Shown here: in pieces, positions 1 through 20,766 of the stretch
Numbering within the stretch: the first letter of the stretch is position 1
How the letters are laid out: each line of letters opens with the position of its first letter
Virus record (IMG/VR): IMGVR_UViG_2600254997_000022
Length of the DNA stretch: 20,766 nucleotides
Direction: 5' to 3' (one strand)
Source of the DNA: a virus
Taxonomy: Duplodnaviria; Heunggongvirae; Uroviricota; Caudoviricetes
Notes under the pieces: model-generated
The model's input: only the letters and a program-made list of their open reading frames with translations
Database searches by the model: none
Told to the model about the DNA's origin: nothing
Position numbers and translations under genes: made by a program

Positions 1-26
1 TCAAAAGGTTGATGATGTTCGTTCAT
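1..26 (-). CDS. dinD: 5' end (8 codons) of DNA-damage-inducible protein D; the gene runs off the left edge
   Basis: The reverse strand from 26 reads ATG AAC GAA CAT CAT CAA CCT TTT GA = MNEHHQPF.., with GGAG 7 nt upstream and an SOS box about 45 nt upstream. Both match my recollection of E. coli DinD (MNEHHQPFEEI...). Only 8 codons are visible, so the call rests on memory. Confidence 0.5.
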
Positions 27-69
27 TGCCCACTCCATGTGATATCGATTGCAAGGAAAGTAAGTCTAT

Positions 70-89
70 AACTGTGTTTATATACAGTT
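70..89 (-). promoter_or_regulatory. LexA (SOS) box of the leftward gene
   Basis: Perfect CTGT-N8-ACAG core at 72-87 (ctgtgtttatatacag). The reverse strand reads AACTGTATATAAACACAGTT, 19/20 to the dinD SOS box as I remember it (AACTGTATATAAATACAGTT). It lies just upstream of the truncated ORF. Confidence 0.75.
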
Positions 90-173
90 GTGAGTATCTC
101 ACGTTCTCACTGCGCTGGGCAAAAAAACATCGCAAAATCTGGAGCAGGCACGCAAAACAGAATTGAAGTTGCG

Positions 174-213
174 GGGAAGAAAAATGCCGCTCTGTTTGAG
201 TGGGCGGCATTTG
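174..213 (-). terminator. Intrinsic terminator-like hairpin for leftward transcription
   Basis: Stem atgccgc (184-190) / gcggcat (204-210) with a 13-nt loop. On the reverse strand it is followed by TTTTTCTTCC. No convincing ORF ends just upstream, so it may be the displaced terminator of the chromosomal gene next to which the island inserted. Confidence 0.5.
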
Positions 214-720
214 TGAAGGCTGAAAAGTAAGAATTGGCGTTACGAGTTGAATCTGTTTGTAGAGTGTTGGCTTCAATGCCTCATTTTGGCTGGTTTCTTT
301 ATAATGCTGTTTTTGATTATGTACACCCTTATGTACACGGTTTTTTTGGGTGCTTTGGTCAGAAGCCATTGTCTACATCCCTCACGATCGAGGTGTGTAA
401 TCATGTTCAGGCTTGTTGTCCTGCGCGCGCGTATTGCTCGTGAAATTGCTGTACCCAATAGTGATGTCCGAAAAAACCTCCGTTCTCACATGAAACAGCC
501 ATGTGCAACTGGTAACTGAATAGACTGGTAGACCGTTCGTTCAGTAAATACCTGATATTTTCGCCAACGAGAAATTGCGTTGGCTGGCAGAGTGCAAATT
601 TGCACGATGACCTAACCCATTGATTTTTCGAAAACCTGCAATGCAGGAAGCCGGATAACACCATTTTTATAGCTCCGATCCCTTCAAAGTGAGGGGTAAT
701 TTGCCAAAACAGAGAGAGCA

Positions 721-1008
721 TTACTGTCTCTGGCAATCTTTATCGCGATAACGCCTGAAGTACCCTCTCGCTTCCTCATCCATACCAAGAGCCGAATGAG
801 TTCGCTTAACTGCCTGTCTTAAATCTCCGAATCTGTCTGTAGTTGCTGGTGGGCGTGCCGCCCTACGGATACATTCAGAGCGTCTGTTTGCTGCATGTTC
901 ACGTTCTTTATCGCCATCTGCCAGCATCATGACTTCTGCCCATCGTGCGGCAGCTCTCCGGTATAGCCCTTTTGACTCCAGCTCTTCAGCTTTCCTGTCC
1001 CTTATCAT
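721..1008 (-). CDS. PerC-family-like transcriptional regulator (95 aa)
   Basis: ORF track. The N-terminal AEELESKGLYRRAAARWAEV motif matches the A..LE..GL.RRAA.RW..V signature I associate with PerC/Pch activators. The protein is basic and Arg-rich. Confidence 0.55.
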   Translation of the reverse strand: MIRDRKAEELESKGLYRRAAARWAEVMMLADGDKEREHAANRRSECIRRAARPPATTDRFGDLRQAVKRTHSALGMDEEARGYFRRYRDKDCQRQ

Positions 1009-1044
1009 TTCTGCCTCTCAGACTATATAGATAAGCAAAAAGGT

Positions 1045-1165
1045 GTTGGTTCAGTTGGTTCAGTTGGTTCAATTTGTAAAGAGTATTGTTTTTAAAAGGA
1101 TTATTCGCAAAAAGTGAACCAACACACCCCATTTTTGAACCAACAAAAAGAGGCCGTGAACCAAC
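1045..1165. repeat. Iteron cluster A (ori/crr-like)
   Basis: GTTGGTTCA occurs three times in tandem (1045-1053, 1054-1062, 1063-1071). An AT-rich spacer follows, then the inverted form TGAACCAAC three times at 1115, 1136 and 1157, exactly 21 bp apart. The same motif and layout recur inverted at 10873-10974. Confidence 0.8.
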
Positions 1166-1228
1166 ACGCCGTTTAAAAACCGCTAATTATGAGGGACATC
1201 CACCAGCACAGGGCTTGTCTAGTGCTGG

Positions 1229-1405
1229 TTAGGTGCTGCTCACCGCGCACGGAGCGGCGCTGGTCATCATTTCGCGGTACCGCCTGGCTATTACAGGGCC
1301 CTCTGCCAGCTGGCGCCTTAATTCCCGCAGTTCTGCCGGGCTGAGCTGGTGGCCGTCATGCTCCAGCTTGGCAATGGTCAGCAGCTCGATTTCTCGTGGT
1401 GTCAT
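1229..1405 (-). CDS. Hypothetical small protein (58 aa from the internal ATG; the ORF extends to 1432)
   Basis: ORF track. GGGGA lies 4 nt upstream of the ATG at 1405 (MTPREIELLTIAKLEHDG...). Divergent from the AlpA-like gene. No recognisable motif. Confidence 0.45.
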   Translation of the reverse strand: MTPREIELLTIAKLEHDGHQLSPAELRELRRQLAEGPVIARRYREMMTSAAPCAVSST

Positions 1406-1573
1406 GGATTCCCCTCTGATGGTGATCGGCATTATATTGCCAGCCAGGGTGATTCTTCACTGGCCGGAGCCGTTGTGCGTGAAGTCTATACGTGAACTCC
1501 ATATGCTATGTGTTAAGTTACAGCTCAAAATGTCCTGTTCCGGTGGTAACTTTTTTGGTAAACAGCGTTTTGG

Positions 1574-1608
1574 TGGATACCAACATGGATACCTCGCTTT
1601 TGGATACC
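1574..1608 (+). promoter_or_regulatory. Three direct TGGATACC repeats upstream of the plus-strand AlpA-like gene
   Basis: TGGATACC at 1574-1581, 1586-1593 and 1601-1608, 50-85 nt upstream of the ATG at 1658 in a divergent intergenic region. Candidate operator array. Confidence 0.4.
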
Positions 1609-1657
1609 GCCCAAAGCCAGATTGTCACTATGCTTAATCTAAAGCAGAGGAGCCTCT

Positions 1658-1843
1658 ATGCGCCTTATCAAATTAAGCGAAGTCATGCTCAGAACGGGCT
1701 TCAAGAAAACGGCAATCTACTCATGGGTTAAGACGGGCACGTTTCCACAGCCAGTTAAAATTGGTAGATCAGCTAGATGGTCGCTTGAGGAGGTTGAAGC
1801 TTGGATCCAGAATAAACTTGATTCGCGGGCTGGCAACCAATGA
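1658..1843 (+). CDS. AlpA-family phage regulatory protein / excisionase-type HTH (61 aa)
   Basis: MRLIKLSEVMLRTGFKKTAIYSWVKTGTFPQPVKIGRSARWSLEEVEAWI is the classic AlpA/HTH_17 pattern. GGAG lies 7 nt upstream of the ATG. Confidence 0.85.
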   Translation: MRLIKLSEVMLRTGFKKTAIYSWVKTGTFPQPVKIGRSARWSLEEVEAWIQNKLDSRAGNQ

Positions 1844-2890
1844 TTAGCTTTAATATCGAGTGGTGGATAGTCCATGGACAAGCTGATGGGCGCACTCGAC
1901 GAAAACGATGCGCCAGGCGGACTGTGTCGCTCATAAACCGGGAGTTGGCCAGAGGACTTAGTTGTCCTTTGCAATTCTGCAGGTTCGCACGTGAAAGTAG
2001 CCAAAACCCTGCGAACCTGAGTGCAAACCTGCAACTGCGAACCACTGAGGTGGCCTCTCATAGCTGGTGGTCATACTGGATATTAATCAGGCCTGCCACA
2101 ACCATAACAATCCATAACAGGCGCATCGCACTAACAATTACTAATAGGTCCGCTCGCAACACTAATTTTGACTAAGCCTGAACGCAATGCTCAGAAAGAA
2201 CGAAGAATGGAATGAATCGTACCATCATGTTGCTCCATGATTTTTACGTTCAAGACAGTTGCTTAATCTCGCCTCGCAATTCAGCCCCCTTGCCGCGATC
2301 TTGCCGTTATCGAGAAGTCTTTCTCCTTTCGGTTAATGCTATCGGTCTTCATATTACCAGCAGCATACGCCATCCGATTATTTCGATGCTACGCGCGCGT
2401 ACTTGTCGCAAAATACCAGGCAAAGGCCAGATTCAGAACGTCGTGATAACCACCAGCACAACATGAGAGGTCATGTAACGCTATTTATCACACCAGATAT
2501 ATGTGATTGGTGTACCCGCATAAAACATCGTCATAGCGCGTCCTGTGCGCATATAAGCCGATAATCAACACATCACCATCACTCTGTCTTATGTAGAGAA
2601 CAGTTTTATGGTACTCCCCTCCATTGTGTGCGTACTGGTCGGACGCAGTTGCAAAACTTTTTGCAACTGATAACCCTCGCGCGCGTACTTGTCTCGACAT
2701 TGGTGTTTTGCTGTGGCAGTGATATCAGAAAAATCTTCCTGTTTCACATAAAGCGGATATGCGCGTACTGTAACGGCCCCATCAACTGGGAGCGGATTTG
2801 AAATCCCGCCCCGAATGTGTAGGCAATGTCACTTAACGTTTGTCGCATACCTTCCAGAAAAAGCGATTCATGAATAATAGGGGCATGAAT

Positions 2891-2906
2891 GCCCGGCGTA
2901 CCGGGC
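2891..2906. terminator. GC-rich hairpin just downstream of the lipoprotein gene
   Basis: gcccgg-cgta-ccgggc, a 6-bp stem with a tetraloop, lies 8 nt past the stop at 2914. The plus-strand side is T-rich (cttattagtt) and the minus-strand side is weaker (cattcatg). It may act in both directions. Confidence 0.45.
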
Positions 2907-2913
2907 TTATTAG

Positions 2914-3612
2914 TTAATTTGGTGCTTTAGGGTCAACATTAAAAGTTATATCACCTTCTGTATTTTTCCCGGCATAGCTAGCGGCTATTCTCGCCAACCC
3001 TTTGTAATCAGCAATTCCATCAGACTGTTGCGAGACGACTGAGCTACCAACTTTCCATAACATATTAATCTGCCTATTATTGAGATAAGCCTTGGCATCA
3101 AACGACTGGAGTATCACCCCTGCGCCGTAGAACGTGTCCGTCACAGTTGTGTTATACGCGCCAGTAATTCCATAAGTAGGCGTATAAACTGTTGTTGCCG
3201 TTCCAGTGGTATTAGCTGTACCGTAGCCACCACCATAACTATTGAACGTGGTGTTCGAGTTTCCGTACGTTGTTGCTGAGCTCACACCAGTTTGCCCGTA
3301 TATTGGGATGGTTACATTACGAGTATTTGAAATGGCCCCGCTTCTCAAAAAGTTCAAGAGAATTACCTGGTCAGCCAATTTTTCATCTTTAACTTGTGTA
3401 TATCCTTGGCTTGATAAACTGGCGGCTACTACCGTAGCTATTTGAGTGTATTCAATCTGTTTGGTGTTCCAAAGTTCTTGGCTTGCGGGGATGATCAAGA
3501 ACTTCTTACCGACAGATTGCCCGGAGGATAAAGCATTGACCGTTACTAACGGTTTTTGTACGCATCCAGCCAATAATGACAGGGATAATATTAAAAGAAG
3601 ATTTTTAATCAT
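2914..3612 (-). CDS. Lipoprotein of unknown function (232 aa), moron-like
   Basis: Signal peptide MIKNLLLILSLSLLAG|C with an L-A-G-C lipobox and Val at +2. AGGTGA RBS. The central region is G/T/N/Y-rich and low in complexity. The gene looks AT-richer than its neighbours by eye and is flanked by its own candidate promoter and a hairpin. Confidence 0.85.
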   Translation of the reverse strand: MIKNLLLILSLSLLAGCVQKPLVTVNALSSGQSVGKKFLIIPASQELWNTKQIEYTQIATVVAASLSSQGYTQVKDEKLADQVILLNFLRSGAISNTRNVTIPIYGQTGVSSATTYGNSNTTFNSYGGGYGTANTTGTATTVYTPTYGITGAYNTTVTDTFYGAGVILQSFDAKAYLNNRQINMLWKVGSSVVSQQSDGIADYKGLARIAASYAGKNTEGDITFNVDPKAPN

Positions 3613-3762
3613 GATAATCTCACCTAAGAATTGCGTGGTTATAAATTATCATCACTGTAAGCGAATGTAAGCCACAGGCTCGTAATGTGATATGGAATTT
3701 TTATAGTTGGCTCAATATCAGTATGCCGTCCTTGGCTATTATGGTTTTGTTAGTTAGAGCGT

Positions 3763-4716
3763 CTATTCCCATTCGCTAACATCTTTCATGCCACTGAGGG
3801 TAGCTACAATCCCGGCCCTTGTCAGTTTCACGAATTCTTCAGCCCCAACGGCATCACGAATTGCTTTCATGGCAATTTTATTGGCCGAAAATCGTTTCTC
3901 TGCTGCGGCGATCGCTGCTGGTGATGCCCCTGCGCGCACTGCTTTTGTAGCTTCCTGAACGGCTTTCTCTATCGCATATCGACCACTTCTTGTCGCCCCA
4001 ATCTTAGCCACAGTATTTCTCAGTGCGCCACCAGCAACCAAACCACTAATCGAACCAATTACACCACCGCCAAAGCCTCCAGCGATCGCACCTGACTGTT
4101 GAACTCCGTTCATGATCACACCGACGATCTTTGGAAGGCCTGAATCGAGCGTTTTGAGAGCCTCAGTTGTTCTTCCCGTGCGCTCTACGTATCGCTGCGG
4201 TCTGGTGCTGGCTTTAGCGAGTACACCGAACTCTTTCATCATTCTACCGAGATCTGGCACATGACGACTGATGGCGTTTACATTCTGCTGGGTCATGAGC
4301 TTGGCAAAATACTGGATACCAGACTCTTCACCGATTCCTCCCTTCTCTCCCTGCGCCACAGCATGCTGAAGAATAGATGCTATTGCTGGTTGGCGTTCTG
4401 CTTCCGGCAGCGCGGAGATAAGGCGGTGAAAAGCTCCCGTTCCAGTGTTTGCGGATGCCTTAAGCGTATCGGCACCTTTTCTTACCATAGCGTCTGATGC
4501 GAGATCTCGACCAAAAAACAGATTCGGCATTTTGTTTGGCGATAATGTAACTTTTAGAGAGATCGTTAGCTTTCTGCCATTCTGTGAGGAAGTTTCCTTT
4601 TTCAGCCATGATGCGCATGTCATCAGTGATAGCTCTGCGCATTTCTCCGGCAATCCGGGCGGCATTGGCCTTACCTGCCCGGGTGTTTGCTTGTTCAGCA
4701 TCAGCAAACTTAGCAC
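3763..4716 (-). pseudogene. C-terminal fragment of the large ejection/internal-virion protein, in a shifted frame
   Basis: It overlaps the 4460-5818 ORF by 257 nt in another frame. Protein-like sequence begins only around KMPNLFFGRDLASDAMVRKG. Contains a glycine-zipper segment, GAIAGGFGGGVIGSISGLVAGGAL. Confidence 0.6.
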
Positions 4717-5918
4717 GCCATGCCTTCATCCCGTCGAAGGTTATGCCGCCACCTTGGTTGTTGGCAGCCTGAAACTGTTTCATCTCCGGGCTGAGTGGAA
4801 CATTGGCTGCTTTTTCTGCTTGGACGACAGCCATCCCATTACTCATTTTCATCCTTTCGCGTGGCATCGTGCTTCGCAGTTCTGCCCATGCCATATTCTC
4901 TGCTGTTTTCATATCACTGAGGCTCGCGATGATGCGCTCTTTAATTGCTGCGCTTTTTTCTGATGCGCTTCCAGACTCAGCACCGAAATCAGACAACTGC
5001 TTATTCAACTTTGAGGATATTTCATTGAAGGCCGTAAGGTGAGCATCCTGAACATTCCCAGGAGTTGATGCCAGAACACCTTCTGCTTGGGCAATTCCAC
5101 GACTACCTGAGCGCATTCCGGGCGTCAGGGTGTTGATATTAATACCAGTGATTTTCGCCGCCTTAGCGACATCATCTCTGACGTTTGATGCCTGCGATGC
5201 GATATGCTCTCGGCCTACGGCAGAACGCGCTGCTTTCGATACATCATTGGCGGTTTCCAGAGTATTTGCTGCCCCTAACACATGGCCTGATTGATTTGTA
5301 TTACTCCGCAATACATCTCGCATTACGTCACTGGCTGTCTGTCCGCTCTTTATTAAAGCGCGTGCTCCTAGCGATCCTGCTAGGCCAATACCTGTCTCTT
5401 TTGCTAGGTCTTCTGGGCTGATCTGCCCGTTCTTTTGGGCGTTCACCAATGTACCTGGCAGGTTTTCTGCCAACATACTAGCCACCTTTGTGGCCGCACG
5501 TTCAGCACGTGGAGCGTTGGCAACGGAAGAAGCTGTGGTAGCTGCCTTTCCTGCACCTAATCCTGTAATAAGGTAAGGTGCTAGCTGCTCACCAGCCTGC
5601 GCGTATGGATCTGTAGGTTGGTCTACTGGGCGAAAGACAGGTGATATGGGCGTGTATGTGCCATCACCCACACCAAGCTTCTGAGCTGCCCATGCTCCGG
5701 CTGATTGCGCCGCATTGACTACCCCCACGCCTGCGTCCATTACATCAAACGGTATATTAGCAATCCCTCTGGCCATCTGCTCTGGCGCAGCTTTCAGTCC
5801 TGGCGAAAGATATTCCATCTCAGGATTAAGGTTAGACTTGGCTATTTGCTGCTGCGGTTCCCCGGCATTTTCATCGGCGAGAAACTGAGCTCTTTTCTGC
5901 TCCCATGAACTGGCTGTT
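4460..5918 (-). pseudogene. Middle fragment of the large ejection/internal-virion protein
   Basis: The 452-aa ORF (4460-5818) stays open upstream to the IS629 junction at 5918 (TASSWEQKRAQFLADENAGEPQQQIAKSNLNPE-MEYLS). This frame joins the 7230-7804 fragment once the IS and one GTT copy are removed. Confidence 0.7.
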
Positions 5919-5972
5919 TGAACCGCCCCGGGAATCCTGGAGACTAAACTCCCTGAGAAAGAGGTAAACAGG

Positions 5973-6299
5973 ATGACTAAAAATACTCGTTTTTCCCCCG
6001 AAGTCCGTCAGAGGGCGATTCGTATGGTTCTGGAAAGTCAGGGCGAATATGACTCACAGTGGGCGGCAATTTGTTCCATTGCCCCAAAGATTGGCTGTAC
6101 ACCGGAGACTCTGCGTGTCTGGGTACGCCAGCATGAGCGGGATACCGGAGGCGGTGATGGCGGGCTCACCACCGCTGAACGTCAGCGTCTGAAAGAGCTG
6201 GAACGTGAAAATCGTGAACTGCGCCGCAGTAACGATATCCTTCGCCAGGCTTCCGCTTATTTTGCGAAGGCGGAGTTCGACCGCCTCTGGAAAAAGTGA
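5973..6299 (+). CDS. IS629 OrfA (108 aa, HTH)
   Basis: ORF track. The stop overlaps the orfB ATG (TGATG), and GGAAAAAG just upstream sits where IS3-family -1 frameshifting occurs. Confidence 0.92.
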
Positions 6300-7187
6300 T
6301 GCCACTGCTGGATAAGCTGCGTAAGCTGTACGGGGTCGGACCGGTATGCAGTGAACTACATATTGCCCCGTCAACGTATTACCACTGTCAGCAACAGCGA
6401 CATCATCCTGATAAACGCAGTGCCCGTGCGCAGCGCGATGACTGGCTGAAGAAAGAGATACTGCGCGTATACGATGGGAATCATCAGGTATACGGTGTGC
6501 GTAAAGTCTGGAGTCAGTTGTTACGGGAAGGAATCAGGGTAGCCAGATGTACAGTGGCGCGCCTCATGGCGGTTATGGGACTTGCCGGTGTTCTCCGGGG
6601 TAAAAAGGTCCGTACGACCATCAGCCGGAAAGCCGTTGCCGCAGGCGACCGCGTAAACCGTCAGTTCGTGGCAGAACGACCTGACCAGCTGTGGGTGGCT
6701 GATTTTACTTACGTCAGCACATGGCAGGGCTTCGTCTATGTGGCGTTCATCATTGATGTGTTTGCCGGATACATTGTGGGGTGGCGGGTCTCGATCGTCC
6801 ATGGAGACGACATTCGTGCTGGATGCACTGGAGCAGGCGTTATGGGCCCGTCGACCGTCCGGCACGGTCCATCACAGTGATAAAGGTTCTCAGTATGTAT
6901 CGCTGGCCTACACACAGCGGCTTAAGGAAGCCGGATTACTGGCATCAACAGGAAGTACAGGCGACTCGTATGACAACGCGATGGCGGAGAGCATCAATGG
7001 TCTTTACAAAGCGGAGGTAATACACCGTAAGAGCTGGAAAAACCGTGCAGAAGTGGAACTGGCCACACTCACGTGGGTGGACTGGTATAACAATCGACGA
7101 TTGCTGGAAAGGCTGGGCCATACTCCTCCGGCAGAAGCAGAAAAAGCTTATTATGCTTCCATCGGAAACGATGATCTGGCAGCCTGA
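6296..7187 (+). pseudogene. IS629 OrfB transposase (DDE), split by a frameshift
   Basis: Two overlapping ORFs (6296-6880 and 6738-7187) each carry transposase sequence: ...GYIVGWRVS in one frame, then SSMETTFVLDALEQALW... in the next. The switch is near 6790-6800 (gtctcgAtcgtcc). As I recall, intact IS629 OrfB is a single ~296-aa ORF. Confidence 0.75.
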
Positions 7188-7229
7188 GTTCACAGATAAA
7201 ACACTCTCCAGGAAACCCGGGGCGGTTCA

Positions 7230-7804
7230 GTTGGTAGTCCTGCTTCTATGTTCTTAAATTGCTGACGTTTTGCTTCCCATGCAGAAATATCTCCCACCTG
7301 AGAGATTTCTTTATCAAGCTCTGAGTAGTCAGGCTGCTGAAGATTGCGATGTTGACTGGTTTGTGCAAACTGCAAGATTTCACTGTCATCAGGGATTATT
7401 CCGGCATCTGCAAATTTACTTACGTAATTAGCCGTTTCATCTGGCAGTGTAGATTTACCGTTTCTGACGGCATTAATACGAGCATAGCCAGAATTATACC
7501 CAGCCAATGCCATACCAATATCACCAAATCGCTTCATTCCTTTATTGAGATGGTTTGCTGCGATATCCATTTGCTTTTCAAATGGCAGTGAGCGCGGATC
7601 AGTTCCACGATAACCAGCATCACTCATTACTGAGGGCATCAGTTGAGCAAATCCTCTAGCTCCTTTCGGTGACTCGGCACTTCCGTTACCACTAGATTCA
7701 TTGCCAACTAATGTTTCCATCGTCCCTGATGGGAAACCATATTTTTCATCGAGATGACGGGAATAGGCTTTCTGTTTTTCTGTCAGTTGTGCCATCATTG
7801 CCAT
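7230..7804 (-). pseudogene. N-terminal fragment of the large ejection/internal-virion protein: SLT lytic transglycosylase domain
   Basis: Family-1 lytic transglycosylase motifs: catalytic E-S (GNESSGN), GARGFAQLMP, and AGYNSGY. The annotated 204-aa ORF (7190-7804) ends with 13 residues (from the junction codon) read from the IS629 end (..TEPPRVSWRVFYL). Confidence 0.85.
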
Positions 7805-9114
7805 CCCTTAAGTTTTGCCTGATAGTAACTTTCCGGCAGATAGCCATGTGCGGTCACATAATCCTTAACCAGTGAAGGATCCTGCAACAGCATTTTGGTA
7901 TCAGTTTCTTCGTCCTTTGATTTGGTTACAGGAATACCGAGCCCGGCAATCTGTCGTTTCTGCATTCGAATAATTACGTCCTGCGCTTTATTCAACTCTC
8001 GCAAAAATGCCTCATTGCTGGTTGCTGACTTAATGCCATTTTGAGATTGCATAAGGGCAGCCCTTTCCCCTTCGGTTGGGTTAGAGCCAAAAGTCCCTTT
8101 GAGGCTAGGCAGAATAACCTTTAGGTTGTATTCATCAGCTTTGGCGCGTAGGCTTCGTGTGTCTTCTGCTACATCAGGAAGGAATCCAAACCCCAGCGTC
8201 AGGGGGTTATAGTTCTGCGAGCGGGTAACGGCCGAAGGATGTTTCCCTACAATTCCCGCCAGTTCATGACCCACTTCAAGCGCAGAGTTCAAGGAGTCGA
8301 TGTTACCTGCAACAGTATTAATTTTATCGTTCATCTTCTCCACTTTCGCCTGCTGTACTTTGCTCAGTTCAGCATTGAGCTTGTCTCTCTCGATGTCATT
8401 TTGAGCACGTCCAAGTCGTGCTTTCAGAACCATTTCTCTCGTGCGTAGTTGGTTATCGGATAGGACTTTGAACTGCTCCATATCGAGACGCCGATTACCC
8501 AGTTCCGCATTAACCTGAGCATTATATGCAGATGTATCTGCGTTCTGCTGTGCAATGCTCTGCCCTTGCTGCTTCTCTTGAACACTAAAGTAACTATTTG
8601 GATCAGCATGGAGGTGGATGAGGTCAGTGATTCTGTTGAATTCCTGTGGGTCATTCTGCCAAGACTGATAAACCTCTTCAGCAGGAAGACCAAATCGCTG
8701 TAATACTGGATTTGCCTGCTGAATGGCCTTCTGCATGGTCAGTGGATCTCCAGTTTGTGACGCAAGACGCAGATTCATGGCAGCGTCAGCGGTCTGTCGA
8801 TTTTGCTCAGCATCAATGAATCCCATCTGTTTTTGAGAATCAGCCATAAACTGGGGATACTGGGCCATTAACTTCTGCACGCCAACACGATCATTATTAG
8901 CTACCGCACTACCCAACCGTGCCTGATATTCTTTTAGCTGCTGGGAAATTTGCGCCTGCTGATTAATCTCAGCAACGCCTCTTAGCCCCTGTAGCGCCAT
9001 TAAACCTACGTTTGGCTGCTGCTGATACTGCACAGGCTGAGGAACGGAAGAACGAGGAGCATTATCATTTTGCGGTGCCATGCTAGGCAGCCCGCCAAGT
9101 TGCCATGTCGCCAT
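7795..9114 (-). CDS. Ejection / DNA-transfer-like protein (439 aa), in the P22 gp20 position
   Basis: Q/N/A-rich with predicted coiled-coil character. The start overlaps the upstream stop (TAATG) and the stop overlaps the downstream start by 10 nt. Size and position parallel P22 gp20 (~470 aa). Homology was not verified. Confidence 0.6.
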   Translation of the reverse strand: MATWQLGGLPSMAPQNDNAPRSSVPQPVQYQQQPNVGLMALQGLRGVAEINQQAQISQQLKEYQARLGSAVANNDRVGVQKLMAQYPQFMADSQKQMGFIDAEQNRQTADAAMNLRLASQTGDPLTMQKAIQQANPVLQRFGLPAEEVYQSWQNDPQEFNRITDLIHLHADPNSYFSVQEKQQGQSIAQQNADTSAYNAQVNAELGNRRLDMEQFKVLSDNQLRTREMVLKARLGRAQNDIERDKLNAELSKVQQAKVEKMNDKINTVAGNIDSLNSALEVGHELAGIVGKHPSAVTRSQNYNPLTLGFGFLPDVAEDTRSLRAKADEYNLKVILPSLKGTFGSNPTEGERAALMQSQNGIKSATSNEAFLRELNKAQDVIIRMQKRQIAGLGIPVTKSKDEETDTKMLLQDPSLVKDYVTAHGYLPESYYQAKLKGWQ

Positions 9115-9791
9115 TAGAATCCAAGCCCCCCAACAAGACCAATAAGCCCACCACCAATAGCCCCGGCGACATTACCTATACCCGGAACAACGGAACCAAG
9201 TTGCGCACCCGCTAAAGCGCCTGATGCCGCCCCACCAATACCACGCGCAAGACTGGATGGCTGCTGCGCCTGACCTGCACGAATAGCGCCAAGCCCCTGC
9301 AAGAGTTGTCCGGTATTATTGGCGTAGTTTTGCCCTGCTGTTGCCTGCCCTGATGCCGCATTCATCCCGACATTTAGCAGGTTTCCATAATTTTGCATTT
9401 GCCCACTGAGCCAATTGTTATAAAGCATGGGCGCAATGGAAGATAACTGGTTACTGGTAGCTGTTGAGCCAAGCCCCCCGGTAGCTTCTGCTGAGACAAG
9501 GTTCTGATAACGGGCCTGATCTGCCTGTGTTTTATATAAACCAGAACCAAAGAAATCATTCGCGGCTTTATTCTGCCCTTCCAGAGTCATCAGTCCTTGT
9601 AGTTGTTGTAAAGCAGGCAATCCGACTTCTGCATACGGCTTGAGATTATTCATCACCGTATTCCACTGCTCGCGCTGCAAATCAATTGCCTGCTGCTGGG
9701 CCTTCGCCTGAGCTTTAGAGGCACCACCATCACCGCCTTTTTCGTATACGGCACGATTGAGATATTTATGAGCTATATGGGTAATTAACAT
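9114..9791 (-). CDS. Ejection / DNA-transfer-like protein (225 aa), in the P22 gp7 position
   Basis: Q/G/A/N-rich, with a C-terminal glycine-zipper hydrophobic tail (GIGGAASGALAGAQLGSVVPGIGNVAGAIGGGLIGLVGGLGF). Size parallels P22 gp7 (~229 aa). Translationally coupled on both sides. Confidence 0.6.
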   Translation of the reverse strand: MLITHIAHKYLNRAVYEKGGDGGASKAQAKAQQQAIDLQREQWNTVMNNLKPYAEVGLPALQQLQGLMTLEGQNKAANDFFGSGLYKTQADQARYQNLVSAEATGGLGSTATSNQLSSIAPMLYNNWLSGQMQNYGNLLNVGMNAASGQATAGQNYANNTGQLLQGLGAIRAGQAQQPSSLARGIGGAASGALAGAQLGSVVPGIGNVAGAIGGGLIGLVGGLGF

Positions 9792-10246
9792 TCGCTGAAT
9801 TCCTTATATTGTTGCCGAGTTAACTGATAAAGCATTACGCCGACGGGTTTACCACATCTGATATAAGCATCATCAAGGTGACCAACACGGGTAGCGCCAA
9901 GCAAACGGATAATTGCCCGTCCGTATTTGGTGGTGTCAGGAACCATGGTAATGCTGTTAAGGAATGGTGAGTTTTCGAGAAGCCATTTGCAGAATAATCG
10001 ATGCCCTTGCAGTGCATATTCACCACGGAATCCGGGGTCGTACACCGCATGGCATTCAACAATGTTATGCCAGAAGTTACGCACTTCATGAACGCCAGCC
10101 AGCACCAATCCTTCGTAGATACCGAGATATACCGCATCAGGCTTGATGTAGTACGTGTGCCCCGGCTCAACAATATTTTCGGTATTGCCAGGCTCGTTAA
10201 GAAAGGCCTGTAATCGCACAGGGTTATCAATAAATTTTAGTTCCAT
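9785..10246 (-). CDS. 153-aa protein in the P22 gp14 position, with a weak GNAT-like motif
   Basis: ORF track. First large gene of the coupled block. DPGFRGEYALQGHRLFCKWLLE loosely resembles acetyltransferase motif A. Size parallels P22 gp14 (~160 aa). Function is uncertain. Confidence 0.5.
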   Translation of the reverse strand: MELKFIDNPVRLQAFLNEPGNTENIVEPGHTYYIKPDAVYLGIYEGLVLAGVHEVRNFWHNIVECHAVYDPGFRGEYALQGHRLFCKWLLENSPFLNSITMVPDTTKYGRAIIRLLGATRVGHLDDAYIRCGKPVGVMLYQLTRQQYKEFSEC

Positions 10247-10262
10247 GCGATGCCATCCATTT

Positions 10263-10424
10263 TCACATACAGCCTGCCAGCGCCTTATCTATTAACCCTC
10301 GTGCAATTTCATGCAGAGTTGGCGCTACTCCAATTCCTGATTTTTTACGCTGCTCTTCCTGAATTTTCTTTATCGCTTCCATTTGCTTCTCACTTATCAA
10401 TACCGGCTTTACTGAAATAGCCAT
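10263..10424 (-). CDS. Ribbon-helix-helix (Arc/CopG-like) small DNA-binding protein, 53 aa; below the ORF-track cutoff
   Basis: The reverse strand reads MAISVKPVLISEKQMEAIKKIQEEQRKKSGIGVAPTLHEIARGLIDKALAGCM. AGGGGG RBS lies 5 nt upstream. The beta-strand/helix/helix spacing is typical of RHH proteins. The stop is 17 nt before the next ATG. Confidence 0.65.
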   Translation of the reverse strand: MAISVKPVLISEKQMEAIKKIQEEQRKKSGIGVAPTLHEIARGLIDKALAGCM

Positions 10425-10439
10425 AACGCCCCCTTAGAA

Positions 10440-10463
10440 CTGTATAAAACAACAGTTATTATA
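10440..10463 (-). promoter_or_regulatory. TATAAT -10 element followed immediately by a perfect LexA box
   Basis: The reverse strand reads ATGAAT-N17-TATAAT-AA-CTGTTGTTTTATACAG. The CTGT-N8-ACAG core is at 10440-10455 and the -10 at 10458-10463. The box covers the predicted transcription start, 15 nt upstream of the RHH start codon. Confidence 0.7.
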
Positions 10464-10517
10464 GTTTCATAAATCGCAACATTCATCATCGTAATTGCAA
10501 AATATGAAACATATAGC

Positions 10518-10552
10518 ACAAAAAAATGCCACCGCTCAGTAGCTGGTGGCAT
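10518..10552 (-). terminator. Strong intrinsic terminator for leftward transcription from the primase/ori side
   Basis: Stem atgccacc (10526-10533) / ggtggcat (10545-10552) with an 11-nt loop. On the reverse strand it is followed by T7. It separates the replication module from the SOS-boxed operon. Confidence 0.8.
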
Positions 10553-10872
10553 CGTTCTGTGTGTCAGGTTTTGACAGGTTTTTTATGGACTCTAAAAACT
10601 ATATTTATGGTGTCGCATTACTCTTCACGGCAGGCGCTTTTCAGTTCTGCCCTTGCTTCTGGCTCCATTGGTAATTTGATTCGCGATCAGCTATGCGGAT
10701 GGTTTGCTGAACAGGCATAACAACTTCTCAAGGGCTGTTTTCTGAACTACGAAAATTTCGTAGTGCTCACTTTCAAAAACGTCACGCCCTTGTACACAGG
10801 ATTTTACGAAAGTCTCGTAAAACACTCTCTGATGCCAGCCAGGTGTTGTGCGCATCAATTCAGTCACATTGT

Positions 10873-10974
10873 GTTGGTTCAAAATACCGTGTTGTTGGTT
10901 CAGTGTTGGTTCAATAAAAAGAATAAAATCCTTATAAAACAATACCCTTTATAAATTGAACCAACTGAACCAAC
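10873..10974. repeat. Iteron cluster B (ori/crr-like), immediately downstream of the primase-helicase gene
   Basis: GTTGGTTCA at 10873, 10894 and 10905 (21- and 11-bp spacing). An AT-rich spacer follows, then TGAACCAAC in tandem at 10957 and 10966. The reverse complement aligns with cluster A, including the spacer (atttataaagggtattgtttt vs atttgtaaagagtattgtttt). Confidence 0.8.
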
Positions 10975-10999
10975 ACCTTTTCTACGCACATGAAGAAGC

Positions 11000-13759
11000 T
11001 CATTCTTCAGATGAGTTGTAATCTCCTGGCTGGTAATTGAGTACATAAACGTTTATTTGTCGTCCCTGAATACGTGGTGATTTTCTTTGGTATCCACGAC
11101 CGCTGTTTGGTGGGGTTAGCATCCCGGCTTTTTTCAACACTTCAGCAAACTGTTTTGCGTTGAAACCACATGCGATCTCCTTTTCAAATGTGGCCGGGAA
11201 TGTGTAGAAAATCATTGGGCTTTCGTCATGTTCTCCACGCTGACGGTATCCGGCTAAATCTTTGATGGGCAAATCTGCCGGGCTGTATGGAAATGGTGCA
11301 AAACGGCTAAGCCCATAGGCATTAAGAAATGCCTCCGTTTGTTCAATAATCTGCTGATGTTCTTTGTTACCTGTGCCGAACTCGCGCAACCATGCGTTAT
11401 AGCTGTGCTGTATCGCATCACGGCATGTCTGAGCATCCCAGCCTGTTACAACCTCGCCTAACAGCAATGCGGCCTCCAGAATGGCAAATCGCGCGGCTAC
11501 ACGGTGAACCTGCTCACCATAATCGGATGGGATCAGACTTCTCCATCTGCTTTCGCGGTCACGAACAGTTTTAATTGCCTGTTGCTGGTGGTCTGCCAGC
11601 CATTTAATCCACTCACGCCCGGCTGCGCCGTGGTGATGCTGGTAAGCGTCTTTCAGTGCGTCTGCGTGCTGTTTTCCGTTCTGGTAATCGTGAAAGCGTA
11701 CTGCTTTACTCAACGGAATATTCAGCAGTCGCACCAGTTGCCCGGCTTTGGTTTTTCGCCCGGAAGTAGCGATAAATGTTTCTAAATCCATTTCTCCGGT
11801 GCTGATTGCCACTGTACGCCAGCGTTTTAGATCCCGGTTTCCACCATCTTTAGCGCCTTGCAGTTTCCCTACACCGTTAAATAACGCATAGGCAGACTGT
11901 GAAACACTGACAGGATCAGCGCCCTGACCAACTTCATCAAGCGGCATTAGTCCGTCATTGTGGGCGGCAGCTTCATTTGCCAGCCCCAGCGCGGTTCCGT
12001 ACCACGTCAGCCGCAGTAAATCAGGGTTGCCGTATAAGCTGCTCGCCACGTTTGCCGTGGTGGTCTTACCTGCGCTCGACTGCTCATAGAAATGAATGCC
12101 GAACCCGTCAGCGCCCACCAGCCCAATCAATGGCGCTGCCAGTGCTGCGCCGATCCCGGTCATCATTGAATAGTTACCAAAGGCCAGACGCGCCACGTTA
12201 TCACGCCAGCTTTTCGCGCTCCCTGAGACGGTATATCCGGCTGCGGCTGAGCTTCTCCCGCTGAACAGCACAGGATTTTCAGGTGTTCCGATGATTTCCC
12301 CATCAGGCATGATGTACGCTCCGCATTGCCAGCCAGTGGCATGAGCAACACGCCACAATTCACGAGAGCCACTGCGTTGTAGCCAGTCTGCCAGTATTGC
12401 TCTGAGGCTGCTTTTGGTCGTGACATTTACCCCACCAGCTTTAAGTGTGCGCCATCCTTCACGTTCACCAATATCAGCCAGTGGAATGGCAGCGGTTGTC
12501 GGCGTTTCAGAACCAAACGACAGCCAGCGAAGAATGAGATACTGGTCTTTATCGTCTCTGCCAGTACCGATAACGCTTAACGGAGAACATAACCAGCTTT
12601 CGTTATTGATGATTTCTCCACTCTGGCTGTCAGCTCTCGGAGATACCCAATAAATACCATCCTCGCGGCTTTCTATTCTTGGTTTCAGTGGGTCGGTATC
12701 CATAACCTTAAAATCGCTTCCCTCAATGGTCTGTGGCTCCTGTTTCACGCCATTACCCTGTGGTTGGTACATTGACTTATTGAACGCTTCTGTGGCGCAT
12801 TTAATGCCGTGTTTTTGGTGGTAATCATTCCAGTCTGCTTTGTGATCTGTCGGGGGTAATGCCACCCATCCAGAAACAGATAAAGCTGCTTTTTCTGCTG
12901 CTCTTCTCCCCGTGTTTTGTCTTCCTTCGCTGTGGTCGTTATCCGCAGCAATGATGATTTGTGCTGAAGGAAATTTATCCCGCAGTACCTGGGCGACATA
13001 TAACAGGTTCCCGGCATCAATCGCCGCCACTGTCAGCGCCTCTGGGCGAATTAAATGGGCAGATAATGCCGTTGCCAGCCCTTCTGCGATTAAGATGCTC
13101 TGTGTTGTTTCTGGTGCGTTTATGGCGTGATATGCCCCTCGCTTTGCTGAACCTGTCAGGAGTCTTTTTTCACCATGTGAGGTAATAGTCTGTGCTGCTG
13201 TGACTGCGCCGGATTTATCCACCAGCGCCAGCAACAGAGATCCATCGGGCAACACGGGGAATGTAAAATCACCTACCCCTTTCGCAACCAGATAATCAGA
13301 TTTGCCGTTTACAGCCTTTCTGCGCATGTCATCAAACTGACGGGAAAACGTATCCCGTCTTTGTTGTTCGTCCTTCTCTGCCCTTTTCAGGCGCTCCTGT
13401 TCGCGTCGCTGGCGCTTGGTTTCCAGTTGTTCCCGTTTCTGGCTGGTGGCTTCTGGTGTTTCCGTTGTCCGGTAATCAATACCCAGAACATCAGCGGCAA
13501 GAAGCGCCGCCTCTGTTGTGTCGCAGTTATTTACGCGTTTAATTAAATCCAGCCCATCACCAGCGCCGCACTGATTACAGATGAAGCTACCGCGCCCGTT
13601 GTCATCGAACCGGAATCGATCTTTTCCCCCACATGCAGGGCAGGGAGCATGACGGCGCGGAGAGTCAGGGACATTTATGTTCAGGCAGCCCAGCACATGA
13701 GGCCAGTTGTTTTCAGACGCACTGATAACCTGACGGATAAGATCAATGTTTCGCATCAC
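11000..13759 (-). CDS. Primase-helicase, P4 alpha-like (919 aa)
   Basis: N-terminal zinc ribbon CPACGGKDRFRF..FICNQCG. TOPRIM-like acidic motifs (ILIAEGLATALS, IIIAADNDHSE). Walker A in YEQSSAGKTTTANV. The long C-terminal region fits an origin-binding domain. Confidence 0.9.
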   Translation of the reverse strand: MMRNIDLIRQVISASENNWPHVLGCLNINVPDSPRRHAPCPACGGKDRFRFDDNGRGSFICNQCGAGDGLDLIKRVNNCDTTEAALLAADVLGIDYRTTETPEATSQKREQLETKRQRREQERLKRAEKDEQQRRDTFSRQFDDMRRKAVNGKSDYLVAKGVGDFTFPVLPDGSLLLALVDKSGAVTAAQTITSHGEKRLLTGSAKRGAYHAINAPETTQSILIAEGLATALSAHLIRPEALTVAAIDAGNLLYVAQVLRDKFPSAQIIIAADNDHSEGRQNTGRRAAEKAALSVSGWVALPPTDHKADWNDYHQKHGIKCATEAFNKSMYQPQGNGVKQEPQTIEGSDFKVMDTDPLKPRIESREDGIYWVSPRADSQSGEIINNESWLCSPLSVIGTGRDDKDQYLILRWLSFGSETPTTAAIPLADIGEREGWRTLKAGGVNVTTKSSLRAILADWLQRSGSRELWRVAHATGWQCGAYIMPDGEIIGTPENPVLFSGRSSAAAGYTVSGSAKSWRDNVARLAFGNYSMMTGIGAALAAPLIGLVGADGFGIHFYEQSSAGKTTTANVASSLYGNPDLLRLTWYGTALGLANEAAAHNDGLMPLDEVGQGADPVSVSQSAYALFNGVGKLQGAKDGGNRDLKRWRTVAISTGEMDLETFIATSGRKTKAGQLVRLLNIPLSKAVRFHDYQNGKQHADALKDAYQHHHGAAGREWIKWLADHQQQAIKTVRDRESRWRSLIPSDYGEQVHRVAARFAILEAALLLGEVVTGWDAQTCRDAIQHSYNAWLREFGTGNKEHQQIIEQTEAFLNAYGLSRFAPFPYSPADLPIKDLAGYRQRGEHDESPMIFYTFPATFEKEIACGFNAKQFAEVLKKAGMLTPPNSGRGYQRKSPRIQGRQINVYVLNYQPGDYNSSEE

Positions 13760-14114
13760 CGTACCCCACGTGGTCTATAGCGTTTGCGATATGGCTAACC
13801 AGCATCTGCCACTTGGTTATTCCGTAATCAGTCAGCATGCCATCATTGTTTAGCCACATATCAAATTCAGCGGTTGTCGCAAGTTTCCACTGATCGCCGT
13901 GGACAGTTCTCATTGCTGGGTACATGAATGCGCAAATCAGATCACAAACATCTGACGGCTTCAGAGATGTAGTAATGGTGCGTCCCTCTGGCGTCTGAAT
14001 TGCCATTTTCTCTTCACCAGTAGAATGAAGGTTATGAATCCACACAGCACCAGCAATCTTTGCCACCTGCTCTCCGATTGCGGAGCTAAGCGCCATTTCT
14101 GCATTTTCACGCAT
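13743..14114 (-). CDS. Hypothetical protein (123 aa)
   Basis: GGGAGG RBS 6 nt upstream. Overlaps the primase start by 17 nt and the upstream stop by 8 nt. Confidence 0.65.
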   Translation of the reverse strand: MRENAEMALSSAIGEQVAKIAGAVWIHNLHSTGEEKMAIQTPEGRTITTSLKPSDVCDLICAFMYPAMRTVHGDQWKLATTAEFDMWLNNDGMLTDYGITKWQMLVSHIANAIDHVGYGDAKH

Positions 14115-14448
14115 GAGAACCTCCCGCTACAGTTGCGCCCATGTCATTAACCATGCTTTGCCATATCTCACGCCCGACGTCAGTCAATCCGTCCTTATTG
14201 ACGCAACGCTCAAGAAGCTCGATCCCCACGGTTTCCCACTGCGGGTAGAACACTTTCATGGCTGCCAGTGTGTAGCTATCGATCAGGCTGCGAACGCCTT
14301 TTACTCCATTGACGATTTCCACACGTACGGCCTTGCCGTCCGCATCAACCATGAAATAGTCCCCGTCGCTGGTGGAGGTAATGTGGTTATACAGTGCCGA
14401 CGCATACTTATTTGCCAGCGCATTCAGTCGGAAATTTTTAGTAATCAT
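14107..14448 (-). CDS. Hypothetical protein (113 aa)
   Basis: ORF track. GGATGGAG RBS. Coupled to the downstream gene. Confidence 0.65.
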   Translation of the reverse strand: MITKNFRLNALANKYASALYNHITSTSDGDYFMVDADGKAVRVEIVNGVKGVRSLIDSYTLAAMKVFYPQWETVGIELLERCVNKDGLTDVGREIWQSMVNDMGATVAGGSHA

Positions 14449-14458
14449 GGCTCCATCC

Positions 14459-15061
14459 TCAGTGCGTCACTGGTTCCGCTGGCATGCCGTTTTCATTCAG
14501 TTCAGCTATAAAGCTGTTGTGAAGTTCAGCAAGCGTTTCACGACCAAATGGAGTCAGTGCTCCTTGTTCCACATCCATCATGGCTCTGTAGAAAATGATG
14601 GCGCGTTCTGTGCCAGACTCGATGCCAAAACGTTCTATCATCGCGCCCTCAATGTTGTTTGCCATAGCGAGACGCTCTGCTACTGGATACAGCGGCATGG
14701 CGACGATGCCGTTGGAATAAACAGCCACTTCGGAAGGATTGCCAGTATCATCAATGATGCTGACAGTGCCGTTTTCCTCTCTCATTTCCAGCATGAATAC
14801 TGTTGCGATCAGCCATCTCCACATAATGACGTTATGCTGTGATGTGTAATCGAAATATCCCTGGTTGCCGCCATCGGCAATAGCGAGATGTATTGACATA
14901 CCTTCATCTGGTTTATCGTCATAATCCCCGGCATCCAGACGATTTACGGCATCAATATATGAGACGGCCTCAACGCGTTCTGTCATGCCATCGTTGCTGC
15001 GGTACATGATGTTTACGCCGTCAGGCGTTGCTTCTGCATGGAACGTTAAGAAATTATTCAT
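14459..15061 (-). CDS. Hypothetical protein (200 aa from MNNFLTFHAE; the track ORF extends to 15166)
   Basis: The ATG at 15061 overlaps the stop of the upstream ORF (ATGAATAA). The longer N-terminal extension would overlap that ORF by more than 100 nt. Confidence 0.6.
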   Translation of the reverse strand: MNNFLTFHAEATPDGVNIMYRSNDGMTERVEAVSYIDAVNRLDAGDYDDKPDEGMSIHLAIADGGNQGYFDYTSQHNVIMWRWLIATVFMLEMREENGTVSIIDDTGNPSEVAVYSNGIVAMPLYPVAERLAMANNIEGAMIERFGIESGTERAIIFYRAMMDVEQGALTPFGRETLAELHNSFIAELNENGMPAEPVTH

Positions 15062-15275
15062 GTTTCGCCTCGCCTGAATGATTCTGTAACTCATATTTGC
15101 CCAACAATTCGTCCGCTTCCTGAATAGCTTCTGGTACGCCATTGAGCAGTGACATAACCGCGCCAATCATTAACTTGTCTCTGTTGCTGGGGCTGGCCCC
15201 TTCAAGCCAGAACCCTAAAACAGTCTGAACCTGTTCGATGCGACATTGCGCTTCGATGAGCTGGATGTTGGTCAT
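15054..15275 (-). CDS. Hypothetical small protein (73 aa)
   Basis: ORF track. Start and stop overlap both neighbours. Confidence 0.55.
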   Translation of the reverse strand: MTNIQLIEAQCRIEQVQTVLGFWLEGASPSNRDKLMIGAVMSLLNGVPEAIQEADELLGKYELQNHSGEAKHE

Positions 15276-15535
15276 TTCGCACTCTCCGCATCGATTAAAC
15301 TGATATCTATCAGAGAGGTAACTTTTTGTAGCCAGCTAGTGATTACTGTCGCCTGTTCCCCTCCCACCGATGGAAGAATCTCATTCATCACATGAACCAG
15401 ACCTGTGCGCGCTCTGGTAAGCCGTTCAGTCGTGCGATCTGCAAGAGTGAATGTGTCTGGATATGGCTCTTCACGGCTCAGCAATGATTCAATTTCCAGC
15501 TCACACGGATGACGATAAATTAAGTTGATATTCAT
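15272..15535 (-). CDS. Hypothetical small protein (87 aa)
   Basis: ORF track. 4-nt overlaps with both neighbours. Confidence 0.55.
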   Translation of the reverse strand: MNINLIYRHPCELEIESLLSREEPYPDTFTLADRTTERLTRARTGLVHVMNEILPSVGGEQATVITSWLQKVTSLIDISLIDAESAK

Positions 15536-15726
15536 TTTTCACCCCCAAGAATTACCAGCTCTGCACGGGCATCGTTAACCAAAGATGAGCACGCTTTAAT
15601 CGCATCCACGACATCAACAGCGTCCATTTCTTCAGCCGAAAGATTGACAGCAACCAGGACAGCCGCTGCTTGCTCGATTAATTGAAGTGCGGACGTAAGT
15701 CGATGGGCATTAATTGAGTTATTCAT
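15532..15726 (-). CDS. Hypothetical small protein (64 aa from MNNSINAH)
   Basis: GGGGG RBS upstream of the ATG at 15726. The longer form to 15783 would overlap the upstream gene. Confidence 0.5.
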   Translation of the reverse strand: MNNSINAHRLTSALQLIEQAAAVLVAVNLSAEEMDAVDVVDAIKACSSLVNDARAELVILGGEK

Positions 15727-15937
15727 TGGTTGCCCCCGTTTTTCCTGGCATTTCGCCACCTTCCAGCAGGAAATGAACGTCACGAACGGCGAGATCCAAT
15801 ATCGCGAGTAACGCCTTCAGTCTTTCGTCTCGTGAGGGAGAGTTGCTCACCAGAATGTCGTTAATCACTTCTGTCAGTGTGATGATCTGGCTTGTGCGTT
15901 CGAGGGGATCCATATGCACATCGTAGGTTTTAATCAT
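15719..15937 (-). CDS. Hypothetical small protein (72 aa, MIKTYDVHMDP...)
   Basis: GGAGGTGG RBS. The ATG overlaps the stop of the Icd-like ORF (ATGATTAA). The 210-aa track ORF 15719-16351 is an upstream read-through of this frame across the structured leader. Confidence 0.55.
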   Translation of the reverse strand: MIKTYDVHMDPLERTSQIITLTEVINDILVSNSPSRDERLKALLAILDLAVRDVHFLLEGGEMPGKTGATNE

Positions 15938-16124
15938 GTGCCACCTCCATGCGGATACGACCAGCAAAAAAGCAGACGTGATCGCGCACCAGAGAACGGC
16001 GAGCATCGCGTTCAGACTCGGCAGCAATATGATGAATTTTGGCGGTAATTGTCGGGTAATCGCGGCGAACTGCGGCGATAATCCAGATAAATTGCGGTTT
16101 TTGGGTAGTGGTAGTAGCCAGCAT
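15930..16124 (-). CDS. Possible Icd-like (host cell division inhibitor family) small protein, 64 aa
   Basis: AAGGAGG RBS 7 nt upstream. FIWIIAAVRR...ESERDARRSL...CFFAGRI resembles what I recall of P1 Icd-like proteins. Sits directly behind a c4-like structured leader. Confidence 0.45.
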   Translation of the reverse strand: MLATTTTQKPQFIWIIAAVRRDYPTITAKIHHIAAESERDARRSLVRDHVCFFAGRIRMEVAHD

Positions 16125-16143
16125 GTGGCAGCCTCCTTGTACT

Positions 16144-16261
16144 GGGAATTCTTCCCACCACCGGAGCTGCGAAACTCGCTGGTGGTGGACTGAACAGAGT
16201 TCGCAGTACCGGCGTACAAGGAAACCGGCCAGCCTTTCGGCTGCCCTGTCCAGCCCACCAT
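16144..16261 (-). ncRNA. Candidate c4 / CI-type antisense (immunity) RNA or cis leader
   Basis: Dense stems on the reverse strand: CAGCC-GAAA-GGCTG, GTAC-GCCG-GTAC, CCACCACC...GGTGGTGG, CTGCGAA...TTCGCAG. Two segments are complementary to the contiguous RBS region GTACAAGGAGGCTGCC of the downstream ORF: GGCAGCC (+ coordinates 16239-16245) and TCCTTGTAC (+ coordinates 16214-16222). Confidence 0.5.
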
Positions 16262-16281
16262 AATTTTACAAGCGACGCGGA

Positions 16282-16788
16282 TTATAACCACATCACCGAA
16301 AAAAGTGTGAGTCTGGCTAACGGCACAGAAAAAGACGCTCGGCGCGTCCATGTGTCGCCTCGTACATTTCCGGGCTTGCGAAACCCGGCACCCGTTTTAT
16401 GAGGTGCCTTATAACCATAAACCGTGTTGCCGCATAACGGCAAGCTCTTTTTTATGGACTCCGAAAACTCACTATTGGAAGAACCAGAAGCACAGTACAT
16501 CGCGCTCATTTCGTTAACGTCACGCGCGTAGACGAATGTTTTTGTGGAGTCACTACACGAGCAGAACAGGTGATCTACGACCAGAAATTCTCTGGCGCAG
16601 CCGCTGACCTTCTCAACGCTAACACCATCGACCGTAATTTCTGACATAGTTAAGGCATCCGCTCCTACCACCAGCAAATGATAAACTTTGCTTGTATCTG
16701 CTATATTAATGTCTGACTTTGCTGTCATATTGCTGGATTTTGGCGACATACCAGCCAGTGAAAATATCTTCTTCTGGGCGGTTAGCAT
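16282..16788 (-). CDS. Hypothetical protein (168 aa)
   Basis: GGAGG RBS 9 nt upstream. The ATG overlaps the upstream stop (ATGCTAA). The C-terminal ~40 aa look low-complexity, so the true end is uncertain. Confidence 0.5.
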
Positions 16789-16964
16789 TTGTTAACCTCC
16801 GTGAACTCCTTCATGAAACGTGCCAGCGGTTGTACGCATGGCGATTGATACCCGTCGCGATAAAACGTCACTCGGTTGTGAGACACGCTTTCGACAGTAA
16901 CGAGTGCTCCGTGGGCATCTTTGTAGCGTTTTTGGGGTTGTGGTGTTCCTGTCGGTTTAAACAT
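16782..16964 (-). CDS. Small protein (60 aa from MFKPTGTPQ), possibly DUF4222-like
   Basis: GGAGG RBS. The ATG overlaps the antirepressor stop (ATGTTTAA). The KRYKDAHGALVTVESVSHNRVTFYRDGYQSPCVQP pattern recalls DUF4222 phage proteins, from memory. Confidence 0.5.
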   Translation of the reverse strand: MFKPTGTPQPQKRYKDAHGALVTVESVSHNRVTFYRDGYQSPCVQPLARFMKEFTEVNKC

Positions 16965-17790
16965 GGACCGCCTCCAGACGCTTGGCGAGCCAGCGTTGCG
17001 ACAGGCGGGTGAGTTCTCCTTTGCGCTGCTCATATTCCATGCCCATATCAATTAACGTGATATTGGTGCTTTCGAGATATGAGAGGTGCTCAAGCTGTTC
17101 TGCGTTCATATGGTCGCGAGGTTCGCCAGAATAGCCATTTATCCGCGCCCACTGCTTGGCAGTTAGCCCACCAAGAACGATACGAGAAATCATATTGCTC
17201 TCGTTTGTGTAGTGGTGTTGCTGCGTCGTTTTCCCCTGCTCGGCACGGGCCATATTCAGCGCATCGCACATTGGCTTAAAGTTGTTTGCGGCACTGATAC
17301 GGGCTTTTAGCTGGCGACGATAGCGGGCGGCGATTTCAGGCACGGTACGCTGTAATTCTTCCTCGCACTGGATGAAATAACGGCGGATAGCGCGACCCTG
17401 ATCATTGCGTTCGATCATTGCCAGTTCTTTCGCCATTCCGACACTTAACAGATAGTCTTTGCCGGGTCTGCCAGACTGCTTAATCTTGCTGTAAGCCGCG
17501 CCATTCGGGCTTTTCCCCAAATTTGGGGAAATTGTTTTATGGACTGAGTAATCGTGCCCAATGGTGAAGTCATATTCAGAGATGCGATCAGTGATCCATG
17601 TAGAGAAGTCTTTTCCCACGCCCAACGCTTTGTGTAACGCTTTTGCGCTAACAATATTGGTTTCACGCCCACCGATATGACCAGGAATAACCGGGACAAT
17701 TGCGGCAAATTCATTACCGTTAATTGTGCCCAGAGAGGCGTTCAGATGAGGGGCAGCCTCAGAAATTAATCTGCTTTTTTCGATGTTCAT
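16957..17790 (-). CDS. Phage antirepressor, AntA N-terminal domain plus KilAC (ANT) C-terminal domain (277 aa)
   Basis: VSAKALHKALGVGKDFSTWITDRISEYDFTIGHDY is AntA-like. GRPGKDYLLSVGMAKELAMIERNDQGRAIRRYFI is the KilAC/ANT signature. Confidence 0.8.
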   Translation of the reverse strand: MNIEKSRLISEAAPHLNASLGTINGNEFAAIVPVIPGHIGGRETNIVSAKALHKALGVGKDFSTWITDRISEYDFTIGHDYSVHKTISPNLGKSPNGAAYSKIKQSGRPGKDYLLSVGMAKELAMIERNDQGRAIRRYFIQCEEELQRTVPEIAARYRRQLKARISAANNFKPMCDALNMARAEQGKTTQQHHYTNESNMISRIVLGGLTAKQWARINGYSGEPRDHMNAEQLEHLSYLESTNITLIDMGMEYEQRKGELTRLSQRWLAKRLEAVHV

Positions 17791-17802
17791 TTTCAGTCTC
17801 CG

Positions 17803-18234
17803 TTAGGCGGCGTTAAACGCGTCCGGGTAGAGTTTCAGAATGTCGGCAATTTCCTGCTGAGAAAGTCCGTTGTGATCATTTATGTTCGCAAGATGGTTAA
17901 CATGAGTGATCACTTTCAGAACATCACCACGGCAGGAGAAACGGTAGCGAAGGTGTGTTCCGATACCATCAGGATTCTTTTCGTCGATACGCTCCAGAGT
18001 GATTCCAAGCTGGCGTTCTAACTCTGTTGCATAGTTACGACCAGATGACAGACGGCAGTAGCGAAGAATGTCATTTTCTGTCCATCCCTCTATACCAGTA
18101 CGCAGCATATAGACTCTGGCACGATGCTTTTTCGGTGTGCGCTTTGGTGCTTGAAGGGATTTTGTAAGGGGCGTAACATCAGATACGCGAATATCTGAAT
18201 TAGCCGCCTGTAATGGGCGGTTTTTCTTTTCCAT
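17803..18234 (-). CDS. Hypothetical protein (143 aa)
   Basis: ORF track. The start overlaps the alpA stop (TGATG). Basic N-terminus (KRTPKKHRAR). No motif recognised. Confidence 0.6.
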   Translation of the reverse strand: MEKKNRPLQAANSDIRVSDVTPLTKSLQAPKRTPKKHRARVYMLRTGIEGWTENDILRYCRLSSGRNYATELERQLGITLERIDEKNPDGIGTHLRYRFSCRGDVLKVITHVNHLANINDHNGLSQQEIADILKLYPDAFNAA

Positions 18235-18437
18235 CAGGCCACCTTCCCGCGGCGTTCTGCCAGCCAGTTGTGAATCTCAACCGCATCAAACGCAGTTATT
18301 TTTTCTCCCAGCTTTACCGGACGTGGTAGTGAACCGTTTCTTACTTTACGGTCGATGGTGGATACACTAACGCCCAGCAATTCAGCCAGGCGAAAGCGTC
18401 TGATATAGCCTTTTGTAGGGATAGTGTCGATGTTCAT
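18234..18437 (-). CDS. alpA: AlpA-family transcriptional regulator / excisionase-type HTH (67 aa)
   Basis: YIRRFRLAELLGVSVSTIDRKVRNGSLPRPVKLGEKITAFDAVEIHNWL matches the AlpA/HTH_17 pattern. Typical position near a P4-family integrase. Confidence 0.85.
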   Translation of the reverse strand: MNIDTIPTKGYIRRFRLAELLGVSVSTIDRKVRNGSLPRPVKLGEKITAFDAVEIHNWLAERRGKVA

Positions 18438-18504
18438 GATTCCCGTAACCTCTTAGCGATAGTTGTTGCTTCGTTACGAGAAATCTAGCTGTATAGATAT
18501 ACAA

Positions 18505-18532
18505 TGAAAAGGTACTGTAATTTTGCAGTACC
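18505..18532 (-). terminator. Intrinsic terminator after the int-orf316 unit
   Basis: Stem ggtactg (18511-18517) / cagtacc (18526-18532) with an 8-nt loop. On the reverse strand it is followed by TTTTC. Lies 12 nt past the stop at 18544. Confidence 0.7.
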
Positions 18533-18543
18533 TCTATAGTAAG

Positions 18544-19494
18544 TTAACTATCCACTTTGCCATTTGCCGCAGATCGTAGATGTTTAAGAATTACATCTTC
18601 ATTAGTTATCATAAGTGGTGGAACTTCGTCTAAATGACGAACAAGACAGTCACGCCACTTCTCAGGGCTTATTTCTTTCCTTTCTCCCCTGCATTCATTT
18701 GGATACTTACTAAGTATATAAATTGCAGATTTTAATAGTTTCTCCCTATTGACTGCGTACCGTTCGGCACGTTTATTAACTTTTAGCGTATTTATATCAT
18801 TGGATAACTTGTTTGCGGATGGTTTGTGCATGGGTCTGTCATAAATATATTTTCCTCCATTTATAAGAAGATTGTATTCATAGTCAGTTATATACATTTT
18901 GTTTCGGCTTATTTCATACCAGCCGTCAATATAAAAAGCTCCGATTTCATAATTATTCGATTTGCTAAACTCGTCACATCTCGGAGGCATCAGTTCGCAT
19001 ACAGAGATCTCCCAATCATCCCATTCTGATAGCTCCCGCTCATCGTTATCTATGAACGCAGGCGGAATTGCTAATAGACCGCTCCATCTTTCGATATCTC
19101 TTTCATCCTTCCCAACATTATATCGCTCTATAACTGAGAAATGTTCTGATTTGTATGAAAACCTCATAAAATACATATAGTTATCGCTATTTTTATAATC
19201 AGGTGATGATAAGCCATATGATTCGAGATTATCTGCCTTATTGCTCAGATCAAGGAGATAATTCTCATGTGCTGCTTTTGTATCTATATGAAAAATACTA
19301 TCTGTTTCAACTTTAAGTAATTCTGGCTCGGCATCTTCATTTTTTGGGTAATGGTAAAACAATTCAATAGGTGGAATTTTTATACATATTTCTAAAACCC
19401 CAATTGCTGCATAGTGTATTAAATCGGATACTTCACATCCGGCCAGTTTGGCTGCTTTATCCAAAGAATAATATTTATGCGCAGGTAATTTCAT
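18544..19494 (-). CDS. AT-rich orphan protein (316 aa) with an HTH-like N-terminus; function unknown
   Basis: GAGGAAAT RBS. The start is 18 nt after the int stop with no terminator between them. YSLDKAAKLAGCEVSDLIHYAAIGVLE looks like an HTH. No catalytic motif recognised. Markedly AT-richer by eye than int and alpA. Confidence 0.8.
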   Translation of the reverse strand: MKLPAHKYYSLDKAAKLAGCEVSDLIHYAAIGVLEICIKIPPIELFYHYPKNEDAEPELLKVETDSIFHIDTKAAHENYLLDLSNKADNLESYGLSSPDYKNSDNYMYFMRFSYKSEHFSVIERYNVGKDERDIERWSGLLAIPPAFIDNDERELSEWDDWEISVCELMPPRCDEFSKSNNYEIGAFYIDGWYEISRNKMYITDYEYNLLINGGKYIYDRPMHKPSANKLSNDINTLKVNKRAERYAVNREKLLKSAIYILSKYPNECRGERKEISPEKWRDCLVRHLDEVPPLMITNEDVILKHLRSAANGKVDS

Positions 19495-19512
19495 TATGAA
19501 TATTTCCTCTCA

Positions 19513-20766
19513 TCATGCTCTGATTGGCGTTACGTTGTAGTCTTTTCCGCTTTCCAGTGCCACCAGCAGATCTGCCCACTGTGCCAGTGCTGCTTTACGC
19601 TCATCAAAATACTGATGACGGTTATAAATCCCCTCTACGCCCTTAATGCGATGATTGAGGCATCGTTCCGCCACGACAGGATCAACACCCAATGCTGCTA
19701 AATGAGTACGTGCGGTGCGTCGGAAGTCGTGAATCGTGAAATTAGGCACATCCGGCATTTCGGCGCGAACCTTAGCCAGTGCTACGGGTAAAGTGCTTTC
19801 CTGAATATGTGGGATCATTCTGTTTTGCATCTTCCTGGCCGGAAGCACCCATGCGCTATTACATGAAAAGGTGTGTAGCTCTCTCAACCATTCAACGGCT
19901 GGGGAAGGTAGAGGTATATCAATAGGGTCTCCGTTTTTGCTGCGTTCTTCCGGCAAATGCCATACCGCACCATCTAAATCAAACTCTTCCCATCGTGCGG
20001 CGCATAACTCCATCTTACGAACGCATAGTGCCAGCAATAGTTTAAATGTCAGTTCGTTTTGGCGGCTGAATCCTTTTGCGGTGCGCATAGCCTCGAATAG
20101 CCTGATAAGCTCATCGCGAGTTAGCCAACGGTCGCGGGAAACCTCTTTACCACCAGCATCAGATACTTCAAACGCTGAACAAGGGTTTATCTCCAGAGCG
20201 TGGCGTTTTATCCCATAGTCAAAGATACGGCGTGTCCAGCGTAATACATCTGTTGCTATCGTTGGTGCTCCTCGGTCAACGATACCTTTCAACATGTCGT
20301 CAATGTGGCGTGGCTTAACGTCCTCTACCTTCATATGCCCAATGCAGGGGTTAATATCCTTATCAATTCTCCGGCGAAGGATATCGGGATGTTTCCATCT
20401 CGGAAGTATCTGGCGCTCGAAGTATTCGGAGGCCAGATCTGAAACACGCATGGCGTTTTTCTCAGCCTCCATTTTTGCCAGTGCTTCAGCTTTTCGTTCC
20501 TGTTTCTCTGCTGCTACGTCATAGCCAAGAGCAACTCTGGCTGACAGCTCTTTCGCTGTTTCTCTGGCTTTTGATAGTGACAGTTCGGAGTAAGAGCCTA
20601 TAACCATAGCCCGCTGCTTTCCTGCGAGCTTATAGCGGAATCGCCAGAACGGGACTGTGTAGTTTTTGGGGTAGCAAATATAAAGGCCGTTGCCGTCTGC
20701 CTTGCCATCAAATCTGTCTCCCGCCTTTATCCATGCGCGGATCTGCATATCTGTGAGTTTTGGCAT
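19513..20766 (-). CDS. Tyrosine recombinase / integrase, P4 (CP4-57/IntS-like) family (417 aa)
   Basis: N-terminal MPKLTDMQIRAWIKAGDRF..GNGLYI is DUF4102-type. The catalytic region contains HDFRRTARTHL and LNHRIKGVEGIYNRHQY. The ATG is the last three bases of the window. Confidence 0.93.
   Translation of the reverse strand: MPKLTDMQIRAWIKAGDRFDGKADGNGLYICYPKNYTVPFWRFRYKLAGKQRAMVIGSYSELSLSKARETAKELSARVALGYDVAAEKQERKAEALAKMEAEKNAMRVSDLASEYFERQILPRWKHPDILRRRIDKDINPCIGHMKVEDVKPRHIDDMLKGIVDRGAPTIATDVLRWTRRIFDYGIKRHALEINPCSAFEVSDAGGKEVSRDRWLTRDELIRLFEAMRTAKGFSRQNELTFKLLLALCVRKMELCAARWEEFDLDGAVWHLPEERSKNGDPIDIPLPSPAVEWLRELHTFSCNSAWVLPARKMQNRMIPHIQESTLPVALAKVRAEMPDVPNFTIHDFRRTARTHLAALGVDPVVAERCLNHRIKGVEGIYNRHQYFDERKAALAQWADLLVALESGKDYNVTPIRA

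Follow-up and report, generated by a model that had tools for sequence, protein, structure and literature searches.

Why should one mobile island carry the same iteron cluster twice, in opposite orientations and 9.7 kb apart? In the window, by which we mean the whole stretch of 20,766 nucleotides that was analyzed, the 9-mer GTTGGTTCA/TGAACCAAC has 11 exact matches, confined to 1045-1165 (cluster A) and 10873-10974 (cluster B), just as the original prediction had stated. Dinucleotide-preserving shuffles gave a mean of 0.14 matches and a maximum of 1, so that none of 100 reached 11, and copies with one mismatch outside A and B were isolated singles. We propose, as the probable answer, that each of A and B is a complete origin unit of the EcCIMP1 PICI type, that the two are inverted relative to each other and read by the primase-helicase Pri-Rep, and that an accessory module has split them.

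Read in the direction of the primase gene, cluster A (1038-1167, minus strand) consists of three iterons at 21-bp phase, a 43-nt AT-rich spacer and three tandem iterons. The phased copies (1115-1165, minus strand) start at 1115, 1136 and 1157, exactly 21 bp apart, and the tandem copies (1045-1071, plus strand) at 1045, 1054 and 1063, with a period of 9 bp; all are exact matches. The spacer between them (1072-1114, no strand) is 77% A+T, homologous to the B spacer, and a candidate DNA-melting region. Iteron count, alignment and relatives mark A as a putative complete, inverted ori unit. Cluster B (10871-10981, minus strand) has, in the same direction, only two tandem iterons (starts 10957 and 10966, minus strand), a 43-nt spacer (10914-10956, no strand) that stands out by its composition of 84% A+T, and three iterons spaced 11 and 21 bp (starts 10873, 10894 and 10905, plus strand, with intervals of 21 and then 11 bp in window numbering). 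Tandem copies, an AT-rich spacer and 21-bp phasing had been claimed for each cluster; the description is accurate for A, whereas the phasing does not extend to all copies of B.

The two clusters are inverted homologues over ~130 bp, and the reverse-complement relation of B to A, which does extend to the spacer, was confirmed. In one arm pair, 39 nt show 95% complementarity, mean identity is 76% over an alignment of 221 columns with flanks, and the homology ends at the cluster edges (AAAAGGT ... CAACAC). As the A spacer is AT-rich, equal in length and partly homologous to the B spacer, A has everything that B has.

The claim that B abuts the 3' end of the primase-helicase gene (11000-13759, minus strand) was borne out, the end of the cluster lying 25 bp from the stop codon. 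This layout and position, those of a canonical PICI-type ori unit directly 3' of pri-rep, recur in all primase relatives. The gene product, Pri-Rep, is the presumed initiator, a protein of 919 aa with a primase zinc ribbon, a Toprim domain and a DUF927 helicase domain (Pfam and PHROG matches). The nearest structures to the helicase domain are SaPI Rep and Cch, and the profile match to SaPI Rep (8tch) has E = 2.6e-8. The C-terminal region (aa 690-919; 11003-11692, minus strand) is modelled as a helical bundle with a winged-helix-like end, a fold that matches the C-terminal region of SaPI Rep and a winged-helix oriT binder.

Iteron type co-varies with Pri-Rep residues 892-911, which would form the wing of this modelled, SaPI Rep-like winged helix. 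Primases of the GTTGGTTCA and TGTTGTCTC types are ~80% identical overall and 84-100% identical across most of the C-terminal half, and 7 of the 10 residues that discriminate them fall in aa 892-911 of 919 (binomial P = 2.6e-10). These codons (11027-11086, minus strand) encode a candidate specificity wing with the motif GYQRKSPRI. A Morganella primase that is 56% identical goes with the same iteron and keeps GYQRKSPR. The residue-to-iteron code is not simple, however, because another primase (L031, 52% identical) shares the TGTTGTCTC iteron but has a different wing motif. Given the covariation of iteron type with the extreme C-terminus and the match of the modelled fold, the most plausible reader of both clusters is the C-terminal domain of the primase-helicase, and we infer that Pri-Rep binds the iterons. 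In the literature searched, neither such binding nor firing of either cluster was reported.

The island in the window is an EcCIMP1-like PICI. Positions 925-18244 match EcCIMP1 at 98-99% identity apart from the IS (98.2% over 925-5918 and 98.8% over 7230-18244), and the two share alpA, antA, ash, the primase gene, the DUF2824 and DNA-transfer genes, alpA_1 and perC. The window island differs in its integrase, in its site, which lies between dinD and yicC and not at tRNA-Thr, and in an IS629 inside the gp16-like gene, which may impair its mobilization. EcCIMP1 is a PICI of E. coli MP1 that is mobilized by the P22-like phage Kapi1, with helper-dependent excision, circularization, packaging and transduction; iterons or an origin are not mentioned in its description (Pick, Stadel and Raivio 2025, PMC11773190). 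Both iteron clusters lie inside the sequenced and mapped ends of EcCIMP1. Two extrachromosomal assemblies of split islands, one a circle of 12.2 kb and the other a circularly permuted record of 19.2 kb, also contain both clusters. The presence of the clusters within one excising PICI and within these two assemblies speaks against the suggestion that they mark the junction of two related elements.

In ~30 primase relatives from Enterobacterales (Enterobacter to Xenorhabdus), a gap of ~35 bp separates the two units, which directly follow the primase gene on its 3' side, within ~330 bp past its stop codon. The iteron sequence varies by lineage, with at least 8 types, but the two units of a locus always have the same type. 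In 21 of 29 compact-type loci, an 8-mer taken from the B half alone had 4-8 further copies within the 275 bp that follow, versus 0-3 copies across the remaining ~22 kb.

All 7 sampled E. coli islands with a cognate primase are split, by 1.9-9.7 kb of differing cargo. The split and compact states can also be compared directly in two Lonsdalea britannica islands, which are collinear at 93-97% through the end of B and then continue either with A at once or with 5.86 kb before it. In the window, the accessory segment between both units (1168-10832, minus strand) carries orf53, a P22-type ejection module, a lipoprotein gene, alpA_1 on the opposite strand and IS629; among E. coli relatives its content and length vary. 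The motif CTGGCTGGCA (10833-10842, minus strand), which lies between both units in compact origins, here forms the B-side edge of the cargo. On the far side, a perC-family gene (721-1008, minus strand) lies directly downstream of A, with 36 bp between the tandem iterons and its ATG, and this linkage is found in compact and split relatives alike. The second AlpA-family gene, alpA_1 of EcCIMP1 (1658-1843, plus strand; PMC11773190), is transcribed away from A.

Whether related islands always carry both clusters had been put forward as a check. A was found alone only in islands with a swapped replication module (L084 and L085) or in a decayed one (L086, an O111:H8 remnant), and B alone was seen in five or six relatives (L003, L014, L017, L023, L025 and L026) whose available sequence is limited by flank or contig ends. 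In L084 and L085, a DUF5906 protein with different iterons replaces the replication module, and A still has six perfect GTTGGTTCA copies, which means that A can persist without a cognate initiator. This persistence after a module swap counts against the split-origin reading. It may reflect just a recent swap, since the flanks in these islands are almost identical.

In the proposed mechanism, one unit would comprise opposed 9-bp iteron sets on either side of a 43-bp AT-rich stretch. Pri-Rep would use the winged-helix end of its C-terminal domain to recognize the iterons, then load itself as hexamers flanking the AT-rich spacer and melt the spacer, as shown for SaPI Rep. The usual state in the family would be two units abutting right after the primase gene as one compound origin of ~290 bp, followed by perC. 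In the lineage of the window, P22-type ejection genes and variable genes would have come to sit between the units, at the CTGGCTGGCA centre. The support for the split-origin reading that the analysis showed comprises the cluster anatomy, the adjacency in relatives, the shared iterons (at least 8 types), the site-specific iteron conservation, the C-terminal covariation together with the modelled fold, the lack of inversion and the membership in a functional PICI family.

Each unit resembles origins that are already known. SaPI and PICI origins lie 3' of rep and have opposed iterons to either side of an AT-rich stretch (PMC9371898; PMC6092414 Fig. 2a). As in SaPI1, SaPIbov1, SaPI5 (PriRep5) and the pri-rep-ori of EcCICFT073, B lies directly 3' of pri-rep, and A follows B in the ~30 relatives. 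Each side of an AT-rich centre has at least two opposed iterons, 3 + 3 in A and 3 + 2 in B. The presumed initiator would resemble theirs as well: it is a primase fused to a DUF927/Rep/Cch-type helicase, has a modelled C-terminal winged helix and may load itself. For the published E. coli PICI origins a single unit is drawn (PMC6092414 Fig. 2a legend), whereas here the unit is duplicated inversely, giving 11-12 iterons and two spacers, and in the window accessory genes hold its copies 9.7 kb apart.

The strongest competitor, although rather unlikely, is an obligate bipartite origin in the sense of phage P4. One cluster (probably B) would initiate, and the other would act as a crr-like enhancer in cis, with Pri-Rep looping the 9.7 kb between them. 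In the P4 record, too, one iteron is found at two loci with several kb between them, at crr directly 3' of the alpha gene and at ori 4.7 kb away, and the crr repeat, in which a tandem pair of copies with a 9-bp period is followed by a spacer and dispersed copies, resembles one unit here. In P4, the C-terminal domain of the primase-helicase reportedly recognizes the iterons, and in the present family both clusters are kept in every sampled E. coli island with a cognate primase. The separation, however, is fixed in P4 but lineage-specific here; because the units are adjacent in the ~30 relatives, it is not inherent in the system, and looping would be needless in most of them. Moreover, crr consists of two direct 120-bp repeats, whereas a single unit occurs as A and, inverted, as B; the P4 ori has additional type-2 repeats, but no further repeat type is present in A and B; DUF927 and the alpha helicase are of different families; and an enhancer would have no use for the AT-rich spacer that separated A units always keep. 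The original prediction is supported in assigning both clusters to the replication apparatus of the island, but a P4-type ori/crr pair as stated found no support, and the window origin is P4-like in layout only.

It is also unlikely that B is the sole origin and A a Pri-Rep titration or handcuffing array, or an operator that ties perC and alpA_1 to the initiator level. P1 incA and F incC are second arrays of initiator iterons outside the array beside the initiator gene; they have no melting region and lie on the other side of that gene. The position of A would suit such a role, as it is always directly upstream of perC or an equivalent first downstream gene and beside a divergent gene, and it stays beside perC even after the swap of the replication module. 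So would the GC-rich spacer (26-38% A+T) of the second half in 11 compact relatives, which is poorly suited to melting and would fit an array of the incA/incC kind. This version, however, was only ever found adjacent to B (Fisher P = 0.0013, uncorrected for phylogeny). Separated A units had their own AT-rich spacer in 10 of 10 cases, and these spacers, that of the window included, are 72-88% A+T, 43 nt long like that of B, and partly homologous to it. Unlike incA and incC, the window has a full AT-rich spacer in A and both arrays downstream of pri-rep. In addition, a consensus promoter scan gave no match at A or B, and A showed no sigma-70-like promoter.

Far less probable, and already disfavoured, is the reading of A as a functionless leftover, either the origin of a decayed second element or a hitch-hiker carried along with perC by recombination. 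The A-only islands and the second alpA gene beside A would agree with it, but across 8 genera the iteron columns at A are 96% identical, versus 50% for the 12-nt gaps of the phased iterons (and 42% for the flanks), and, over at least 8 specificity groups, changes of iteron in the first half are matched in the second. Both clusters, furthermore, belong to one experimentally mapped PICI, and no primase or integrase remnant was found beside A among the ORFs of the window. A switch in which the inverted repeats cause the 9.7-kb segment to flip is hardly credible and was rejected: the ~130 bp of inverted homology would suit it, but the predicted inverted junction, searched with a chimeric query, was covered to at least 80% in none of the 576 E. 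coli genomes with matches (the best coverage, 56%, was the uninverted half), neither a serine nor a tyrosine invertase was present among the ORFs scanned, where the terminal island integrase was the only recombinase, and the orientation of the cargo relative to the primase gene was the same in all split loci.

Two inverted origin units separated by cargo therefore remain our preferred reading. The PICI origin type itself is known, and the layout in which accessory genes split it is unreported. On the excised circular island, Pri-Rep would have two sites for loading, with 9.7 kb between them, and A, too, would be expected to fire as an origin. As unit A reaches into the sequence just upstream of perC, transcription of that gene may respond to Pri-Rep occupancy as well.

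The window carries an integrated E. coli island located between dinD and yicC, and its segment 925-18244 is 98-99% identical to EcCIMP1, the IS excepted. EcCIMP1 is a PICI of E. coli MP1 that circularises only with the P22-like helper phage Kapi1 and is transduced by it, and its ends were mapped by sequencing (PMC11773190). Along the minus strand, the genes run integrase, alpA-like, antA, ash, small ORFs, Pri-Rep, cluster B, a small ORF, DUF2824, P22_gp7, Inj_translocase (gp20-like), an SLT-domain gp16-like gene, a lipoprotein gene, a second alpA (on the plus strand), cluster A and perC. The Pri-Rep ORF (919 aa, 11000-13759, minus strand) encodes a primase zinc ribbon, a Toprim domain and DUF927. 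The phage collection contained no match to the whole element (only IS629 and short pieces) and only partial homologues of Pri-Rep, and a tRNA scan of the window found none.

As the original prediction had it, the 9-mer GTTGGTTCA/TGAACCAAC is found 11 times in the window (exact matches, versus 0.14 from shuffles), and all copies are confined to cluster A (1045-1165) and cluster B (10873-10974). Copies of GTTGGTTCA with one mismatch are scattered singles outside the clusters. Cluster A consists of three tandem copies on the plus strand (1045-1071), a 43-nt spacer with 77% A+T (1072-1114) and three copies on the minus strand at 1115, 1136 and 1157, in exact 21-bp phase. Cluster B has plus-strand copies at 10873, 10894 and 10905, a 43-nt spacer with 84% A+T (10914-10956) and tandem minus-strand copies at 10957 and 10966, two instead of the three in A. 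The predicted layout is therefore correct for A, but the strict 21-bp phasing does not hold for B, where the spacing is 21 and then 11. The clusters are inverted homologues of ~130 bp, with one 39-nt arm pair of 95% complementarity, and the similarity stops at their edges. Cluster B ends 25 bp from the Pri-Rep stop codon.

The origins of SaPIs and E. coli PICIs are located immediately 3' of rep and have opposed iterons to either side of an AT-rich stretch; the winged helix in the C-terminal domain of Rep binds there, and Rep loads itself at this site as a helicase (PMC9371898, PMC6092414). Cluster B agrees with these origins in position and layout, and cluster A in layout. Judged by sequence, both A and B amount to complete origin units of the PICI type.

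We fetched 80 loci encoding primase relatives, with one genome per species. In about 30 of them, both units lie directly after the primase stop, ~35 bp apart. These compact loci span Enterobacter, Klebsiella, Erwinia, Morganella, Tatumella, Lonsdalea, Pantoea, Providencia, Proteus, Xenorhabdus and others, and their common layout is >>> - 43 AT - < 2 < 12 < - centre - three phased copies - spacer - <<<, often with a CTGGCTGGCAG-like motif between the units and perC next. The iteron varies by lineage (examples are GTTGGTTCA, TGTTGTCTC, TAACCCGT, GTCGGTTCA, GTTGTACCA, TGACACACT, TTATCCCA, TGGTAACA and GTGTAACA), and in every case the two halves of an origin have the same iteron. An 8-mer taken from the first half alone recurred 4-8 times in the next 275 bp at 21 of 29 compact-type loci, and 0-3 times in the remaining ~22 kb of the locus. 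Only the B unit was found in L014, L017, L025 and L026, within loci of 10 kb flank. Across eight genera, mean pairwise identity in cluster A was 96% for the iteron columns, 70% for the AT spacer, 50% for the gaps between phased iterons and 42% for the flanks, a pattern that would be expected for selected protein-binding sites.

The two units are split in all sampled E. coli islands with a cognate primase. The gap between A and B is 9.7 kb in the window, 8.4 kb in L001 and in EcCIMP1 (L087), 7.0 kb in L083, about 7 kb in L089 and L090, and 1.9 kb in L002, and the cargo differs between these islands (two-gene or four-gene ejection modules, an Abi-family gene, hypothetical genes). Beyond E. coli, split forms occur in Leclercia, Cedecea, Lonsdalea, Chimaeribacter and Pantoea; Rosenbergiella has an A-type unit 8 kb past a partial primase match, and in Vitreoscilla the gap is 0.46 kb. 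In three non-E. coli split loci the gap contains perC, so the second unit has been displaced with respect to the cargo by more than one route. Up to the end of B, two Lonsdalea britannica islands are collinear (93-97%), after which one continues at once with A and the right flank, and the other with 5.86 kb first. Because all distant specificity groups are compact, outgroup comparison suggests that the compact state is ancestral.

The second unit occurs in two forms. One (< 12 < 14 > with a 34-nt GC-rich spacer of 26-38% A+T) is always adjacent to B, and the other (> 12 > 12 > with a 43-nt AT-rich spacer) is adjacent or separated. Separated second units had the AT-rich form in 10/10 cases (Fisher P = 0.0013, with loci counted as independent); hence only self-complete origin units occur away from B. 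The B-side edge of the cargo comes directly after CTGGCTGGCA at 10833-10842, and the A-side edge just before the first phased iteron. CTGGCTGGCA is present four times in the window, versus 0.04 expected, always on the minus strand (also at 1438-1447, 12327-12336 and 18258-18267), and one copy is the 'centre' motif seen between the two origin units of compact relatives. A 67-aa ORF (1229-1432, minus strand) between the distal CTGGCTGGCA copy and cluster A had no Pfam or PADLOC match.

We consider it probable that A and B are two cognate units of an origin that was contiguous ancestrally. Pri-Rep would bind the 9-mers via its C-terminal winged helix, assemble on either side of the AT-rich spacer, melt it and prime. 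Initiation would take place at B, and probably at A also, and the accessory module would sit at the centre of a formerly single compound origin.

Comparison of primases points to a candidate specificity wing. Primases of the GTTGGTTCA and TGTTGTCTC types share ~80% identity overall and 84-100% across most of the C-terminal half. They are cleanly separated by ten alignment columns, 7 of which fall in residues 892-911 of 919 (binomial probability 2.6e-10), where GYQRKSPRI in the GTTGGTTCA type is replaced by GYQGRV-RE in the TGTTGTCTC type. The Morganella primase, 56% identical overall, has the iteron GTTGGTTCA and keeps GYQRKSPR. In the modelled Pri-Rep, the discriminating stretch is between helix 868-877 and the last strand (903-909), where the wing of a winged helix would be, and covariation makes wing residues 892-897 the predicted specificity determinant. 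The residue-to-iteron code is not simple, because a 52%-identical primase with a TGTTGTCTC core has yet another motif; outside the two closely related specificity groups, no simple code was apparent.

An obligate pair of separated sites, as in the P4 ori/crr system invoked by the original prediction, is unlikely. In the annotated P4 GenBank record, crr lies directly 3' of alpha and comprises two direct 120-bp repeats, and ori is 4.7 kb from it, with additional type-2 repeats. The layout analogy is fair, and each of the crr repeats even resembles one unit of the window. However, the helicase family of Pri-Rep is not that of P4, the repeats are inverted rather than direct, and the A-B separation is not conserved among Pri-Rep relatives. 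We regard it as slightly less likely still that cluster A is a control or operator array. Pri-Rep could plausibly affect perC, since the tandem iterons of A stop 36 bp short of the perC start codon, but such an effect is unsupported: a consensus promoter scan around A and B found a promoter-like site at neither cluster. A terminator scan of the B region returned only generic terminator-like hairpins, none inside the cluster.

It is very improbable that cluster A is a relic. Relatives with a single cluster, which in the original prediction would have marked A as the remnant of a second element, were found only as module-swapped (L084, L085) or decayed (L086, a remnant) islands. At L084 20742-22500 and L085 19617-21226, the DUF927 Pri-Rep is swapped for a DUF5906 protein and two small genes, while backbone and site are the same. 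This replication module has its own GGTACAGG-type iterons in two clusters ~1.3 kb apart, and the orphan cluster A beside perC retains six perfect GTTGGTTCA copies. As the sequence flanking the orphan hardly differs from that in complete islands, the swap looks recent, and the intactness of the orphan therefore says little.

Split islands are found outside the chromosome. EcCIMP1 is mobilised, and L002 (NZ_CP148430, whole record) is a split island in a circular record of 12,152 bp from a complete assembly, with an identical copy integrated in the chromosome of the same strain. L091 (NZ_LT599831, whole record; labelled phage_14408_2) has 19,226 bp and is circularly permuted, with a perC-attP-int junction. 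The two records show excision and extrachromosomal copies sufficient for assembly; they are silent on which cluster fires. A junction of two related elements, also proposed originally, is rejected by these assemblies, by EcCIMP1 mobilisation, and by the mapped EcCIMP1 ends, which enclose both clusters (L087 9853-9973 and 18393-18513); a second primase or integrase near A is absent. The proposed inversion of the 9.7-kb segment can practically be dismissed, as the window encodes no invertase gene and the chimeric junction expected from recombination in the shared arm, searched for in all complete E. coli genomes as evidence of inverted 1166-10872, reached at least 80% coverage in 0/576 matching genomes (best 56%).

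The cargo includes the satellite's own P22-type ejection module (3763-10246), made up of DUF2824 (gp14-like), P22_gp7, Inj_translocase (gp20-like) and the SLT gp16-like gene; the helper of the near-identical EcCIMP1 is likewise P22-like. Capsid and terminase genes are absent from the satellite. An IS629/IS1203-type IS3 element (5906-7233, inverted repeats 5919-5943 and 7205-7229) interrupts the gp16-like gene, leaving pieces at 7190-7804, 4460-5818 and 3763-4716; relatives have a single intact gene of 2721 bp. A LexA-box-like site (AACTGT-N8-ACAGTT, 10438-10457) lies in the stretch that separates cluster B from the first cargo gene, and the dinD promoter, at the left end of the window, has one of the same form (70-89); this suggests that the cargo operon may be under SOS control. 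The ash-family gene (15719-16788) consists of two overlapping ORFs (15719-16351 and 16282-16788), probably due to a frameshift, since relatives annotate one 1068-bp CDS. PADLOC found no defence match among the cargo and backbone ORFs of the window. In other E. coli members, namely L083 (14709-15686), L084 (14696-15658) and L091 (3212-4189), an Abi-family gene lies at the A-proximal end of the inter-cluster segment, a position filled by alpA_1 and the lipoprotein gene in the window, and the region looks like a variable accessory slot.

A more far-reaching idea, which we think doubtful, is that two working origins of opposite polarity deliberately bracket the accessory slot, as an adaptive device for gene dosage and cargo exchange and not an insertion accident. 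If so, Pri-Rep would on induction fire at both origins or synapse them, the inter-cluster segment with its ejection-protein genes and variable defence-type slot would be replicated first or most, and the conserved 130-bp flanks would let related satellites exchange cargo by recombination.

Neither the kind of origin nor the island family is new. The EcCIMP1 paper mentions neither iterons nor an origin (PMC11773190), and in the literature searched we found no prior description of the origin of EcCIMP1-like islands, nor of any PICI origin that is duplicated or split. What appears to be unreported is that the origin unit is duplicated in inverted orientation across the Pri-Rep primase family, that cargo separates the units in the E. 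coli lineage, and that Pri-Rep has a candidate specificity wing. EcCIMP1-like islands with the GTTGGTTCA iteron are present in ~10% of complete E. coli genomes (542/5426). Together, the data provide a concrete origin map for a tractable PICI, with natural specificity variants usable for swaps and direct testing in the EcCIMP1/Kapi1 system. In these satellites the variable cargo, with Abi-type genes among it, is located inside the origin region. The need of SaPI Reps for paired sites in cis was left open (PMC9371898, discussion), and the natural series of paired loading units, adjacent, 0.5 kb or up to ~10 kb apart, could tell whether self-loading Rep helicases have such a need.

Follow-up and report, generated by a model that had tools for sequence, protein, structure and literature searches.

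Several phages carry lipoprotein genes beside their host-entry genes, and the products act at the envelope against DNA entry. Llp of T5 and Cor of phi80, N15 and HK022 are exclusion lipoproteins that block the receptor, and Ltp of TP-J34 blocks the tape-measure protein. In P22 the gene order is 14-7-20-16-sieA-mnt-arc-ant-9, with sieA, a stand-alone prophage accessory gene, directly 3' of the ejection gene 16. [quoted passage not shown] On plasmids, the surface-exclusion and complement-resistance protein of F and IncF is TraT, an outer-membrane lipoprotein (PDB 9E2V, 9FS5, 9FSM) in which two Gly/Ala-rich transmembrane α-helices are inserted in an LptE-like core (PMC12658005). Chromosomal homologues of TraT are widespread and have been repeatedly co-opted by mobile elements (PMC11733297).

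Superinfection immunity has also been described for a phage satellite. EcCIMP1, of strain MP1, is an experimentally shown phage-inducible chromosomal island (PICI) that is mobilised by the P22-like Lederbergvirus Kapi1 and adds to superinfection immunity (PMC11773190). The determinant was not identified; PADLOC and DefenseFinder found no system in the island, EcCIMP1 alone did not protect non-lysogens, and the authors suggested a novel defence mechanism (PMC11773190). The gene considered here, a lipoprotein gene in the position that sieA occupies in P22, is not mentioned in that paper, and the text of the MP1 RNA-seq paper (PMC12922286) does not name the up-regulated EcCIMP1 genes. It is described from a window of 20,766 nucleotides, this being the whole stretch of DNA that was analysed (IMG/VR record IMGVR_UViG_2600254997_000022).

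The island and its ejection cassette

The element that carries the lipoprotein gene had initially been taken to be a P22-like phage, which is wrong. Positions 925-5918 and 7230-18244 of the window are 98.2–98.8% identical to EcCIMP1 of strain MP1, with which they are colinear and alike in gene content (int, AlpA, AntA/B, Ash, primase, DNA-transfer genes and PerC), and there are no head, tail or lysis genes in the window element. It is an E. coli EcCIMP1-type PICI, an integrase-primase satellite with a captured P22-type ejection cassette. The integrase module differs from that of EcCIMP1 in strain MP1 and matches the yicC-dinD variant of the island. That the element might be the remnant of a P22-like prophage was considered and rejected, in view of its colinearity with a functional PICI and of the two different integrase/attachment modules with which it is found.

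The ejection cassette lies 5' of the lipoprotein gene (Table 1). Comparison with strain MP1 reveals that the gp16-like gene is broken in the window by an IS at 5919-7229 and by an additional 1-nt insertion; its orthologues contain the Phage_P22_gp16 domain (PF26808). The lipoprotein itself is 100% identical to WP_000594596.1 (SID94_RS17325) of EcCIMP1. A single copy of the gene is found in each of 76 out of 5426 complete E. coli genomes; no copy is on a plasmid, and all those inspected are in an EcCIMP1-type island.

Table 1. Features of the lipoprotein gene, its flanks and the adjoining ejection cassette (positions in the window)
Feature	Position	Strand	Basis or remark
GC-rich hairpin GCCCGG-TACG-CCGGGC, 6-bp stem, 4-nt loop	2891..2906	-	Starts 7 nt past the stop
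CDS, 232-aa lipoprotein	2914..3612	-	ORF and translation; ATG at 3612, TAA 2916-2914
Projecting part of predicted β-hairpin, residues ~95-160, T/G/N/Y-rich	3133..3330	-	AlphaFold2 model, composition
Motif 2, T-T-x-Y-x-P-T-Y-G-I-T-G, residues 140-151	3160..3195	-	Invariant columns
Motif 1, P-x-[YWF]-G-Q-T-G-V-S-S-x-T-T-x-G, residues 103-117	3262..3306	-	Invariant columns, alignment A1
Signal peptide and lipobox (LAG, then C), residues 1-17	3562..3612	-	Direct sequence reading
RBS AGGTGAG (AGGTGA 3625-3620)	3619..3625	-	Sequence; 6-7 nt 5' of ATG
Putative promoter CTTACA-N17-TAATTT, TG-preceded extended -10	3643..3674	-	Sequence; overlaps the earlier reading TGGCTT-N18-GATAAT
Gene for SLT and P22-gp16-like ejection protein, intact length 906 aa; pseudogene	3763..7804	-	Pfam SLT; comparison with MP1
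Rest of P22-type ejection cassette	7795..10246	-	Pfam Inj_translocase, P22_gp7, DUF2824
gp20	7795-9114	-	P22-type ejection cassette
gp7	9114-9791	-	P22-type ejection cassette
gp14/DUF2824	9785-10246	-	P22-type ejection cassette

The lipoprotein gene and its flanking signals

The gene is on the minus strand, which the initial annotation did not record; the 232-aa reading frame, the lipobox LAGC and the Val at +2 that it reported can all be read from the sequence, and the gene is real and intact, encoding a predicted outer-membrane lipoprotein. The signal peptide and lipobox read MIKNLLLILSLSLLAG followed by C, with L14-A15-G16-C17 and V18 at +2, which satisfies the lipobox rule [LVI][ASTVI][GAS]C. 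In the family alignment (A1) C17 is nearly invariant, and a lipobox is present in 147 of 184 family proteins, with Asp at +2 in only one. It is an established rule that a residue other than Asp at +2 leads to sorting to the outer membrane, and the Val at this position predicts that destination for the window lipoprotein.

The gap 5' of the gene is exactly 150 bp (3613-3762) and contains the RBS, as had been noted before; the GGTGAG of this site is kept in the orthologous islands. The arrangement had been described as promoter, gene and terminator, for which the case is only partly convincing. The promoter originally proposed, TGGCTT (3674-3669)-N18-GATAAT (3650-3645), is present as written, but only 2 of the 6 bases of its -35 agree with the consensus. 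The consensus-based promoter scan made no call for the upstream candidate; it returned 3 sites for this region, where 3.4 were expected. A better reading would be the putative promoter formed by CTTACA at 3671-3666 and TAATTT at 3648-3643, with the TG of an extended -10 at 3651-3650. The TGATAAATT core is kept 5' of the orthologues in two enterobacterial islands (L006, L056) and in a Serratia P22-like prophage (L060). At the 3' end, the hairpin region has a predicted RNA fold of -16.4 kcal/mol (z = -3.65), so that a real and stable structure is present there, but no U-tract follows it on the strand of the gene and the terminator call made by the scanner is on the plus strand only. It is for these reasons non-canonical as an intrinsic terminator for the lipoprotein gene.

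A conserved, predicted β-hairpin on a lipoprotein core

The identity of the window protein as a member of a lipoprotein family is well supported. The family comprises 3840 representative clusters at 50% identity, and a word search returned 37 homologues. DUF4136 (PF13590) is matched by 17 of 29 aligned homologues, the best with E = 1.3e-15, and on account of these matches the window protein can be regarded as a divergent branch of the DUF4136 superfamily. The homology check that had been recommended therefore succeeds through the family, the window protein itself scoring 14.2 bits (E = 0.062) against a gathering threshold of 32.8. DUF4136, with BT2437 (PDB 4F54), is a lipoprotein family too. 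In the weak match, residues 49-143 correspond to positions 29-99 of the 152 in the DUF4136 model, into which the GQTG...PTYGITG hairpin does not fit. The Pfam TraT model (PF05818) likewise stays below its gathering threshold of 31 (12.9 bits, E = 0.091) and is matched, weakly, by only 2 of the 29 family members.

The AlphaFold2 model, a monomer prediction from the 29-sequence alignment with pLDDT 86.1, has an LptE/PelC/TraT-like α/β core, in which the BT2437 core fold and the LptE-like core are both present, and a β-hairpin of ~65 residues extending from it (strands 82-124 and 132-172). The closest folds to the model are PelC and LptE. PelC, which forms the lipoprotein ring of Pel export (PDB 5T0Z, 5T10, 9H80), does not have the long hairpin, and the window protein has neither a pel operon nor sequence similarity to PelC. 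Alignment by hhalign with TraT of the F plasmid (taken from NC_002483) has a probability of 67% and covers only the N-terminal 77 columns; since it is the N-terminal core that aligns, the β-hairpin can be placed at the point where the helices are inserted in TraT. In each protein a Gly-rich insertion departs from the core at this place, after the strand ADQVILLNF in the window protein, which aligns with AYYWIQANV of TraT. The two are similar in length (232 and 243 aa), both are outer-membrane lipoproteins of mobile elements, that of the window by prediction, and the window family likewise combines widespread chromosomal homologues with repeated co-option. They differ in the nature of the insertion, which is a pair of transmembrane α-helices in TraT and a predicted β-hairpin in the window protein, and in the C-terminal 180-205 hairpin of TraT, which has no equivalent here. 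TraT is also found on plasmids, whereas the window lipoprotein belongs to a phage satellite and to prophages, and never to the plasmids of the 5426 E. coli genomes.

The middle of the protein had been described as rich in G, T, N and Y. This composition is confirmed for residues 95-160 (30% T, 15% G, 11% N, 11% Y), which are, however, a conserved structural element and not a compositional oddity. All of the invariant family columns are in the middle (P103, G106-Q-T-G109, T115, G117, G127, T141, P145-T-Y-G148, T150, G151), and within the large family that branches from DUF4136 no other part is as well conserved; the possibility that it is a low-complexity linker was dropped for this reason. G[QN]TG is found in 169 of the 184 family proteins and a PTYGITG-like motif in 123. 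In the hairpin register of the model, motif 2 is paired opposite motif 1, with amphipathic alternation at 100-110 and 143-161 and a polar tip at 111-142.

Database searches beyond the family gave little. Foldseek matches to aerolysin, lysenin and PA (TM-scores 0.10–0.16) reflect hairpin geometry only and not homology, and there was no Foldseek match in BFVD at E ≤ 0.001. When the family profile was searched against PDB sequences, nothing came up but an 18-residue chance match to a glucanase. For the window protein, Pfam at the default threshold provided no usable family assignment, and there was no match in NCBIfam or in the PADLOC scan. In PHROGs there was no similarity to Llp, Cor, SieA or other exclusion families, and the spanin matches seen there involve the signal peptide only. 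No homologue was found by tblastn in 50,697 INPHARED phage genomes. Llp, Cor and Ltp are in addition much smaller than the window protein and do not have its fold, and the PHROG scan detected no sequence similarity to them.

Repeated capture beside DNA-delivery genes

That the gene follows the gp16-like gene at what is the sieA site of P22 is borne out by the gene order of P22 itself and by a P22-like prophage of Serratia surfactantfaciens, where an orthologue of 62–63% identity, flanked by gene 16 and arc/tailspike, occupies exactly this slot. When EcCIMP1 is compared with the Serratia prophage, no protein of the block is as well conserved as the lipoprotein, at 63% identity versus 25–55% for the ejection proteins. 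Phage Dewey has nothing in the slot after gene 16, and Kapi1 has two small secreted proteins there. Such variable occupancy among related elements is characteristic of a moron, as is the deviant GC content of the gene, which is 42.5% against 48–51% for the flanking genes. SieA shares the slot and the stand-alone arrangement; it is located in the inner membrane, whereas the window protein is a predicted outer-membrane lipoprotein transcribed co-directionally.

Homologues are found in equivalent positions in other elements. The order is internal virion proteins, lipoprotein, tailspike in T7-like prophages and, beside tail-tip genes, K, lipoprotein, I/J in a lambda-like prophage; a homologue adjoins the tape-measure gene in a myovirus prophage and in one further prophage, and in further int-AlpA-primase islands a homologue forms the terminal cargo. 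Lineages of at least four phage morphotypes, and several satellite-like islands, have taken up the gene in repeated, independent events and carry it at equivalent positions. In 38 GTDB loci, representing many diderm phyla, an integrase is present within 10 kb in only 4, and across more than 50 loci there is no conserved operon partner beyond lineage-specific phage genes and integrases. The breadth of the family, the scarcity of integrases nearby and the absence of a conserved partner would suggest that its ancestral function was probably not anti-phage.

Proposed function of the lipoprotein

The preferred reading, to which a probability of roughly 0.4 is given, is that the lipoprotein acts as an envelope-level superinfection-exclusion moron of the EcCIMP1-type PICI. 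It is made more plausible by the published superinfection immunity of EcCIMP1, for which no determinant was identified, and the gene is a good candidate for the block that the island places on re-infection by its helper phage. This accessory, moron-type gene would supply a Lol-sorted outer-membrane lipoprotein of the divergent DUF4136 branch, which most likely oligomerises, by analogy with the TraT decamer, the PelC dodecamer and the CsgG nonamer. The hairpins of such an oligomer may form a β-barrel stem in or through the outer membrane, where the lipoprotein would disturb outer-membrane or periplasmic DNA delivery by incoming P22-like phages, the helper included. A parallel would be SieA, whose gene fills this slot in P22 and which blocks the gp20/gp16 conduit from the inner membrane. 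The targets of Llp, Cor and Ltp are known (FhuA, tape measure). What is shown for the window lipoprotein is the gene with its lipobox, its family, the predicted fold, the identity of the island and the synteny, whereas oligomer, barrel, membrane topology, exclusion and its target are inferred. Given that EcCIMP1 alone fails to protect non-lysogens, a simple constitutive block of receptor or entry would be insufficient for the phenotype. It is distinctly unlikely, if conceivable, that these proteins are an unrecognised class of ring-forming outer-membrane lipoproteins in which the GQTGVSS...PTYGITG hairpins make a barrel stem, captured by phages and satellites as a plug or decoy that jams the ejectosome or tape-measure conduit.

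Beside the island in B2 strains, for example NC101 and MP1, are the virulence-type genes vat, MarR and PerC, and isolates carrying the lipoprotein gene include human, animal, ExPEC and APEC strains. This could mean that the lipoprotein is a host-interaction or envelope-fitness factor of lysogenic conversion, conferring serum or complement resistance or a surface change in the manner of TraT, lambda Bor and Iss. Such a role is unlikely. There is no vat in the yicC-dinD version of the island, homologues are carried by prophages in environmental Serratia and Rouxiella and by metagenomic islands, and a function against host serum leaves the repeated siting by DNA-delivery genes unexplained.

The lipoprotein could instead act in the lytic cycle and not in the lysogen, made late with the virion genes. 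It would then mask receptors or secondary receptors on lysing cells, debris and vesicles and so save progeny from being wasted, following the logic of Llp, or neutralise hydrolase-bearing ejection proteins in the manner of T4 Spackle. In the T7-like prophages the gene begins 11 nt beyond the last internal-virion gene or overlaps with it; it thus abuts or overlaps the late operon with no space for a promoter, which suggests lytic-cycle rather than prophage expression there. In both the PICI and the Serratia prophage it has the orientation of the ejection cassette, and its upstream neighbours often have SLT, endolysin or NlpC/P60 domains. The association with peptidoglycan hydrolases is not strict, however, as the upstream gene has no such domain in two loci (L005, L013), and in the enterobacterial versions the upstream gap of 77–170 bp with its conserved extended -10 motif suggests independent expression. 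The primary receptor of P22-like phages is moreover the O-antigen, which is beyond masking by a lipoprotein, and a lytic role is on balance very unlikely.

Just as improbable is a generic cellular envelope lipoprotein, either part of a PelC/LptE-like polysaccharide or LPS ring or a sensor accessory of the kind proposed for the Burkholderia DUF4136 operon, that hitch-hikes with no phage function: members of the family are common on diderm chromosomes, next to genes as varied as SecA/AddB, FeoB and histidine kinases, the nearest folds, PelC and LptE, handle polysaccharide and LPS, and a DUF4136 gene is the fourth of a Burkholderia two-component operon (PMC5192318), but the single-copy occurrence of the gene in 76 of 5426 E. 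coli genomes, in this type of island wherever inspected, is that of an accessory and not a housekeeping gene, its independent capture by phages and islands is against it, and several of the 'chromosomal' loci are themselves prophage- or defence-island-like (portal gene in L039, ResIII in L019, DUF2971 in L023). Linkage of the Burkholderia two-component type was sought and is not general across the loci. An RT neighbour in Vibrio led to the reported UG5 RT-DUF4136 link, but the paper on it deals with a connector domain of internal position and sheds no light on this question.

If the reading of the lipoprotein as an outer-membrane plug is true, it would be the outer-membrane counterpart of SieA and the missing determinant of EcCIMP1 immunity. 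The EcCIMP1 phenotype gains a concrete candidate gene, which is testable by a single knockout. More than 3800 clusters, annotated at best as DUF4136, share the strikingly conserved β-hairpin on a TraT/PelC/LptE fold. Phages of at least four tail types have the gene next to those for DNA delivery and, should it prove to block entry at the outer membrane, the exclusion mechanism would be both new and widespread across phyla, and relevant to the prediction of host range in phage therapy and to the biology of satellites and their helpers.

The island carrying the lipoprotein gene

The initial annotation compared the position of the lipoprotein gene with that of exclusion genes in P22-like phages. 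The window itself is not a P22-like phage and has no head, tail, or lysis genes. Its sequence instead matches EcCIMP1, the phage-inducible chromosomal island (PICI) of E. coli MP1, with 98.2–98.8% identity over 925–5918 and 7230–18244. The lipoprotein and WP_000594596.1 of EcCIMP1 are the same protein (100% identity), which makes it a member of the EcCIMP1 gene set. The same island is present at tRNA-Thr, between proA and yagU, in E. coli NC101 and MP1, the MP1 copy being EcCIMP1 (19,963 bp). Excision and transduction of EcCIMP1 occur only with the Lederbergvirus Kapi1. In Kapi1 lysogens it "contributes to superinfection immunity"; its authors found neither a PADLOC nor a DefenseFinder system and suggested a novel mechanism (PMC11773190). 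The island is already described, with the lipoprotein annotated as "hypothetical protein".

The integrase module has been swapped. At this end the window differs from EcCIMP1 (thrW site): the integrase and the ORF next to it match a variant, seen in strain 214-4, whose insertion site lies between yicC and dinD. The first ~26 bases of the window reach dinD. With the same PICI core joined to another integrase end and site, the lipoprotein gene travels with the core and not with a particular chromosomal site. It is found in 76 of 5426 complete E. coli genomes, always as a single chromosomal copy of at least 99% identity. The PICI also contains an RNA-based immunity module of the P1/P7/P4 type, made up of a C4 antisense RNA (81 bits) and the Hfq-binding RNA isrK (57 bits), immediately ahead of ash, the icd-like gene, and antA/B.

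Features of the island, in minus-strand gene order
Feature	Position	Strand	Detail
Swapped integrase module	18245–20766		417-aa integrase, 316-aa ORF
First genes in order		minus	integrase, HTH protein, AntA/B, Ash, with C4 and isrK RNAs
C4 and isrK RNAs	16178–16407
After Ash		minus	TOPRIM/DUF927 primase
Ejection genes, after primase	7795–10246	minus	DUF2824 (gp14), P22_gp7, Inj_translocase (gp20)
Ejection genes, continued	3763–7804	minus	SLT-bearing gp16-like gene
Insertion sequence (IS)	5919–7229		~1311 bp
IS orfB	6296–6880 and 6738–7187
ALIL pseudoknot in IS	6254–6370
1-nt insertion in gp16-like gene	~4460–4716
After gp16-like gene	2914–3612	minus	lipoprotein CDS, 232 aa (ORF and translation)
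Hairpin GCCCGG-TACG-CCGGGC	2891–2906	minus	begins 7 nt past lipoprotein stop

The lipoprotein gene and its neighbours

As a whole, the description of the gene in the initial annotation is confirmed, the corrections being its minus strand and a terminator that is not canonical. The translated N-terminus, MIKNLLLILSLSLLAG directly followed by CV, is the textbook lipobox with Val at +2 that had been reported. The lipobox Cys is almost invariant in the aligned homologues, and a lipobox is present in 147 of 184 family proteins, with Asp at +2 in just one. The gap upstream is, as noted, exactly 150 bp, and the expected ribosome-binding site is AGGTGA, 7 nt ahead of the ATG. The proposed promoter, TGGCTT-N18-GATAAT, is present, but its -35 fits at only 2 of 6 positions and was not called by a consensus scan, which found 3 promoter-like sites in the region against 3.4 expected. 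A better candidate is CTTACA-N17-TAATTT, where an upstream TG would make an extended -10. The putative extended -10 core, TGATAAATT, also precedes the orthologous genes of other enterobacterial islands and that of a Serratia prophage, despite lipoprotein identity in the prophage of only 62–63%.

The hairpin after the stop codon, previously read as a terminator, is stable (-16.4 kcal/mol, z = -3.65) but lacks a U-tract on the strand of the gene. Its T-rich tail is on the plus strand only, so that the hairpin may, instead of or besides ending the lipoprotein transcript, stop transcription from the AlpA_1/PerC side. The GC content of the gene is 42.5%, compared with 48–51% in its neighbours.

The PICI brings a complete P22-type ejection cassette of its own, composed of gp14/DUF2824, gp7, gp20, and a 906-aa gp16 fused to SLT; the EcCIMP1 paper regards these as possible packaging genes (PMC11773190). 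Among sequenced phages, the nearest matches of the gp16-like protein share ~46–52% identity with it. In the window its gene is a pseudogene, carrying both the IS and a separate 1-nt insertion, and the lipoprotein gene beside it is an intact accessory gene of a functional type of satellite. The IS is of the IS3 family, presumably IS629-like, with a 3-bp target duplication and an internal ALIL frameshifting pseudoknot; its orfB looks split.

Protein family and predicted fold

Direct scans of the lipoprotein gave E = 0.062 for DUF4136 and E = 0.091 for TraT in Pfam, and nothing in NCBIfam or PADLOC. The remote homology to DUF4136 that had been suggested is nevertheless present: among 37 homologues the distant members carry PF13590, and 17 of 29 aligned members match it individually (best E = 1.3e-15). 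The lipoprotein is a divergent DUF4136 relative, below the Pfam threshold and linked by a chain of homology and by predicted fold. With clustering at 50% identity, a profile search matched 3840 clusters. E was 1e-30 or lower for 648, and among the best 150 of the 3840 the majority span nearly the full profile.

The G/T/N/Y-rich middle that had been noted holds every invariant family column (P103, GQTG106–109, T115, G117, G127, T141, PTYG145–148, T150, G151). In the AlphaFold2 model built from the family alignment (pLDDT 86), a hairpin of two ~40-residue strands (82–124 and 132–172) projects far from an alpha/beta core. Hydrophobic or aromatic residues alternate with Thr at 100–110 and 143–161, while the tip (111–142) is polar. 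The two hairpin motifs are 26 to 42 residues apart across the family, so that the stem is conserved and the tip variable. The core is predicted to be TraT/PelC/LptE-like; recognition of the conserved-hairpin subfamily and of its TraT-like architecture is new.

In hhalign against F-plasmid TraT, the lipobox-beta-alpha-beta core aligns with a probability of 67%, stopping at "ADQVILLNF", opposite "AYYWIQANV" of TraT. The next element in TraT is a pair of Gly/Ala-rich transmembrane helices (PMC12658005), where the window protein has the predicted hairpin. With a sub-threshold score and these defining helices replaced, it falls outside the TraT family.

Distribution of homologues

Mobile elements carry the closer homologues, in equivalent places; among these elements is the same PICI in other Enterobacteriaceae. 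Serratia surfactantfaciens has a genuine P22-like prophage with the order coat-gp4-gp10-gp26-gp14-gp7-gp20-gp16-LIPO-arc-tailspike, in which the lipoprotein gene (LIPO) occupies precisely the position of sieA in P22. Between EcCIMP1 and this prophage the lipoprotein is 63% identical, more than gp7 (55%), gp16 (45%), gp14 (25%), and gp20 (25%). Homologues directly follow the last internal-virion protein gene, ahead of the tailspike, in T7-like temperate prophages; lie between gpK and gpI/J in a lambda-like Rouxiella prophage; and are within ~0.8 kb of the tape-measure gene in a myovirus prophage and one further prophage. Phages and satellites have repeatedly placed this gene beside DNA-delivery genes. 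That it recurs next to ejection and tail-tip genes in several phage types and in satellites is a new observation.

In other int-AlpA-primase islands the homologue is the terminal gene, and a Vibrio int-RT island also carries one. In the latter (V. fluvialis, L002 6536–8708) it follows a stand-alone reverse transcriptase gene (RVT_1) after 185 bp and neighbours a KilA-N gene, an integrase-island setting that could be a defence-island context. In the Rouxiella prophage (10001–11106), a second, unrelated lipoprotein gene (phrog_890) directly follows the homologue, before I/J. Beyond the lipoprotein gene, versions of the window's island from other Enterobacteriaceae (L058 and L059, 15673–18595) have an O-antigen glucosylation module with gtrA, gtrB, and a GT_STM0557-type gene, another P22-style lysogenic-conversion/exclusion module captured by the satellite.

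What the slot after gene 16 holds varies from one P22-like phage to another. Dewey has nothing there, and the helper phage Kapi1 (L068 32628–33170) encodes, on the opposite strand, two small proteins of 103 and 61 aa with signal peptides. In P22-like phages generally, the slot seems to be a hot spot for accessory proteins that are exported.

More distant homologues come from 38 GTDB species of various diderm phyla. No conserved partner gene was found among these 38 loci, and an integrase is within 10 kb in only 4; spot checks turned up neighbouring genes for a portal protein, ResIII, and DUF2971. No homologue was found in 50,697 sequenced phages or in BFVD, and 12 IMG/VR contigs carry one.

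Possible function

The favoured reading, given a probability of about 0.4, is that the lipoprotein would be sorted to the outer membrane and form a ring with a beta-barrel stem, interfering with an outer-membrane or periplasmic stage of incoming phage DNA delivery, and would be a candidate determinant of EcCIMP1 immunity. The oligomeric barrel is suggested by relatives of the protein. In that role the lipoprotein would do at the outer membrane what SieA does at the inner membrane, where SieA blocks the gp20/gp16 conduit (PMC10883804). Llp, Cor, and SieA have no sequence relation to the lipoprotein, and that it works like these or TraT is inference only.

Three observations count against exclusion. 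EcCIMP1 alone gives non-lysogens no protection (PMC11773190), the breadth of the family makes a different ancestral role probable, and the homologue of T7-like prophages looks to be transcribed together with late genes. Among the rivals, a serum or host-interaction factor of the TraT/Bor kind is unlikely. The late-gene arrangement would suit a lytic-cycle function, either Llp-like progeny protection or Spackle-like neutralisation of virion peptidoglycan hydrolases, which is slightly less likely again. As improbable is a generic envelope protein that is a mere hitch-hiker. The most novel form of the favoured reading, itself unlikely, is that the protein represents a new class of outer-membrane rings or barrels by which ejectosomes are jammed.

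As an outer-membrane ring that blocks DNA delivery, the protein would be one of the exclusion-type outer-membrane lipoproteins of mobile elements, and the gene offers a direct link to a published but unexplained phenotype, the superinfection immunity associated with EcCIMP1.

Follow-up and report, generated by a model that had tools for sequence, protein, structure and literature searches.

A cassette of P22-like injection proteins behind a predicted LexA box in an EcCIMP1-type PICI is probably aimed at helper virions

Main finding

The region between positions 2,914 and 10,463 of the viral sequence IMGVR_UViG_2600254997_000022 (20,766 nucleotides, the whole of which we refer to as the window) is probably a late operon directed at virions, belonging to an EcCIMP1-type phage-inducible chromosomal island (PICI) with P22-like podoviruses as helpers, and judging by its genes and promoter it would supply injection proteins to helper capsids in time with the SOS response. 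The island is an EcCIMP1-type PICI and hence of a kind already described; new here are the prevalence of the module, the purifying selection on it, its non-prophage origin, its distinct gp20/gp16 alleles and the modules that its leader gene heads in other genera.

Gene content of the island and its cassette

The island is placed between dinD and yicC in E. coli and carries genes for an integrase, AlpA, AntA, Ash, a TOPRIM/DUF927 primase with an iteron origin, and PerC, with the integrase, the AlpA regulator and the primase with its adjacent origin all in the same orientation (Table 1). In an intact copy (L001), a direct repeat at 8317 and 27633 (12 nt exact, ~20 of 22 by eye) brackets an island of ~19.3 kb, and its 12-mer is located at position 316 of the window. 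The islands contain no capsid, tail or lysis genes, and tblastn with the TerS, TerL, portal, scaffold, coat, gp4, gp10, needle and tailspike proteins of the P22-like phage Kapi1 gave no match in them, in agreement with the sequence-only reading of a satellite-like island lacking coat, portal, terminase and tail genes.

By sequence, the 153-, 225- and 439-aa proteins and the largest protein are clear homologues of P22 gp14, gp7, gp20 and gp16. The first three each exceed the curated cut-off of a Pfam family: DUF2824 (PF11039, 4.8e-60, 202 bits) for the 153-aa protein, P22_gp7 (PF25688, 1.9e-72, 244 bits) for the 225-aa protein and Inj_translocase (PF16928, 1.8e-22, 81 bits) for the 439-aa protein, whilst the SLT domain (PF01464, 1.1e-12) spans residues 15-117 of the gp16-like protein. 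The cassette proteins match PHROGs 651, 598, 917/2534 and 770, the last at 3.5e-120 with the intact gp16-like protein of L001. Comparison of coordinates with P22 showed the same gene order, 14-7-20-16, with overlapping junctions, here of 7, 1 and 4 nt, which makes translational coupling plausible. GxxxG glycine-rich runs are found at the C-terminus of the 225-aa protein and in the large gp16-like protein. The sequence-only reading had described a 53-aa gene followed by four coupled genes of 153, 225, 439 and ~910 aa (906 aa in intact copies) whose proteins and order mirror P22 14-7-20-16, with glycine-zipper segments in the 225-aa and largest proteins and an SLT domain at the start of the latter, and all of this stands. 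The fusion of SLT to gp16 is not special to satellites, as the P22-like phages Dewey and Huey carry the same fusion.

Relationships to phage proteins differ along the cassette. The gp14-like protein is 82% identical to Kapi1_055 and the gp7-like protein 57% to Kapi1 gp7 and 56% to P22 gp7; the best match of the gp20-like protein among phage records is just 25-28% identical, and the satellite gp20/gp16 alleles share 24-26% identity with those of Kapi1 and are unlike every sequenced phage allele. Within the gp20-like proteins the first ~200 residues are conserved or mosaic, and the C-termini are swapped.

As had been claimed, the cassette is inactive in this strain, its gp16 gene having been hit twice: an IS629-type element interrupts it at ~codon 189, the boundary between the SLT and gp16 parts, and a single extra A at 4513 shifts the reading frame. 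The element carries an ALIL frameshifting pseudoknot, and its own orfB is broken into two reading frames. A lipoprotein gene, possibly a moron, lies 150 nt past gp16; it has a separate promoter-like site, its stop codon is followed by a hairpin, and cassettes of types B, C and D lack it.

Table 1. Features of the window (strand: -, reverse; +, forward;., not stranded)
Feature	Position	Strand	Remark
Left attachment-site repeat ATTATGTACACC...TATGTACA	316-337	.	Partner beside integrase, outside window
Candidate pac-site mimic, copy 1, GCGACAAGTACGCG	2396-2409	-	Identical to a stretch inside Kapi1 terS
Candidate pac-site mimic, copy 2	2682-2695	-	1 mismatch, unrelated flanks
232-aa lipoprotein (LAGC lipobox)	2914-3612	-	Distant DUF4136 relative
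gp16-like DNA-transfer protein, body and C-terminus (intact residues ~190-906)	3763-5918	-	Frameshifted
IS3-family insertion sequence (IS629 type), 1311 bp	5919-7229	+	3-bp target duplication
gp16-like protein, N-terminal SLT lytic transglycosylase domain	7230-7798	-	PF01464
gp20-like ejection protein, 439 aa, type A allele	7795-9114	-	PF16928 Inj_translocase
gp7-like ejection protein, 225 aa	9114-9791	-	PF25688 P22_gp7
gp14-like protein, 153 aa	9785-10246	-	DUF2824 / phrog_651 head morphogenesis
53-aa leader gene	10263-10424	-	Satellite-specific; RHH fold not demonstrated
LexA (SOS) box CTGTTGTTTTATACAG, predicted	10440-10455	.	Between -10 and Shine-Dalgarno sequence
-10 hexamer TATAAT	10458-10463	-	
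Operator-like inverted repeat GTTTCATAAATCGCAA / TTGCAAAATATGAAAC	10464-10510	.	Covers -35 region
Intrinsic terminator closing primase/ori module	10518-10552	-	Hairpin and T-run
Origin-like iterons GTGTTGGTTCA	10871-10976	.	3x direct and 2x inverted, around AT-rich core
Primase-helicase (Zn ribbon, Toprim, DUF927)	11000-13759	-	
AlpA-family regulator	18234-18437	-	
Tyrosine integrase	19513-20766	-	Runs to window end

Leader gene and promoter

The 53-aa leader protein had been taken for an RHH protein, an assignment that our searches do not support: there was no Pfam or PHROG match, a profile of 23 leader homologues found nothing relevant in the PDB, probabilities in hhalign comparisons with Arc and Mnt were 0.2-0.3%, and Foldseek returned no match. 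The AF2 monomer (pLDDT 78) has an extended segment at residues 1-11 and helices at 12-29 and 37-52, a predicted topology which would be compatible with RHH and is not specific to it. The leader has no homologue among 50,697 phage records; homologues are present in ~35 satellites of Enterobacterales and on 80 contigs of IMG/VR. In other genera the same leader is followed by tape-measure, internal-virion or TerS genes.

The perfect CTGT-N8-ACAG box noted earlier behind TATAAT is one of only two such matches in the window, the other being the dinD SOS box at 72-87, with 0.19 expected by chance. A PWM trained on known E. coli LexA sites gives it 20.8 bits (training median 20.1, range 12.9-26.7; dinD box 24.3). 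It begins 2 nt past TATAAT and ends 15 nt ahead of the ATG, overlapping the promoter core, and is the sole strong LexA-like site within four intact islands. A box of at least 14 bits is kept in 14 of 15 P22-type modules in IMG/VR, with two different spacer sequences, and the palindrome with different spacers is also present in several tape-measure-type modules. By its sequence and score the predicted LexA box is of bona fide quality. The strong terminator said to separate the cassette from the primase/ori module was likewise found, as a hairpin with a T-run.

Some observations on the promoter region count against SOS-timed supply to virions. Many related satellites have CTG-N9-CAG at the same position, one base short of the LexA spacing. 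There is also no good -35 for the TATAAT at 10458-10463, which a consensus promoter scan did not call as a promoter, and the expected -35 place is occupied by an inverted repeat of 16 nt (arms 10464-10479 and 10495-10510), where TTTCAT...TTGCAA motifs recur in other genera; the missing -35 and the operator-like repeat together suggest that a second regulator besides LexA is probably needed.

Relationship to EcCIMP1 and other known systems

The sequence-only reading knew of no described satellite with its own ejection proteins, which no longer holds, as EcCIMP1 (PMC11773190, 2025) carries the same cassette. EcCIMP1 is a PICI of E. coli MP1, mapped experimentally at 19,963 bp (Pick, Stadel & Raivio, ISME J 2025, PMC11773190), which is excised only when the P22-like phage vB_EcoP_Kapi1 is present and is transferred by it; its cassette genes were termed "DNA transfer/DUF2824" packaging candidates, with ejection function and LexA control left unaddressed (PMC11773190). 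The two islands share the gene order from AlpA to the lipoprotein and the same LexA box in the ori/terminator/promoter region. The 53-aa protein, the gp7-like protein and the lipoprotein of EcCIMP1 are 100% identical to those of the window, the gp20-like protein 99.3%, the gp14-like protein 97.4% and the primase 99%, whilst its gp16-like protein shares 99.7% identity with that of the intact copy L001. However, the integrases are only 28% identical and the att site of EcCIMP1 is a tRNA-Thr by proA rather than dinD/yicC, and the IS629 and the gp16 frameshift belong to the window copy only.

The P22 block 14-7-20-16 (also Sf6 gp11-13 and HK620) has the same four families, order and coupled junctions, and the gp20 and gp16 of the cassette are as divergent as those of true P22-like phages are among themselves. 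Unlike that block, the cassette lies outside a virion gene cluster, has neither needle gene 26 upstream nor sieA/tailspike downstream, and has its own SOS-boxed promoter and satellite-specific leader gene. A precedent for its predicted control is SaPI operon I (packaging) of staphylococcal pathogenicity islands, which is reported to be LexA-controlled (Ubeda et al. 2007, PMID 17581119). Operon I likewise lies downstream of the replication module, is aimed at helper virion assembly, and is LexA-repressed and timed with helper SOS induction, but it encodes TerS, capsid-size and interference proteins rather than injection proteins and has no sequence relationship to the cassette, for which LexA control is a prediction. 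The classical Gram-negative PICIs EcCICFT073 and EcCIEDL933 and the P4-like satellites share the int-alpA-primase/ori backbone and tRNA or fixed att sites, and their size is, as here, a simple fraction of the helper genome. Those satellites carry Rpp/TerS or capsid-redirection genes (Sid, Psu) and have lambdoid or P2 helpers, whereas the EcCIMP1-type family has a TOPRIM/DUF927 primase, C4/isrK RNA, Ash, AntA and a leader-headed injection-protein module.

Proposed function

In the reading that we favour, DNA damage would cause LexA cleavage as RecA* induces the helper prophage, and the operon would be derepressed. The satellite ejection proteins would then enter helper procapsids through their conserved N-terminal parts and a gp14 closely similar to the helper's, and at infection would be ejected to form the trans-envelope DNA channel for particles from that cell. 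Satellite DNA would probably fill a full-size ~40-kb headful as a dimer of the ~19-20-kb island, and the helper TerS may recognise the pac-like motifs downstream of the cassette. That motif is expected 0.09 times by chance in the window; in IMG/VR the pac-like 18-mer lies inside Kapi1/HK620-type terS in 63 of 80 loci and on ~8 satellite-like contigs. The benefit to the satellite most likely lies in controlling entry: gp20 and gp16, matched to each other and divergent at their C-termini, could allow particles into cells where helper-type injection is blocked, for instance helper lysogens with SieA-like exclusion. This last step is the least certain. Foreign E-proteins with 21-26% identity to those of P22 are built into P22 virions and work there, gp16 and gp20 have to match each other, gp7 can be exchanged, and SieA-escape mutations are located in the C-terminal regions of gp16 and gp20 (PMC10883804). 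E-proteins enter procapsids by their N-terminal parts, via scaffold (PMC8402733). The favoured reading fits several features of the islands: those of types C and D carry just the gp20+gp16 pair, gp20 keeps a conserved or mosaic N-terminal part with swapped C-termini, the satellite alleles differ from those of sequenced phages, and the pac-like motif is shared with Kapi1/HK620-type terS.

Some observations weigh against supply to helper virions. E-proteins enter procapsids ahead of the DNA, so they could not be targeted to satellite-filled particles and the benefit would be shared with the helper. The Kapi1 titre did not change with EcCIMP1, transduction was so low that no benefit was visible, and a Kapi1-like prophage is present in just 2 of 21 EcCIMP1 strains (PMC11773190). 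The Kapi1 annotation includes no obvious SieA homologue.

An unlikely alternative is that satellite gp20 and gp16 mix with those of the helper in procapsids as a dominant-negative limit on it. P22 with Sf6 gp16 alone or Sf6 gp20 alone yields non-functional virions (PMC10883804), and as mismatched gp16-gp20 pairs fail, mixing would give non-infectious helper virions; the low identity between satellite and Kapi1 alleles fits this, and interference with the helper is common among satellites (PMC11773190). However, Kapi1 titres from induced lysogens are unaltered by EcCIMP1 (PMC11773190), poisoned particles would hold satellite DNA equally often and so harm the satellite itself, and type A and B islands also encode gp7 and gp14, which makes up a full functional set and not a lone poison subunit.

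We consider it similarly improbable that the proteins defend the resident cell by jamming or decoying, from the host envelope, the channel through which incoming P22-like phages inject. The superinfection immunity that Kapi1 lysogens gain from EcCIMP1 would then be accounted for, and a lipoprotein gene does follow the type A cassette, but the immunity phenotype also requires the Kapi1 prophage (PMC11773190) and its factor could instead be the lipoprotein or other cargo. Moreover, a LexA-repressed operon would be silent in undamaged cells, just when exclusion is required, and the proteins are without signal peptides, their phage counterparts acting from the virion interior.

Conservation and origin

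Across hundreds of E. coli genomes, and also in Leclercia, the cassette is conserved as an intact unit under purifying selection. Of 5426 complete E. coli genomes, 499 carry the leader and promoter module. The module is known from two att sites and is accompanied by either of two replicases, and its copies are as a rule intact. Comparison of E. coli with Leclercia gives a dN/dS of 0.03-0.08 (dS at least 1), indicating strong purifying selection. That the cassette is an inert leftover, the decaying tail end of a P22-like prophage recombined beside a PICI, has next to no probability: the doubly broken gp16 of the window and the fact that P22-like late operons end with genes 14-7-20-16 would suit such an origin, which the sequence-only reading had put forward for checking, but it is already contradicted by this distribution and selection behind one satellite-specific leader and promoter, by the position of the module within mapped att boundaries, by the absence of needle, portal and coat remnants in the tblastn search and by the absence of the leader gene from phage records.

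A possible wider family of delivery-protein satellites

Supply of injection proteins to helper virions may be part of a broader pattern, which we put forward tentatively. A large enterobacterial satellite family with the shared leader and promoter might carry, as its only virion genes, replacement delivery alleles matched to the helper morphotype, which may re-arm helper particles against exclusion, and its P22-type branch may mimic pac instead of encoding TerS. The delivery modules concerned are P22-type ejection proteins, a chaperone with a tape measure protein, tape-measure/SLT fusions and baseplate hubs, and internal virion proteins of other podoviruses. Superinfection exclusion acts on such proteins, SieA on gp16/gp20 and HK97 gp15 and Ltp on tape measure proteins, and as delivery proteins are the targets of prophage exclusion, satellites may re-arm helper particles, including against helper lysogens. 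If true, satellites and helpers would interact in a way that forms a category of its own and is new, at entry instead of assembly.

The island and its ejection protein cassette

The left end of the window is the promoter of the host gene dinD and the right end is the integrase gene. dinD and yicC flank the island in an intact relative from E. coli 214-4 (L001), in which ~19.3 kb are bracketed by the direct repeat ATTATGTACACC..TATGTACA. Pfam identified an Arm/tyrosine integrase, an AlpA-family regulator, an AntA antirepressor, Ash, a Zn-ribbon/Toprim/DUF927 primase and PerC on the island, and tblastn with TerS, TerL, portal, scaffold, coat, gp4, gp10, needle and tailspike of Kapi1, a P22-like podovirus, gave no match in the window island or its relatives, which bears out the satellite context proposed by the sequence-only reading; a terS gene is absent from the islands. 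A helper-embedded PICI, integrated in a prophage late gene (PMC10111431), is ruled out, the sites being tRNA genes or dinD/yicC with host genes on both sides. C4 antisense RNA and isrK in the ash region, with the Icd-like and AntA genes of relatives, point to a putative P1/P4-type RNA immunity circuit in the satellite. A 316-aa open-reading frame without a Pfam match lies in the 35% GC stretch that separates alpA from the integrase; this slot carries variable cargo, a different gene being present there in L001.

The cassette encodes products of 53, 153, 225, 439 and 906 aa (the last being the size in intact copies) with junctions overlapping by 7, 1 and 4 nt. Pfam and PHROG family matches confirm the proposed homology to P22 gp14, gp7, gp20 and gp16: the 153-aa protein is DUF2824/phrog_651, the P22 gene 14 family, the 225-aa protein matches Pfam P22_gp7 (1.9e-72), the 439-aa protein is Inj_translocase, the gp20 family, and the 906-aa protein combines an SLT domain with phrog_770 "DNA transfer protein" (3.5e-120), the gp16 family. 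RefSeq already carries such names ("phage DNA ejection protein", "DUF2824 family protein" etc.). Identity to Kapi1 is 82% for gp14, 57% for gp7, 26% for gp20 and 24% for gp16; for gp20 and gp16, divergence on this scale is usual among true P22-like phages (PMC10883804). The P22-like phages Dewey and Huey share the SLT-gp16 fusion, with 47% identity across 97% of the protein. A 1311-bp IS629-type element with a 3-bp duplication interrupts the last gene of the window copy at the SLT/gp16 boundary, and the frame of this gene is further shifted by one extra A; this copy of the cassette is defective. The orfB of the element lies in two overlapping frames, so that its transposase also looks frameshifted.

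The 232-aa lipoprotein accompanies the type A cassette (defined below) only, and a homologue search gave nothing on the function of this DUF4136-like protein. Its position after gene 16 matches that of P22 sieA, which makes it a candidate factor behind the superinfection immunity described for EcCIMP1.

Features of the window and of related loci, with coordinates
Feature	Position	Strand	Detail
dinD SOS box AACTGTGTTTATATACAGTT	70-89		24.3 bits; just outside the island's left att repeat
Direct repeat, left copy	316
pac-like motif TTTNGCGACAAGTACGCG	2396-2409 and 2682-2695	minus	Match to Kapi1 terS
232-aa lipoprotein	2914-3612	minus	After gp16, own promoter-like site; distant DUF4136 likeness, weak TraT match (E 0.09)
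Extra A	4513
IS629-type element	5919-7229
orfB frames of the element	6296-6880 and 6738-7187
Leader gene (53 aa)	10263-10424	minus
Cassette SOS box	10440-10455		CTGT-N8-ACAG
TATAAT	10458-10463
16-nt inverted repeat GTTTCATAAATCGCAA / TTGCAAAATATGAAAC	10464-10479 / 10495-10510		Occupies the -35 position
Terminator	10518-10552
Iterons	10871-10976
C4 antisense RNA	16178-16265	minus	Rfam, 81 bits
isrK	16328-16407	minus	Rfam, 57 bits
Segment differing from L001	18478-19519
LexA-like site AGCTGTATAGATATACAATG	18487-18506		18.0 bits
316-aa ORF	18544-19494	minus
Integrase gene	19513-20766	minus	Arm/tyrosine integrase (Pfam)
pac-like motif, L005	18875-18892
pac-like motif, L002	4369, 6123, 6411
ClbS/DfsB gene and ISEc53, L084	13976-16034

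Relation to EcCIMP1

The element is a member of a satellite family published in 2025. EcCIMP1, a 19,963-bp PICI of E. coli MP1, circularises only with Kapi1 present, and its transduction by Kapi1 is alpA- and int-dependent (PMC11773190). The alpA promoter, as published, is responsive to the helper alone. Its region (L002) shares with the window the gene set from AlpA to the lipoprotein, with cassette proteins 97-100% identical, and the same ori-terminator-promoter region, but has another integrase and tRNA-Thr as its site. The earlier statement that no described satellite carries ejection proteins is thus outdated. The authors of EcCIMP1 state that they identified no structural genes, and their paper does not contain the words "ejection", "injection" or "LexA" (PMC11773190). 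We found no functional reading of the cassette or of its SOS box in the searchable literature, in which the only satellites with ejection or tape measure proteins were EcCIMP1, mycobacterial EPIPs and a PLE11 mention; the main text of the MP1 transcriptome paper holds no cassette-level or SOS data, and a preprint of December 2025 describes tape measure proteins as essentially unknown in satellites, save one PLE proposal.

Promoter and SOS box

The description of the cassette as coupled genes behind a perfect LexA box and a TATAAT, insulated by a terminator, proved accurate. The TATAAT lies two bases before the box and a strong Shine-Dalgarno sequence follows it; the window contains two CTGT-N8-ACAG matches where 0.19 would be expected, the other one being the dinD box, which served as internal positive control of the LexA scan. 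On an approximate position weight matrix built from E. coli LexA sites in the literature, the cassette box scores 20.8 bits (training median 20.1, dinD box 24.3, window 99.9th percentile 3.6), and it was the sole strong LexA-like site inside the four intact islands scanned. About 50 nt upstream of alpA the window has a third LexA-like site, AGCTGTATAGATATACAATG, within a segment differing from L001; this site is absent from L001-L004. The terminator and the iterons set the cassette apart from the primase/ori module.

The cassette promoter has no usable -35, which is why a consensus promoter scan left it uncalled. At the position of the inverted repeat, TTTCAT-N3/4-TTGCAA motifs recur across genera. 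With no -35 and the repeat in its place a second regulator is likely; the repeat is likely an operator for the 53-aa protein or an activator, and the promoter probably requires another factor.

A leader gene followed by exchangeable modules

The 53-aa leader protein had been read as a ribbon-helix-helix (RHH) protein, a label that could not be verified. It has no Pfam or PHROG match, its 23-sequence profile has no PDB match, hhalign against P22 Arc and Mnt gave a probability <1%, and the AF2 model has no Foldseek match. The modelled monomer, an extended N-terminus and two helices, is RHH-compatible but non-specific, and these searches give nothing past compatible topology. No homologue of the gene was found among 50,697 phage records, which argues that it is a satellite gene.

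Among primase relatives fetched from about 65 Enterobacterales species, P22-type proteins lie downstream only in Escherichia, Leclercia and one Pectobacterium, and a leader-gene homologue with the conserved promoter architecture is present at about 35 loci. Elsewhere the leader gene is followed by a ~108-aa chaperone-like protein and a tape measure protein of 857-1245 aa, by ~590-aa tape-measure/SLT fusions, by a baseplate hub, by SLT and internal virion proteins akin to those of Pseudomonas podovirus Ab31 and pelagiphages, or by TerS. Non-P22 delivery modules follow the leader homologue at L010, L011, L023, L026, L028, L031, L032, L049 and L056, and also at L008, L017, L018, L021, L024 and L043. 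The genes following the satellite tape measure gene are not tail genes, and none lie next to it, whereas its homologue in a true E. coli siphovirus prophage has tail tube and tip genes around it. The lack of adjoining tail genes and the conserved position behind the leader gene are the two grounds for counting the tape measure gene as part of an island. Most islands adjoin tRNA genes, and in the Lonsdalea island (L017), the sole tape-measure-type island with both att repeats in the fetched 10-kb flanks, these enclose the module.

The leader gene also led to another 80 loci in IMG/VR. Behind it, 15 of these carry P22-type ejection proteins, 10 a chaperone with a tape measure protein, about 20 other delivery-type proteins and 24 TerS alone; the module was unrecognised in 5. 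Because such varied modules follow the leader gene, we read the leader-headed operon as the exchangeable virion-hijack module of this satellite family, with genome-delivery proteins as its commonest cargo. A LexA-grade box, with two different spacer sequences, lies upstream of 14 of the 15 P22-type modules among these loci and of few of the others, many of which have CTG-N9-CAG instead. In many relatives (L008, L010, L011, L018, L023, L028, L031, L032, L064 and L069) the box position, ~30 nt upstream of the leader gene, holds ACTGTATAAATATCAGGAGG. Such a CTG-N9-CAG site keeps a perfect left half-site but has one base too few for LexA spacing, and these sites have either left the SOS regulon or are bound by another protein.

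Distribution, cassette types and selection

About 9% of complete E. coli genomes (499 of 5426) have the leader gene and promoter. Two attachment sites are used, and the accompanying replicase is of one of two unrelated kinds, the DUF927 primase and, in UPEC129 (L084), DUF5906; the injection module therefore moves between satellite backbones. In L084 a ClbS/DfsB gene and ISEc53 stand in place of the promoter and LexA box before the leader gene. Type A cassettes consist of gp14, gp7, gp20, SLT-gp16 and the lipoprotein, type B of gp14, gp7, another gp20 and a 701-aa gp16, and types C and D of gp20 and gp16 alone. When E. coli is compared with the Leclercia adecarboxylata island L036, dN/dS is 0.03-0.08 for every cassette gene with dS at least 1, and the cassette is better conserved than the primase (81-88% vs. 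68% amino acid identity). The satellite alleles stand apart from all sequenced phage alleles, with which type A gp20 shares at most 28% identity, type A gp16 47-52% and types B/C gp16 66%; type D gp20 shares 75% with Kapi1. Over its first ~200 residues gp20 is conserved or mosaically shared (95% between types C and D), and the C-terminal halves are swapped. The possibility that the block is the tail end of a P22-like prophage is countered by its spread over these genomes, its two att sites, its two replicases and its low dN/dS, which argue that it is not a prophage remnant.

A candidate pac mimic

A 14-18-nt sequence, (T)TTTNGCGACAAGTACGCG, lies inside Kapi1 terS and recurs downstream of the cassette, two or three times in each E. 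coli satellite. The satellite copies (also given as GCGACAAGTACGCG) stand in three unrelated flanking contexts, with a chance expectation of 0.09. A search for the 18-mer in 2.9 million IMG/VR contigs returned 86 stretches, of which 80 were classified: 63 lay within a Kapi1/HK620/Sf101-type terS gene (89-100% amino acid identity) and ~8 in satellite-like contigs. P22 has its pac site inside terS, and we therefore regard the motif as a candidate pac-site mimic; if real, it would account for specific packaging of islands that lack terS. The island (19.3-20 kb) is half the length of a P22-like genome (38-43 kb), and a headful would presumably hold a dimer with a little redundancy.

Proposed function and alternatives

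P22 ejection proteins reach procapsids via their N-terminal parts, aided by scaffolding protein (PMC8402733), and P22 can assemble and use the ejection proteins of other P22-like phages despite identities of only 21-26%, a matched gp16-gp20 pair being obligatory and gp7 interchangeable (PMC10883804). Mutations escaping the prophage exclusion protein SieA fall in the C-terminal regions of gp16 and gp20 (PMC10883804); at these positions (gp16 G532/P546; gp20 T338/T341/A348/G350) the satellite alignments, in divergent C-termini, are too poor to read. These findings fit the anatomy of the satellite cassettes, whose smallest module is exactly a matched gp20-gp16 pair with conserved assembly-side N-termini and divergent channel-side C-termini. 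From this we infer that the operon acts through the helper virion. LexA cleavage would derepress the operon at the time of induction of a P22-like helper prophage, the operon's products would be incorporated into helper procapsids, and the satellite ejection proteins would form the DNA channel when those particles infect. SaPI operon I offers a precedent for a LexA-controlled, virion-directed satellite operon (PMID 17581119).

The most likely benefit, though a speculative one, is entry into cells that exclude helper-type injection, favoured because the satellite gains by entering helper lysogens. Prophage exclusion proteins are reported to target tape measure proteins as well as gp16 and gp20. 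Against the proposed mechanism stand the probable need of the promoter for another factor, the unaltered Kapi1 titres with EcCIMP1, the very low transduction of EcCIMP1 and the presence of a Kapi1-like prophage in few EcCIMP1 strains (PMC11773190), and ejection proteins cannot be targeted to satellite-filled heads alone. Mismatched subunits might instead interfere with the helper, which we consider unlikely, and it is equally doubtful that the cassette serves exclusion in the resident cell. That it is an inert remnant is contradicted by the data and highly improbable.

An SOS-timed, satellite-encoded injection apparatus, its extension to helpers of other types and the candidate pac mimic are still new and testable, and directly so as a working pair, Kapi1 and EcCIMP1, exists. 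Known phage satellites act on capsid size, packaging specificity or tail acquisition, and we know of no satellite that provides proteins taking DNA across the recipient's envelope. If satellite proteins are built into helper virions, the satellite, besides the helper, would decide which cells the particles enter, which, if true, bears on superinfection exclusion, the spread of island-borne PerC-type virulence regulators and the host range of transducing particles.

Follow-up and report, generated by a model that had tools for sequence, protein, structure and literature searches.

The P4 immunity region consists of P_LE, the seqA leader with its terminator t1, the CI RNA, seqC, the nested genes kil and eta, and the alpha primase operon. 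The kil gene, an Icd-like ORF of about 65 aa, is the in-frame 3' end of eta, whose start lies on the upstream side of the promoter and whose frame runs over the RNA genes. Within the first ORF lies timm, a Rho-dependent terminator. The terminators t1, t4, and timm are treated by Briani et al. (2000) and Forti et al. (1999), and a summary is given in PMC10111431.

Related regions have been described elsewhere. In Salmonella Gifsy-1 (IsrK, STnc1160, orf45, and anrP), an RNA of the isrK family with a terminator is followed by a complementary, processed, and stable RNA. The authors liken these two RNAs to P4 seqA and CI (PMC4825925). The correspondence of IsrK to seqA and of C4 to the CI RNA has been published (PMC3632133, PMC4825925). 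C4 and isrK matches within the Phage_ASH 'Bro' genes of Gram-negative phage-inducible chromosomal islands (PICIs), together with the eta/kil logic, have also been reported (PMC10111431). One such island, EcCIMP1, is a PICI of E. coli MP1 and is mobilised by phage Kapi1 (PMC11773190). A search of that paper for the terms 'antisense' and 'sRNA' gave no match, and the RNA genes are apparently not discussed in it.

The window, which is the whole 20,766-nt stretch of DNA that was analysed, contains a locus of this kind. With a probability of roughly 85%, positions 16178-16265 on the minus strand encode the C4/CI-type immunity RNA of an EcCIMP1-like PICI, in a P4-like layout and with the mechanism proposed below. 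A preliminary description, made from the raw sequence, had flagged this RNA and named it correctly. That recognition was a true positive, confirmed by a standard covariance model. The system itself is already known. The biological addition is small, since the family is in Rfam and the IsrK/seqA and C4/CI equivalences and the matches in Gram-negative PICIs are published. The features of the locus are collected in Table 1.

The locus is like P4 in several ways. The C4 model matches the CI RNA and the isrK model the seqA leader, in the same order and orientation as in the window. In both, the leader has a1 in its hairpin-2 loop, a2 and b2 lie downstream, b2 overlaps the RBS, the first ORF encodes Kil or a homologue of it, and a primase operon follows. 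The sequences of the pairing elements differ, with a' being CUGCGAA in the window and UUCUCAC in P4, and b' being ...UUGUAC in the window and ...UGUGAA in P4. The primase is of the Toprim+DUF927 type, whereas that of P4 is of the alpha type.

The immI region of P1/P7 (a1 b1, c4, a2 b2, icd, and ant) employs the same RNA family. It shares with the window the two-element logic of a' and b', the position of b2 on the icd RBS, and an Icd-like first ORF. The gated genes are different, being an antirepressor in P1/P7 and small ORFs with a primase in the window. An antirepressor was not found downstream of the Icd-like ORF, and the AntA/AntB gene (16957-17790) is located upstream of the module. Unlike the window, the P1-like phage that was scanned has no isrK match at the gathering score. 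Gifsy-1 differs from the window in its downstream cargo and in that translation of anrP is reportedly activated by the short IsrK RNA.

Table 1. Positions of the features of the immunity locus in the window, with the basis of each assignment.
Feature	Position	Strand	Basis
P4 eta-like ORF in two pieces (16282-16788 and 15719-16351), crossing isrK and C4	15719..16788	-	
Candidate P_LE-like promoter	16414..16443	-	-35 TTGCCG 16438-16443, 18-nt spacer, -10 TATGGT 16414-16419
isrK/seqA-like leader RNA	16328..16407	-	RF01394, 57.4 bits (gathering score 50)
a1, UUCGCA, in the isrK hairpin-2 loop, upstream copy paired by a'	16377..16382	-	Covariation
b1, GUACGAGG, upstream copy paired by the loop b'	16358..16365	-	Duplex energy and covariation
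isrK intrinsic terminator	16328..16349	-	Terminator scan and alignment with ABU 83972 and P4
Perfect TATAAT box between isrK terminator and C4	16281..16286	-	Locus comparison
C4/CI-type antisense RNA	16178..16265	-	RF01695 (81.1 bits), fold, and compensatory changes
GGCAGCC, last two closing-stem bases and 5' arm of hairpin 1	16239..16245	-	Fold
b', UCCUUGUAC, hairpin-2 loop, with anti-Shine-Dalgarno bases	16214..16222	-	Fold and covariation
a', CUGCGAA, single-stranded junction, conserved second pairing element	16200..16206	-	Fold and covariation
Alternative hairpin, C4 3' arm CCACCACC (16181-16188) with GGUGGUGG (16155-16162)	16155..16188	-	Covariation
a2, UUCGCAG, downstream target of a', in loop of alternative hairpin	16167..16173	-	Covariation
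b2, GUACAAGGA, overlapping Shine-Dalgarno AAGGAGG of the Icd-like ORF	16134..16142	-	Covariation
GGCUGCC, spacer from Shine-Dalgarno to AUG	16127..16133	-	Locus comparison
64-aa Icd/Kil-like ORF, first translated gene after C4	15930..16124	-	NF033153 and identity to P4 Kil
Candidate Rho utilisation site, a C-rich, G-poor tract where the Icd-like ORF begins	16044..16121	-	35% C, 15% G
Downstream operon, overlapping small ORFs and then primase	11000..15937	-	

An RNA of the C4 family

The Rfam model for C4 antisense RNA (RF01695) was matched over its whole length (positions 1-87 of 87) with 81.1 bits (gathering score 45, E = 8e-15). The same model gave 74.9 bits for the P4 CI RNA and 75.9 bits for the c4 of a P1-like phage. 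A long closing stem, which is acceptor-like, encloses two hairpins and a junction that is single-stranded, and the 3' tail resembles ACCA. Hairpin 1 (CAGCC-GAAA-GGCUG) is capped by a GAAA loop. The hairpin-2 loop has 10 nt, compared with 12 nt in the Rfam consensus. The minimum-energy fold is the Rfam three-way junction, and the 83-nt RNA folds with -45.7 kcal/mol (z = -4.75). Compensatory changes were found in 19 of 27 C4 pairs among 34 sequences that include P4 and the P1-like phage. Hairpin 2 was preset by the search pattern in 32 of these 34 sequences and is therefore nearly uninformative for covariation. The preliminary description had suggested a search with RF01695 and a look for covariation in homologues as checks on a C4/CI-like structured RNA, and both are in agreement with it.

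Other details of that description could also be traced in the DNA. The self-complementarity that it noted is present, both as the hairpin with the GAAA loop and as an 8-bp stem of CCACCACC (16181-16188) and GGTGGTGG (16155-16162). The strings that it quoted are found where it placed them, namely GTACAAGGAGGCTGCC on the minus strand at 16127-16142, TCCTTGTAC at 16214-16222, and GGCAGCC at 16239-16245. It had placed all of this in a gap of 157 nt. This length is correct as the distance from the stop of the ORF at 16282-16788 to the ATG at 16124, but the region is not free of reading frames, as a 210-aa ORF (15719-16351) crosses it in another frame.

Pairing elements and their targets

Two elements of C4, a' and b', each have a target on either side of the RNA. 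In the window, a' is complementary to a2 over 7 nt, and a2 is located about 25 nt upstream of the RBS. The complement of a' with a1 is 6 nt. For b', the complement with b2 is 9 nt and covers the AAGGA of the Shine-Dalgarno sequence, while the duplex with b1 has 8 bp, including one G-U, and -11.7 kcal/mol. Dinucleotide shuffles produced one 9-nt complement of C4 with the leader (73 nt) in 42 of 2000 cases, and the four stretches of 7 nt or more that are observed here in none of 2000.

The pairings were compared across 73 unique loci with 25 a' types and 26 b' types, by counting complements of at least 7 nt in own and in non-own pairs. Such a complement between a' and a2 is present in 66 of the 73 loci, against 1.7% of non-own pairs. 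The corresponding values are 67 of 73 against 1.5% for a' with a1, 59 of 73 against 3.5% for b' with b2, and 45 of 73 against 3.3% for b' with b1. One b' was found with five different a', and a1 and a2 matched the a' each time. The upstream copy of the targets, a1/b1 in the isrK/seqA-like leader, had been missed by the preliminary description.

That description had two segments of the RNA, the hairpin-2 loop and GGCAGCC, complementary to the RBS. Its first half is upheld, as the b' loop pairs with the Shine-Dalgarno region and covaries with it. In its exact form, C4 would mask the RBS through the hairpin-2 loop and GGCAGCC of hairpin 1, in contiguous pairing with GUACAAGGAGGCUGCC. Both complementarities do exist in the window, and a GGCAGCC:GGCUGCC duplex on its own is stable, with -16.3 kcal/mol. 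However, all seven bases of GGCAGCC are paired within C4, five of them in the GAAA-capped stem of hairpin 1. The hairpin-1 arm is complementary to its own post-Shine-Dalgarno sequence over at least 7 nt in 12 of 73 loci, compared with 11.6% of non-own pairs, and GGCUGCC is kept in loci whose hairpin 1 is GCAUC or GAGCC. GGCAGCC:GGCUGCC was rejected as a conserved pairing, both on covariation in the 73 loci and on accessibility in the C4 fold, and contiguous masking of the RBS through hairpin 1 is highly improbable. The second conserved pairing element is the junction CUGCGAA, which pairs with a2 and a1.

The 3' arm of C4 also takes part in a second helix. This alternative helix (CCACCACC/GGUGGUGG) is conserved and covaries across the C4 family. 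In the alignment, 88% of cells are paired, compared with 34-61% in slid controls, and eight of nine pairs have changes on both sides. This level was attained by 0 of 500 shuffles. The arms occur as 40 distinct pairs, among them GCUAUCGCC/GGCGAUAGC of P4, where the hairpin has the same layout. Its loop has 18 nt and holds a2, and it is mutually exclusive with the closing stem of C4. It is conceivable, though rather doubtful, that the helix is a family-wide switch, deciding for each transcript between folding and release of C4 and presentation of the a2 loop, and that the PICI sub-lineage has a rewired version of the P4 circuit. The a2 loop may in that case form a kissing complex with C4 produced elsewhere, as a counterpart to a1 in the loop of isrK. 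The sub-lineage may combine the helix switch with the C4-proximal TATAAT and an Icd start outside the eta frame. The helix may already be contained in the older P1/P4 literature, for example as the P4 terminator t4.

Leader, promoters, and the overlapping reading frame

The isrK/seqA-like leader has two hairpins, the second of which carries a1 in its loop. They are followed by b1, which is single-stranded, and by an intrinsic terminator that we take to be the equivalent of P4 t1. The isrK model (RF01394) gave 60.8 bits for the P4 leader, and both the C4 and the isrK models match phages SfV and Stx1 as well. The model c4-a1b1 (RF03163) was considered as a name for the upstream element. It overlaps the leader with 18.1 bits, below its gathering score of 46.7, whereas the isrK model passes, and the name was rejected. 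The isrK RNA of the window has two 1-nt insertions relative to ABU 83972 and EcCIMP1, an A in the a1 loop at 16376-16377 and a G at 16348-16349, and a T-to-C change relative to ABU 83972 breaks the U-run of the terminator. Because of these three changes, the Rfam score falls from 69 bits in ABU 83972 and EcCIMP1 to 57.4 bits. Because of the inserted A, a1 is one base shorter than in these two. With a1 cut to 6 nt, the U-run interrupted, and the eta-like ORF broken, the leader copy looks slightly damaged.

There are two candidate promoters, both recognised solely by alignment or conservation. A putative P_LE-like promoter is located 7 nt upstream of the 5' end of isrK. It agrees with only 8 of 12 consensus positions and aligns column for column with TTGCCT...TATAGT upstream of the P4 seqA leader. 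The perfect TATAAT box could possibly belong to a C4-proximal promoter, though it has no good -35. When 82 loci were compared, the box was found only in the PICI-type group (the window, L001, L049, L041, L112, and L087). It is present in L126 and EcCIMP1 too, and the alignment has no TATAAT at the corresponding position in P4. A scan for consensus promoters reported neither the TATAAT site nor the P_LE-like site, which is too weak for it.

Both RNA genes are crossed by an eta-like reading frame. This ORF is unbroken in ABU 83972, with 355 aa. In the window, it is split at isrK because of the two 1-nt insertions, and the ATG at 16124 lies outside the long frame, whereas the corresponding start is in frame in P4. 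The Pfam family Phage_ASH (PF10554) matches residues 2-87 of the 210-aa ORF with 80 bits. These residues are encoded by the same DNA as the isrK terminator, C4, and the RBS, as is likewise the case for the historical P4 'cI' ORF. One frame is stop-free over all of C4 in 72 of 77 loci, and in most of these 72 it is open over isrK too and in frame with the Icd-like ATG. RefSeq gives an 'ash family protein' CDS or a pseudogene at the locus and no ncRNA. Therefore, the immunity RNA is invisible in hundreds of annotated E. coli genomes, including that of EcCIMP1.

Alternatively, the region could be simply coding, as RefSeq annotates it, with its conservation due to an 'Ash family' or Eta-like protein of the Bro network and the RNA structure incidental. 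The Phage_ASH match and the stop-free frame fit this explanation, as does the 355-aa 'ash family protein' that PGAP places over the region in ABU 83972. In addition, translation of P4 Eta from the late promoter has been reported (PMC10111431). Protein constraint does not, however, predict compensatory double substitutions in the helices or covariation of the a and b elements with distant targets. The Phage_ASH match overlies RNA genes in the window, P4, SfV, an Stx1 phage, and ABU 83972, and in the window the ORF is broken by frameshift while C4, a2, and b2 are intact. That a protein accounts for the conservation, with the RNA incidental, is very unlikely. The protein and RNA readings are compatible with each other, and in P4, what matters is that eta is translated across these sequences.

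Downstream operon and island

The first translated gene after C4 is matched by the NCBIfam family phage_ICD_like (NF033153) with 71.9 bits, compared with 76.1 for P4 Kil and 49.8 for the Icd of the P1-like phage, and the 64-aa protein is 41% identical to P4 Kil. PGAP names its homologue in CRE1540 and MP1 'host cell division inhibitor Icd-like protein'. The ORF is thus Icd-like, as had been proposed. In the C-rich tract at its 5' end, the C/G ratio is 2.25 and exceeds the 99th percentile for the window, which is compatible with a Rho site and is no proof of one. Its function as a Rho utilisation site is suggested by the P4 terminator timm. Beyond it, the genes are tightly packed from the Icd-like ORF to the Toprim+DUF927 primase, as in P4, and the small-ORF/primase operon of the preliminary description is borne out. 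The primase (11000-13759) is an intact 919-aa ORF with Zn-ribbon, Toprim, and DUF927 domains. PHROG and Pfam scans assigned no functions to the small ORFs that separate icd from the primase gene or to a 316-aa ORF, and the same scans found no sid, delta, psu, or alpha-type primase among the island ORFs.

The following mechanism can be proposed. Transcription would start from a weak constitutive promoter and enter the leader, the isrK/seqA homologue with a1, b1, and the intrinsic terminator. C4 would be contained in read-through transcripts or in transcripts from the possible TATAAT just upstream of it. It would form a tRNA-like three-way junction and, by analogy with P1 c4 and P4 CI, where an RNA of roughly 70-80 nt is cut from a longer transcript, be excised by RNase P. 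The marks of such processing that can be seen in the sequence are the acceptor-like stem and the 3' tail resembling ACCA. The mature RNA would presumably act in trans, with b' (UCCUUGUAC) and a' (CUGCGAA) pairing with both sets of targets. Pairing with a1/b1 in the leader would favour termination there. Downstream, C4 would pair with a2 (UUCGCAG) and b2 (GUACAAGGA), and the pairing with b2 would block translation of the Icd/Kil-like ORF. The untranslated C-rich RNA would then be subject to Rho-dependent termination, so that the small-ORF/primase operon stays off. Homology with P4 and P1 suggests that C4 serves as an immunity switch here, and an immunity phenotype would be expected from the same two systems.

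The island is closely related to EcCIMP1, with 98.2-98.8% identity over 925-5918 and 7230-18244 (approximately 16 kb). The C4 segment of EcCIMP1 scores 81.1 bits, the same as that of the window. The gene order is shared, with AlpA and AntA/B regulators, the immunity region with Ash and the Icd-like gene, the primase, and the late region. The late regions have in common DUF2824, ejection proteins, and PerC. The window differs from EcCIMP1 in having another integrase module and the unannotated 316-aa ORF, with 18245-20766 being without a match. It also differs in an IS3 insertion (5919-7229) and in the two 1-nt insertions in isrK.

With the IS3 element in its late region, the island may be partly decayed. 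The locus could even be a decaying relic, in which the RNA genes are recognisable and the circuit controls nothing in this host. The changes in isrK that cost it Rfam score relative to ABU 83972 and EcCIMP1 would fit such decay, as would the split eta-like ORF and the interruption of a late-region transglycosylase/injection gene by the IS3 insertion. Against this, the C4 score equals those of ABU 83972 and of EcCIMP1, which has been mobilised experimentally (81.1 bits in each), and the downstream targets a2 and b2 are intact, as are the ORFs for the Icd-like protein and the 919-aa primase. A circuit without any function is unlikely, and the immunity RNA of an EcCIMP1-like island is the preferred reading.

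The helper phage was considered as a possible target of C4, an idea that addressed the unexplained superinfection immunity of EcCIMP1. In Kapi1 (MT813197), there is no C4 or isrK match and no GUACAAGG site on either strand, and the idea was rejected. The only RNA match in Kapi1 is to sar RNA.

The pair of a' and b' sequences can be read as the 'immunity type' of each island. Immunity types differ between neighbouring islands with 98% identity in the rest of their sequence, which suggests that the types are exchanged among islands as cassettes.

The C4 RNA and the Icd-like gene

The preliminary description had proposed that a c4/CI-like structured RNA lies upstream of an Icd-like gene. The strings that it quoted, GUACAAGGAGGCUGCC, UCCUUGUAC, GGCAGCC, the CAGCC-GAAA-GGCUG hairpin, and CCACCACC/GGUGGUGG, are all found on the minus strand where it had put them. 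It had also called for a search with the Rfam C4 antisense RNA model (RF01695), and this model matches end to end with 81.1 bits against a gathering score of 45. Directly upstream, the isrK model (RF01394) matches with 57.4 bits, and the c4-a1b1 model gives a weak match that overlaps it. The C4 RNA has a fold energy of -45.7 kcal/mol (z = -4.75 versus shuffles). Its three-way junction was recovered by RNAalifold from 34 diverse sequences, with compensatory changes in 19 of 27 pairs.

The same models match in reference genomes. In P4, the C4 model matches the CI immunity RNA (8420-8507, 74.9 bits) and the isrK model matches the leader just upstream of it (8615-8692). The same Rfam search identified the tandem in SfV, an Stx1 phage, and E. 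coli ABU 83972, and a C4 RNA adjoining the annotated icd of a P1-like phage. Thus, the module is the known IsrK-C4 immunity system. The finding is real, was correctly interpreted, and was already known: the C4 family was described by Weinberg et al. 2010 (PMC2864571) and is curated in Rfam, the equivalence of IsrK to P4 seqA and of C4 to the P4 CI RNA is published (PMC3632133, PMC4825925), and so are C4/isrK matches inside the Phage_ASH genes of Gram-negative PICIs (PMC10111431). RefSeq lists no ncRNA at the locus in the three genomes examined, ABU 83972, CRE1540, and MP1.

The 64-aa ORF matches NCBIfam phage_ICD_like with 71.9 bits (P4 Kil, 76.1; P1-like Icd, 49.8) and is 41% identical to P4 Kil. 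Its 5' end (16044-16121) is C-rich and G-poor, with a C/G of 2.25, above the 99th percentile. Downstream are overlapping small ORFs and then a 919-aa Zn-ribbon/Toprim/DUF927 primase. In minus-strand order, the island contains integrase, AlpA, AntA/AntB, and DUF4222 (integration/regulation), Ash and Icd-like (immunity), the primase (replication), and DUF2824, P22-type ejection proteins, and PerC (late region).

Features of the immunity region and of the island discussed in the text
Feature	Sequence	Position	Strand	Remark
C4 RNA		16178-16265	-	RF01695
isrK leader		16328-16407	-	RF01394
a' (C4 junction)	CUGCGAA	16200-16206	-	pairs with a2
b' (C4 hairpin-2 loop)	UCCUUGUAC	16222-16214	-	pairs with b2
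a1 (upstream target)	UUCGCA	16377-16382	-	in isrK hairpin-2 loop
b1 (upstream target)	GUACGAGG	16358-16365	-	
a2 (downstream target)	UUCGCAG	16167-16173	-	
b2 (downstream target)	GUACAAGGA	16134-16142	-	on Shine-Dalgarno sequence
Leader stretch	GUACAAGGAGGCUGCC	16142-16127	-	directly 5' of AUG at 16124
Second segment, preliminary description	GGCAGCC	16245-16239	-	hairpin-1 arm
Helix arm 1	CCACCACC	16188-16181	-	C4 closing-stem 3' strand
Helix arm 2	GGUGGUGG	16162-16155	-	3' of a2
Promoter-like box	TATAAT	16281-16286	-	
Icd-like ORF		15930-16124	-	64 aa
Eta-like ORF		15719-16351	-	210 aa
Phage_ASH match		16091-16348	-	residues 2-87
PerC-family gene		721-1008	-	113 bits
IS3 element		5919-7229	+	
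ALIL pseudoknot		6254-6370		116 bits
Integration module		18245-20766	-	
Integrase		19513-20766	-	
316-aa ORF		18544-19494	-	

Pairing elements and proposed silencing

The complementarity between the C4 RNA and the leader exceeds chance expectation. Of 2000 dinucleotide shuffles, 42 gave a single 9-nt complement between the RNA (88 nt) and the leader (73 nt), and none gave the observed four complementary stretches of at least 7 nt. Viral contigs were also pattern-scanned, which gave 120 loci, or 73 unique loci after duplicates and three non-C4 matches were dropped. These possess 25 different a' and 26 different b' sequences. Over at least 7 nt, a' matches the a2 of its own locus in 66 of 73 loci (non-own, 1.7%) and the a1 in 67 (1.5%), and b' matches its own b2 in 59 (3.5%) and b1 in 45 (3.3%). 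The 73 loci are mutually related. However, one and the same b' is combined with five different a', and each of these has its matching a1 and a2, so common descent is no explanation.

The RNA and the RBS-masking loop (b') that had been proposed were thus borne out. The second element, GGCAGCC, was not: this arm matches the leader of its own locus over at least 7 nt in 12 of 73 loci against 11.6% of non-own comparisons, and within C4 each of its seven bases is paired. The GGCUGCC after the Shine-Dalgarno sequence persists in loci with an unrelated hairpin 1.

The mechanism has reportedly been established in P1 and P4, in work attributed to Citron and Schuster (1990), Hartmann et al. (1995), Sabbattini et al. 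(1995), Forti et al. (1999), and Briani et al. (2000). Here, a' and b' are single-stranded, the two target sets covary, and b2 lies on the RBS. By analogy with P1 and P4, C4 would be excised by RNase P and would pair in trans with its targets. Pairing with a1/b1 would enhance termination at the leader terminator, pairing with a2/b2 would block icd/kil translation, and the untranslated RNA would then be terminated by Rho. The replication operon would thereby be silenced.

The helper phage Kapi1 was considered as a target of the island C4 and rejected, as it has neither C4 nor isrK and no target for the island RNA. At its own antirepressor locus, Kapi1 uses a sar antisense RNA of the P22 type (33996-34062, minus strand).

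The eta-like reading frame

The supposed gap is crossed by a 210-aa ORF with a Pfam Phage_ASH match (80 bits), and the matched residues are encoded by the DNA of the isrK terminator, C4, and the RBS. Phage_ASH also lies over the RNA genes in the historical P4 'cI gene product' ORF, SfV orf37, the Stx1-phage 'Ant', and the 355-aa 'ash family protein' of ABU 83972. In every element checked (L005, 8330-8521; L004; L003; L001), the PF10554 match coincides precisely with the isrK terminator, the C4 RNA, and the RBS. The RefSeq/PGAP label in ABU 83972, CRE1540, and MP1 is 'ash family protein', in many cases marked as a pseudogene. Of 77 loci, 72 have a frame without stop codons through C4; in most of these, the frame also extends uninterrupted over isrK, and the Icd-like ATG lies in it. 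This is the eta/kil nesting of P4 (Forti et al. 1999, as summarized in PMC10111431). According to that summary, ribosomes that translate eta, expressed from a promoter farther upstream, traverse the region, and immunity is thereby overridden. A purely protein-coding region, RNA structure aside, would be compatible with such read-through but conflicts with the compensatory RNA changes and the frameshifts.

Compared with ABU 83972 and EcCIMP1, the isrK of the window carries one additional A in the a1 loop (16376-16377), one additional G at 16348-16349, and a T-to-C substitution within the U-run of the terminator. With these changes, the Rfam score falls to 57.4 bits from 69, a1 is shorter, and the eta-like ORF is split by the two 1-nt insertions. 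The Icd-like ATG (CACAUGCUGGCU; CAUCAUGGCU in P4) is out of frame with the split frame, so the eta-type bypass route may be impaired. The out-of-frame icd start is a small residual point. A decayed relic appears quite improbable, since C4, a2, b2, icd, and the primase are intact. The eta-like frame is open for 64 codons over the Icd-like gene (15719-16124, minus strand), in a different frame, and continues from there, in frame, into the small gene that follows (72 aa, ATG near 15937). It is perhaps a chance open frame or an overlapping read-through ORF.

Related islands and residual features

Over 925-5918 and 7230-18244, the window shares 98.2-98.8% identity with EcCIMP1. EcCIMP1 is the PICI of E. 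coli MP1 that is mobilised by Kapi1 (PMC11773190). Its C4 RNA scores the same 81.1 bits, and its PerC gene is at the far island end, as is the PerC-family transcriptional activator gene of the window. PerC is colour-coded as a virulence gene in that paper (PMC11773190). The window differs in its IS3 insertion, its integrase module, and the small isrK changes. The IS3 element contains an HTH_Tnp_1 orfA, an HTH_21/rve orfB, and an ALIL frameshift pseudoknot; it interrupts a lytic-transglycosylase/injection-protein gene of the late region. The integrase and a 316-aa ORF, which had no match in Pfam and PHROG scans, are without counterpart in EcCIMP1. This module is also present in CRE1540, where it adjoins yicC/rph. 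Thus, the island backbone is joined to a different integration module and cargo. CRE1540 is the closest overall relative in the collection (98% over 9.9 kb), yet its isrK carries a different a1/b1 type (AUUGGCGU...) from that at 16350-16400 of the window. Islands that are otherwise nearly identical thus seem to exchange immunity specificity cassettes.

Two further small points remain. A perfect TATAAT with no convincing -35 precedes the Rfam C4 match by about 16 nt. Only the PICI-type sub-lineage retains it; P4-type and lambdoid-type loci lack it at the homologous position. The other is a conserved, family-wide covarying helix (16155-16188) between the C4 closing-stem 3' strand and the segment 3' of a2. 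Defined from the window alone, it has 88% of cells paired in a MAFFT alignment, with 8 of 9 pairs changed on both sides; none of 500 shuffles reach this value, and slid registers give 34-61%. There are 40 distinct arm pairs, with GCUAUCGCC/GGCGAUAGC in P4. The helix is mutually exclusive with the C4 closing stem and is absent from the Rfam C4 model. It holds a2 in an 18-nt loop, as a1 is displayed by isrK hairpin 2, and could be an alternative conformer, a means of target presentation, or the atypical P4 terminator t4.

What the first reader, a model, noticed from the sequence alone, without database searches (positions are those of the whole stretch)
18544..19494. AT-rich 316-aa orphan between integrase and alpA: candidate hotspot cargo (defence) or Stl-like sensor-repressor
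**Seen in the sequence.** The gene is conspicuously AT-richer than its neighbours. It starts 18 nt after int with no terminator between them, and ends at a clean terminator. It has an HTH-like N-terminus and a long C-terminal region with no motif I recognise.

**Established knowledge.** In P4-like satellites the integrase-proximal locus is a hotspot that swaps anti-phage systems. In SaPI/PICI-type islands the integrase-proximal gene is often a highly divergent HTH master repressor that senses a helper-phage protein.

**Inference.** Either role would be of interest, and the sequence gives no family assignment.
Basis: partly seen in the sequence, partly recalled or inferred. Interest (0 to 1): 0.6.

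Follow-up and report, generated by a model that had tools for sequence, protein, structure and literature searches.

The report
Swappable orphan gene upstream of alpA
The AT-rich 316-aa gene is real and fills a never-empty, recombination-swapped slot between the integrase and the master activator alpA of an E. coli phage satellite; it belongs to a large unannotated family whose function is untested, most plausibly recognition of a fast-evolving phage partner.

Summary
ORF 18544-19494 (-) has GC 0.36, against 0.49-0.50 for int and alpA. It starts 18 nt after int and ends at a stable hairpin with a U-run. No curated family matches it (Pfam, NCBIfam, PADLOC, PDB).

It is not a singleton. About 670 50%-identity clusters are related. 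Sampled members come only from Enterobacterales satellites, and every one lies directly upstream of alpA.

The protein has an AlpA/Xis-like N-terminus that lacks AlpA's basic residues. It has an acidic beta-rich middle with a hypervariable stretch (residues ~46-110). It ends in an ~75-aa helical domain under strong purifying selection.

In 336 E. coli genomes with this backbone the slot is never empty. It holds at least six alternative genes, three of them from this family. The cassettes move independently of int and alpA.

No enzymatic domain was found. My best reading (0.42) is a constitutively expressed binder of a fast-evolving phage protein that acts as interference or immunity cargo. The main rival (0.25) is a helper-phage sensor that controls alpA. 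Function is untested.

Interest is moderate.

The parts
18544..19494 (-). ORF 'X', 316 aa (identical to E. coli hypothetical protein WP_016231264.1). It is the present occupant of the int-alpA slot.
19360..19494 (-). Residues 1-45: AlpA/Xis-like winged-helix N-terminus with net charge 0. AlpA's R/K/R positions in the recognition helix are replaced by H/Y/A.
   Evidence: direct reading of the alignment
19165..19359 (-). Residues 46-110: hypervariable stretch that includes the predicted helix 72-92. Mean pairwise identity in the family is 0.18. Eleven of the 12 differences between two otherwise identical alleles fall at residues 72-90.
18850..19164 (-). [not shown]
18775..18849 (-). Residues 216-240: linker predicted to be disordered (pLDDT below 50 for 221-240).
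18547..18774 (-). Residues 241-316: conserved helical C-domain (AERxAxNRE...SKYPxECRG...SPEKW...ITNEDVILKHLR). Mean identity is 0.73, synonymous sites are saturated, and pN is 0.05-0.30. It is mildly basic and gives only weak FF / winged-helix-like fold matches.
19495..19512 (-). 18-nt int-X spacer carrying the Shine-Dalgarno sequence GAGAGG. It stands where the ~95-nt leader with the int-alpA RNA motif (RF02996) lies in most related islands.
18504..18535 (-). Intrinsic-terminator-like hairpin plus U-run directly after the X stop codon.
18438..18485 (-). alpA leader hairpin (CUCGUAAC-N23-GUUACGGG) whose 3' arm abuts the alpA Shine-Dalgarno sequence. Its 5' base marks the right boundary of the swappable cassette.
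18234..18437 (-). alpA (PF05930), the satellite's master activator. It is the invariant downstream neighbour of every X homologue examined.
19513..20766 (-). Tyrosine integrase (Arm-DNA-bind_3, Phage_int_M, Phage_integrase). The left breakpoint of the window-type cassette lies in its last ~5 codons.

Best explanation
X is the current occupant of a dedicated, always-filled cargo slot. The slot lies between int and the alpA leader of an EcCIMP1-like Gram-negative phage-inducible chromosomal island (PICI) inserted next to yicC.

Shown:
- The slot's contents are exchanged by recombination at fixed boundaries, independently of int and alpA.
- X belongs to a large satellite-restricted family.
- The family has a fast-evolving N-terminal and middle part, with a hypervariable helix, and a strongly conserved small helical C-domain.
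- No catalytic domain is detectable.

Inferred:
- X is transcribed with int in the quiescent island.
- It is kept from switching on alpA by its own terminator and by the hairpin that covers alpA's ribosome-binding site.
- It works as a non-enzymatic binder. The hypervariable surface recognises a rapidly evolving phage (or rival-element) protein. The conserved C-domain couples that recognition to a conserved host or satellite partner.
- The net effect is phage interference or immunity whose specificity differs between alleles.
For: Slot behaviour:
- 336 of 5426 complete E. coli genomes carry this backbone, and none has an empty slot.
- Occupants are the window type (41 genomes), two other X types (76 and 37), a 216-aa protein (111), DUF6387 (3) and a 293-aa family.
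- Islands with different occupants share identical primase and AlpA proteins.

Boundaries:
- The right break is exactly at the alpA-leader hairpin.
- The left break is at the slot gene's ATG or in the last int codons.

Uncoupled history:
- Window versus L027: dS is 1.28 for int and 0.87 for alpA, but 0.03 for X.
- Window versus L030: dS is 0.05 for int and 0.06 for alpA, but 0.35 for X.

Diversification:
- omega for the X middle part is 0.4-1.1 in close pairs.
- omega is 0.02-0.09 for int and 0.13-0.27 for the C-domain.
- Substitutions cluster in residues 72-90.

Composition: every slot gene is AT-rich, in all genera sampled.

Insulation: a terminator and an RBS-covering hairpin in the alpA leader, seen in most lineages.

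Prior from the literature: six of eight randomly chosen unknown genes in P4 hotspots protected against phages (PMC13586616), and PICIs carry immune systems in accessory regions (PMC11364771).
Against: - No match to any PADLOC model, and no recognisable effector domain.
- All 13 homologue contexts sampled, plus the E. coli alleles, sit directly upstream of alpA. None was found in prophages, plasmids or defence islands. Free-standing defence cargo usually roams more widely.
- Co-transcription with int is inferred only. The int promoter lies outside the window.
- No phage phenotype has been measured.
Confidence: 0.42

Rival explanations
1. X is a helper-phage sensor that controls satellite induction. 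This is Stl-like in logic but not in family. X would hold alpA expression or AlpA/Int activity in check through its AlpA-like N-terminus or its C-domain. It would release that hold when its hypervariable surface binds a helper-phage protein. Alleles would then set helper specificity.
For: - The link to alpA is invariant across islands with different integrases, attachment sites and replication modules. These modules include DUF927, D5/Pox_D5 and Toprim_3+DUF3631 primases.
- The slot is never empty and has hyperdivergent or unrelated occupants, as with SaPI Stl.
- The N-terminus resembles AlpA/Xis.
- The C-domain is basic and winged-helix-like.
- The cassette carries its own DNA just upstream of the alpA leader. 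In the window this includes the palindrome TGTATAtcTATACA, a possible operator.
- How helper phages switch on alpA in Gram-negative PICIs is not settled in the papers read (PMC6092414 abstract only; PMC11773190; PMC10111431).
Against: - No Pfam HTH is detected.
- The recognition-helix positions that are basic in AlpA are H/Y/A in X. The N-domain has net charge 0 and the whole protein has pI 5.3.
- X is co-directional with alpA and separated from it by a terminator, not divergently transcribed over shared operators.
- EcCIMP1, a PICI with the same gene set (int, alpA, antirepressor, ash, primase, PerC), is helper-inducible with only a tiny unrelated ORF in this slot (PMC11773190).
- Occupants with no HTH-like N-terminus, DUF6387 and the 216-aa protein, fill the same slot.
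- The same AlpA protein coexists with different C-domain subtypes.
Confidence: 0.25
2. X is an establishment or counter-defence factor. It would be made together with integrase on entry into a new cell and protect the incoming satellite from host or prophage defences. Alleles would diversify against different defence proteins.
For: - Tight coupling to int, with an 18-nt gap and no terminator.
- An acidic middle domain, net charge -18 over 170 residues.
- Rapid diversification.
- No enzymatic domain.
- PMC13586616 notes that anti-defence functions also diversify fast.
Against: - The charge density is far below that of classical DNA mimics such as Ocr and ArdA. That comparison rests on my own knowledge.
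- There is no similarity to known anti-restriction families in Pfam.
- In two island types the homologue is not next to int.
Confidence: 0.1
3. X is ordinary accessory or selfish cargo with no role in phage-satellite conflict, for example a host-physiology regulator. On this view its variability reflects relaxed constraint and hitch-hiking in a recombination-prone site.
For: - No functional assignment of any kind.
- omega near 1 in some close pairs is compatible with relaxed constraint.
Against: - The C-domain is under strong purifying selection across genera.
- Full-length alleles are maintained in hundreds of genomes. The exact window protein is seen on 310 contigs.
- The slot is never empty.
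- Amino-acid changes are concentrated in one helix rather than spread along the protein.
Confidence: 0.1

Closest known systems
Defence/accessory hotspots of phage satellites (P4-like satellites: Rousset 2022, PMC9122126; PMC13586616. PICIs: Fillol-Salom 2022 as cited in PMC11364771)
   Same: - A slot bounded by conserved core sequence.
- It is almost never empty.
- Occupants are AT-rich, unrelated to each other, and swapped by recombination independently of the backbone.
- Many occupants have no annotation.
   Different: - The position differs. This slot lies between int and alpA. The P4 hotspot lies elsewhere, and PMC13586616 describes PICI defence genes between the att site and int.
- The dominant occupant family is confined to this slot.
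- It has no match in PADLOC.
- It shows domain-level mosaicism, with a constant C-domain.
SaPI Stl master repressors
   Same: - Integrase-proximal.
- Always present.
- Extremely divergent between islands.
- Expected to read a helper-phage protein.
   Different: - Stl is divergently transcribed from the lytic operon and binds the shared intergenic operators through a canonical basic HTH (from my own knowledge).
- X is co-directional and followed by a terminator.
- X has no Pfam HTH and is acidic.
- X conserves its C-terminus rather than its HTH.
- Gram-negative PICIs are described as AlpA-activated (PMC10111431, PMC11773190).
AlpA / Xis / Vis (HTH_17, MerR-like winged helix; PF05930, PF12728)
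   Same: The first ~45 residues align in register with AlpA and weakly resemble Xis/MerR folds. The gene sits beside alpA.
   Different: - Five times longer.
- The basic DNA-contact positions are not conserved.
- No Pfam hit for the window protein.
EcCIMP1 (E. coli PICI mobilised by the P22-like phage Kapi1; PMC11773190)
   Same: Same island gene set: int, slot gene, alpA, antA antirepressor, ash, DUF927 primase, PerC, and P22-type late genes.
   Different: The EcCIMP1 slot holds a small unrelated ORF (EcCIMP1_002), and the island uses a different attachment site (next to proA/yagU).
int-alpA RNA motif (Rfam RF02996)
   Same: It marks the same int-alpA interval. It is present between int and the slot gene in most related islands (49-63 bits).
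   Different: It is absent from this window (no hit even at E<=10). The window-type cassette has replaced it together with the last int codons.

Membership tests
Satellite hotspot cargo (defence-type accessory slot) | The slot is flanked by conserved core sequence and holds unrelated alternative genes in closely related elements. | tested here: met
   At least six occupants sit on the same int/alpA/primase backbone, and the breakpoints are fixed.
Satellite hotspot cargo (defence-type accessory slot) | The slot is rarely or never empty. | tested here: met
   None of 336 E. coli genomes matches an artificial empty-slot junction over at least 80% of its length.
Satellite hotspot cargo (defence-type accessory slot) | The cargo's evolutionary history is uncoupled from the backbone. 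| tested here: met
   X dS is 0.03 where int dS is 1.28. Conversely, X dS is 0.35 where int dS is 0.05.
Satellite hotspot cargo (defence-type accessory slot) | The occupant matches a known or candidate defence family. | tested here: not met
   PADLOC gives 0 hits for X at E<=10. No family recurs among 131 relatives. One marginal PDC-S31 hit for another allele was not reproduced. DefenseFinder FS_* models were not available.
Satellite hotspot cargo (defence-type accessory slot) | The occupant confers protection against phage infection. | not testable with these tools
   This needs plating assays.
SaPI Stl-type master repressor | Integrase-proximal, always present, and hyperdivergent between islands. 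| tested here: met
SaPI Stl-type master repressor | Divergently transcribed from the lytic/regulatory operon, with operators in the shared intergenic region. | tested here: not met
   X is on the same strand as alpA, and a terminator lies between them.
SaPI Stl-type master repressor | A canonical DNA-binding HTH. | tested here: not met
   No Pfam HTH at E<=1. The N-domain has net charge 0 and pI 6.7, and the basic positions of AlpA's helix are replaced.
SaPI Stl-type master repressor | Binding of a helper-phage protein relieves repression. | not testable with these tools
   This needs genetics or interaction assays.
AlpA/Xis HTH_17 family | A match to PF05930 or PF12728 above threshold. | tested here: not met
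   No hit for X. One of 131 relatives matches at E 0.005.
AlpA/Xis HTH_17 family | A winged-helix fold of the Xis/MerR type. | tested here: inconclusive
   [not shown]
Gram-negative PICI (the element that carries X) | int, alpA and primase are co-directional, phage structural and lysis modules are absent, and the size is ~10-20 kb at a specific attachment site. | tested here: met
   The window carries int, alpA, antA and a DUF927 primase, with only P22 ejection-protein genes as late genes. The island lies between dinD and yicC in complete genomes. The layout matches PMC10111431 and PMC11773190.
int-alpA RNA (RF02996) | A covariance-model hit between int and alpA. | tested here: not met
   Present in L002, L008 and L011. 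Absent from the window at the gathering score and at E<=10.

The most novel reading that the evidence does not exclude
The X family and its non-homologous slot-mates would be the missing helper-phage sensors of AlpA-type Gram-negative satellites. Each allele would bind a different helper protein through the hypervariable helix. Through the conserved C-domain it would then release alpA translation or transcription, which is otherwise locked by the terminator and the RBS-covering leader hairpin. On this reading the int-alpA slot sets helper range, as Stl does in SaPIs, but by an unrelated protein and mechanism.
Probability: 0.2. Interest if true: 0.8.

Novelty: new variant of a known kind. Interest (0 to 1): 0.52.

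Why it matters
Gram-negative PICIs are described as int-alpA-pri elements. Their accessory regions have been reported elsewhere in the element.

This work defines a further slot that is precisely bounded and never empty, sitting immediately upstream of the master activator. Its main occupant is an unannotated family of about 670 clusters with a hypervariable recognition helix and a conserved adaptor-like domain.

Either outcome would be useful.
- If X is a new non-enzymatic anti-phage or interference family, natural allele series are already available for mapping its specificity.
- If X is the sensor that explains how helper phages switch on alpA, it addresses a mechanism left open in the papers read here.

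The locus is small, the alleles are natural swaps on isogenic backbones, and a related island (EcCIMP1/Kapi1) is already genetically tractable. The question is therefore directly testable.

Tried and rejected
- **YfjH of CP4-57.** This 318-aa protein lies between intA and alpA in K-12 and was a recalled lead. It is on the opposite strand and shows no homology by hmmsearch, blastp or hhalign.
- **Other slot occupants as distant X homologues.** By eye, the 216-aa, DUF6387 and 293-aa occupants looked similar to X. hhalign probabilities are 0.2-1.3%, so the idea is rejected.
- **PADLOC PDC-S31.** The L008 allele hit it at E 0.002. The hit was not reproduced in 131 family members and is treated as chance.
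- **C-domain conservation as DNA-level or recent recombination.** Rejected, because synonymous sites are saturated (pS 0.7-1.0) while pN is 0.05-0.30.
- **Phage or plasmid origin.** tblastn found nothing in 50,697 phage records. The only 'plasmid' hit is a 4.9-Mb record, which is chromosome-sized.
- **Structure searches.**
  - BFVD Foldseek gave nothing at E<=0.001.
  - The afdb50 library was not available.
- **Searches with little yield.**
  - A second homologous-protein run with the distant alignment returned almost only known hits.
  - The genome-contig scan confirmed only 4 loci.
- **Literature.**
  - The Fillol-Salom 2022 Cell paper is not held.
  - A search for the DefenseFinder 'FS_' system names returned irrelevant papers.
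  - A search for 'DUF6387' gave two genomic-island papers, which I did not open.
- **EcCIMP1_002.** This slot gene of EcCIMP1 is a small unrelated ORF.

Full report
**1. The observation**

The ORF lies at 18544-19494 on the minus strand and encodes 316 aa. Its GC content is 0.358 (GC3 0.287). The integrase just upstream has GC 0.494, alpA just downstream has 0.500, and the whole window has 0.481.

The int stop codon and the ORF's ATG are 18 nt apart. GAGAGG lies 8 nt before the ATG, and there is no hairpin in the gap.

Directly after the stop codon, a 10-bp hairpin followed by UUUUCAUU folds at -13.6 kcal/mol. Its z-score is -4.5, and none of 200 shuffles folds as well. The simple consensus scanner missed it.

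Pfam, PADLOC and NCBIfam give no hit. PHROGs gives only a marginal N-terminal match. PDB sequence profiles give nothing.

**2. The element**

The window is E. coli DNA. In complete genomes the same sequence is a roughly 16-kb island between dinD and yicC.

The island's gene order is:
- int, X and alpA;
- a PM1773-family gene and an antA antirepressor;
- a C4/isrK RNA module;
- a Zn-ribbon/Toprim/DUF927 primase;
- P22-type ejection-protein genes;
- PerC, in related copies.

This is the Gram-negative PICI layout described in PMC10111431. It is the gene set of EcCIMP1, a PICI mobilised by the P22-like phage Kapi1 (PMC11773190).

**3. The family**

X is not a singleton. A word-indexed search found 61 relatives, all from Enterobacterales. 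A profile search of 1.84 billion cluster representatives found 670 clusters at E<=1e-3, mostly 270-350 aa long. None of 131 diverse members carries a Pfam domain. All names given by sources are 'hypothetical protein'.

Conservation is very uneven. Mean pairwise identity by region is:

| Region | Residues | Mean identity |
|---|---|---|
| N-terminus | 1-45 | 0.38 |
| Hypervariable stretch | 46-110 | 0.18 |
| Beta-rich core | 111-215 | 0.25 |
| Linker | 216-240 | 0.16 |
| C-domain | 241-313 | 0.73 |

Many relatives share only the last 75-125 residues with X, at 50-82% identity. Others keep the N-terminal and middle parts but have a different C-terminus, or carry the C-domain on an unrelated N-terminal part. 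One member has the C-domain twice.

In the C-domain, synonymous sites are saturated (pS 0.7-1.0) while pN is 0.05-0.30. The conservation therefore acts on the protein. It is old, and it is neither a recent recombination tract nor an embedded DNA signal.

**4. Structure**

AlphaFold2 with the family alignment gave mean pLDDT 78.6. The model has four parts:
- a small strand-helix-helix-wing N-terminus (residues 1-45);
- a lower-confidence stretch with a long helix (residues 72-92);
- a confident beta-rich core (to about residue 215);
- a disordered linker (residues 221-240) followed by a helical C-domain.

hhalign places residues 3-43 in register with AlpA residues 3-46, but weakly (E 0.0038, probability 9%). 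In that register AlpA's basic recognition-helix residues (R, K, R) are H, Y and A in X.

The N-domain has net charge 0. The middle part has net charge -18, and the C-domain +4. The family's median pI is 5.1.

I found no catalytic motif or fold. X looks like a binder, not an enzyme.

**5. Context of relatives**

I looked up thirteen different homologues, some very distant. Every one lies directly upstream of alpA on the same strand. The window copy and the other E. coli alleles do the same.

- Most follow an integrase, at three or more different attachment sites.
- Two homologues that share only the C-domain sit in islands with D5/Pox_D5 (P4-alpha-like) primases and have no integrase next to them.
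- One sits in an island with a Toprim_3 plus DUF3631 replication module.

No homologue was found in 50,697 phage records or in true plasmids. All E. coli copies are chromosomal.

**6. The slot in E. coli**

A related int/alpA backbone is present in 336-337 of 5426 complete genomes. An artificial junction that joins the int-side leader directly to the alpA leader is matched over at least 80% of its length in none of them. The slot is therefore never empty.

| Occupant | Genomes | X family? |
|---|---|---|
| Window-type, 316 aa | 41 | yes |
| 321-aa type (L008), same C-domain | 76 | yes |
| 281-aa type (L009), divergent C-domain | 37 | yes |
| 216-aa protein | 111 | no |
| DUF6387 protein | 3 | no |
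| 293-aa family, two 60%-identical forms | not counted | no |

(Sources.) Profile comparisons show no homology between X and the last three occupants.

Islands with different occupants share identical primase and AlpA proteins and the same late genes. Every occupant, in every genus sampled, has 8-14 points lower GC than int and alpA.

**7. Cassette boundaries and history**

The right breakpoint of all cassettes is the 5' base of a hairpin in the alpA leader, about 40 nt before the alpA ATG.

On the left, most cassettes begin at the slot gene's ATG. Upstream of that ATG lies a conserved ~95-nt leader containing the Rfam int-alpA RNA motif (RF02996, 49-63 bits) and a short hairpin over the Shine-Dalgarno sequence. 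The window-type and 216-aa cassettes instead break inside the last ~5 codons of int and have lost that leader. RF02996 is absent from the window even at E<=10.

Divergence is uncoupled between cassette and backbone:

| Comparison | int dS | alpA dS | X dS |
|---|---|---|---|
| Window vs L027 | 1.28 | 0.87 | 0.03 |
| Window vs L030 | 0.05 | 0.06 | 0.35 |

The cassette therefore moves between islands by recombination.

**8. Selection**

Among close window-type alleles, omega for the middle part is 0.4-1.1. It is 0.02-0.09 for int, 0.02-0.11 for alpA and 0.13-0.27 for the C-domain. The counts are small.

Two alleles with identical N-terminus, C-domain and alpA differ at 12 residues, and 11 of them lie at positions 72-90. 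This region is also the most variable and indel-rich part of the family alignment.

A short conversion tract from a divergent allele could produce the same cluster. Even so, this helix is where the alleles differ most.

**9. Interpretation**

The facts shown are a fixed, always-filled and recombining slot, and a satellite-restricted modular family. The family has a hypervariable surface, a constant small helical domain, and no enzyme-like part.

The locus architecture also fits constitutive expression. X is coupled to int, and two features would keep upstream transcription from switching on the master activator. One is X's own terminator. The other is a hairpin covering the alpA ribosome-binding site, found in the window and in 11 of 13 other lineages with unrelated arm sequences (z from -2.2 to -7.2).

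My preferred reading, at 0.42, is a binder that recognises a fast-evolving phage or rival-element protein and causes interference or immunity. Two reports support the prior. Six of eight randomly chosen unknown genes from P4 hotspots protected against phages (PMC13586616). PICIs carry immune systems in accessory regions (PMC11364771).

The main rival, at 0.25, is a helper sensor that controls alpA.
- For it: the strict linkage to alpA in otherwise different islands, and the AlpA-like N-terminus.
- Against it: the missing basic residues, the acidity, the co-directional insulated layout, slot-mates without an HTH, and EcCIMP1 being inducible with only a tiny unrelated ORF in the slot (PMC11773190).

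An establishment or counter-defence role (0.10) and neutral cargo (0.10) are less likely.

**10. Comparison and novelty**

The slot behaves like the defence hotspots of P4-like satellites. It differs in three ways:
- It lies at a different position from those described for P4. PMC13586616 places the PICI defence loci reported earlier between the att site and int.
- Its main occupant matches no known defence family.
- That occupant is confined to this one position.

X is not an Stl-family or AlpA-family member, because defining features were tested and not met. I rate it a new variant of a known kind. Its function is open and directly testable.

Noticed in passing
window 18438-18485 (-); also L002, L003, L004, L006, L010, L011, L013, L015, L031, L033, L034: The alpA 5' leader forms a hairpin whose 3' arm abuts or contains the Shine-Dalgarno sequence and ends 2-9 nt before the ATG. 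The arm sequences are unrelated between lineages (CCCGTAAC/GTTACGGG, CCCCTAAC/GTTAGGGG, CCTGTCATG/CATGACAGG, AACCTTCTG/CAGAAGGTT, ATCCCCC/GGGGGAT, TGCCTCT/AGAGGCA), yet the structure is kept. z-scores run from -2.2 to -7.2 in 11 of 13 lineages, and -3.2 in the window. This looks like translational locking of the satellite's master activator.
   Followed up: partly
L008 2805-2871 (-), L002 7329-7394 (+), L011 4122-4187 (+); absent from window 19495-19512: The Rfam int-alpA RNA motif (RF02996) lies between int and the slot gene in most related islands. The slot gene is inserted between this RNA and alpA. The window-type and 216-aa cassettes have deleted the motif along with the last ~5 int codons.
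   Followed up: yes
L008 ~2785-2810 (-), with equivalents in L002, L010, L023 and L024: Just before the slot gene's ATG, a short hairpin brackets the Shine-Dalgarno sequence AAGGTG. It shows compensatory changes (GCGT/ACGC, ATGC/GCAT, AACGTT/AACGTT, AGCG/CGCT), which suggests translational control of the slot gene. It is not present in the window allele.
   Followed up: no
window 18490-18503 (-): A perfect palindrome, TGTATAtcTATACA, lies between the X terminator and the alpA leader, inside cassette-borne DNA. Similar TGTAT...ATACA palindromes occur at the same place in L008 and L004, but not in L002, L003 or L010. It may be an operator or a promoter element. Chance was not formally excluded.
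   Followed up: no
window 16178-16265 (-) and 16328-16407 (-): C4 antisense RNA (81 bits) and isrK (57 bits) lie just upstream of the antA antirepressor gene (16957-17790). This is a P1/P7-type C4-ant immunity module inside the satellite, as noted for PICI 'Bro zones' in PMC10111431.
   Followed up: no
window 5973-7187 (+): An IS3-family insertion sequence has two overlapping ORFs and an ALIL frameshift pseudoknot (6254-6370, 116 bits). It is inserted among the satellite's late genes next to the SLT-domain gene (7190-7804).
   Followed up: no
window 7190-10246 (-): Genes captured from P22-like phages: DUF2824, gp7, an Inj_translocase (gp20-like) protein and an SLT-domain protein. This points to a P22-like helper, as for EcCIMP1 and Kapi1.
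   Followed up: partly
window 2914-5818 (-): Three ORFs of 232, 317 and 452 aa have no Pfam match. They lie at the far end of the island, where related islands carry different genes, for example an Abi-family protein in L021 at 3824-4786. This looks like a second variable cargo region.
   Followed up: no
window 17803-18234 (-): A 143-aa gene annotated elsewhere as 'PM1773 family protein' starts at the alpA stop codon (ATGA overlap). It accompanies alpA in most related islands and has no known function.
   Followed up: no
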